Shown: positions 1 to 32,213 of the stretch, one piece after another
Layout: each line of letters starts with the position of its first letter
How positions within the stretch are numbered: position 1 is the stretch's first letter
Origin: Alphaproteobacteria bacterium
GTDB taxonomy: Bacteria > Pseudomonadota > Alphaproteobacteria > UBA6615
Direction of reading: 5' to 3'
Length of the DNA: 32,213 bases
Assembly (NCBI GenBank): GCA_013003285.1
Contig: JABDJY010000398.1
Span: forward strand, 1 to 32,213
Made by a program: the position numbers and the translations under genes
The notes under the pieces: model-generated
The model's input: only the letters and a program-made list of their open reading frames with translations
The model's database searches: none
What the model was told of the DNA's origin: nothing

Positions 1-1
1 G

Positions 2-415
2 GCCGCAGTCGATCGGCTACGTGCTGCGGGTCACAAGGTGGGACTATTGCGGCCGCGGCTGTTCCGGCCCTTCCCCGCCGACACCTTCCGTCGGCTGCTG
101 GCACCAGTGCGCGGCGTCGCCGTCATCGACCAGAATCTATCGATCGGATCGGGTGGTGTTCTTCACAGCGAACTGGCGGGCGCTCTTTACGGTCAACCCG
201 GTGCGCCGATGCTTGTCAGTTTCGTCGGCGGCCTCGGCGGCCGCGACATCGGCGACGACGAGTTCGCAGAAATACTGCGTACGGTCGCCACCGCCTGCGA
301 TTCCGGCGTCCCGCCCCCGCCGCGTCTCATGTTCACCGACACCGAATTGCGCGAGGTTCGCAAGATGCAGGCGGTCGCCCATGTCGAGCGCGAGGATTTG
401 GAGGCCACGCCATGA
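2..415 (+). CDS. porA: 2-oxoacid:ferredoxin oxidoreductase (PFOR-like) alpha subunit, C-terminal part (5' truncated by window)
   Basis: Frame is open from base 2 (AAVDRLRAAGHKVGLLRPRLFRPFP...VIDQNLSIG...GGLGGRD), typical of the PFOR alpha C-terminal domain. Its stop overlaps the beta subunit start (ATGA 412-415). Confidence 0.85.
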   Translation, partial: AAVDRLRAAGHKVGLLRPRLFRPFPADTFRRLLAPVRGVAVIDQNLSIGSGGVLHSELAGALYGQPGAPMLVSFVGGLGGRDIGDDEFAEILRTVATACDSGVPPPPRLMFTDTELREVRKMQAVAHVEREDLEATP

Positions 416-1374
416 CCGACCTACACACCGACCCTCAGACAGATCGCCACATCGAACGCATGAAAGATCTGCCGTCAGCCCATCTGCTCGGCGCCGGCAC
501 CGCCATGTGCGCCGGGTGCGGCGGCCTGCAGGCGGTCAAACAGGGCTACGACATACTGGGCGAGAAGACGGTCTTCGTGAACGCCGCCGGCTGCATGACA
601 TTGGCCAGCGTCTATCCGTTCACCCCGTTCCGCGGATCATGGTTGTACACCGCCATGGCATCGGCGCCGGCGGGCGCACAGGGCGTCCGCGACGCCCTCG
701 ATATCTTGCGCGACAGCGGCCGGATGACGCCCGAAGACGATATGCAGGTGGTCGTCCTCACCGGCGACGGGTCGGCCGGCGGCATGGGCCTATCGGCCAC
801 CTCGGGGGCCATCGATCGGGGTCTCGATTTCATCTATCTGTGCTACGACAATGAGGGTTACGGCAATACCGGCCATCAGGCGTCATCAGCGACGCCGCAC
901 GGCGCCCATACCGCGACCACGGCGGTGGGTGATGGCCTCCACGGCTACAAAAAAGACATCTTCGCGATCTGGGCGGCCAATAAGCCAACCTATGCCGCCA
1001 CGGTTATCGGCGCCGAACCGCTCGATCTGGCGAAAAAGTTTGAGAAGGCACGCGACCTAAAGGGCCCCCGTTTGATCAACGCGCTGGCGCCATGCCCGCC
1101 CGGTTGGGGGTTCGACCCCGAGCACACGGTGGAGATCGGCCGGCTCGCCGTGCGCACCGGCGTGTGGCCGCTCAAGGAGTATGTCGACGGTAGGGTCATC
1201 CATACGCGTCGACCCCATCCACACCTGCCGGTCGAAGAATTCTTGAAGCTGCAGGACCGCTTCGCCCATTTGTTCGAGCCCAAGCGCAACGACAAGGTAC
1301 TCGCTGAAATACAGGCGAGGGTCGATGCCTATTGGGACCGCGCGGAAGCCGCGGGCGAGTTTGAAACAAAATGA
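412..1374 (+). CDS. porB: 2-oxoacid:ferredoxin oxidoreductase beta subunit (TPP-binding)
   Basis: CAGCG and NAAGC Fe-S cysteines, GDG...[13 protein letters not shown]-binding motif, PCPPGW. Substrate specificity cannot be determined. Confidence 0.9.
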
Positions 1375-3089
1375 CCGGCGCAGCGCTCAGCTATTTCCAT
1401 CGGGGCGGTGACACGGCGTTGCTGGGCGGCACTATTCCCGAACATTTTGCCGATGTGTGCCGCCAGCATGGAGATGCCGAGGCAATTGTTTGCGCATTTC
1501 AAAACCGCCGCCTCACATATGCGCAGTTGGCCGAGGAGATCGATCGGGTCGCCTGTGGTCTCGTCGCGTTGGGATTCGGCAAGGGCGACCGGATCGGCGT
1601 CTGGTCGACCAACAATGTCGAATGGTTGCTCTTGCAAATGGCGACGGCGCGCATCGGCGCTGTGCTGGTTAATATCAATCCGGCCAACCGGCCGCGCGAA
1701 CTCGCCTATGCTCTGGAACGGTCGCAAGTGCAGGGGCTGTTCACGATTCCCGCATTCCGCACCAGCGAATATGTCGAGATGCTGACCGAGCTCGTCCCTG
1801 AACTAAAGAACGCCGATCCGACGGAAGACCTCTCGAGTAAGGCCCTACCCGATCTGCGGCGCGTTGTGGTCTACGATCCGGCGGCGCCGGAGCAGACCGA
1901 CCGGCCCTGGTCGGGCTTTGGTACCTGGCAAGACATGCTGGCGGCGGGCGAGCATGTGGCGGAGGAAGAGCTCGATGCGCGAACCGGTAGTCTCGACCGC
2001 GACGACCCGATAAATATCCAATACACCTCAGGAACGACCGGGTTTCCCAAGGCGGTCGTCCTGACCCACCATAATTTGCTCAACAACGCCTACTTTACGG
2101 CGCAGGCCATGCACTTCACCGCCGCCGACCGGTTGGCCGTGCCGGTGCCGTTCTATCATTGCTTCGGTATGGTCCTTGCGAATTTGGTTTCATTCTCGGT
2201 CGGTGCCTGCGTGGTTATTCCCGCGCCCCATTTCGACCCGCTGGCAACGCTCGAGGCCATCGCCGCTGAACGCTGCACGGCGGTCCACGGTGTACCCACC
2301 ATGTTCATCGCCCAACTCGAACATGCCGAGTTCGAGCGCTTCGATCTAACGAGCCTGCGGACCGGTATCATGGCGGGCGCCCCCTGCCCGGAAGCTCTGA
2401 TGAACCGGGTGATTGCGGATATGCATTGTTCGGAAATCCTGATCGGATATGGCCAGACCGAGGCCTCGCCTTTGACGCATCTGACTACCTCGGAAGATAC
2501 GCTAGAGCGCCGCACCCAGACGGTCGGCCGCAACCTGCAGCATCAGGAAGTCAAAGTGATCGACCCTGAAAGTAGCCAAACCGTTCCGCTCGGCGAGGTC
2601 GGCGAAATATGCTTTCGGGGATATCACGTCATGCGCGGCTATTACGGTGATCCGGAGAAAACTGCCGAGACGGTTGACGAAGCCGGCTGGTTGCATTCCG
2701 GCGATCTGGGCACGATGGACGCCGAAGGCTATGTGCAAATCACCGGCCGGCTGAAGGATATGATCATCCGCGGCGGCGAAAACATCTATCCGGCGGAAAT
2801 CGAAGCCTACCTGTTCACCCATCCGAAGATCGCTCAAGTGTGCGTTTTCGGCGTCCCCGACGAATTCTTCGGCGAAGAGATTATGGCCTGGATCGAGCTC
2901 CATGGCGGCGAACACGCCAGCGAAGATGAGATTCGCGCATTCTGCAAAGACGGGCTCGCCCATTTCAAGACACCGCGTTACATCTGGTTCGTCGACGAAT
3001 TTCCCATGACCGTCACCGGCAAGCTGCAAAAGTTTCGGATGCGGGAAATCGCCGAGGCGCGCATGGGCAAAGACGCGGCCAGCGCATAG
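1371..3089 (+). CDS. AMP-binding acyl-CoA synthetase / fatty-acid-CoA ligase
   Basis: [36 protein letters not shown] and TGKLQK adenylate-forming motifs. ATGA overlap with porB. Confidence 0.92.
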
Positions 3090-3129
3090 CAACAGCAGAC
3101 CACAGAATTCTAGCTGGAGATTCAATAAG

Positions 3130-4608
3130 GTGCGTACAAGTTCAACCCCTATTCTTCGATCAATAATGGCGCTTGCTGGGGTTTTGTCCGTCGCCGTGGG
3201 CGCGGCCCAAGGTGCGGAACCTGATCCGCTGCTCTCAGGCAGGTCGGACGACCCCGGGTCACAATTTGCCGCTTCGCAAACGTATAAACCCGCGAAACGC
3301 GGTCTTGAAGGGCGCGCCGCGAGCCCCCTTTTCAATGGCCGAGACCTGCCGCACGAAATATCGGTGTCGGCTGAAACGGCCCAGGCTTGCTCGAATAATG
3401 ATGCCGGGGTGGCCGGCAACCGGTTAGCACAAATTGATGCGGAATACTGGCTGGCAGCGAACGAACGAACCACCAGTGGAAGTGTATCGGACGACCCTGC
3501 CTATCGGCGCCTGAGGGACGCGTTGGCCTTCTATACAGCGCTTGTACATTCCGGGGGGTGGCAGAGCCTCCCGGCAGGACCGTCCTTAAAGCCGGGCATG
3601 ACCCATGATCAAGTCGGCGGCCTGCGCCGGCGACTTAACCTGACGAGAGATCTCCCTGCGGGCGATCAAGGGTCGACTTTATTCGACGCCGAGCTCGAGG
3701 CTGCGGTGCGTCGCTTCCAGTCCCGGAACGGCCTCGATGTAGATGGTATCGTGGGCCGGGAAACGCGGGCGATGCTCAACGTGCCGGCCGATATACGCGC
3801 CGCGGCCATTGCGCAGAGTCTGTGCCGCTATCCCGAGCTTGTGGCAAAGCAGAGTGGGACGTCGATTATTGTCAACGTTCCCGGAGCCAAACTTCGTTTC
3901 TTTCGTGACGGAGAGCTAATATTCAGCAGCCGAGTCATCGTGGGCCGCGCCGATTGGCCGACCCCGCTCATCAGCGACGCCATTTCGGCGATTGAGCTGA
4001 ACCCTTATTGGAATATCCCGCCGCGAATCGCGCGACAGGAAGTGATTCCCCGCATTATTAGGGATCCAGAGTATCTGCGGTCCCAAGGCATCCGGGTTCT
4101 TAGCCTCGGCGAGGCGAAGCCCCGCGAGCTCGATCCGGCGCAGATCGACTGGACATCGGTTGGCGGCGGCGCGCTTCCGTTTCGGTTGCGCCAGGACCCA
4201 GGGCCGCGAAATGCCATGGGGTTGGTAAAGTTCCGGCTTAATAATCCCCATCACATCTTTTTGCATGACACCTCGGCCCGGCAATTATTCGACAATGCGA
4301 AGCGAAACCTCAGCCATGGGTGTGTGCGCGTGCAAGGCGCGCTGGATCTGGCGAAATTGATCCTTGAGGCGCGCTCAGACCTCCCGCCAAACGGTCTCGA
4401 ACAGGCCCTTGAAGGCGACGCACCGGTCGTCGTCCGATTGCGCGCGCCCATACCGGTTCATCTGGTTGTGATAAGCGCCTGGGTCGATGAGGATGGCACC
4501 GTCAATTTTCGTAACGATCCGACGCGTGACACAGCGCAAAAATCCTGTATAGCCTCTATTAACACTATTGCCGGTAATAATTTATCTGGGCGACAGTGTG
4601 ATTCTTGA
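3130..4608 (+). CDS. L,D-transpeptidase (YcbB/LdtD-like) with peptidoglycan-binding domain
   Basis: Signal-like N-terminus, PG-binding motif AVRRFQSRNGLDVDGIVG, YkuD motifs NPYWNIP, LRQDPGPRNAMG and IFLHDT...SHGCVRV. Start may be ATG 3166. Confidence 0.88.
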   Translation: MRTSSTPILRSIMALAGVLSVAVGAAQGAEPDPLLSGRSDDPGSQFAASQTYKPAKRGLEGRAASPLFNGRDLPHEISVSAETAQACSNNDAGVAGNRLAQIDAEYWLAANERTTSGSVSDDPAYRRLRDALAFYTALVHSGGWQSLPAGPSLKPGMTHDQVGGLRRRLNLTRDLPAGDQGSTLFDAELEAAVRRFQSRNGLDVDGIVGRETRAMLNVPADIRAAAIAQSLCRYPELVAKQSGTSIIVNVPGAKLRFFRDGELIFSSRVIVGRADWPTPLISDAISAIELNPYWNIPPRIARQEVIPRIIRDPEYLRSQGIRVLSLGEAKPRELDPAQIDWTSVGGGALPFRLRQDPGPRNAMGLVKFRLNNPHHIFLHDTSARQLFDNAKRNLSHGCVRVQGALDLAKLILEARSDLPPNGLEQALEGDAPVVVRLRAPIPVHLVVISAWVDEDGTVNFRNDPTRDTAQKSCIASINTIAGNNLSGRQCDS

Positions 4609-4628
4609 AGGAATGATGAGAGGTTATC

Positions 4629-5213
4629 TTGAAAGAGATAAAGTCTACTATATCAAAGAGTTGTCCGGTATCGACCGTCGGTCTCGACCGGCGAAAGCTG
4701 TTGCTCGGGGGCGTTGCCGGAATATGCGCCATATCGCCGTTGCCCGCTTTGGCGGCGATTCCGAGGCACGAGGCACGTACGCTTTCGTTTCTTAACCTGC
4801 ATACGGGCGAAAAACTGACCTCGACCTATTGGGAGCGCGGCGACTACGTTGCGGAGTCTGTTGGCGCCATCAACCACCTGCTGCGCGACTTCAGATCCGG
4901 CGAAGTGAAGCCCATCGATGCCAAGCTGTTCGATGTTCTGCATTCGCTCCAGGGTGTGATGGAAAGTTCCGAACCCTTTCATGTCATTTCGGGCTATCGA
5001 TCGCCGACGACCAACAACAAGCTGATCGCTGCCGGTAGAGGCGTCGCCAAGCGCAGCCTGCATATGCGCGGTATGGCGGTTGATGTTCGACTGCCCGGCC
5101 GCGAGCTTCGCGCGGTATACCGCGCGGCGCGGGCGATGCAGGCCGGTGGTGTCGGCTATTACGAAAAATCGAACTTCGTGCATATCGATACGGGCCGGGT
5201 TCGCTACTGGTAA
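4629..5213 (+). CDS. YcbK/MepK family (DUF882, peptidase M15) protein with Tat-like signal
   Basis: RRKLL twin-arginine signal, NLHTGE, ISGYRSP, SLHMRGMAVD and FVHIDTG motifs. Located downstream of the ycbB-like gene, as is usual. Confidence 0.9.
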   Translation: MKEIKSTISKSCPVSTVGLDRRKLLLGGVAGICAISPLPALAAIPRHEARTLSFLNLHTGEKLTSTYWERGDYVAESVGAINHLLRDFRSGEVKPIDAKLFDVLHSLQGVMESSEPFHVISGYRSPTTNNKLIAAGRGVAKRSLHMRGMAVDVRLPGRELRAVYRAARAMQAGGVGYYEKSNFVHIDTGRVRYW

Positions 5214-5238
5214 CAGCACCATCGTGTCGGATACTGCT

Positions 5239-7950
5239 CTAGTTTCGCCGGTTCTGCGCCACCGTTATCATTTTAAGGATCTCGCCGACGATTAGCAGCG
5301 ACGCCGCGACCGCCGCCACCATCAGCCAATCGGCCAAGGCGACCGGTTGTAGGCCCAACACATCGTTTAGACCGGGGACGTACATGGCCGTGATGTGAAG
5401 TCCCTGCGCTGCTACGATGGCGATGATCAGGAACGGGTTGGCAGCGAAGGGAATGCGGAAAACCGAGCGGGTTTCCGAGCGCGCGTTAAGCGCGTGCATA
5501 TTCTCGAACATCACCATCAACAACAGCAGAAGATTGCGCGCGACCGGTTCGGAAAATCCCCGATCGAGGCTCCACGCATAGAACGCGAAGGCCGCACCGC
5601 CCATATAGGTGCCGGCTACCAGAACCTGGGTAATCATGCGCCGCTCGAACAGGCGTTCGTGGGGTGGACGCGGCTGCCGCTCCAATACACCGGGCTCGCC
5701 TTTCTCAAATGCGAGGGCGATGTCCTGAATTCCGTTAGTCACTAGATTGAGCCACAAGAGCTGCACGGCGAACAACGGTACCGGCAATTGGGCGATGATC
5801 GACAGCAGAAAAAGGACGATCTCGCCAAGCCCCGTCGTGATCAGCAGGTAAATCAGCTTGCGCACATTGTCATAGGCGATACGGCCTTCCTCGATGCCGG
5901 GGACAATGGTGGCGAGATTGTCGTCGGCGAGGATCAGATCGGCCGCGGCGCGTGCCGCGTCGGTGCCGCCGCGGCCCATGGCGACACCGATATCCGCCGC
6001 CGATAATGCCGGCGCGTCGTTAACCCCGTCGCCCGTCACCGCGACCACGTGGCCGGCCCGCTGCAAGGCTTCGACGATCGATAATTTTTGTACCGGCTCG
6101 ACCCGGGCGAAGATTCGCGCGGTGCTTGCAAGATGATCGAATTCAGCTGGGTTGCGGTTTGCGGCGCTCAACTCCGCACCTGTCACAACGCGATCGGTAG
6201 TGTCGGCAAGTCCCAAATCCCGCGCAATCGCCAATGCGGTCTGCGGATGATCGCCGGTAATCATGCGCACATCGATACCGGCGGCACGACACTGCGCAAT
6301 TGCGACCGGCACCTCCGGCCGCAGCGGATCGATCAAGCCAACAAGACCGATCAACTGTAAGCCCTGAAGATCGGTTTGTGTTGCCTTCAGCGCGACGTTC
6401 ATCGGCACCGTCCCGCGGGCCAGAGCGAGCACGCGGTATCCTTGCGTCGCCATGTGGTCGGCGGCGGCGAGCGCGGTATCGGCATCGATACCGTCGCACA
6501 TCGGCACGATGACCTCAGCGGCCCCTTTGACATGCGCACATGCCGAGTGGCCCTGGTCGTTGCGGGTGAACAGCGCTGCGAATTTCCGTCGTGGCTCGTA
6601 GGGAATGAGGCCGAGTTGGGGTTGCTCCGCCTGTAGAATGCGCTGTTGGAGGCCAAGTTTGGCGGCCAGCACCAGAAACGCCACATCGACGGTGTCGCCG
6701 ACATGTTCGACCGTCGCGCCGTCTATTCGAAGCGTGGCTTCGTTACATAGGGCCCCGCTCACCGCCAAATCGATCAGCAACCTCTCCTCGATATCGATCA
6801 GGTCGCGGCCTTCGGTGGTGACCCCGCCGATCGGCAGATAACCTTCGCCTCCGATGTCGATCCTGAACGTCTGCCCCGCATCGCCGAACAGCAGAACCTG
6901 CTTTACCGTCAACTCGTTGCAGGTAAGCGTCCCGGTCTTATCGCTAGCTATGACCGTACAGGCCCCCAGCCCCTCGACTGCCGGCAAGGCGCGAACGATG
7001 ACGTTGCGCCGCGCCATTCGGTTAGTCGCGACTGCGAGGGCAATCGTGATGGCGGCGGGTAATCCCTCGGGGATGGCGGCAACCGCCAACGCCACGGCGA
7101 CCAGGAATACCGTAACCAGGGGCACACCTTGGGCGAGTTGAATGGCGCCGATCAGGCCGATCGACAGAAGGGTGACAACGCCGATGATGCGGCCGAAGCG
7201 TGCCAGTCGCGTGACCAGCGGCGGCGATGCGACGCGCCGGTGCGCCAGCGCCACGGCGATCCGACCCACCTCGGTCGCCGCGCCGGTTGCGGTTACGATA
7301 CCGGTAACACGGCCGGACAGTACTGTGGTGGCGGCGTAGAGCATGTTGCTACGCTCGGCGAGCGGCGCGTCATCAGCCACCACCATATTGGCGTTCTTCT
7401 CAACCGGTACGGATTCACCGGTTAACAGAGACTCATCGACCGCGAATTCGTTATCCGCCAGCAGCCGCATATCGGCGGGGACCAGCGCCCCCGAGACCAT
7501 GCGCACGATATCGCCGGGAACCAGATCGCGGGCATCGACCTGCCGTGGCGCGCCATCACGCACCGCCACGGCGAAATTCGGCACCAACGCGTCCAGGGCG
7601 GCGGCACTGGCTTCCGCCCGATATTCCTGGTAGCTGCCGATCGCCGCGTTGACCTGTAGGACGACAAAGATGAACACGGCGTCGGTCAATTCGCCAACGG
7701 CGAGCGAAACCGCTGCGGCGACCAGCAGGAGATAGACCAGAGGGCTTTTGAATTGTCGCAGATAAATGACGAGTAGGCTCAAACGCTCGCGGCGGGGTAG
7801 CACGTTAGCGCCGAACGCAGCCCGGCGGACTTCCACATCGGCGGACTCGAGGCCCGTTTCGTTCGTTTCGAGAACGGCCAAAACCTGATCTGGAGACAGA
7901 TTATGCCACGCTCGCTCGGAAACTTGATCGGGCGACAGAGATCCCGTCAT
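5239..7950 (-). CDS. Cation-transporting P-type ATPase (type II, Ca2+-like)
   Basis: TGES, IPEGLP, DKTGTLT phosphorylation motif, KGA, MITGD and TGDGVNDAPAL. Multiple TM segments. Confidence 0.93.
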   Translation of the reverse strand: MTGSLSPDQVSERAWHNLSPDQVLAVLETNETGLESADVEVRRAAFGANVLPRRERLSLLVIYLRQFKSPLVYLLLVAAAVSLAVGELTDAVFIFVVLQVNAAIGSYQEYRAEASAAALDALVPNFAVAVRDGAPRQVDARDLVPGDIVRMVSGALVPADMRLLADNEFAVDESLLTGESVPVEKNANMVVADDAPLAERSNMLYAATTVLSGRVTGIVTATGAATEVGRIAVALAHRRVASPPLVTRLARFGRIIGVVTLLSIGLIGAIQLAQGVPLVTVFLVAVALAVAAIPEGLPAAITIALAVATNRMARRNVIVRALPAVEGLGACTVIASDKTGTLTCNELTVKQVLLFGDAGQTFRIDIGGEGYLPIGGVTTEGRDLIDIEERLLIDLAVSGALCNEATLRIDGATVEHVGDTVDVAFLVLAAKLGLQQRILQAEQPQLGLIPYEPRRKFAALFTRNDQGHSACAHVKGAAEVIVPMCDGIDADTALAAADHMATQGYRVLALARGTVPMNVALKATQTDLQGLQLIGLVGLIDPLRPEVPVAIAQCRAAGIDVRMITGDHPQTALAIARDLGLADTTDRVVTGAELSAANRNPAEFDHLASTARIFARVEPVQKLSIVEALQRAGHVVAVTGDGVNDAPALSAADIGVAMGRGGTDAARAAADLILADDNLATIVPGIEEGRIAYDNVRKLIYLLITTGLGEIVLFLLSIIAQLPVPLFAVQLLWLNLVTNGIQDIALAFEKGEPGVLERQPRPPHERLFERRMITQVLVAGTYMGGAAFAFYAWSLDRGFSEPVARNLLLLLMVMFENMHALNARSETRSVFRIPFAANPFLIIAIVAAQGLHITAMYVPGLNDVLGLQPVALADWLMVAAVAASLLIVGEILKMITVAQNRRN

Positions 7951-8080
7951 GGCAACGTCAGAGCAGAAAATGCACTGATAAGAACTAAGGGAACGATAGC
8001 GCCCAAGCGTTCGGTCATGTCAACCTTCCGATACCGCAGTTTTGAAGGCCCATGTAGAAATCAAACGGTCGCAGAGCACA

Positions 8081-8094
8081 TTGAGCCGGATCAA
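8081..8094. promoter_or_regulatory. FNR/FixK-like box between divergent P-ATPase and grdC
   Basis: TTGAG-CCGG-ATCAA, 9/10 match to TTGAT-N4-ATCAA, intergenic. Confidence 0.6.
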
Positions 8095-8218
8095 AGTGGA
8101 ACGGCTCCGATAGGTTAAAAGCCTTAATGTCCGCATGCGTTCGCGTCGGAACATTATTTCGTTCCCAGGCTTGTAGGTTGGGGCAGTAATGAAGACACGC
8201 GGCTTCTAGGGTTTTCAC

Positions 8219-9703
8219 ATGGCTAGTAACGCTTTCCTCAATCCGGTCATCAGGAACTGCTCGCAATGCTTGGTTCATGTGCCCGATCTGGCGGTTTACG
8301 GATCGAAGCCGCGGCGCGAAATTCTAAAGGATTCCAAGATCGAACGACGTTTGGTGGCGTCGCTGCGGGCGTTCGATCATGCCGTCGGTTATGCGCCGAA
8401 CCAGACCTATATTGGTAATCTCACGCCCGATCAGTTGGCCGCGATCCCGCGGCCCTGGTACGTCGCGGATGAAGGGGTAAATACCAGCCCACCGCATGTT
8501 GGCCCCTTCGGCGAAATCGTTTCGCAGGACTTGTTCTACGCAATCCTCGAGCGCGCCAACGTACTGACCCCGGCGCTGGTGGAGCTGACCGCGGAGAGCC
8601 ATGAGAAACTGAACGCCAAATTGCGCGGCCATCCAGTGCTTGCCGGCCTGGCCGGCGGCGATGTGGGATCGTCGATGTCGATCGAGGCGGAAATTGAGGC
8701 AGAAACGGCTCTACCGCTGCGCACCGGCGGAAAACTGCGCGGCGGCGTGCGCCGGGATAACCGCAGCGAAGGCCGTGAAGACGCCAATCTCGATGCCGCG
8801 ACACTGCTGGAAGGGCTTTGCGTCAAGGCGTCGGGCACAATCGCGCTGCAGTGGCTGCTGCACCGCGAGGGTATAGGCCCGGAAGAGATCGATTATGTGA
8901 TCAGCTGCGGCGAGGAGGCAGCGGGCGATCGCTATCAACGCGGCGCCGGTGGAATAGCCAAAAGCATCGGTGAGATGTGCGGCTGCGTCAACGCCTCTGG
9001 CATGGATGTGAAGAACTTCTGCGCGGGTCCCGCATCAGCGCTGGTCACGGCCGGCGCGTTGGTGAAGGCTGGCTTGTACCGAAACGTGGCGGTGGTCGCG
9101 GGCGGATCGCTGGCCAAACTCGGCATGAAATTCGAAGCCTTCCTCGAACGCGGCATGCCGGTCCTCGACGATTGCCTGGGCGCGACGGCCTTTCTGGTCA
9201 CCGCCGATGACGGCGTGAGCCCGGTACTCCGCCTGGAGCCGGGTGCGGTGGGGTTGGCGCGCATCGGTGCCAGTACGTCCGACCAAGCGGTCTACCGGGA
9301 ACTTATTCTCAAACCTCTCGAGGCGCTGGGCTTGAGAATGTCCGATGTGGATAAATACGCACCCGAACTTCATAATCCTGAGATCATGGAGCATTCCGGC
9401 TCCGGCGACGTCGTTCACAAGAACTACCGGATCATCGCGGCCCTGGCCGTCATGGACGATCAAATAACCAAAGCGGAGATGCCGTCGTTTATCGAGCGTA
9501 TCGGTATGGTCGGCTTTGCGCCGACCCAAGGCCATATCCCCTCGGCGGTGCCCTATATGGGGCATGCGCTCGAAGCGATGCGACGGGGCGAATTGCGACG
9601 CGCAATGTTTCTATGCAAGGCTAGCCTCTTCCTGAACCGCCTGACGGAACTTTATGATGGCGTGTCTTTCATGCTCGAATCGAACTCTAAATTGAAGTCT
9701 TAG
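8219..9703 (+). CDS. grdC: Glycine/sarcosine/betaine reductase component C, beta subunit
   Basis: YGSKP, YAPNQTYIGN, IDYVISCGEEAAGDRYQRGAG, AKLGM, ELHNPEI, NYRIIAAL, GFAPTQGHIPS and KASLFL..T.LYDGVSF match recalled GrdC motifs. Directly upstream of grdA. Confidence 0.9.
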   Translation: MASNAFLNPVIRNCSQCLVHVPDLAVYGSKPRREILKDSKIERRLVASLRAFDHAVGYAPNQTYIGNLTPDQLAAIPRPWYVADEGVNTSPPHVGPFGEIVSQDLFYAILERANVLTPALVELTAESHEKLNAKLRGHPVLAGLAGGDVGSSMSIEAEIEAETALPLRTGGKLRGGVRRDNRSEGREDANLDAATLLEGLCVKASGTIALQWLLHREGIGPEEIDYVISCGEEAAGDRYQRGAGGIAKSIGEMCGCVNASGMDVKNFCAGPASALVTAGALVKAGLYRNVAVVAGGSLAKLGMKFEAFLERGMPVLDDCLGATAFLVTADDGVSPVLRLEPGAVGLARIGASTSDQAVYRELILKPLEALGLRMSDVDKYAPELHNPEIMEHSGSGDVVHKNYRIIAALAVMDDQITKAEMPSFIERIGMVGFAPTQGHIPSAVPYMGHALEAMRRGELRRAMFLCKASLFLNRLTELYDGVSFMLESNSKLKS

Positions 9704-9722
9704 GTCAAAGGGAGTTACCTTC

Positions 9723-10178
9723 ATGCTGGACGCTAAAAAGGTTGCCGTCTTCGGCGAACGCGACGATGTGACGGGCGTAGCCATACGCAAATGCGTCGAA
9801 GCCGCCGGCGGCGAAGTCGTCTACGAAGCGACGTCCTGCTTCGTGTGAACGGCTGCCGGCGCCGCAGGTCTTGCGGAGCAAGAAGAGATAAAGAAGCTAG
9901 CCGACCAGTTCGGAACGGAGCAGCTTGTCGTCGTGTTCGGCCTTAACGAGCCGGCCAATTTGCGCATCATGGCGACCACGTTCAAGGACGGCGATCCCAG
10001 TTACGCCGGCGCGCTCGGCGGCATCGCGTTGGGCCTCGAAAGCTATCACATCTTCGAATTGAAGGACGAGATTCCGGCGGATGCCTGGGCCGAGGAGATG
10101 GCGTTCGAGGAACTGGAAGCCGGCGACGAGCTGATCGACGAAATCTGCCAGACCATGCGCCAGGTACGCGAAGGGTAA
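9723..10178 (+). CDS. grdA: Glycine/sarcosine/betaine reductase selenoprotein A (151 aa; Sec at UGA 9846-9848, codon 42)
   Basis: GGGAG RBS, then MLDAKKVAVFGERDD...SCFV-UGA-TAAGA... in frame with ORF 9933..10178 (GDPSYAGALGGIALGL). CFVU is the GrdA CxxU motif. Confidence 0.95.
9849..9876 (+). promoter_or_regulatory. Bacterial SECIS element of grdA
   Basis: Hairpin CCGCA-GGTCT-TGCGG (9862-9876). GCAGGTCT lies at +16..+23 after the UGA, the same sequence and spacing as the E. coli fdhF SECIS apical loop as I recall it. Confidence 0.85.
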
Positions 10179-10242
10179 GCGCGGCGTCAGCTATCGTCGG
10201 TTCCATTATCGCTCAAGCTTATCGGGTGCTTCCTGGCCTCAG

Positions 10243-10256
10243 TTGAGCGAGATCAA
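10243..10256. promoter_or_regulatory. FNR/FixK-like box upstream of the 10382 operon
   Basis: TTGAG-CGAG-ATCAA (9/10). A weaker copy, TTGAG-CCCG-CGCAA, lies at 10303-10316. Confidence 0.55.
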
Positions 10257-10381
10257 CGCTCCTCAATCGATTACATGCGATTCAATAATTACAGTTCGTT
10301 CCTTGAGCCCGCGCAACCCGGCATCCGACCCACAATGGTCTATGCATTGCGGTGAAATGCGGCTCTCCGAGGAAGCAGACT

Positions 10382-10927
10382 ATGCCAATCTATCTGGAGC
10401 CGCGAGACGTTACTGAAGACCTTGAGGAATTCAGTTCTGTCTTGATTGTGTCGTGCCCGATCTGCCCGCAGATGTCGCTGTCGATGCAGAAGAAGACGCC
10501 GTTCATTGAATTCTTCAAACATGGCTTCAAGACGCCAGCGTTCGAGGATTATATCGCGTCGATTCGCGCGCCGCTCAAGCAACGCGGTGTTCGCACCGAC
10601 GTTTTCACCATGCGTGCGCCGTCGCCGTTGATGTGCATCTGGACCGAGGGGCAGCGTCGCCGGCTGCGGGAACGTGCCAAGGGATTTGAGGCGGTGCTCG
10701 TGTTGGGATGCCATTCCGCCACAGCGACAGCGAAAGAGGCACTCAAGGACACCGATTGCCAAGTCTTTCAGGCCATGCGGATGAGAGGGCTGGCAAACGC
10801 AACGATGAAAGTCGATTTTCCGGCGACGGTCGAACTCGATATGAATCCGACGCCGACGAACCGCGCGGCGCGACGGCACGAGAATCGGGTCGGCACCGCG
10901 GCGGAAAACGAAAAGGAGCCGTCATGA
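10382..10927 (+). CDS. Hypothetical Cys-containing protein, resembles N-terminal domain of MetV (MTHFR small subunit)
   Basis: GAGGA RBS before ATG 10382. Motifs VLIVSCPICP, MCIW and AVLVLGC. The MetV likeness comes from recalled motif spacing only. Confidence 0.6.
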   Translation: MPIYLEPRDVTEDLEEFSSVLIVSCPICPQMSLSMQKKTPFIEFFKHGFKTPAFEDYIASIRAPLKQRGVRTDVFTMRAPSPLMCIWTEGQRRRLRERAKGFEAVLVLGCHSATATAKEALKDTDCQVFQAMRMRGLANATMKVDFPATVELDMNPTPTNRAARRHENRVGTAAENEKEPS

Positions 10928-11391
10928 CGGAAGATAGTTCAATGGATAAAGGCGATCGTCAGGCGATGATGGGATCCATGATGGAGCAGTTTTTCGGTGG
11001 CATGGGGGCGGACGAGAAAAAAGAGATGTGCGCGGCCATGATGGTCAAGATGACCGAAGGCCTCGACATGAAGGAGATGATGCCCAAGATAATGATGGGC
11101 ATGATGTCCGGAGGGGCGGGCGACGGTCTCGGCGCGATGCAGGACAAGATGTCGAAAATGATGCAAGGCGGCGCCGAACAGCACATGTCGCAAATGCCCG
11201 AAATGATGCTGAAGTCGATGATGCCTCACTGCATTGAAATGATGTTGCCAGCGATCGATCCGGATAAGCGTGGCGAGGCTGCGGTCGGAATTCTCGCGGC
11301 AATCGTCGAAAAAGGTACTGCCGGTATGTCGGACGAGCAAAGGCAGTCTTTTCATAAGGCACTCGAAGAGGTCTTGAGCCCTTCGGCATGA
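10924..11391 (+). CDS. Methionine-rich hypothetical protein (155 aa)
   Basis: AAGGAG RBS and ATGA overlap with the upstream gene. About 31 Met by manual count, many as MM pairs, plus MMPHC. Confidence 0.8.
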   Translation: MTEDSSMDKGDRQAMMGSMMEQFFGGMGADEKKEMCAAMMVKMTEGLDMKEMMPKIMMGMMSGGAGDGLGAMQDKMSKMMQGGAEQHMSQMPEMMLKSMMPHCIEMMLPAIDPDKRGEAAVGILAAIVEKGTAGMSDEQRQSFHKALEEVLSPSA

Positions 11392-11428
11392 AGTCGGCGG
11401 GCGAGAGCCATTGCTCACGATGTGATCA

Positions 11429-12739
11429 ATGAAGCAACACCCTGCCTTGTATCGGTGGTCAATGAAGTGGGCTCATCTCGTTCGGTTCGCGTTGGTCGTT
11501 GCGGCCTTTTCTACGATCCTGCTTATCGCAACGAACACGCGCCCGGTCGTGAGTTGGGCGGACGCACAGACTTTTCAAACAGCGGCAGGCGAAAAAGTAA
11601 CTGCGTACCTGTTTTGGGAACGCACCTGCCCCTATTGCCAGAGCGCGAAATCGTTTCTGCAGGAGGCCGCGGTGCAGAACGACTGGTTGGTCCTGGAAAT
11701 GGTCGAAGTGTCCGCACCGGGCAGCGCCAGGCAATTGTTTTTCCGGGTCAGCCAACTGTTCGGTATCGAACGGCTTGGGGTGCCACTCGTTGTCGTGGGG
11801 GCGCGGCCGTTCGTCGGCTACGACGGCGACGTTACCACCGGCGCCGAGATTCTGACCCATGCACAAAATTGCCTCGCACGAAATTGTCCCGACCTCGTTG
11901 CTGCCGTCGCGGCGACAATCGCAGACATCGGTTCCGGCGCAGCCGAAAAATCGACCGAACCGCCGGAGCCGACGCCGACTGCCTCTGTGCCGCAAGAGGT
12001 CGAGTTACCGCTCATCGGCACGGTAGCCATTGGCGCACTTTCGCTGCCGCTGCTGACTGTGGTGCTGGCCGCCGCCGACGGATTCAACCCTTGCGCGATG
12101 TGGGTGCTGGTCTTTCTGATCGGGCTGCTGGTTGGCATGAAGGATCAGGTGCGAATGTGGGCGCTCGGCATTGCCTTCCTGGTCGCTTCGGCAGGCGTGT
12201 ATTTCGCGTTCATGGCTGCCTGGCTCAATCTATTGCTGCTGCTCGGCGCGTTGTTCTGGATCCGCATCGCGATCGGTCTGGTCGCTCTTGCCGGGGGCAT
12301 TTTCTATTTGCGGGAGTTCGCCGTGAACGCCGCCGGACTATGCAAGATCACATCGTCTGGGCAGCGCCGCCGCGTGACAGAGGCGTTCAAAGGCGTTGTA
12401 CGCGAGCGCCGGTTTATCCTGGCGCTCGCTGGCATCGTGGTGCTCGCCGCGGCCGTCAATTTGATCGAATTATTCTGCTCGGCTGGTATTCCGGCGGTCT
12501 ACACACAAGTATTGGCACTCAGCGAATTGCGCCCATGGACCTATTATTCGTACTTGTTGCTGTATATCGGCGTTTTCCTGCTCGACGATATCGCGATCTT
12601 CGTGATCGCTATTTTAACGGCGCAAGCGGTCGGGTTCACCGGAGGCTATTCGCGCTTCGCCCATCTCGTTGGGGGCCTTGTTATGGTAGCCATCGGCGGG
12701 CTACTGCTGTTTCGGCCCGAGTTACTTGCATTCACTTGA
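11429..12739 (+). CDS. Thioredoxin/glutaredoxin-like (CPYC) domain fused to DsbD/CcdA-like transmembrane domain
   Basis: N-terminal hydrophobic segment, CPYC and GVP cis-Pro loop, then about six TM helices with the conserved Cys pair DGFNPCA and ELFCSAG. Confidence 0.8.
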   Translation: MKQHPALYRWSMKWAHLVRFALVVAAFSTILLIATNTRPVVSWADAQTFQTAAGEKVTAYLFWERTCPYCQSAKSFLQEAAVQNDWLVLEMVEVSAPGSARQLFFRVSQLFGIERLGVPLVVVGARPFVGYDGDVTTGAEILTHAQNCLARNCPDLVAAVAATIADIGSGAAEKSTEPPEPTPTASVPQEVELPLIGTVAIGALSLPLLTVVLAAADGFNPCAMWVLVFLIGLLVGMKDQVRMWALGIAFLVASAGVYFAFMAAWLNLLLLLGALFWIRIAIGLVALAGGIFYLREFAVNAAGLCKITSSGQRRRVTEAFKGVVRERRFILALAGIVVLAAAVNLIELFCSAGIPAVYTQVLALSELRPWTYYSYLLLYIGVFLLDDIAIFVIAILTAQAVGFTGGYSRFAHLVGGLVMVAIGGLLLFRPELLAFT

Positions 12740-12800
12740 CCCCAGTGTGCATCTGAGCGTTCCAAAATCACGTATCGTGAGGCTCTACTGGTCTCTCCAA

Positions 12801-13244
12801 TCACCGAACGATTGTGACCGGCACCTTGGCGTTATGGAGAACTTTCTCCGAAACACTGCCGACCAATAAGCCTCTCACTTCGCCAAGCCCGCGGCTTCCC
12901 ATGACGATCAAATCGGCATCGAAGGCCGTCGCGGCGTCGAGAATCACTTGTTCGGGGTCGCCCACAATTGATTCGTGCGACGTTTCTTTGACGCCGGCGT
13001 TGGCGGCTCGAAGTTCCGCCGACGCCAGTATTTTTTCGATAACGGTCCCAACCTCGTCTGGCCCATCGATATGTTCCGAGACAGCGTAATCGTGAAGCTC
13101 ATCAGGAAGCCGCCCGAAGGGATAGTCGGCGGCGTGGATCAGAACGACCTTGGCATCATATTTCGACGCAAGATCGCTGGCGAAATCGACCGCACGGTTC
13201 GCGTTACTGGACCCGTCGATCGGCACGAGGATGGTCTTGAGCAT
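12801..13244 (-). CDS. Universal stress protein (UspA family, single domain)
   Basis: ILVPIDGS and DLIVMGSRGLG...LVGSVSEKVLH..VPVTIVR. AGAGAGG RBS. Confidence 0.95.
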   Translation of the reverse strand: MLKTILVPIDGSSNANRAVDFASDLASKYDAKVVLIHAADYPFGRLPDELHDYAVSEHIDGPDEVGTVIEKILASAELRAANAGVKETSHESIVGDPEQVILDAATAFDADLIVMGSRGLGEVRGLLVGSVSEKVLHNAKVPVTIVR

Positions 13245-13327
13245 GGCGAACCTCTCTTTGGCGGATTTCCGTTGTCGAAACGGCGGTTTATTCGAAGAGA
13301 ATCTAGCACTCGTTGCGCCGGGGTATT

Positions 13328-13341
13328 TTGCGCTTGATCAA
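13328..13341. promoter_or_regulatory. Degenerate FNR/FixK-like box upstream of uspA
   Basis: Minus strand TTGAT-CAAG-CGCAA (8/10), 83 nt before the uspA start, overlapping the grdB stop. Confidence 0.4.
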
Positions 13342-14681
13342 TCTGACGATATTGGCTCGTCGAAGACATGCTGGTCGGAAATATCGGTCCCCAGCGCGGC
13401 GAGCGCCTGTTCGACCAAGCGGCGGCGAATCGCTTTTTCCTCATCCGGCGATTTATCGGGATCGCCCAGGGGATGGGGAATGGCGATGCTTGGAATGATG
13501 CGGTTGGCGCCAACGGTTTTAGAGATCGGCACGATCGAGCAGATATGCGCGGTGGGCAGTCCCACCCGTTCCAGTTCCTTGACGATCGTTGCCCCGCAAC
13601 GCGTGCAGGTGCCTCATGTGGAGGTCAGGATAACCGCCTGGACACCTACATTCACCAACTCGGCCGCGATGTTCTGGCCATAACGCTGTGCCCGCTCCAC
13701 CGATGTCGCATTGCCGACGGTGGCGTAATAGGTTTCGCTGAGTTTTCCGATACGCCCCTCGCGTTCCAGATCGCGCATAACATCGAGCGGCAACACCCGG
13801 TTCGGATCCTCGTTGGCATAGGTGGGGTCGTAGCCGCCGTGGACGGATTGGTGGGTCTCCCCGCTTAACCGGTCCAATCCCTGAAGCGAATAGGCGCCAA
13901 ACTTGCTGGCATTTGCGGATTCGATGCGGTCCGGGTTTCCCCTTGGCACGATCCCGCCCGAGGTCACCAGGGCCAGGGTCGCCTGCGCCATATTCTTCAC
14001 CGCGGGTGCGGGTGGCACGCGGCCGAATACCGGCATGGCATACTCGGTCTCCGGCGTAGCGCCGCTGACTTTACGCAACAGCATATCAATCGCCCGTTGG
14101 GCGCCCGGTGCGTCGGCGAAATAGTTCTGGCGCAGGCCGTGTGAAATGGTGTTGTCTTCGGTGGGCACGATTGCCGCGCCCGCGACGAGCTTAAGCCCAA
14201 CACGCGCCATATTGGTCGCTGCGTCGCGCATCCCCATGACATCCGAACTGGCCCGCACGATTGTCACTGGCCGGCGATAGATCTCGACCGCCGGATTTTC
14301 TTCATGCAATGCGGTTGCGGCGTGAATTCCCAGCCGCGCCTGTACGGCCTGACACACAGCTGCGCAGGCCATACCGTAGCGCCCGGCGTTGAAGGCCGGG
14401 CCGGCCAACAGCAATTTGGGTTTGAAATCAGCCGCAACCGTGCGCTTCGCTTCGATGAGGCCGACAATCTCCGCGACCGCGGCATCCAGGTTCTCGGCCA
14501 TATAGTTATCGCCGGCGACGATAGTGCCGATGATTTCGATGTCCGGTGCCATGCCGGCAATCAGTTGCCCCGGCCCCTTCGGCCCATCGTACCACTGGGG
14601 TGCGACTCCGGCTTGATCCTCGCCGCCCAGGCCGCCGAAGAATTGGTTCACATAGTGAATAGTCTGGATCTTTTCGGGCAC
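13338..14681 (-). CDS. grdB: Glycine/sarcosine reductase selenoprotein B (about 447 aa; Sec at UGA 13614-13616)
   Basis: HYVNQFFGGLGGE, AGPAFNAGRYG, LVTSGGIVP, HGGYD and DPNRVLPLD, then ILTST-UGA-GTCTRCGAT continuing in frame into ORF 13338..13565 (IPHPLGDP). UxxCxxC is the GrdB/GrdF active site. GTG 14681 was chosen by RBS spacing; GTG 14687 is an alternative. Confidence 0.95.
13587..13613 (-). promoter_or_regulatory. Putative SECIS element of grdB
   Basis: Minus strand CGTTGC-GGG-GCAACG hairpin at +13..+27 after the UGA. The loop Gs start at +19, the same register as in grdA. Confidence 0.65.
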
Positions 14682-14683
14682 GG

Positions 14684-15931
14684 TCACGCCTCTCGACAAC
14701 TCAGGTGGCTATAGCCGAGCTGATTGGTCGCCCCGATAATGGCCTGTAGTTCGACTTCCATGCTGCCGTCGTCGCGCAGGCTGTGCGGATAGCCGCCGGC
14801 GAGCCGCGACACGTCGGGTAATGGTCCGATCGTAGTTGCCATGGCCGGCAGCTCGACTCGCTCGTTGGCATTTCCCGTCGACACCAGGGCGTCGGCCTCG
14901 GGCGTAGTGTCGGCAAGGGACTGGGAAGCGCCATCGCTACCAGCGAATTCGTCGGTTATCGCAACCGTCTTGATGCCCGCCTGTTCCAAATCGCGCACGA
15001 TCATCATCAAATCAGCATCGGGATTGCCGAAGCCTTCTTTACTGATGATGACGCCACTCGATTTCATCTGGATAATTTTTTCGACCGCGGCTGCGGCCGA
15101 GAGCTGCTTTTCGGCAAGGCGCGTGGGTTCGTTGGTAATGACAACACCGGTAAAATTCCAGCGCGTCCCGTGGCCGCTCAGCAACTCGGCGATGACGGGA
15201 TTATTCTGATGGTGGAAGGTGGTGTTCTTGTCGCAGGCGCTCACGCAGTTTCCTGATAAGACACCATTGTCGAGCACGATGCGGGGATCGACGCTGATCG
15301 GTAGGCCTTCCTGTGCATTTCGTCCCAGCACGTAGGTGTCGTGCAGCAAGCCTTGGCTGAGAACAATGTAGACATAGCCTATGCGCGGCAGGCTCGGGGC
15401 ACATGGCACTTCGTCCCACAGCACCTCTTCGGTTTGGTCTGGTACGGAATCCAAACAACTTTGGGCGACAAATTTCGCCGCACGGGTTCCGGCTTCCCGT
15501 AACGCTTCTTCATGCGCGTGGGGGTCCAGGGGTTCGTGAACATCGATTTCCAGGACAATCAGGGGCAACCGGGAAAACGGCGTATAGGCCGCGCCGGGCC
15601 CAGACATATCGATGATGCCTTCCTGAAAGCCGACGATGGGGCCACAGGTTGCGATGGCGACATTCTCCAGGACACAGAGCACGCCTGTTCCCGGCTCCGT
15701 GCCGACCGCTTTCGCGCGCGGTTGGACGACGTCCTTGACGCACAAGATACGCGTGGCTTCGCCGGGCAACGCCAACCTGACGCGGATACGCGCCAAACGA
15801 TGGTCTTGTTCCTGCAATGTGCGCGCCAACGCCGCCGCGTCGAGAGACAAGCAGCCCTGATTGATGCCGGTCTGTTCGCCCAGCTTGACCTGGTTAACAA
15901 TATGCTTGTGCAAGGTTAGGGTCATTTCCAT
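14684..15931 (-). CDS. grdE: Glycine/sarcosine reductase component B proprotein (alpha/beta)
   Basis: VKDVVQPRAK, FQEGIIDMSGPGA.YTPFS, QGLLHDTYV, SGNCVSACDKNTT.HHQNNP, EGFGNPDADL, TDEFAG.DGASQSLAD and STGNAN. Adjacent to grdB. Confidence 0.92.
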   Translation of the reverse strand: MEMTLTLHKHIVNQVKLGEQTGINQGCLSLDAAALARTLQEQDHRLARIRVRLALPGEATRILCVKDVVQPRAKAVGTEPGTGVLCVLENVAIATCGPIVGFQEGIIDMSGPGAAYTPFSRLPLIVLEIDVHEPLDPHAHEEALREAGTRAAKFVAQSCLDSVPDQTEEVLWDEVPCAPSLPRIGYVYIVLSQGLLHDTYVLGRNAQEGLPISVDPRIVLDNGVLSGNCVSACDKNTTFHHQNNPVIAELLSGHGTRWNFTGVVITNEPTRLAEKQLSAAAAVEKIIQMKSSGVIISKEGFGNPDADLMMIVRDLEQAGIKTVAITDEFAGSDGASQSLADTTPEADALVSTGNANERVELPAMATTIGPLPDVSRLAGGYPHSLRDDGSMEVELQAIIGATNQLGYSHLSCREA

Positions 15932-16007
15932 TCTCGACGAACAATCGCTCCGGCATTGCCATAAGAGCTATAGATCTAGAATTGCGCACAACTCGCCACA
16001 TTGGCCA

Positions 16008-16021
16008 TTGAGCAACATCAA
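16008..16021. promoter_or_regulatory. FNR/FixK-like box between divergent grdE and tdh
   Basis: TTGAG-CAAC-ATCAA (9/10), 76 nt from the grdE start and 91 nt from the tdh start. Confidence 0.62.
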
Positions 16022-16112
16022 ACCAACTATTACGAGAAGCAGGCTATTGAACCTTGTAAACTACCCTGATCTTTGATCCCGGACGCTGCACAAATTAGCG
16101 AGAAATAGCGAC

Positions 16113-17072
16113 ATGCGAAAAATTCTTGTTACCGGGGCGCTGGGGCAGATCGGTCAGGAGTTGGTACCGGCCCTGCGCGACCGCTACGGCGCCGCAAACA
16201 TCGTTGCGTCGGATATCCGTAGCCTGCCGGCAGGCGAGGAAAACGCCGACGATATGTTCGAGGTACTAGACTGCACCAAGGCGCAGCAGGTCGAAGACGT
16301 GGTCGACCGGCACGATATTGGGTGCGTCTACCACCTTGCCGCGTTGCTGTCGGCAACAGCTGAAGACAAACCGCAGGCGGCATGGCGTCTCAATATGGAC
16401 AGCCTCTATTTGATGTTGGAGGTCGCCCGGCAATTCGACTGTGCGCTGTTCTTTCCCAGCTCGATCGGCGCCTTCGGCCCCACCACGCCGCGCAACGAGA
16501 CTCCGCAGGACACTATCCAGCGTCCCACCACCATGTACGGCGTCACCAAGGTGGCGGGTGAGCTGTTGTGCGACTATTACGCGAAACGATTTGGCGTTGA
16601 TGCGCGGGGATTGCGGTTCCCCGGCCTGATCTCCTATGTCGCCCCGCCCGGCGGCGGGACGACGGACTATTCGGTGGAAATCTTCTACCAGGCGATTCGC
16701 GACCGGCGTTACACCTGCCCGCTGAAGCCCGATACGCGCCTCGATATGATGTATATGCCGGACGCGATCCGCGCGATGATCGAACTGATGGAAGCCGACC
16801 CCTCCGATCTAACCCACCGCAACGCGTTCAATGTGACAGCGATGAATGTTACCCCTGAAGAGTTGGCCACCGAAATATGCAAGCACATGCCGGACTTCGT
16901 CATCGACTACGACATCGACCCGGTGCGGCAAGCGATCGCTGATTCCTGGCCCCGCGCGATGGACGACAGCGCCGCCCGGTCCGAATGGCACTGGGCGCCG
17001 CGCTACGACCTGTCGGCCATGACTTCTGACATGCTGGAAAAACTGAGCGCCAAACTCAAGCCCGCGAAATGA
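16113..17072 (+). CDS. tdh: L-threonine 3-dehydrogenase (SDR/epimerase type)
   Basis: TGALGQIG, HLAALLSA, PSSIGAFG, YGVTK, PGGGTTDY and RQAIADSWP are characteristic of SDR-type TDH. Adjacent to kbl. Confidence 0.88.
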   Translation: MRKILVTGALGQIGQELVPALRDRYGAANIVASDIRSLPAGEENADDMFEVLDCTKAQQVEDVVDRHDIGCVYHLAALLSATAEDKPQAAWRLNMDSLYLMLEVARQFDCALFFPSSIGAFGPTTPRNETPQDTIQRPTTMYGVTKVAGELLCDYYAKRFGVDARGLRFPGLISYVAPPGGGTTDYSVEIFYQAIRDRRYTCPLKPDTRLDMMYMPDAIRAMIELMEADPSDLTHRNAFNVTAMNVTPEELATEICKHMPDFVIDYDIDPVRQAIADSWPRAMDDSAARSEWHWAPRYDLSAMTSDMLEKLSAKLKPAK

Positions 17073-17096
17073 TGTAATCGCCCCAAGGGGATTTCG

Positions 17097-18323
17097 ATGC
17101 CTGATGACCGTTTAGCCAATCTGCTCTCCGCCGAACTCACCGAAATGGAAGCAACCGGCCGGCGCAAGGGAGGCGAGACGGTGTTCGCCGGCGTTGTGCC
17201 GCCGCGCGGCGACAAGGGGCCGCGCTATCTGCTGGAGGGCGAGGGCGATAAGCCGTTTCTCCGAATGAACGCCAACAACTATCTGGGCCTGGCCCGTCGG
17301 CCCGAAGTTATCGAGGCGGAGGAGACAGCGGTGCGGGCGTTTGGTGCCGGCCCCGGCGCGGTGCGCTTCATCAGCGGCACATGGTCGCCCCATGTGGAAC
17401 TGGAACAGCGCCTCGCCGCGTTTCACCGGCGCGAGGCGGCCATGATCTTCAGCTCCGCCTACGCAGCGGTCATGGGGGTCCTACCGCCGCTGATTAGCGA
17501 GGCAACAGCGGTGATTAGCGACGAGCTCAATCACAACTGCATCATCAATGCCGTGCGGCTGAGCCGGCCGCTGGAAAAACATGTTTATCCCCACCTCGAT
17601 ATGGCGGCGTTGGAAGAGAGCCTGGCGAAGGCCGCAGAGTCCTGCCGGCGCGCCATTATTGTTACCGACGGCGTGTTCAGCATGCGCGGCGATCACGCCC
17701 CACTCCACAAAATCTCCGCGCTGGCGCACAAATACGATGATGTGTTCCCCGAGAATATTTTGGTCGTCGTCGACGATTCTCATGGCGTCGGCGCTTTCGG
17801 CGCATCCGGCCGCGGCACGGAGGAATATACAGATAGCCCACCCGCCGATCTTCTGGTGGCGACGCTGGGCAAGGCTTTCGGGGTTAACGGCGGTTATGTC
17901 ACTGGCGGCGACACGCTTATCGACTATTTACGCGAGACCTCGCCCTTCTACGTTTTTTCCAACCCGATCACGCCGGGCGAAGCCGCCGCCGCCAAGGCGG
18001 CCGTCGATCTCGTCGACAGTCCGCGTGGCGTGGCCTTGCTCGATCATTTGCGCGACATGACCGTGAGATTTGAGACAGGTCTGCTCGCGCTTGGCTTCGA
18101 AACCATAGCTGGCGAACATCCCGTTGTGCCGTTGATGGTGCGGGACACCGAGAAAACGTCGCAATTGGTTGCGCATTTGCGAGACCAAGGCGTTCTCGCC
18201 ACCGGGCTCAATTACCCGGTTGTGCCGCGCGGCGACGAAGAAATTCGGTTCCAGGTCTCAGCCGATCACACGCCAGCCGATATCGACGAAGCACTTAACG
18301 CTTTGGCCGATTTTTCGAATTGA
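17097..18323 (+). CDS. kbl: 2-amino-3-ketobutyrate CoA ligase (glycine C-acetyltransferase), PLP class II
   Basis: ANNYLGL, VRFISGT, TDGVFSMRG, DDSHG, TLGKA (PLP Lys) and YPVVP.G...IRFQVSA.H. Located downstream of tdh. Confidence 0.82.
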   Translation: MPDDRLANLLSAELTEMEATGRRKGGETVFAGVVPPRGDKGPRYLLEGEGDKPFLRMNANNYLGLARRPEVIEAEETAVRAFGAGPGAVRFISGTWSPHVELEQRLAAFHRREAAMIFSSAYAAVMGVLPPLISEATAVISDELNHNCIINAVRLSRPLEKHVYPHLDMAALEESLAKAAESCRRAIIVTDGVFSMRGDHAPLHKISALAHKYDDVFPENILVVVDDSHGVGAFGASGRGTEEYTDSPPADLLVATLGKAFGVNGGYVTGGDTLIDYLRETSPFYVFSNPITPGEAAAAKAAVDLVDSPRGVALLDHLRDMTVRFETGLLALGFETIAGEHPVVPLMVRDTEKTSQLVAHLRDQGVLATGLNYPVVPRGDEEIRFQVSADHTPADIDEALNALADFSN

Positions 18324-18345
18324 GTCCGAGACTGTCGTAATCAAG

Positions 18346-19428
18346 TTATTCCTCGATTGTCGTGGTGAGCTCGATCACCCGGCCTTGGCGAAACACTTTG
18401 ACGGCGACGGTTTGCCCCACCTCAATTTCGGCGAGGTGATCGCGTAGCGCTATGTACGACTCGAACTTACCAACCTGAAACCCATCAACCTCAAGGATGA
18501 TGTCACCGCCGAGCAATATGTCGTGCTCACCAATCTTCGCCGGCAAGTAGCTAGGCTGCAGTCCCAGCCGCGCGCCCGGTGAGCCAGCGGCAACCCGTTG
18601 GACCAGAACGCCGGAGTCTTGGGGCAGGTTGAATATCCCAGCCAATTTCTCATCGAGACCGAACACACTGATGCCACTCCAGGGCGTGCGGGGTGTTAGG
18701 AGAAGTTGCCTAATCGAGTTGGACGTGACCGAGAAGCCGACACCCTCGAAGGCACCAGACTGGCTCAAAATGTGGCTGACAATGCCGACCACCTCACCGT
18801 TCATGTCAAACATAGGTCCGCCGGAATTGCCGCGATTGATCGCAACATCAGCCTGAAAAAATTCCGCAAGGGCGAGCGGTCCGCCGAGCGTACCTGGCAA
18901 TCGGCGAGCGCTGATGCGGCCCACAGTCAGCGTATGGCTGAGACCGTAGGGCGCGCCGATGACAAATATCCGTTGGCCCACACGCACGGCGTCCGAATTA
19001 CCCATCTTCGCGATAACGGCGCCTTCTGGTACGCGCTCGAGCCGAAGCATCGCGAGATCCGCAGCCGGCTCCGACGAGACGATCTTGGCCAGAACTTTGG
19101 TGCCGTCGCCAAACTCGACCTGCACAGTATCCGCAACTTGTACCAAATGAGCTGCTGTCAGAACGTCTCCATCCTCCGAAATCAGCACACCAGAACCTTG
19201 GTCGGTGAAGGGCACGACGCCGACATTATTATTGCCGACTAATGCACGCTCGCGTGTCCGCACGAGAACGACCGAACCGTTGACGGCACTAAACAGGTCT
19301 TCGAGCGCTGGTTCGGCTTCTGACGCTTGGCTCGGCCAGGCGAAAAACAGCAGGAAAACTGCGATTGAGCCTATACCCAACTTTGTCTTCCCCGTCCCAA
19401 TTGGTGGATTGTTTCGGTTGCTTGTCAT
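18346..19428 (-). CDS. HtrA/DegP-like trypsin serine protease with PDZ domain
   Basis: GSGVLI, LTAAH, DLAML and INRGNSGGP catalytic triad, C-terminal PDZ (GDIILEVDG), signal-like segment. Start uncertain (ORF is open to 19527). Confidence 0.88.
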   Translation of the reverse strand: MTSNRNNPPIGTGKTKLGIGSIAVFLLFFAWPSQASEAEPALEDLFSAVNGSVVLVRTRERALVGNNNVGVVPFTDQGSGVLISEDGDVLTAAHLVQVADTVQVEFGDGTKVLAKIVSSEPAADLAMLRLERVPEGAVIAKMGNSDAVRVGQRIFVIGAPYGLSHTLTVGRISARRLPGTLGGPLALAEFFQADVAINRGNSGGPMFDMNGEVVGIVSHILSQSGAFEGVGFSVTSNSIRQLLLTPRTPWSGISVFGLDEKLAGIFNLPQDSGVLVQRVAAGSPGARLGLQPSYLPAKIGEHDILLGGDIILEVDGFQVGKFESYIALRDHLAEIEVGQTVAVKVFRQGRVIELTTTIEE

Positions 19429-19571
19429 CTGTCGGCCCAGGTTCGCTGTATGTCGCACGGACAAGCGTAGCACGATCATATCTTCATCCGTCAGCCTGAC
19501 CAGAAGACGCGTTAGGTATATTCGCATGCGCGCGAAAGTCCTTCAAACCCAGCCATCGCAAAATTGGCCCG

Positions 19572-19585
19572 TTGACCGGCATCAA
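19572..19585. promoter_or_regulatory. FNR/FixK-like box upstream of two-domain USP
   Basis: TTGAC-CGGC-ATCAA (9/10), 58 nt before ATG 19644, compatible with a class II activator position. Confidence 0.65.
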
Positions 19586-19643
19586 TGTGCAGTTGTCGAA
19601 AGTGGCCATACTCAAGCCAGAAATTGCATGGCAGGAGAATATG

Positions 19644-20465
19644 ATGAGCTACAAAACCATTCTTCTTGGATTGGTGGCCGGCGATCCGGGCAATGGCGCG
19701 AGAATTAATTCAAGCATCGGTCTCGCAGCGGCTCAGGGCGCGCATTTGACGGCGCTCTATATGATCCCGCCCTTCAGCATTCCAGGATTTGCCGAAGTGC
19801 CGGTGCCGACCTATGTCGCCGAGCAGTACTATGCAGACGAAGAAGCGGCGGCAGGGCCAGTGATTGAGGCTTTCGAAGCTGCGTTAGCTGCACAAGGCGA
19901 TGTGCCCGGTATTATACGAAAGACTAATGTCCTGCCCCGCGACACGTTGCGAGAGAACGCACCGTTCGCCGATCTCATCGTCCTCGGCCAACCCCATGAG
20001 GATTATTACGATCCAGCGACCGACTCTCTGGTCGGCAATGTCTCCTTGTCAGCGGGCCTTCCGGTTCTCGCCGTGCCGCGGGAAGGCGACTTTGGCAGTT
20101 TCGGCAAGAACGTCTTGGTCGCGTGGACGCCCCGGCGCGAATGCACCAGAGCCGTGCGTGACGCTTTACCCTTCCTGCAACGGGCGGAGCGAGTTATCGT
20201 TCTGCGGGCCAACGCCTCTGACGACGGCGCCGACGTGGAGATCGGCGCCTATCTGGCGCGGCACGGCGTCAAGGCCGATATCGAGAAGGTGAAGGCTAAG
20301 GATATCTCGGTGGCGGATGCGATTATCAAGACCGCGTCGAGCGAAGATTGTGATCTCATCGTCATGGGCGCTTACGGCCATTCGCGATCGCGCGAATATG
20401 TTTTTGGCGGTGTCACCCGCGACATTCTGCGGCACATGACGGTACCGACGCTGTTCGCACACTAG
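19644..20465 (+). CDS. Universal stress protein (tandem USP domains)
   Basis: AGGAG RBS. MSYKTIL, ADLIVLGQ, VLVAW..RE..RAVRDALPFL and DLIVMGAYGHSR.RE..FGGVTR..L. Confidence 0.92.
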   Translation: MSYKTILLGLVAGDPGNGARINSSIGLAAAQGAHLTALYMIPPFSIPGFAEVPVPTYVAEQYYADEEAAAGPVIEAFEAALAAQGDVPGIIRKTNVLPRDTLRENAPFADLIVLGQPHEDYYDPATDSLVGNVSLSAGLPVLAVPREGDFGSFGKNVLVAWTPRRECTRAVRDALPFLQRAERVIVLRANASDDGADVEIGAYLARHGVKADIEKVKAKDISVADAIIKTASSEDCDLIVMGAYGHSRSREYVFGGVTRDILRHMTVPTLFAH

Positions 20466-20538
20466 GAAATCACACGCCTAGATCTTTGCCCCGCTGCGGC
20501 GTGCCCGCCGGCACCGCTCGATTGAAAGACCGAACGCG

Positions 20539-21585
20539 ATGGCCCTCCTTTCGACATTGTCATTGTCTGCGAACTTGGCCCTCTTTACGGTTTTGGCCGC
20601 CGTGGTGTGGTTCACCGGCACCCGCTTGTCCTATCTCGCCGATGCCATTGCCAAACAAACCGGCGTCAGCCGCGCCATAATGGGTCTGATCTTTCTCGCC
20701 GCGATCACCTCGCTGCCCGAACTGGTCACGACTTCGGCAGCGGCGATTAAAGGGGATGCTGCGCTCGCCCTCAACAACATATTAGGTGGGATCACCATGC
20801 AGACGGCCATTCTGGCAGTGGCTGATGCAATCGCGATCCGCGTAACGCTCTCATCGTTTCCCCGAAAGCCGACCCCAATCCTGGAGGGGGCGATACTTAT
20901 CCTGCTGCTGACGACGACGCTGGTTATCATCTCGATTGGCGAGACCCCGCTGTTTTTCAATGTCGGTCTCGGCGCAACATTGCTCGCCAGCATTTACTTC
21001 ATTTCGATTCGTGTACTCAATCGTTACGACAAAGATCATCCGTGGCAACCGGTCAATCTTCCGGAACCCGAGGACGTCCCGCAGATCCTGCCGCTGCATG
21101 CATTGCATGACCTGCCCTTACGCACGCTTATAATGCAGTCATGTGGCGTGGCCGTGGTCATTCTCGTTTGCGGCATATTATTGGTCGAAACCAGCGCCGC
21201 GATTGCGGACCAGAGCGGATTGGGTAGCAGCTTCATTGGCGTCACGTTATTGGCAGCGACCACCTCGCTCCCGGAGCTGAGCACAACGATCGCCGCCGTG
21301 CGCATGGGCGCATATACGATGGCCGTGTCGAATATCTTCGGCAGCAACTTGATTATGGTGTTCGTCCTGTTCCCCGCCGATTTCTTTTATCGCGAAGGAG
21401 TCATCCTGAACGAAGCGGGTGAAACGGCGCAGTTGGCGTTGCTCTCGGGCATCGTCGTTACGACCATCTACATTATCGGCCTATTGATAAAGAAAAAGCC
21501 GCGAATCGCCGGAATGGGCCTCGATTCAATCCTGGTTCTCGGTGTTTACCTGGTCAGCGTATACGCGTTTTACACCGTGCGTTGA
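20539..21585 (+). CDS. Sodium:calcium antiporter (CaCA/YrbG family)
   Basis: Two alpha-repeats (AITSLPEL...NNILGG and ATTSLPEL...SNIFGSN) and about 10 TM segments. Confidence 0.9.
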   Translation: MALLSTLSLSANLALFTVLAAVVWFTGTRLSYLADAIAKQTGVSRAIMGLIFLAAITSLPELVTTSAAAIKGDAALALNNILGGITMQTAILAVADAIAIRVTLSSFPRKPTPILEGAILILLLTTTLVIISIGETPLFFNVGLGATLLASIYFISIRVLNRYDKDHPWQPVNLPEPEDVPQILPLHALHDLPLRTLIMQSCGVAVVILVCGILLVETSAAIADQSGLGSSFIGVTLLAATTSLPELSTTIAAVRMGAYTMAVSNIFGSNLIMVFVLFPADFFYREGVILNEAGETAQLALLSGIVVTTIYIIGLLIKKKPRIAGMGLDSILVLGVYLVSVYAFYTVR

Positions 21586-21610
21586 AATCAACGCGGCGAC
21601 CGGTCAGCGC

Positions 21611-22828
21611 CTATTCGAACCATTCGGCAGGCAGCACGGTCCCTTCGTCCGCCGGCTCATCTTTCGACGCTTGTTCAGTTGGGTCATCGGGTTGAGCCTG
21701 TTCAAAACCCGGAATGCCGACATGGCGGCCCGCCAGTTGCGGACCGCGGGCGAACACCGGGATCTCAATGAACGCGGATTGGGTGAGCGCGTCACGATAG
21801 GCGGCCAAAGCTGCGCGCGACGAATCCAAGCGCATGCGAGACCGCGATCCGTCGCCATTTTCCCAATTGCTGTGCCAATAAGACATTGCCTTGATGCGGG
21901 GATAGCGTCCGCTGCTCAGATCGGTCAGTGCGTCGCGCAGCCATTGGGGTTTGCCCGCATGCTCAACAACGCCGAATTCCAATAATGCGATTGGCTTGCG
22001 GCTCGAGATCGCTGCAAGCTCGGGATAGACATCGTCCATCACCTGGCGGAAACGAGGATTCCAGGACTTCAGCTCTCTCGGTGTCTGTGCGGCATAGACC
22101 GAGACACCGATCCAGTCGATATAATCATCGCCAGGATAGTAAGCCGAATAGGCGTTCCAACTTTCATTATGAGGCGCGCCGTAGCCGTTGACGTGAAACA
22201 CCCAGGTGACGTTGTGCACGTCTTCGGCGCGGAAAATGTCGATGATGTGGCGATAGGCGTCGCGAAAGCGTTCCGGACCATCGGCCAGCGTGGGCGAACC
22301 ATAGGCGGTGCTGGTTGAGCCGCCATTGCAGACGCCGCTCCACGGAAACCAGTTCCCATTAACTTCGGTACCAAATTCAATCATTACCGGTCCGCGCACC
22401 TCTCCCGCCGTTCGGGCGTAAGTGCGAAATTGATCGTCGAACTTACCCGAGAGGATATTTTCCATCCGGTACTTCTTGTCGGCACAGCCTTCCTTCCAAT
22501 TGCTGCGCGACATCAGGCGAATGAAGGGGACGACGCCTTCCTCGAGCAATGTCTCCACTTTGTTTTTTGGAAACCGGATACCGCGGAACCAATTATCTGA
22601 AAAATAACCCCAGACAATCTTGCGGCCGTTCAACTTGTCTGAGAAGCGCCTGATCCGCTGCTTCGTGACGATGGACTCTTCCGGGCCAAAGTCGGGAAAC
22701 GCCGCGTGGTAGATACCGGTTGGCGGTGGCGCCAGCTTAATCGGAGGCATATCACTTTGGGCGCTACCAGCGCTCGCCAGGGAGATAACCGTCGCAGCAA
22801 ACGTCGTTTTGACGAGTAGTTTGATCAT
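21611..22828 (-). CDS. Secreted glycoside hydrolase family 26-like protein
   Basis: Signal peptide, FGTEVNGNWFPW (acid/base Glu), WVFHVN, YYPGDDYIDWIGVSVY and KPIALLEFG (nucleophile Glu). GGAAAGG RBS before ATG 22828. Confidence 0.8.
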   Translation of the reverse strand: MIKLLVKTTFAATVISLASAGSAQSDMPPIKLAPPPTGIYHAAFPDFGPEESIVTKQRIRRFSDKLNGRKIVWGYFSDNWFRGIRFPKNKVETLLEEGVVPFIRLMSRSNWKEGCADKKYRMENILSGKFDDQFRTYARTAGEVRGPVMIEFGTEVNGNWFPWSGVCNGGSTSTAYGSPTLADGPERFRDAYRHIIDIFRAEDVHNVTWVFHVNGYGAPHNESWNAYSAYYPGDDYIDWIGVSVYAAQTPRELKSWNPRFRQVMDDVYPELAAISSRKPIALLEFGVVEHAGKPQWLRDALTDLSSGRYPRIKAMSYWHSNWENGDGSRSRMRLDSSRAALAAYRDALTQSAFIEIPVFARGPQLAGRHVGIPGFEQAQPDDPTEQASKDEPADEGTVLPAEWFE

Positions 22829-23029
22829 CGACCTTTCCACTATATTAGACAATTTTTATATGCGGGTGCGATAATATACAGGCGCACGGACCCCGCCAGG
22901 TAATGGCTTGATATCGGCTTTCAATGCCGATCACTGAAAGTTGCGCCATGCGGCGTCAATAAACACAAGCTTTTCAAGCTTGGCGCCGCTATCTCGCGCA
23001 AGACAAGCTGCATTCTTCATACACCGAAT

Positions 23030-24199
23030 CTATCTGCTGAATTGTTCACAATTTGTTAATAGTGGTGTTTTACCGGTTAAAAACCTCTCCAATGCCGTGA
23101 CAATTCGGGTCGCGGCTTGGCCGTCGCCGAAGGGATTGTCGATCCCCTGCATTCCGGCGCGCAAAGCAGGATCGTCCAACCAGCGGCTGGCAATTGAATA
23201 AACGTCTTGGCGATCGGTGCCGACGAGAACGGCCAGACCGTCGCGCACTGCTTCCGGGCGTTCGGTGACGTCACGCAGAACCAGCACCGGCACGTGATAG
23301 CTTGGCGCTTCCTCCTGAATACCCCCGGAATCCGTTAGGATGAGATGCGCCGTGCGAATGAGACTGTGACAGGCGGCGTAATCCAAGGGTTCGGTCAGGG
23401 TTATCCGCGGCTGGTCCCGCAGGATAGGTTCAACAGTTTCGCGAACCCGCGGATTAACATGGAGCGGCAAGACCACGTGAATGTCGTCAAACCGCTCCAC
23501 GATATCGCGCAACGCGCGACACATCCCGTCTAACTTCGTTCCCCAGGATTCGCGGCGATGAAGGGTGACAAAGACCAATCTCTGCCCGTTCGGTATGACC
23601 GGGACATTCGCCGGCGCGCACGGCGCCGCCAACTTATCGACCAAGGCCAAAGCGTCGATCGCCGTATTGCCGGTCACAAAGATCGTGTCCTCTCGGCACC
23701 CCTCGGCCACGAGGTTCGCAGCGGCACCGGGCGTTGGCGCAAACCGCAGGCTAGCCATGTCATCGATCATCCGGCGGTAGGCTTCTTCGGGAAACGGATC
23801 GCGATTGTCGCCGCTGCGCAATCCAGCTTCCACATGCGCGACCGGCAGATGTTGGTGGAATGCGGCAAAGGCTCCGGCGAAGGCACTCACAGTATCGCCT
23901 TGAACAATCGCCAAGGCCGGATCGATCGCCTCGCATAACGCCGTAATGCCGCGAACAACCTTCTCGTTGAGATTCAGCAATGCCCCCCCTGCCCCGGCGT
24001 TGAGGCAATGATCGGGCTTGATGGCGAATCTTGCGAGCGTCTCTCGCTCCAACTCCTCATGTTGCCCTGTCGAGACCCAGCAAACGCGTGCCCCGCCAAG
24101 GCGGTTTCGGGCTTCGAGATATACCGGCGCCAGCTTGATGACTTCTGGTCGCGTACCGGCAACGACAAGGATGGGTCCGCTATATGGCTGTTTTTTCAT
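23030..24199 (-). CDS. wecB: UDP-N-acetylglucosamine 2-epimerase (non-hydrolysing)
   Basis: GTRPEVIK, TGQH, VQGDT, HVEAGLRS, PFPEE, TGNT.ID, HRRES, TDSGGIQEEAP, TERPE and NPFGDG. Confidence 0.95.
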   Translation of the reverse strand: MKKQPYSGPILVVAGTRPEVIKLAPVYLEARNRLGGARVCWVSTGQHEELERETLARFAIKPDHCLNAGAGGALLNLNEKVVRGITALCEAIDPALAIVQGDTVSAFAGAFAAFHQHLPVAHVEAGLRSGDNRDPFPEEAYRRMIDDMASLRFAPTPGAAANLVAEGCREDTIFVTGNTAIDALALVDKLAAPCAPANVPVIPNGQRLVFVTLHRRESWGTKLDGMCRALRDIVERFDDIHVVLPLHVNPRVRETVEPILRDQPRITLTEPLDYAACHSLIRTAHLILTDSGGIQEEAPSYHVPVLVLRDVTERPEAVRDGLAVLVGTDRQDVYSIASRWLDDPALRAGMQGIDNPFGDGQAATRIVTALERFLTGKTPLLTNCEQFSR

Positions 24200-24369
24200 A
24201 ATAAATTCAAAACCAAACTTCGAGCGATTTGATCAAGATCACTGCCTTGCGTCCCCTGGTATGCGATTCTTTGTTTAGGATAAGTTGTTGCGCGTGGATC
24301 TGGTTGGCGTCTTTTTCCAAAATGGTTGCGACAAAGCGCCAAACAGCTGGCACTGGAGTTGGTTCTCGA

Positions 24370-25395
24370 ATGAAGTTGTCCCCCCAAGAACGGGCCCAAT
24401 TCGCGCTCGAACGCGACGATTACCGCGATCTGATACGGTATATTCGCAGTCCGCGGCAAGAGCCGGCGCAAAATACCCTCGACCTGACTTGTATTGGCAA
24501 TACCGGCGGTGCCCACAATGTGGTGCATGGCAGGCCCGCCGGCGGGATGTTGTTGCGCACCGCTGGCCGGACCATCATCATCGATCCCGGCGACAATTCT
24601 ATCGCCTACATGACCTCGCTTGGTCTGAACCCCTACAGCATCACCGATGTGGCGGCCTCCCATGCCCATAATGATCACGTAGGCGATCTGTCCTTAGCGA
24701 TCTCGGCAGCGCTAACCCTGGGCCTTAAAGACGAGAGCGAGAGCGACAGCCACTTTCTTGTTAGCCCATCGTTGGTTGATTATGGCTCACCGAACGCGAC
24801 CAAACTCGGCTTCACGGTTCCTGCATATGCTTGGAAGGGTCGGGTCCATGCCCTGTGCTCGCGAGACATGGAAATCTTGCGCTTCGACGGTGCTTCTATC
24901 GCCTCGACCCAACAAGTCCGTATTGTCGACTCGCTAAGCGTCACTGCGGCGCCGGCGCACCATGGCCAGGTGCAGGTAACCGGCTTCGTGTTTGACACGC
25001 CGATTGGCCGCCTTGGTTACACCGGCGACACCGAATATTTTCCCGAGCTCGCTGCCGCCTACCAAGGCGCGGACGTGTTGTGGATGAACATGAACACGCT
25101 GGCGTTAGACGCGATCGACGACACGAGGCCAACTTGCCCGAAAACTGCGGCGCCGGTGCACTACCACCTAGGCTATGTCGGCGTGTGCAATTTGATCGAG
25201 GCGGTCCGCCCCACCACGGCGTTCGTTTCTCACCTCGGCGCGCAGCTTTTACCCCAGCGCGAAGCCATCCAGGCGCTGCTGCGCAACCGGTTCGCCGACA
25301 CCGGTATTACCATCTATTGCCCCGACAACGGCGATCGATACAGTTTCGTCTCTACTCTGTCCCGGCCGCCGTCGGTCGGCAGGTTCGTACCATGA
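24370..25395 (+). CDS. MBL-fold metallo-hydrolase
   Basis: IIDPG, SHAHNDHVGD (HxHxDH), AHHG, YTGDT and SHLG. Start uncertain (ORF is open to 24229). Confidence 0.85.
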   Translation: MKLSPQERAQFALERDDYRDLIRYIRSPRQEPAQNTLDLTCIGNTGGAHNVVHGRPAGGMLLRTAGRTIIIDPGDNSIAYMTSLGLNPYSITDVAASHAHNDHVGDLSLAISAALTLGLKDESESDSHFLVSPSLVDYGSPNATKLGFTVPAYAWKGRVHALCSRDMEILRFDGASIASTQQVRIVDSLSVTAAPAHHGQVQVTGFVFDTPIGRLGYTGDTEYFPELAAAYQGADVLWMNMNTLALDAIDDTRPTCPKTAAPVHYHLGYVGVCNLIEAVRPTTAFVSHLGAQLLPQREAIQALLRNRFADTGITIYCPDNGDRYSFVSTLSRPPSVGRFVP

Positions 25396-26150
25396 CCGCC
25401 GAAGTCGGAATACCAGCGATCATCCTGGCGGGCGGCCTGGGGACGCGGCTGCGCAGCGTCACCAACGATAAATTTCCCAAGCCGATGGCGCCGATTCCTC
25501 TTAGAGGAAAATCTCACCCCTTTCTGGAATTTCCATTGGCCCATCTGAAAGCCGAGGGCTTCACAGACATCATAATTTGCATTGGACATCTGGGAGACCA
25601 AATTCGCCGGCATTTCGGCGACGGCCGCCAATTTGGGTTGACGATCCGCTACGACGATGCCGGCGACGCCGATACCGCGCGGCGAATTTGGGGCGCGACC
25701 CAACTGCTTGGCGCGCCAAAATATCTGGTGGTTTGCGGTGACGTCTTCCATCCTTTCGGGCTCGGCGAATTTATTGAGGACTTCTGTCGGCATCCGCAGT
25801 GGCTGATGCAACTGGCCGTCGTTCCTACTGCGGGCGACATTTCCGCCAATCTTGCGCTCGGCCCTGGCTGCGAAATTACCGACTACGATGCACGCGGCGT
25901 TCAGGGCGAATATGTCGGCATCGAGGCGGGCACGCTAACGTTCCGCGATACGATCTTCGAAGGTGATCCCGTCGCCGCTGATCTATCGCTAACCGCCAAT
26001 ATCTATCCCAGCTTGATTGCTCAAAGGGCGCTGGGTGGCAAACTTGTGACGCAGCCGTTTTTTGATATCGGCACGCCCGAAAGCTACAACCGTTTCTGCC
26101 AATACGCCGGTGCCGGTCATGCCCAACCGGTCTCTTGGGGGACGCAATGA
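25392..26150 (+). CDS. Sugar-1-phosphate nucleotidyltransferase
   Basis: IILAGGLGTRL, PKPMAP, CGD and FFDIGTPESY. ATGA overlap with the MBL gene. Confidence 0.9.
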   Translation: MTAEVGIPAIILAGGLGTRLRSVTNDKFPKPMAPIPLRGKSHPFLEFPLAHLKAEGFTDIIICIGHLGDQIRRHFGDGRQFGLTIRYDDAGDADTARRIWGATQLLGAPKYLVVCGDVFHPFGLGEFIEDFCRHPQWLMQLAVVPTAGDISANLALGPGCEITDYDARGVQGEYVGIEAGTLTFRDTIFEGDPVAADLSLTANIYPSLIAQRALGGKLVTQPFFDIGTPESYNRFCQYAGAGHAQPVSWGTQ

Positions 26151-27823
26151 GATATCTTGGCGGATTGGCTCGCTTAATTCTTGCTGTGGTCTGGGTCTGG
26201 GTGCCTGTTGCAGCCTACGCCCAGACAATCCAAACAACCCAGTTGACGGCACCCAGCGGGCAAAACAATCGATTGCTGATTGTCGCGCCGGCATCGTCGC
26301 TGGCGCAGGCCCATTTTCTATCCAAAGAAATTTTTGCCGACTACGCCTTCGATATCCGGATTATCGATAGTGCCAAATACGCCCCTCTGATCGACGAGAT
26401 CGCGCACGATGCGTTCGTCTATTTCGGCTCGGATTCAGGTGTTCCGCCGACGCAGGGGTTTTTGGACGACATCGCCCGCACCAAAAAGCCGGTTTTATGG
26501 ATCAAACAACATATCTGGTTGCTCGGCGAAGACCTTTTGCAGCGGCGGGGTCTAAACGTTTTGCGACCGCAAAACACGCAGGCCGAAGCGGCCAACAGTA
26601 TTCGAGTAAAGGTAAAAGACCCGGCCCGAATCTTAAACTGGCTGTTCGACGAAAACGGCCGCGCGGTTCAGCCGACCACTGTTGTCGCTGGAAACTTGAC
26701 TTATCTGTCCTTCAATCCCCAGTCCGACAGCGCCGGAACGGCCGCGGCACCACTGCTCTCTACCGCGCTGCACGCGGCTTTCGGCGATCCAGCGAACATA
26801 TTACCCATGCCAGTGTCGAGCTTTGAGGACAGAGTCCGCAAGGCCCGTGACGACGATTTTGCAGGCGGGGTCCATCTGCCGATCTATATTTCCGAAACGA
26901 GCGAGAAATTCGTCGGCTACGATTCCGATCGTTTGCACAAAAATCTGCTGCGGATAAAAAATTCCGGCGCCGAATGGGTCACAATCCAACGCGTTTATTA
27001 CCAGGAAGGCATCAACGCCAGTCAGATCGCTAAAGATCCGGCGCGCACCGCAACGCTAGCATCGCTCGAGAATATCGTTGCCGACGCCCACAAGATCGGA
27101 CTGATGGTCCGCCTTATTCCGGTCGTAAATCTAACCGAAGCCAGCCGCAAACCCGACCAATGGCGCGGCATGATCCAACCTTCGAATCCGGATCAATGGT
27201 GGATGCAATACCGCGCAATTTTGCTCGAAGCTGCCGCCTTCGCTCGGGAGAACGAGGTCGAATCGCTTGCCATCGGCGCCGAATTGGTTGCTCTGCTGGA
27301 CGAAGACGACCGCTGGCTCTCGCTGGTGGCTGATGTGCGGCACGAAGCCAATTATCGCGGACTTTTGAGCTACCAGATCAATTTCAATGCGTTGGAACAA
27401 ATCGGCTGGGCCCATGCCCTGGACTATCTTTCAATTGCCGCTTATTGGCCGCTCGCCGAAGACCGGGACGCTGACCTCGAGACCCTGATGGAGACTTGGC
27501 GCGGAATCGGCGCAGAGCTTGCTGATTGGCGCAGCCGCAATCCCGGCACAAAGCTCGAATTCGGTGAAATCGGCTATGTCAGCCAACCTTACACCAGCGT
27601 CTTTCCCTTTTCGTGGAAGCCACACAAAGATCAGAAACGTCACCTGTCCGAGCAGTTTACTGCCTATCTCGCGCTGGAGAAATTTCTCGCAGAACATACC
27701 CAGATCGCCGGCGTCAGTTTTTTCGCATCGACGCGAGAAGATACAGACCCCGAAAGCATTGGCTACACACCCTTCGGCAAACCTGCCAGCGAGGTGATGG
27801 AGCGGATCCTCAAGTCGCGATGA
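26147..27823 (+). CDS. Secreted protein with C-terminal GH113-like TIM-barrel glycoside hydrolase
   Basis: Signal peptide (AYA-Q), WRGMIQP, IGAEL, YQINF, AYWPL and FGEIGY (two catalytic Glu). ATGA overlap with the upstream gene. Confidence 0.72.
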   Translation: MRYLGGLARLILAVVWVWVPVAAYAQTIQTTQLTAPSGQNNRLLIVAPASSLAQAHFLSKEIFADYAFDIRIIDSAKYAPLIDEIAHDAFVYFGSDSGVPPTQGFLDDIARTKKPVLWIKQHIWLLGEDLLQRRGLNVLRPQNTQAEAANSIRVKVKDPARILNWLFDENGRAVQPTTVVAGNLTYLSFNPQSDSAGTAAAPLLSTALHAAFGDPANILPMPVSSFEDRVRKARDDDFAGGVHLPIYISETSEKFVGYDSDRLHKNLLRIKNSGAEWVTIQRVYYQEGINASQIAKDPARTATLASLENIVADAHKIGLMVRLIPVVNLTEASRKPDQWRGMIQPSNPDQWWMQYRAILLEAAAFARENEVESLAIGAELVALLDEDDRWLSLVADVRHEANYRGLLSYQINFNALEQIGWAHALDYLSIAAYWPLAEDRDADLETLMETWRGIGAELADWRSRNPGTKLEFGEIGYVSQPYTSVFPFSWKPHKDQKRHLSEQFTAYLALEKFLAEHTQIAGVSFFASTREDTDPESIGYTPFGKPASEVMERILKSR

Positions 27824-27854
27824 CATAGGCATTAGCGAGGTCTAACCGGAATCG

Positions 27855-30233
27855 ATGGATTACCCTTTGCTATTCTACGGCGCTGCCGCCGCGTTATTTG
27901 CCTACTCATGCTTGAGCATGGCCGCGCGCGCTTATCAATTCGTCGCGTTTCCACGCACCTTCGGCCGCACCACCAATATATCGCTGCGAAACCTTGTCGA
28001 GCTTTCTGATGAAAAAAGCGCCGAATTGCCCAGCTTCAAAATCGTCGTTCCGGCCTATCAAGAGTCGTTGGTAATCGAAGCCACGCTGCGCCGCCTCGCG
28101 GCACTCAACTATCCGCGCAGCCATCTGGAAATTTACGTTGTGACCTATGAAGACGAGCCGAAATCGGCTGGTACGGCGACGACAAGCGATATCGTTCGGC
28201 AAGTCGCGTCACAGCTCAATACCGAAACGGGACGTAGATTCATCAAGTCGCTACACGTACCGCTTGGTTTCGAAGGTTATTTCCCCGGCCGTTTGGATGC
28301 CGACCATCGCCATATTGGTAAAGCGCGCGGCCTCAACTTCGCGTTGCGCGCCATTCACGAAGAAAACGAGCGCGACGAACGCGCCTATTTCATCGCCGCC
28401 ATGCGCGCGGCGGGCTATTTGGCGCGCGTGGATAGCGCGATCGAGGCGCTCATTACAAACATGTCCGATCCCGGCGCATTCGACGCGACGACACGACGTT
28501 ATTTCGATCCCAAAAGCGATGAGTATGTCGGACCAGCGACCTTGAGCTCGCAACTCTATCGGGTTCGCGACCTGGAACAGAAGGCAGCGCAACAAGGGAC
28601 TGACATTGCCCAGTCCGCCCAAATCTTACGCGACTATGTTCAAGGCGAAGCGGCCCGGTTCTTTCTTCAGGCCCCGCGCGAAGACGCGCCAACCGCCGAA
28701 TGGCGCATCATTCCGAAGCGGGAGTTTCTTCATCGAATCATGGGTGAGGTTGAGGCGGAGTCGACAACCGTTCTCGCCGAGCGCTATAGCGCTCGAAACC
28801 TGGAACTCGCACAGGACCGACCAACATTGTTCAGTTCGCTCCAAGGGGTTGAAGATGGTGAGGCGCTGTACCAATGCACGCGGCAGCTAAATTCGCGCTG
28901 GTTAGCCATCTACGACGCCGACACCGATGCACCGCCCGACCTCTGCCGACACCTGGCCGCCCGCATCCTGACAGATCCATCCGCAATGGGCTTCCAAGGC
29001 CCGGTTGCCGCTGTCGGAAATTTTGCGGAGGTGCATCCCCTGTGCAGACCCGCCAGTCTGTGGATGGCGTTTTGTCATGCTACGAGCTATCCCCGGCTGC
29101 TCAGTAAACCGAGTTGGGCCCACCCACTCGCCGGTACAAACTTGTGCTTTCGCCTCGATGGATTTGAGCGCAACGGCCAAGTGGTGCGCACCCCACCCTA
29201 TGACGAAATTCAACGGCGTTTCATTCTGAGTTTCGATCCAGAACAACTTACCGAGGATCTCGAGGCGGGCATCCGTATGTTTAGCGACTGCCACGTCAAC
29301 GCGGACTGGCATCCCTATCTCGAAATCGAACAAGCCCCGCCGACACCTCGGGCTCTTATTGCGCAGTGGACAAGGTGGACGCAGGGAACGTTGCAGACCC
29401 TCGGTTATGTCCTACGTAGCCGCCTGCCGCGCACGCAAAAAGCCAAGCTCGCTTTGCTGCCGTTCGAGGTCATGGCCAGCGGTGTGGGCCCGGTAATCAC
29501 CATCTCATTATGGGCAGTTATCTTATTGGGCGAACTTACCACGCATCCCCAATTACTGCCGCTCACGCTGTTACTGACTTTCGCAAACTTGTTTTACGTG
29601 CTGCCGTTTCTGGTCGCGTACAATCGCTTCCGCCCTCTCACGCTGCGCGCGAACGCCGTCGAGACGTTGCGCGCCCAAGCACCACTCGTTCTAAACGAAC
29701 TCTCAAACCGAGCAAAGGATCGGCCAATTAGTGCCCAAGAGCATGAGCTGGTGCGAATGATCGCGGAACGGCTGGCACACGGTCTCAAGAAAGGCGGCTT
29801 CCTCTCTCGCTATCTCAGCTCACGCTGCATCGAAGACGACGACCGGCGACCGGCGATTGCAGGCGAAGTCGCGGCGCGGCTTGCTAACCTGGAAGAATGC
29901 ACACCCGCTGCGCTGCGGCGCGGCGAATTGGTGGCGTTGGCGACCGCGTTCCAGAATTCAGTAGCCGAAACCCCACAGGCTCGGACACCCGGCACGTGCC
30001 AAGCTTCACTGTTAGCCGATCGTTTGGCAACACTCGACCTCGCTCTGGCCCACGGCGCCGGCGAAGGTGCGCAGCGCAGGCGCGAACGCGTATCCTTGTG
30101 TCTTTGGGCCCTTCCCTTCCTGCTGTTTCAGTTGATTCCCTATTACAAGGGGCTGGTTCGCTGGATCGTTGGAAGTCGCCAACGCCACTGGGAAAAAACA
30201 CCCCGTACCCACAAAGGTGCCACATGGCTGTAA
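27855..30233 (+). CDS. Processive membrane GT2 glycosyltransferase (polysaccharide synthase-like) with large insertions
   Basis: VVPAYQE, GKARGLN, YDAD, GTN, LTED and QWTRW (QxxRW). TM helices at both ends and C-terminal WEKTPR. Confidence 0.88.
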   Translation: MDYPLLFYGAAAALFAYSCLSMAARAYQFVAFPRTFGRTTNISLRNLVELSDEKSAELPSFKIVVPAYQESLVIEATLRRLAALNYPRSHLEIYVVTYEDEPKSAGTATTSDIVRQVASQLNTETGRRFIKSLHVPLGFEGYFPGRLDADHRHIGKARGLNFALRAIHEENERDERAYFIAAMRAAGYLARVDSAIEALITNMSDPGAFDATTRRYFDPKSDEYVGPATLSSQLYRVRDLEQKAAQQGTDIAQSAQILRDYVQGEAARFFLQAPREDAPTAEWRIIPKREFLHRIMGEVEAESTTVLAERYSARNLELAQDRPTLFSSLQGVEDGEALYQCTRQLNSRWLAIYDADTDAPPDLCRHLAARILTDPSAMGFQGPVAAVGNFAEVHPLCRPASLWMAFCHATSYPRLLSKPSWAHPLAGTNLCFRLDGFERNGQVVRTPPYDEIQRRFILSFDPEQLTEDLEAGIRMFSDCHVNADWHPYLEIEQAPPTPRALIAQWTRWTQGTLQTLGYVLRSRLPRTQKAKLALLPFEVMASGVGPVITISLWAVILLGELTTHPQLLPLTLLLTFANLFYVLPFLVAYNRFRPLTLRANAVETLRAQAPLVLNELSNRAKDRPISAQEHELVRMIAERLAHGLKKGGFLSRYLSSRCIEDDDRRPAIAGEVAARLANLEECTPAALRRGELVALATAFQNSVAETPQARTPGTCQASLLADRLATLDLALAHGAGEGAQRRRERVSLCLWALPFLLFQLIPYYKGLVRWIVGSRQRHWEKTPRTHKGATWL

Positions 30234-31918
30234 ACCAATTCAAATCCGTGACGAGAGGCAACCCAACCTACGAACCAAATAATCGTAGCCCACGGGATGA
30301 CGCATCGCTGGAGACACGATTGGCAGTCGCCAAGTCGCACTGGCACCGTACAGTTGGCGAGCGCGTGCTGCGACTTATCGGATTGTTGGTGGGCCTGGTG
30401 GTGCTGTTGTTGGCAATTACCTTGGCGTCGCAAGAAGTGCCTGCAGCATCGACCGATACAATAAGGATAAGACCGTTACCGACGGCACATGAAGCCTCAT
30501 GCGCGATCGCCCCGCTTCCCGCGACCGCCGACCGGTTGTTGCTTGTCGTCGCTGATAACAACGAAAGCGTTTTCCCCCAGATTGTAGCGCTTGAAGAAGC
30601 CTTGAGTTCCTACTTTAACTTGCGAGTTCAGAGAGTGGCTGCTGCCGATTATCAGCCGGCCCTTTTGGAGAACGTTCGGGCAAGCGTGGTTTATGCCAAT
30701 GCAGTATTCAAAGATGACGAACGCATCGGCGAATTGGTTAACGATACCTGGCGCCACGAGCTGCCGGTGCTTTGGCTGGGGCCCGGCGCTTATGTGGCGG
30801 AAGCAGAGCTTGATATCGTGCTCAAGACAGACCCCAGCGCGTTTGAATCGGCGCCGAAAGGCACTATCGTCGAATATAACGGGGTTTCGATCTCGGCAAC
30901 CGGGTTTTTACTTGGCGAAACCATCAGCGAGTCGACGGGGTCACCCGCCCGCGCGGTCGCAACGGTGCGGTTGCCTAACGGCACAGCCATGCCAGCAATC
31001 ACGGTCAGAGACGATTTCGTCCACGTTAGCTTCGACCCGTTAGACCCTGACCTGCCGCCCAACCTGGCGCTAGCTGTGGTTATCGACGCTTTCGCAGAAG
31101 TGTTGGGCTCGCCCACCCCCGACCCTCGCGTGCTTTTTCGCCTCGAAGACCTGAACGGCCACGACTACGGAGAGACCGATACCTCGTTCGCGAAAACCGC
31201 CAACTATCTGCTGTCCGAGAACGTATTCCTGCACTTGGCCATCATCCCAGAATGGGTCGACGCGCAAGGAAACGTCCAGGAAAATATAGGATCCGCGCGG
31301 AAGATTCTCGACTTGATCAAGGCCTATCCGGAGTCGGTCAGTCTCATTCAGCACGGTTACCAACACTTCCGGCCGGAGGCGCGCAACACGGGTCTGCGCT
31401 CCGGCCAAGCGTTCGAGTTTTTTCTCGATGATGACCGCACATTGGGCATCGAAAAAGCGCAAGAGTTGCTCCGGCAACGGTTGGCGGCGGGAAGCGACCT
31501 AATAGAGCGTTATGCTTGGCGGCCGCATATTTTCGAGGCCCCCCACTACCTCATGTCGCCGAGCCAACAGGCACTCGCTGAAGAACTCTATCCGGTCATT
31601 CATCACCAGCCTTTATTCTACGCCAGCAAATCCAGTCAATTTCTGCTGCCCTGGTACACCAAGCGCAGCGCTGTGGTTTATGCCCCCAGCTCCGCCGGTT
31701 TTGTCGATGTTCTAAAACCTAACAGCGTTTCGAAAATCCTGCGTGTGCTGGAACAAGGCGCGCGTATTCTACCCGATCCTGTTTTCGTGGTTTTTTTCCA
31801 TCCTTTTGTGACGGAGTATGTCGGCCGGGAGACAGACCTGGAGAAATTGATCTCCGGGATCAAAGAACTCGGCTATCGCTTCGCCAACACGTGCGAGGAT
31901 ATTTCGCGGCCTCGCTAA
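30224..31918 (+). CDS. DUF2334/YdaL-like polysaccharide deacetylase, membrane-anchored
   Basis: One TM segment, FRLEDL, LIQHGYQH, FEF, FEAPHY and FFHPF. Start overlaps the GT2 end, with an AAAGG RBS. Confidence 0.78.
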   Translation: MAVNQFKSVTRGNPTYEPNNRSPRDDASLETRLAVAKSHWHRTVGERVLRLIGLLVGLVVLLLAITLASQEVPAASTDTIRIRPLPTAHEASCAIAPLPATADRLLLVVADNNESVFPQIVALEEALSSYFNLRVQRVAAADYQPALLENVRASVVYANAVFKDDERIGELVNDTWRHELPVLWLGPGAYVAEAELDIVLKTDPSAFESAPKGTIVEYNGVSISATGFLLGETISESTGSPARAVATVRLPNGTAMPAITVRDDFVHVSFDPLDPDLPPNLALAVVIDAFAEVLGSPTPDPRVLFRLEDLNGHDYGETDTSFAKTANYLLSENVFLHLAIIPEWVDAQGNVQENIGSARKILDLIKAYPESVSLIQHGYQHFRPEARNTGLRSGQAFEFFLDDDRTLGIEKAQELLRQRLAAGSDLIERYAWRPHIFEAPHYLMSPSQQALAEELYPVIHHQPLFYASKSSQFLLPWYTKRSAVVYAPSSAGFVDVLKPNSVSKILRVLEQGARILPDPVFVVFFHPFVTEYVGRETDLEKLISGIKELGYRFANTCEDISRPR

Positions 31919-32175
31919 ACTTGCGCTAACACTCGATGTGCCCGTTCGGCGGCGAGTTCCCAATAGAGCTCTTCGTACTGCGGTATGATGAGGTCCTGTG
32001 CGTAGTTCTTAACCGAACTTTCGCGCGCGGCCTTACCCATGCGCAACCTCCGATTATCGTCTTCCAACAGGGTGATGGCGGCGCGCCCCATCGCCTTATA
32101 GTCGCCGACTGGAAATAGCATTCCGCTAACGTCATGCTCGACCACCTCGGGCAGGCCGCCAGCACGCGAACAGAT
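31915..32175 (-). CDS. GT4 glycosyltransferase C-terminal fragment (BshA-like), 5' part missing
   Basis: ICSRAGGLPEVVEHDVSG...MGKAARE...IIPQYEELY. Homology stops upstream of about 32175. Confidence 0.7.
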   Translation of the reverse strand: MCSRAGGLPEVVEHDVSGMLFPVGDYKAMGRAAITLLEDDNRRLRMGKAARESSVKNYAQDLIIPQYEELYWELAAERAHRVLAQV

Positions 32176-32213
32176 AGACGTGAAGGAAATCGCGCAAAAG
32201 CTCCGTGTGAAAC

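What the first reader, a model, noticed from the sequence alone, without database searches (positions are those of the whole stretch)
8081..18323. Selenium-dependent glycine reductase island coupled to threonine cleavage and FNR-type control in an apparently proteobacterial genome
Seen: grdC-grdA(Sec) and grdE-grdB(Sec), tdh-kbl, USPs and FNR-like boxes within about 10 kb. Established: glycine reductase is the Stickland enzyme best known from strict anaerobes such as clostridia, usually encoded by a trxB-trxA-grdE/A/B/C/D operon. Inference: the flanking genes (ycbB-ycbK, tandem USP, FNR/FixK boxes) point to a Gram-negative proteobacterium that may be facultative. This would make the locus a rearranged, oxygen-regulated amino-acid fermentation module in an unexpected host.
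Basis: partly seen in the sequence, partly recalled or inferred. Interest (0 to 1): 0.88.

Follow-up and report, generated by a model that had tools for sequence, protein, structure and literature searches.

The report
Glycine reductase island lacking GrdD
An oxygen-respiring sediment alphaproteobacterium carries a real selenium-dependent glycine reductase next to threonine-cleavage genes and oxygen-sensor binding sites, but it lacks the subunit and the kinase that normally turn this reaction into ATP.

Summary
grdC-grdA(Sec) and, convergent to them, grdE-grdB(Sec) are present, with an SDR-type tdh and kbl, USP genes and FNR/FixK-like boxes. The genome has tRNA-Sec, selA, selB, selD and trxB. 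The host is an alphaproteobacterial MAG, in the same GTDB family as a record titled "Alphaproteobacteria bacterium". It has two aa3-type oxidase genes and FnrL/FixK-like regulators. The three boxes at the grd/tdh promoters recur at the same places in the nearest relative.

grdD, which encodes the acetyl-phosphate-forming half of protein C, passes its cut-off in 0 of 17 genomes of this GrdC clade, one of them a complete chromosome. It is present in 3 of 3 Bacillota controls and beside grdC in 64 of 64 Bacillota loci. Acetate kinase was found in 0 of 9 Pseudomonadota genomes of the clade.

The clade spans Alpha- and Gammaproteobacteria, Planctomycetota, Desulfobacterota, Myxococcota and Acidimicrobiales. 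It keeps the grdC-grdA / grdE-grdB layout, and tdh lies nearby in 8 of the 17 loci.

My reading is an anoxia-induced route from threonine through glycine to an acetyl unit, whose last step differs from the clostridial enzyme. The product is probably acetyl-CoA made on a FabH-like GrdC homodimer; this is inferred, not shown. I class it as a new variant of a known kind.

The parts
5239..7950 (-). P-type cation ATPase (SERCA/PMR1-like), divergent from grdC; a possible associated gene
   Evidence: TIGR01116 597.5 bits, below its cut-off of 703. A homologue lies next to the grd genes in 4 loci: the window, L016, L021 and L028.
8081..8094 (.). FNR/FixK-like box, 138 bases upstream of grdC
   Evidence: L016 has a box at the equivalent place (9849, before grdC, whose match begins at 10001).
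8219..9703 (+). grdC, protein C beta subunit, FabH-like fold, 494 aa
   Evidence: NF040746 550.6 bits > 450. AF2 model pLDDT 87.4, pTM 0.91. Foldseek top hits are FabH and OleA, E 6e-11. C230, C268 and H439 are invariant in 26 sequences.
9723..10178 (+). grdA, selenoprotein A, Sec42 (TGA 9846-9848)
   Evidence: NF040748 147.5 bits > 130; Pfam GRDA. TGA conserved in 15 of 15 related loci.
10243..10256 (.). FNR/FixK-like box after grdA, ahead of the inserted ORFs
   Evidence: L016 has a box at 11987, just before its Met-rich ORF.
10352..10927 (+). ORF of unknown family with a CPxC motif; the start is more likely near 10484. Present only in the window, not in L016.
   Evidence: No Pfam or NCBIfam family. 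The Atlas holds it from residue 45 on, and the nearest clusters are unnamed.
10861..11391 (+). Methionine-rich 176-aa protein of unknown family
   Evidence: 71% identical to a stretch at the same place in L016. Also matched in G024 and G016 at the DNA level. No family found.
11429..12739 (+). Membrane protein with an N-terminal glutaredoxin/thioredoxin-like CPYC domain; specific to the window's lineage
   Evidence: Only weak glutaredoxin-type hits, all below cut-off. A contig of run X6 covers 11082-13253.
12801..13244 (-). Universal stress protein
   Evidence: Pfam Usp 124.4 bits.
13338..14699 (-). grdB, selenoprotein B, 453 aa, Sec362 (TGA 13614-13616)
   Evidence: TIGR01918 543 bits; Pfam GRDB 456.6 bits. 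TGA conserved in 11 of 11 related loci.
14684..15931 (-). grdE, proprotein of the B alpha/beta subunits, with the Asn-Cys site at 228-229
   Evidence: Pfam Gly_reductase 472.3 bits. The N-C pair is present in 9 of 10 clade loci and 55 of 61 Bacillota loci.
16008..16021 (.). FNR/FixK-like box in the divergent grdE/tdh promoter region
   Evidence: L016 has one at 15985, between its grdE and tdh.
16113..17072 (+). tdh, SDR-type (GalE-like) L-threonine 3-dehydrogenase
   Evidence: The best solved relatives are L-threonine 3-dehydrogenases, E 1.4e-124 to 1e-70.
17097..18323 (+). kbl, 2-amino-3-ketobutyrate CoA ligase (glycine C-acetyltransferase)
   Evidence: NF005394 351.6 bits, below its cut-off of 460. 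The best solved relatives are KBL enzymes, E 1e-72.
19572..20465 (+). Tandem USP with an FNR-like box at 19572-19585
   Evidence: Two Usp stretches; box.

Best explanation
This is a working, selenium-dependent glycine reductase module of a GrdD-less type. It sits in an oxygen-respiring alphaproteobacterium of coastal and marine sediments and is switched on by an FnrL/FixK-type regulator when oxygen runs out.

Proposed path. Tdh oxidises threonine to 2-amino-3-ketobutyrate, producing NADH. Kbl splits that into glycine and acetyl-CoA. GrdE/GrdB bind glycine and pass a carboxymethyl group to the selenol of GrdA. Thioredoxin, reduced by TrxB encoded elsewhere in the genome, supplies two electrons.

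The last step must differ from the clostridial enzyme. There is no GrdD to make acetyl phosphate, and no acetate kinase or phosphotransacetylase to use it. I propose that a FabH-like GrdC homodimer takes the acetyl group on its conserved cysteine (C268) and hands it to CoA. Threonine would then give two acetyl-CoA plus ammonia with no net redox change and no oxygen.

What is shown: the genes, the Sec codons, the Sec machinery, the absence of grdD and ackA, the boxes, the regulators and the oxidases. What is inferred: oxygen control, glycine as the substrate, the GrdC-only last step and its product.
For: Gene identities and Sec codons.

Sec machinery and TrxB: tRNA-Sec on C268 beside a selD fragment. 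selA scores 286 bits against a cut-off of 268, on a contig end. selB scores 468 against 242. selD lies in two contig-end pieces scoring 143 and 131 against 125. trxB scores 408 against 343.

No grdD. In the loci, a Clostridium GrdD finds nothing in 0 of 17 clade loci, while all 64 Bacillota loci carry it right after grdC. grdA follows grdC in 15 of 17 clade loci; the other two end within 72 bases of grdC. In whole genomes, NF040747 passes its cut-off in 0 of 17 (best 33.6 bits, PlsX-like), including the single-contig 4.3-Mb genome G001/G016. It scores 553-587 bits in 3 of 3 Bacillota controls. tblastn of GrdD against the window's own genome finds only PlsX (E 3.4e-4), which sits in a plsX-fabH operon.

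No acetyl-phosphate route. ackA has no match at E<=0.001 in 0 of 9 Pseudomonadota genomes of the clade. pta passes its cut-off in 0 of 5 genomes; the 157-191-bit hits lie in ORFs of about 770-795 aa.

One clade. On a GrdC tree of 39 rows, the no-GrdD and with-GrdD labels need one change, on a branch with SH-aLRT 100.

GrdC fold and dimer. The fold is FabH/OleA-like. The homodimer model scores 0.93, with the best of 3 controls at 0.00. That mark was reached by 20 of 30 proteins solved as pairs of one chain and 1 of 23 solved as single chains. The runs agree in at least 94% of contacts and the partner's pLDDT is at least 89. My own alignment was used, so the counts hold only roughly, and because FabH-type homodimers are solved the pass may reflect likeness.

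Link to tdh: tdh lies near the grd genes in 8 of the 17 clade loci and kbl in 6, across Alpha, Gamma and Planctomycetota.

Oxygen control. Boxes are enriched and are positionally conserved in L016 at 3 of 3 places. An FnrL-like protein carries C-x2-C-x7-C and the ETVSR helix (218.9 bits, below the cut-off of 300), and there is also a FixK-like protein.

Aerobic host: two CtaD genes.

Habitat. Contigs of estuary and marine-sediment runs from three studies (X5, X6, X8) lie on 28-30 of 30 bins at 90-99% likeness and bridge gene borders, for example 15317-16195 and 11082-13253.
Against: No expression or enzyme data exist, and no RNA run holds the locus.

The product of a GrdC-only step is pure inference. 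In the clostridial enzyme the acetyl-accepting thiol has been assigned to GrdD, not GrdC (Kohlstock et al. 2001; recalled, not read here). GrdC alone may therefore be inert.

No route from acetyl-CoA to ATP was identified. Succinyl-CoA:acetate CoA-transferase passes its cut-off in 0 of 8 genomes. NDP-forming acyl-CoA synthetase-like genes are below cut-off in 5 of 5 genomes.

GrdB and GrdE reach no substrate-specific NCBIfam cut-off: glycine 523 < 602, sarcosine 537 < 800, betaine 461 < 775. GrdB deviates at 2 positions from the published glycine-type motif.

AckA is present in 3 of the 17 clade genomes (one Planctomycetota, two recorded as Desulfobacterales and Deltaproteobacteria), so acetyl phosphate could be used there.

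Most clade genomes are incomplete MAGs. The window's own genome is 93% complete in 506 contigs.

All with-GrdD comparison loci are Bacillota.

Both regulators score below NCBIfam cut-offs.

The boxes are not conserved in the more distant loci L017-L029.
Confidence: 0.62

Rival explanations
1. This is a canonical glycine reductase. grdD, ackA and pta exist but are missing from the assemblies, so acetyl phosphate and ATP are made as in clostridia.
For: The window's genome is 93% complete in 506 contigs. Only 25 tRNA genes were found, and selA and selD are cut by contig ends. Most clade genomes are MAGs.
Against: G001/G016 is a single-contig 4.3-Mb genome, 99% complete, and lacks grdD, ackA and a true pta. 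grdD passes its cut-off in 0 of 17 genomes, against 3 of 3 controls. In 64 of 64 Bacillota loci grdD directly follows grdC, whereas in this clade grdA takes that place in 15 of 17 loci.
Confidence: 0.04
2. GrdD is replaced by another protein that still makes acetyl phosphate. Candidates are the housekeeping PlsX (the closest relative of GrdD) or an unrecognised analogue encoded elsewhere.
For: GrdD is PlsX-like: the Clostridium GrdD hits TIGR00182 plsX at 35 bits. Every clade genome that gave any match has a PlsX-type hit. AckA exists in 3 of the 17 clade genomes.
Against: The PlsX of the window's genome sits in the usual plsX-fabH operon. In 0 of 9 Pseudomonadota genomes of the clade is there an acetate kinase to use acetyl phosphate. 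No conserved neighbour that could be a surrogate was found in 15 loci, nor among 10 neighbouring ORFs of 7 loci.
Confidence: 0.15
3. The system is a pure electron sink. The acetyl-enzyme is hydrolysed to acetate with no energy conserved, and the module only re-oxidises NAD(P)H during anoxic survival.
For: No grdD, ackA or pta. No clear route from acetyl-CoA to ATP was found. The module is linked with USP genes and FNR boxes, as in anoxic-survival regulons (the parallel with Pseudomonas Anr-dependent USPs is recalled). D-proline reductase, a relative, works without substrate-level phosphorylation (PMC10298544, passage).
Against: GrdC is retained, highly conserved and under its own box in every clade member. 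A pure sink would not need an acetyl-accepting protein; proline reductase has none.
Confidence: 0.15
4. The enzyme reduces sarcosine or betaine rather than glycine, and its neighbourhood with tdh-kbl is coincidental.
For: The highest substrate-specific NCBIfam score of GrdB is for sarcosine GrdF (536.7), and GrdE hits only the sarcosine GrdG model (371.8). All are far below cut-off.
Against: GrdB carries the TxGNxTxV and RV[IL]PxD elements of the published glycine-type motif, not the TTGTGT element of GrdF (my reading against the motifs quoted in PMC9751293, methods passage). tdh and/or kbl, which produce glycine, lie beside the grd genes in 8 of the 17 clade loci, in three phyla or classes.
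Confidence: 0.05

Closest known systems
Clostridial / Peptoclostridium acidaminophilum glycine reductase (grdE-A-B-C-D, with trxB-trxA in the operon as the finding states and as I recall)
   Same: It has GrdA with CxxU, GrdB with UxxCxxC, the GrdE proprotein with its Asn-Cys site, GrdC, and dependence on Sec insertion and thioredoxin.
   Different: There is no GrdD anywhere in the genome. grdA follows grdC, and grdE-grdB are convergent rather than in one operon. No trxA or trxB lies in the locus. There is no acetate kinase. GrdC is 42-46% identical to the Bacillota proteins and differs at 40 columns that are fixed in both groups.
Glycine reductase island of Shewanella sp. MTB7 (genes over 70% identical to Photobacterium species)
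   Same: Glycine reductase with Sec genes in a facultative proteobacterium, seen as an adaptation to low oxygen (PMC10059138, passages).
   Different: That operon keeps grdD, trxA, trxB and selD, with selA and selB upstream (PMC10059138, passages). The window's system has none of these in the locus and no grdD at all, and it belongs to a different, multi-phylum GrdC clade.
Glycine reductase of Desulfovibrio desulfuricans G11 in the reductive glycine pathway
   Same: Glycine reductase in a Gram-negative bacterium that feeds acetyl units into central metabolism (PMC7547702, abstract and passages).
   Different: G11 has both C subunits (alpha and beta), a thioredoxin and its reductase in the cluster, and uses Pta or Ack plus Acs downstream (PMC7547702, passages). 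Here the alpha subunit, Pta and Ack are missing.
D-proline reductase (PrdA/PrdB)
   Same: Homologous pyruvoyl and selenoprotein subunits, and no substrate-level phosphorylation (PMC10298544, passage). GrdB hits PrdB at 96 bits and GrdE hits PrdA at 49 bits.
   Different: Proline reductase has no protein C at all. This system keeps a conserved GrdC, and GrdA.
Threonine degradation via Tdh and Kbl feeding glycine reduction in Clostridium sticklandii
   Same: The same chemistry: threonine to 2-amino-3-ketobutyrate to glycine plus acetyl-CoA, in an organism that has glycine reductase (PMC3091704, passage).
   Different: Here the tdh-kbl pair is physically joined to the grd genes under a shared FNR-like box, in an aerobe. 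The Tdh is of the SDR (GalE-like) type.

Membership tests
Glycine reductase complex (Grd, EC 1.21.4.2) | Selenoprotein A (GrdA) with Sec in a CxxU motif | tested here: met
   NF040748 147.5 bits > 130. TGA at 9846-9848 within C-F-V-U.
Glycine reductase complex (Grd, EC 1.21.4.2) | Selenoprotein B (GrdB) with UxxCxxC | tested here: met
   TIGR01918 543 bits; Pfam GRDB 456.6 bits. TGA at 13614-13616 in U-G-T-C-T-R-C.
Glycine reductase complex (Grd, EC 1.21.4.2) | GrdE proprotein with the Asn-Cys self-cleavage site that yields the pyruvoyl group (the role of the site is recalled) | tested here: met
   Pfam Gly_reductase 472.3 bits. N228-C229 are present, as in 9 of 10 clade loci and 55 of 61 Bacillota loci. 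Cleavage itself is not testable here.
Glycine reductase complex (Grd, EC 1.21.4.2) | Protein C beta subunit (GrdC) | tested here: met
   NF040746 550.6 bits > 450.
Glycine reductase complex (Grd, EC 1.21.4.2) | Protein C alpha subunit (GrdD), which releases acetyl phosphate | tested here: not met
   NF040747: best hit 32.1 bits in the window's own genome. It passes the cut-off in 0 of 17 clade genomes and 3 of 3 Bacillota controls. tblastn finds only PlsX.
Glycine reductase complex (Grd, EC 1.21.4.2) | Glycine-specific B subunit (GrdB equivalog; published GrdB motif) | tested here: inconclusive
   TIGR01917 523 bits < 602. The motif from PMC9751293 is matched except at two positions (AGD for CGD, VHGG for AHGG). 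The GrdF-specific TTGTGT element is absent.
Glycine reductase complex (Grd, EC 1.21.4.2) | Thioredoxin system as electron donor | tested here: met
   trxB lies elsewhere in the genome, 408 bits > 343; it is not in the locus. Its use as the donor is not testable here.
Glycine reductase complex (Grd, EC 1.21.4.2) | ATP conservation from acetyl phosphate by acetate kinase | tested here: not met
   ackA: no match in G000-G004, nor in G066, G067, G068 and G070. pta passes its cut-off in 0 of 5 genomes.
Bacterial selenocysteine insertion trait | tRNA-Sec, SelA, SelB and SelD in the genome; hairpin after each UGA | tested here: met
   The hairpins come from MFE folds only.
FNR/FixK (CRP-FNR family) regulon | TTGAT-N4-ATCAA-type box upstream of the genes | tested here: met
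   Boxes at 8081, 10243 and 16008, each with one mismatch. 5 sites against 0.74 expected. The same three places carry boxes in L016. 4 of the genome's 23 such sites lie in this contig.
FNR/FixK (CRP-FNR family) regulon | A cognate regulator with the E--SR recognition helix and, for FnrL/FnrN types, an N-terminal Cys cluster | tested here: inconclusive
   L111:1018-1746 has C-x2-C-x7-C and ETVSR; its best family is FnrL at 218.9 bits, below 300. L112 is FixK/FnrL-like at about 151-153 bits. Binding and the oxygen response are not testable here.
Tdh-Kbl threonine cleavage pathway | L-threonine 3-dehydrogenase | tested here: met
   18 of the 21 solved relatives with E<=1e-10, from 1.4e-124 to 1e-70, are SDR-type threonine dehydrogenases or their structural homologues. 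No NCBIfam equivalog exists for this type.
Tdh-Kbl threonine cleavage pathway | 2-amino-3-ketobutyrate CoA ligase, as distinct from BioF and other family members | tested here: inconclusive
   NF005394 351.6 bits < 460, and bioF 316.9 < 426. The five best solved relatives are KBL. It lies directly after tdh.

The most novel reading that the evidence does not exclude
This multi-phylum clade is a phosphate-independent glycine reductase. A GrdC homodimer passes the acetyl group straight to CoA, or to another thiol acceptor, instead of to phosphate via GrdD. Joined to Tdh and Kbl, this gives a redox-neutral, oxygen-free conversion of threonine to two acetyl-CoA. Otherwise aerobic Alpha- and Gammaproteobacteria of oxygen-fluctuating sediments would switch it on through FnrL/FixK. 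That would be a new terminal chemistry for a classic selenoenzyme, and a shorter glycine-to-acetyl-CoA link for reductive-glycine-pathway engineering.
Probability: 0.3. Interest if true: 0.85.

Novelty: new variant of a known kind. Interest (0 to 1): 0.66.

Why it matters
Glycine reductase is the textbook case of substrate-level phosphorylation driven by a selenoenzyme, with acetyl phosphate released by protein C. A conserved clade that keeps GrdA, GrdB, GrdE and GrdC but has lost GrdD raises two questions. What does GrdC do on its own? What is the product? The clade lives in genomes that have aerobic oxidases and no acetate kinase.

If the product is acetyl-CoA, three things follow. Protein C's mechanism would need revising. 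Some aerobic sediment bacteria would have a way to survive anoxia on amino acids. There would also be a shorter glycine-to-acetyl-CoA step for synthetic CO2 and formate assimilation.

It also matters for pathway calls in metagenomes. Calls of 'glycine reductase' or 'Stickland fermentation' that require or assume all five subunits will either miss this clade or misread it.

I found no description of it in seven full-text searches.

Tried and rejected
Assembly gaps as the reason for the missing grdD: rejected.

A surrogate for GrdD among conserved neighbours: none found. Clustering all ORFs of 15 loci (the window plus L016-L029) gave only grdC, grdE, grdB, tdh, kbl, the P-type ATPase, HtrA and an aminotransferase in 3 or more loci, apart from two small clusters of short ORFs that overlap grdA or grdB on the opposite strand. 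Ten further neighbouring ORFs from 7 loci were a mixed set: luciferase-like monooxygenase twice, Zn-ADH, aldolase II, a Na/H exchanger, MFS, an amidohydrolase, DUF2459, and two with no family.

Clade-specific GrdC residues clustering at the predicted dimer interface: not supported. Naively, 14 of 40 lie in the interface. Against columns conserved in both groups, the odds ratio is 1.24, p = 0.56.

Routes from acetyl-CoA to ATP: succinyl-CoA:acetate CoA-transferase passes its cut-off in 0 of 8 genomes. NDP-forming acyl-CoA synthetase-like genes were found only below cut-off, and they may be Pat-type acetyltransferases.

Expression: no RNA holder was listed for the locus.

Parts of the stretch without cover in single runs are not interpreted.

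Unknown ORFs at 10352-10927, 10861-11391 and 11429-12739: no family by Pfam or NCBIfam at E up to 1, and only unnamed Atlas clusters.

GrdC against solved structures by sequence: only marginal FabH hits, E 0.0026.

The same-genus genome G007 (99% complete) shows no DNA match to 3484-19356. G006 (75% complete) has the flanks, with contig breaks at both edges of the grd genes. I therefore make no claim about gain or loss within the genus.

Base composition gives no sign of a foreign island: GC is 0.57-0.63 across the locus and 0.60 for the genome.

Literature: the search with 'grdD' and 'missing' mostly returned unrelated uses of the letters GRDD. The supplementary tree and tables of PMC9751293, and the supplementary data of PMC7547702 and PMC10059138, may list proteobacterial Grd lineages or subunit inventories that bear on novelty, and I could not see them.

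Full report
WHAT IS THERE.

The window is one whole contig (C131) of a 3.94-Mb, 506-contig genome with 60% G+C, 93% complete.

Between 8081 and 18323 lie the following genes.
- grdC, 8219-9703, plus strand.
- grdA, 9723-10178, plus strand, with TGA at 9846-9848.
- Three ORFs without a clear family: 10352-10927; a methionine-rich one at 10861-11391; and a CPYC thioredoxin-like membrane protein at 11429-12739.
- A USP gene, 12801-13244, minus strand.
- grdB, 13338-14699, minus strand, with TGA at 13614-13616.
- grdE, 14684-15931, minus strand.
- An SDR-type tdh, 16113-17072, plus strand.
- kbl, 17097-18323, plus strand.

Family scores. GrdC scores 550.6 bits (cut-off 450) and GrdA 147.5 (cut-off 130). 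GrdB scores 543 on the selenoprotein-B subfamily model, and GrdE scores 472 on Pfam Gly_reductase. Tdh and Kbl are named from their best solved relatives.

The in-frame TGAs are conserved in 15 of 15 GrdA genes and 11 of 11 GrdB genes of the related loci. Each is followed by a hairpin.

The genome has tRNA-Sec, selA, selB, selD and trxB.

WHOSE GENOME.

The closest GrdC proteins are in MAGs titled Alphaproteobacteria or Rhodospirillales, at 72-83% identity. Next come Gammaproteobacteria/Pseudomonadales (66-67%), Planctomycetota (62-64%), Desulfobacterota, Myxococcota and Acidimicrobiales (53-60%, with one Acidimicrobiales sequence, L095, at 46%), and Clostridium (42-46%).

The genome search places the window in the same GTDB family as the single-contig genome behind L016, 'MAG: Alphaproteobacteria bacterium'. 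The two share gene order over the ATPase, grdC, grdA, the Met-rich ORF, grdB, grdE, tdh, kbl and HtrA at 71-89% protein identity.

The tmRNA is of the permuted kind, which as I recall is typical of Alphaproteobacteria.

Two CtaD-type cytochrome c oxidase subunit I genes are present, so the host can respire oxygen.

grdC is rare in the lineage: 2 of 36 other genomes of the family, and 1 of 400 other genomes drawn evenly from the class.

Contigs of estuary and marine-sediment metagenomes from three studies lie on 28-30 of 30 bins of the locus at 90-99% likeness and bridge gene borders. Beach-sand runs hold it best, but one of those may be the source sample.

OXYGEN CONTROL.

Five FNR-type sites occur where 0.74 are expected. 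Three stand before grdC, before the ORFs that follow grdA, and between the divergent grdE and tdh. L016 has boxes at the same three places. More distant loci do not.

The whole genome holds only 23 sites of the form TTGA[TGC]N4ATCAA, and four of them are in this contig. That pattern was chosen after the fact.

The genome encodes an FnrL-like protein with a C-x2-C-x7-C cluster and the ETVSR helix, and a FixK-like one. Both score below the NCBIfam cut-offs.

Control by oxygen is therefore a well-founded inference. It is not a demonstration.

THE ANOMALY.

None is there.

The GrdD model scores at most 32 bits in this genome, on PlsX, which sits in a plsX-fabH operon.

In the fetched loci, grdD directly follows grdC in 64 of 64 Bacillota loci and in 0 of 17 loci of the window's clade. 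In that clade grdA follows grdC in 15 loci, and the other two end within 72 bases.

In whole genomes, grdD passes its cut-off in 0 of 17 clade genomes, including the complete one, and in 3 of 3 Bacillota controls.

On a GrdC tree of 39 rows (all 17 clade rows plus every third of the 64 Bacillota rows, so 42 were left out), the two states are split by one branch with SH-aLRT 100.

Acetate kinase has no match in any of the 9 Pseudomonadota genomes of the clade. It is present in 3 of the other 8.

Pta-like matches in 4 of 5 genomes are below cut-off, inside ORFs of about 770-795 aa. I take these, from recall, to be the C-terminal domain of malic enzymes.

By contrast, published proteobacterial glycine reductase systems keep grdD, trxA and trxB (Shewanella sp. 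MTB7, whose genes are over 70% identical to Photobacterium species; PMC10059138, passages), or both C subunits plus Pta and Ack (D. desulfuricans G11; PMC7547702, passages).

HOW IT MOST LIKELY WORKS.

The upstream chemistry is standard. Tdh and Kbl turn threonine into glycine plus acetyl-CoA (as described for C. sticklandii; PMC3091704, passage). GrdE/GrdB and GrdA turn glycine into a Se-carboxymethyl intermediate. Its C2 unit becomes an acetyl thioester on protein C (PMC10298544, figure legend and passage).

tdh lies near the grd genes in 8 of the 17 clade loci across three phyla or classes. GrdB carries the glycine-type rather than the sarcosine-type motif elements. Glycine is therefore the likely substrate.

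For the last step only GrdC is available.
- Its model (pLDDT 87.4) has the FabH/OleA fold.
- C230, C268 (at the FabH nucleophile position, judged from the surrounding motif) and H439 are invariant.
- A homodimer is predicted with score 0.93 against 0.00 for the best of 3 controls. That mark was reached by 20 of 30 proteins solved as homo-pairs and 1 of 23 solved as single chains. The runs agree in at least 94% of contacts and the partner's pLDDT is at least 89. My own alignment was used, so the counts are rough, and the pass may rest on likeness to solved FabH dimers.

FabH enzymes exchange acetyl groups between CoA and their cysteine: solved FabH entries with acetyl-CoA, with CoA, and with an acetylated cysteine are among the Foldseek hits. 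I therefore propose that the acetyl group is transferred from GrdC to CoA. The net reaction would be threonine + 2 CoA to 2 acetyl-CoA + NH3, redox-neutral.

This step is inference. As I recall, the catalytic thiol of clostridial protein C was assigned to GrdD (Kohlstock et al. 2001, not read here), which counts against it. I also found no clear way from acetyl-CoA to ATP.

The rivals are hydrolysis to acetate (a pure electron sink) and an unrecognised GrdD surrogate such as PlsX. Both stay open.

NOVELTY AND VERDICT.

Glycine reductase in Proteobacteria, and threonine feeding glycine reduction, are both known. A conserved GrdD-less clade is, as far as seven full-text searches show, not described (supplements closed). 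Its features are the grdC-grdA / grdE-grdB layout, frequent linkage to tdh-kbl, FNR-type boxes in the alphaproteobacterial branch, and hosts that respire oxygen and lack acetate kinase.

I rate it a new variant of a known kind, with interest 0.66. The host and the regulation are right. The 'unexpected host' claim is overstated. The real surprise is the missing energy-conserving half of the enzyme.

Noticed in passing
window 5239-7950 (-); L016 5663-8416; L021 18342-21119; L028 7230-9974: A SERCA/PMR1-like P-type cation ATPase lies next to the grd genes in four loci from different lineages. In L028 it ends 27 bases before the start of the grdC match (10001), and in L021 it follows a Na/H exchanger. 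This may be an ATP-driven ion pump for keeping the membrane energised in anoxia. The ion is unknown, and all family scores are below cut-off.
   Followed up: partly
window 10861-11391 (+); L016 12032-12553: A 176-aa methionine-rich protein of no known family sits between grdA and grdB behind its own FNR-like box. It is conserved at the same place in L016 (71% identity), and matched at the DNA level in G024 and G016.
   Followed up: partly
window 10352-10927 and 11429-12739 (+): Two ORFs are inserted only in the window's lineage. One is a CPxC-containing protein of an unnamed family (the Atlas record starts at residue 45). The other is a membrane protein with an N-terminal CPYC glutaredoxin/thioredoxin-like domain. 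A marine-sediment contig (X6, 2172 letters) covers 11082-13253, so the second insert recurs in a related strain elsewhere.
   Followed up: partly
window 19572-20465 (+) and 12801-13244 (-): A tandem USP gene has an FNR-like box at its annotated start, and a single USP gene sits between the convergent grd operons. Together with the boxes, this makes the contig look like an anoxia-response hotspot: 5 of the genome's 80 TTGA-N6-TCAA sites are here.
   Followed up: partly
window 1-1374 (+): The contig opens with a PorB-like beta subunit of a 2-oxoacid:ferredoxin oxidoreductase (245 bits, below cut-off). This enzyme type is usual in anaerobes, yet here it is in a genome with aa3 oxidases.
   Followed up: no
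G000:C268 (tRNA-Sec c[1653,1748]; selD fragment 5-409) and G000:C1:4-498: tRNA-Sec lies beside selD. selD is split over two contig ends and selA is cut by a contig end. Only 25 tRNA genes were found in the whole assembly, so absences in this MAG alone carry little weight.
   Followed up: no
G000:C307:1203-2117, G000:C253:8960-9868 and equivalents in G001-G003: PTA-like domains of 157-191 bits sit inside ORFs of about 770-795 aa. From recall, these are probably NADP-malic enzymes with a C-terminal PTA-like domain, and they could be mistaken for phosphotransacetylase in automatic pathway calls.
   Followed up: no
window 21611-32213: A polysaccharide gene cluster follows the finding: a GH26-like ORF, WecB, a nucleotidyltransferase, GH113, a large GT2-like protein, DUF2334 and a GT4 fragment. 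It is unrelated to the finding.
   Followed up: no
L017 8579-9946; L019 14525-15715: Luciferase-like (flavin-dependent) monooxygenase genes lie beside the grd genes in two alphaproteobacterial loci. It is odd to find an oxygen-using enzyme family next to an oxygen-sensitive selenoenzyme.
   Followed up: no
L018 4643-5824; L019 15802-16917; L023 12031-13146: A class I/II aminotransferase recurs near the grd genes in three loci (two Alpha, one Planctomycetota). In L023 it directly follows grdA.
   Followed up: no

Follow-up and report, generated by a model that had tools for sequence, protein, structure and literature searches.

The window, by which we mean the whole stretch of 32,213 nucleotides analysed here, carries a grdA gene whose in-frame UGA codon is followed by a predicted SECIS hairpin, together with further grd genes. 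The features are given below on window positions; nucleotides of a hairpin are numbered from the U of its UGA as nt 1, and residues +1, +2 and so on from the selenocysteine (Sec).

8219..9703, plus strand: grdC, reductase complex component C, beta subunit (NCBIfam NF040746, 550.6 bits, cut-off 450; Pfam DUF5940 and ACP_syn_III)
9723..10178, plus strand: grdA, selenoprotein A (ATG at 9723, stop TAA at 10176-10178, 151 codons including U42)
9846..9848, plus strand: UGA selenocysteine codon, U42 of the CxxU motif (translation with TGA read as U)
9859..9879, plus strand: predicted SECIS hairpin of grdA, nt 14-34 (folds, pair counts and frozen third positions)
9867..9871, plus strand: apical loop GGUCU, nt 22-26, made up of the Gly49 codon (GGU) and bases 1-2 of the Leu50 codon
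13338..14699, minus strand: grdB, selenoprotein B (Pfam GRDB, 457.6 bits; read-through translation; true stop TGA at 13338-13340)
13576..13613, minus strand: grdB SECIS, loop GGG at nt 22-24 (Rfam RF01990 SECIS_4, 45.9 bits, gathering score 38)
14684..15931, minus strand: grdE-like proprotein, component B alpha/beta (Pfam Gly_reductase, 472.3 bits)

The grdC gene ends 19 nt upstream of grdA, and grdB and grdE lie 3.2 kb downstream of it on the opposite strand; no match to the grdD family was found among the window ORFs scanned. The grdA product matches Pfam GRDA (PF04723) over residues 2-141 with 143.4 bits against a cut-off of 22, and in a GRDA profile search of its own genome it scores 137.5 bits with one TGA within the match. 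With TGA read as U, its redox motif is C39-F-V-U42 and the protein around the Sec reads SCFVUTAAGAAGLAEQ. The TGA at this codon is kept in all 151 rows of our GrdA tree. Most database entries for these grdA genes end at the UGA. No relative of GrdA was found in the PDB; a helix is predicted at residues 50-63, starting just after the Gly or Ser at +7.

An earlier note on this DNA had proposed that a hairpin of the Escherichia coli fdhF type follows UGA 9846 and that the protein was remodelled to carry it. A hairpin is indeed obtained on folding, with C17-A21 paired to U27-G31 (9862-9866 with 9872-9876) in a 5-bp upper stem under the GGUCU loop, followed below by a G16/A32 mismatch and then the pairs C15-G33 and G14-C34. 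The consensus for bacterial SECIS elements (bSECIS), in the available text of PMC13188914, calls for an upper stem of 4-16 bp capped by a loop of 3-9 nt, a G within the first two loop positions that is usually followed by G or U, a UGA-to-loop spacing of 16-37 nt and a minimum free energy (MFE) of -7.5 kcal/mol or lower. The grdA hairpin agrees with all of this: the loop has 5 nt and the upper stem 5 bp with two lower pairs, 18 nt (nt 4-21) separate the UGA from the loop, the MFE of the 23-nt hairpin is -10.9 kcal/mol, and in GGUCU the G at 23 and the U at 24 are each found in at least 90% of the 63 sequences of the clade described below. Taken as a single sequence, the hairpin is not significant, since its z score is modest (-2.17, with 6 of 200 shuffles folding equally well), the fold of the 61-nt stretch around it is unexceptional (z = +0.95) and the octamer GCAGGUCU, expected 0.75 times in the window, is found twice, which is no signal by count. 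The signal beyond chance comes from comparison, that is, from kept stem pairs, compensatory changes and frozen synonymous sites.

The resemblance to formate dehydrogenase (FDH) hairpins is close in register and incomplete in structure. In E. coli K-12 fdhF (NC_000913), the TGA is codon 140 and nt 19-26 read GCAGGUCU, the offset stated in the earlier note and the same register as in the window grdA; the two hairpins also share G23 and U24 of the loop and the 18-nt spacing, and both genes encode Ala-Gly-Leu at +6 to +8. The fdhF loop is GGUC, whereas that of grdA is one U longer and closed by an A-U pair, the upper stem has 5 bp in grdA compared with 3 bp above a bulge in fdhF, and the flanks of the two genes are unrelated. 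The exposed loop bases G23 and U24 have a role in fdhF-type SECIS elements, and a hallmark of the E. coli SECIS is a U17 that bulges out of the upper stem on its 5' side. In the folds of fdhF, fdnG and fdoG, a U at 17/18 is bulged; this bulge is absent from clade grdA, where C17 is paired with G31 in 59 of 59 distinct sequences and the sole unpaired base below is G16 opposite A32. None of the Rfam SECIS models matched grdA in window positions 9700-10200 at E values up to 10, including RF01988 (SECIS_2), with which fdhF itself scores 87.1 bits, and RF01989 (SECIS_3), with which fdnG scores 84.3 bits. The hairpin is of the FDH type, in the register of fdhF, fdnG and fdoG, but the bulged U17 and a match to RF01988 are missing.

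In the apical 11-mer (nt 19-29), fdnG and fdoG agree with the window grdA at 10 of 11 bases, with A22 in place of G22, so that their loop is AGUCU in the same register, and the fdnG/fdoG 11-mer is found unchanged in members of the grdA clade whose +7 codon is AGU (Ser), for example L123. The loop (G/A)GUCU at nt 22-26 is present in 8 of the 11 distinct Sec-FDH sites of host genomes and is used in both of the host groups distinguished below; the Desulfobulbia FDH sites score 45-54 bits with SECIS_3, under its gathering score of 63. In Ca. Desulfatifera an FDH gene (L216) has an 11-mer identical to that of the window grdA and no bulge either, in a gene family and between flanks different from those of grdA. 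As to a direct copy of an FDH hairpin, the shared 11 nt are too short to tell, and nothing points to it, since the FDH (L216) and grdA (L027) hairpins of one genome differ.

Where the earlier note had described the adaptation of this one gene, comparison reveals a design inherited by a whole GrdA clade, Desulfobulbia and Planctomycetota included. A protein word search gave mostly fragments of 83-102 aa that start 3' of the UGA, and among the 120 matches listed only P0002 (146 aa) covers residues +6 and +7; the comparison was therefore made on DNA loci. In a GrdA tree of 151 rows and 136 columns, with the 15 columns around the Sec omitted, a single 100/99 branch parts 63 rows from the other 88, although the tree is unrooted, its long branches meet at this main split and the columns are few for 151 rows. 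In the clade of 63, the residues are A or V at +6, G or S at +7 and then L, F or H in 62 rows (here called AGL type) and A-D-L in the remaining one, and MFE folds recover the GGUCU loop at nt 22 in 33 of the 38 rows that read AGLAE. The other 88 rows retain M, L or V followed by Asp (hydrophobic-Asp, here x-D type), with loops 4-8 nt more distal, and the residues after the Sec thus differ exactly where the hairpin loop is coded. The FDH-like hairpin with the variant residues is carried by 63/63 clade rows and 0/88 others, which ties the variant to the type of SECIS. Named members of the clade, among them the isolate Desulfogranum marinum DSM 2058 (L024), belong to the Alpha- and Gammaproteobacteria, Desulfobulbia and Planctomycetota; all 18 named loci (L015-L032) are from Gram-negative phyla and none is from Bacillota. 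Among relatives of the window's host, GRDA is patchy: within its family 2 of 36 genomes have it, and in none of 400 other genomes sampled from the phylum does a single match exceed the cut-off.

Within the clade, the stem is maintained by changes on both of its sides. Across the 59 distinct sequences (86.7% of cells paired), the upper-stem pairs are retained in 57-59, and the pairs 17-31 (CG) and 19-29 (GC) are the same in all 59. Pair 18-30 is CG in 51, UA in 5, GU in 2 and other in 1; pair 20-28 is CG in 43, UA in 13 and UG in 3, never unpaired and never C·A; and pair 21-27 is AU in 51, CG in 5, GC in 1 and other in 2. The covariation score of 0.261 is to be compared with a shuffled mean of 0.113 and is reached by none of 500 shuffles, a control that ignores the relatedness of the sequences, while slid controls give at most 0.121. 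The minimum number of pair-state changes on the tree is 6 for 18-30, 3 for 20-28 and 8 for 21-27; since compensatory changes group together on the tree and Val/Thr needs as few as 3, the independent events are few. Third codon positions are frozen across the hairpin only: in the clade, codons +1 to +4 have a third-position entropy of 1.44-1.92 bits, codons +5 to +9 one of 0.29-0.70 bits, and codons +10 and +12 to +14 one of 1.26-1.71 bits.

These data bear on a reading in which the protein leads, with A/V-G/S-L suiting the GrdB/GrdC partners or the substrate of the clade and the hairpin being incidental or secondary. It would fit that the clade branch is long in the rest of the protein as well, with 0.64 + 0.21 changes per column outside the hairpin codons, and that the enzyme may differ functionally: the grdE-like protein scores 371.8 bits with NCBIfam sarcosine_GrdG, below the cut-off of 780, and the clade GrdE has no NCBIfam equivalog above cut-off. 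Such a reading would not account for covariation at 18-30 and 21-27, which are purely synonymous, for frozen third positions limited to nt 16-30, or for the intermediates of pair 20-28, which are U·G in three cases and C·A in none. Moreover, the conserved UGA requires a SECIS and the clade is without hairpins of the x-D type, and we therefore hold a protein-led origin to be very improbable. The change at pair 20-28 is itself nonsynonymous, turning Ala/Ala at +6 and +9 into Val/Thr with Val/Ala (U·G) intermediates, and the later joint change of these two residues would follow from their codons forming the pair; for that pair alone, a protein contact between +6 and +9 could also underlie the covariation.

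The direction of the change was taken from the outgroup state alone. A representative search returned many fragments that begin at the Met of Met-Asp, an ascertainment bias, and was used only to choose divergent full-length homologues. In the 31 divergent GRDA homologues, +6 is Met or aliphatic in every case, and 26 have Asp or Glu at +7; Ala-Gly at these positions was looked for in the same 31 and found in none. Many of the 31 have Cys or no redox residue and hence no need of a SECIS, and since divergent homologues, Cys forms included, keep aliphatic-Asp, the Ala-Gly state is derived. The claim that conserved residues had been altered is borne out, as is the hydrophobic-Asp reading for clostridial GrdA: all 60 genome loci compared as DNA (L033-L092) read U-T-(A/S)-A-G-A-(M/L/V)-D.

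Like the clade, the x-D grdA genes of Clostridia, Bacilli and others have the same UGA codon, T-(A/S)-A-G-A after the Sec and a hairpin in the next codons. Unlike in the clade, the Met/Leu-Asp codons build the 5' arm of the stem, and the loops are UGGA or AGGU at nt 26-29, GGA at 27-29 or GGG/GGU at 30-32. In MFE folds the loop starts at nt 26 in 32/32 MDLEI and 4/5 MDQVV rows, at nt 27 in 4/4 LDLEG rows, and at nt 30 in 11/11 MDLEG and 5/5 MDLEV rows. No Rfam family covered any grdA hairpin in a scan of 20 grdA loci. A further reading is that high G+C moved Met-Asp (AUG GAY) to Ala-Gly (GCN GGN). The window has 58.7% G+C and several clade members reach 60-71%, but x-D loci of 69-75% G+C (L033, L044, L051 and L065) retain Met/Leu-Asp and clade members of 50-54% (L022, L024 and L025) retain Ala/Val-Gly, and drift of base composition, to which we give a negligible probability, was rejected on these grounds.

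We propose, with a probability of roughly 80%, that 9859-9879 is the working SECIS of grdA and represents a derived, FDH-like design of one GrdA clade for which protein residues were reshaped. The genome of the window has selB (467.9 bits, cut-off 242) and one tRNA-SeC, and its SelB with Sec-tRNA(Sec) would bind the hairpin during translation so that UGA 9846 is read as Sec42. The ancestor of the clade, probably in a single event, would have rebuilt the hairpin 4-8 nt nearer to the UGA, giving it a 5-bp stem rich in G+C and an R-GUCU pentaloop at nt 22-26 that lies 18 nt past the UGA, as in FDH hairpins. Because the loop is bound to GGU CU and the stem has to pair, hydrophobic-Asp at +6/+7 would then have become Ala/Val-Gly/Ser.

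The cause of this change is a separate matter, and SelB compatibility, which the earlier note had proposed in the form of a proteobacterial SelB, is one conjecture. Here grdA would have entered hosts with an FDH-tuned SelB unable to use a distal-loop hairpin, and the altered residues would be the price. The Gram-negative membership of the clade agrees with this, the patchy distribution of GRDA fits horizontal acquisition, and all the selenoprotein hairpins observed, whether in this genome (grdA, grdB, two Prx-like genes) or in E. coli (fdhF, fdnG and fdoG), have the loop at nt 22-24. On the SelB tree, E. coli SelB groups with those of the window's genome and of four alphaproteobacterial hosts. 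Across AGL-type hosts, 7 of 15 have an E. coli-like SelB and the other 8 have a lineage whose nearest kin are the SelBs of x-D grdA hosts; the explanation by a proteobacterial SelB is supported in part only. A betaproteobacterial MAG (L066) combines an x-D grdA with an E. coli-like SelB. Further counter-evidence is that the FDH genes of x-D hosts already bear a (G/A)GUCU loop at nt 22-26, a single SelB in these hosts serving both this loop and a grdA loop at nt 27-32, that the grdB hairpin needed no change in any clade, and that the base of the clade is not resolved on the GrdA tree, leaving no host to which the rebuilding could be assigned. We regard adaptation to SelB as possible, though doubtful.

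About as tentative is neutral turnover, in which one workable hairpin drifted into another while the needs of SelB stayed unchanged, the likeness to FDH reflects a narrow set of SelB-bindable hairpins, and the clade spread through descent and transfer. The type of hairpin goes with the grdA lineage rather than that of SelB (the type label changes once on the GrdA tree and four times on the SelB tree), the other GrdA clades also vary in loop sequence and place (nt 26, 27 and 30), and the range of 16-37 nt in the available text of the bSECIS model (PMC13188914) would permit such shifts. The cost to the protein may have been small, with Gly or Ser at +7 directly preceding the predicted helix 50-63. 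Gly and Ser are well tolerated at helix starts. Against a cost-free step stands the retention of the lost dipeptide in 26 of 31 divergent homologues, and the new loop is identical to FDH loops in every base and in register, beyond what the loose consensus asks for.

If SelB was the driver, the history would be that of a transplanted SECIS: FDH-tuned SelBs led to rewritten codons and loss of the Asp dipeptide, a Firmicute-type reductase spread without co-transfer of SelB through marine Alpha- and Gammaproteobacteria, Desulfobulbia and Planctomycetota, and RNA pairing rather than protein contacts has since set the residue pairs as Ala/Ala or Val/Thr via Val/Ala. We would call this history, too, possible but doubtful. 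A published case shows another route: according to the available text of PMC1794560 and PMC1242214 on Photobacterium profundum and Treponema denticola, glycine-reductase selenoprotein genes are, as here, found in a proteobacterium beyond the Firmicute range, but P. profundum acquired the grd genes along with the Sec-decoding trait as a whole, and its hairpins are said to diverge from the standard. Here the host SelB groups with proteobacterial SelBs and the grdA hairpin is FDH-like. Supplementary selenoprotein and SECIS lists (e.g., those of PMC1794560 and PMC5029168) or BSepDB may already include the hairpins reported here.

It is textbook knowledge that a SECIS within the coding sequence, as in bacteria, makes RNA and protein compete for the same bases. 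The clade offers a natural, datable case of this conflict, with hydrophobic-Asp and a distal loop before, Ala/Val-Gly/Ser and an FDH-like loop after, and visible intermediates in the one Ala-Asp form with a widened loop and in the Val/Ala U·G forms; covariation of amino acids is here explained by RNA pairing. Engineers who write a minimal fdhF SECIS by hand into selenoproteins for expression in E. coli pay in residues as well, with six point mutations for one placed after the Sec codon of a GST and a price of four residues in MsrB1 for another engineered SECIS, as described in the available part of PMC10778597. These constructs resemble the clade grdA in having an FDH-type hairpin within the codons after the UGA and several residues changed; the clade is different in being natural, ancient and clade-wide, with later compensatory evolution visible. 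The natural variants are on hand for testing what SelB needs of a hairpin and how far loop spacing can vary, and for the question of how selenoprotein genes cross phyla with or without their own SelB.

The second selenoprotein gene of the window, grdB, has its UGA Sec codon at 13614-13616 on the minus strand, and its hairpin is of the same design in every clade (59 loci compared), SECIS_4 matching grdB in 15 of the 20 loci scanned. The three Molybdop_Fe4S4 matches of the window's own genome have no stop inside the domain, lie in open frames of 709-975 aa and include no visible Sec-FDH. When the whole genome, which is rich in G+C, was scanned for UGA codons with a hairpin after them, 202 candidates came up, most of them noise out of frame. 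The scan confirmed at least two Sec genes beyond grdA and grdB, both AhpC/TSA (Prx-like), with a GGUC loop at nt 24-27.

The recoding hairpin of grdA in the window is a real, derived, clade-wide redesign to a formate dehydrogenase (FDH)-like form, and this redesign rewrote conserved residues. The earlier note's observation of a remodelled grdA with an fdhF-like hairpin and changed residues was confirmed, and it holds across a clade of 63 rows in our gene tree. Nucleotides are numbered from the U of the UGA (nt 1) and codons from selenocysteine (Sec, U42). The features concerned are as follows.

8219-9703, plus strand: grdC, 19 nt upstream of grdA
9723-10178, plus strand: grdA (ATG 9723, TAA 10176-10178), 151 residues with TGA read as Sec; Pfam GRDA, 143.4 bits
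9859-9879, plus strand: grdA hairpin, nt 14-34
9867-9871, plus strand: apical loop G22 G23 U24 C25 U26
12801-13244, minus strand (opposite grdA): usp gene
13338-14699, minus strand: grdB, in-frame UGA at 13614-13616, then an Rfam SECIS_4 hairpin
14684-15931, minus strand: grdE-like gene

Translated with TGA as Sec, the grdA product reads SCFVUTAAGAAGLAEQ around the active site. The upper stem pairs C17-A21 with U27-G31, and the lower pairs G14-C34 and C15-G33 lie beneath a G16/A32 mismatch. The window sequence taken singly proves little about this hairpin, because the z-score is modest (23-nt hairpin, -10.9 kcal/mol, z = -2.17 against shuffles), folding of the 61-nt context is unremarkable, and the octamer GCAGGUCU has two occurrences in the window where 0.75 would be expected. 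The K-12 record bears out the claim that fdhF has the same octamer at the same offset: after the TGA at codon 140, GCAGGUCU stands at nt 19-26, in a register identical to that of grdA, and both genes encode Ala-Gly-Leu at +6 to +8. At nt 19-29, fdnG and fdoG are one base off the grdA 11-mer (A22 for G22), but a bulged U at 17/18 in the folds of all three E. coli genes is absent from grdA. In the E. coli hairpin, roles are ascribed to G23, U24 and the bulged U17. Rfam assigns fdhF to SECIS_2 and fdnG to SECIS_3, and the Rfam models, including these two, gave no match on grdA at E values up to 10.

Selection at the RNA level is seen in the clade, for which 63 sequences (59 distinct) were aligned without gaps and scored at eight named pairs. 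Overall, 86.7% of cells were paired, and the covariation score was 0.261 against a shuffled mean of 0.113, with 0 of 500 shuffles as high and slid controls at or below 0.121.

States of five upper-stem pairs in 59 distinct clade sequences
17-31: CG 59
18-30: CG 51, UA 5, GU 2, other 1
19-29: GC 59
20-28: CG 43, UA 13, UG 3, unpaired 0
21-27: AU 51, CG 5, GC 1, other 2

Changes at 18-30 and 21-27, where third codon positions face each other, are synonymous. Pair 20-28 links codon +6 (second base) to codon +9 (first base), so that the encoded residues are Ala/Ala with CG, Val/Thr with UA and Val/Ala with UG; C·A (Ala/Thr) was found in none of the 59 distinct sequences. The changes of pair state are clustered on the tree, with minima of 6 (18-30), 3 (20-28) and 8 (21-27). 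Codons +1 to +4 have third-position entropies of 1.44-1.92 bits; the values are 0.29-0.70 for +5 to +9 and 1.26-1.71 for +10 and +12 to +14.

Around the host, GRDA is rare: 2 of 36 other genomes in the family have it, and 400 other sampled genomes of the phylum gave two weak matches (21.7 and 20.8 bits). Scanning a single genome for each species gave 78 named loci. In 18 of these (L015-L032), codons +6 to +8 read A/V-G/S-L/F (AGL type); the hosts are Alphaproteobacteria/Rhodospirillales, Pseudomonadales and other Gammaproteobacteria, Desulfobulbia and relatives, Ca. Tharpella and Planctomycetota. The remaining 60 (L033-L092) carry Met, Leu or Val followed by Asp (x-D type), in line with the Met-Asp that the earlier note gave for clostridial GrdA, and come from Clostridia, Bacilli, Tissierellia, other Thermodesulfobacteriota MAGs, Rokubacteria, Entotheonella, Coprothermobacter and Cloacimonadota, together with one betaproteobacterial and one "Proteobacteria" MAG. 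A metagenome scan gave 80 loci, in 3 of which the search pattern detected no Sec site; the other 77 comprise 47 A/V-G/S, 1 Ala-Asp-Leu and 29 x-D. An unrooted tree of 151 complete genes (the window, locus L011 and whole-gene genome and metagenome loci, with truncated loci excluded), built with 15 columns around Sec omitted, separates 63 rows (62 A/V-G/S, 1 Ala-Asp) from 88 x-D rows on one branch with 100/99 support, although columns are few and the tool warned that long branches meet at this split. The x-D label needs 1 change on this tree. The Ala-Asp gene, metagenome locus L134 (739-783), reads Ser-Ala-Asp-Leu-Ala-Glu with Asp retained at +7, and has the same stem with a widened loop of 7 nt; its branch is long, and it could represent either an intermediate or a reversal. 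Three Bacillaceae loci (L034, L036 and L045) each hold, within 3 kb, a pair of grdA-type Sec sites, and the Alkalihalobacillus genome (G489) also has two selB matches. One contig that bears a Solirubrobacterales MAG label (L076) has a grdA nested among Clostridium sequences, which may reflect a binning error or recent transfer.

The polarity of the change is indicated by 31 divergent GRDA homologues, cluster representatives that include Cys forms, forms without redox residues and domains of large proteins, so that most have no SECIS to keep. All 31 have Met, Leu, Val or Ile at +6 and 26 have Asp or Glu at +7, while Ala-Gly occurs at +6/+7 in none. Since it is kept in homologues mostly without a SECIS, hydrophobic-Asp is a family feature at the protein level, and the state in the clade is derived. 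In minimum free energy (MFE) folds, the clade loop lies at nt 22 (GGUCU, GGGCU, or AGUCU folded as a GUC triloop). Other loops lie at nt 26 (Clostridium-type UGGA, 32 of 32 rows, and Bacillaceae-type AGGU), at nt 27 (Entotheonella/Rokubacteria type, GGA on 8 bp) and at nt 30 (MDLEG and MDLEV types, GGG or GGU on 8-9 bp), and in these other clades the stem has the Met/Leu-Asp codons as its 5' arm. Base composition was rejected as the driver, because Met/Leu-Asp persists in x-D loci of 69-75% G+C and Ala/Val-Gly in clade loci of 50-54%. No solved structure of GrdA was found in the PDB. An AlphaFold2 model (46-row alignment, mean pLDDT 88.2) has a loop at residues 39-49 (block 41-50, mean pLDDT 59) and a helix from residue 50, which places Ala48 and Gly49 (+6/+7) just before the helix. 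Since helices commonly start with Asp, Ser or Gly, the structural cost of the change may be modest.

As to cause, the redesign could reflect fit to a proteobacterial SelB or neutral turnover of the hairpin. The host genome (a MAG of 3.94 Mb, 506 contigs, 93% complete) encodes SelB (467.9 bits) and one tRNA-SeC, and SelB was present in 25 of 30 host genomes searched. In a quick tree of 27 SelBs, one starred group of 9 holds those of E. coli, the window's genome, four alphaproteobacterial hosts, one Pseudomonadales host, one Planctomycetota host (long branch) and the betaproteobacterial MAG with x-D grdA. Of the other 18 rows, 10 are x-D hosts and 8 are AGL hosts (Desulfobulbia and kin, with a long-branched gammaproteobacterial MAG). 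The suggested co-occurrence of the Ala-Gly variant with proteobacterial SelB holds only in part. With these mixed groups and the 4 changes that the grdA-type label needs on the SelB tree, against 1 on the grdA tree, hairpin type tracks grdA lineage rather than SelB lineage. In the two examined genomes with E. coli-like SelB, 7 of 7 hairpins have the loop at nt 22-24, which is suggestive, though in a very small sample. These data do not favour SelB fit over neutral turnover.

Other hairpins in these hosts were also compared. That of grdB (Rfam SECIS_4) has one design, with GGN as the loop at nt 22-24, across nearly all 59 loci holding that part of the gene, and the peptide after Sec is nearly invariant there. 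Sec-containing FDH genes occur in both AGL and x-D hosts, and 8 of 11 distinct FDH sites have [GA]GUCU at nt 22-26 (4 of 6 in AGL hosts, 4 of 5 in x-D hosts). Both copies of a tandem AhpC/TSA (Prx-like) pair in the host genome (contig C332, 1-597 and 617-1237, minus strand) have Sec at the W-U-x-P-C position and a GGUC tetraloop at nt 24-27, with a compensatory stem change between them. Because it is found in FDH genes of both host types, in grdA and in AhpC/TSA, the FDH-type loop is common currency among these hosts, and x-D hosts are predicted to read both near and far loops. An FDH gene of Ca. Desulfatifera (Desulfobulbia) has the exact window grdA 11-mer at nt 19-29 without the bulge; grdA of the same genome is a Val/Thr stem variant.

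In a 2026 review, the bSECIS model is set out and many bacterial hairpins are described as unlike each other and unlike those of E. coli (PMC13188914). Engineered fdhF hairpins are described as costing six and four residue changes (PMC10778597), and GrdA is listed among selenoproteins, and the Sec trait reported to have passed as a whole to Photobacterium profundum, in PMC1794560, PMC1242214 and PMC5029168. Neither the FDH-like grdA hairpin clade nor hairpin-driven residue covariation in GrdA was described in the main texts of open-access papers searched.

Among the ORFs scanned at 8219-15931 (grdC, grdA, grdB and grdE), grdD and a thioredoxin gene were absent. The approximately 2.6 kb between grdA and usp/grdB (10200-12800) has no family match except a weak glutaredoxin-like start in the ORF at 11429-12739 (E about 1e-3 to 1e-4). 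This stretch looks like a variable insertion, because grdA and grdB are convergent and nearly abutting in three relatives (L015, L016 and L020) and about 1.4 kb apart in a fourth (L017). A second, weak GRDB-family match in the host genome (contig C1, 1485-1850, minus strand; 37.7 bits), a 157-aa open frame near a contig end, could be part of a further selenoprotein B-like gene.
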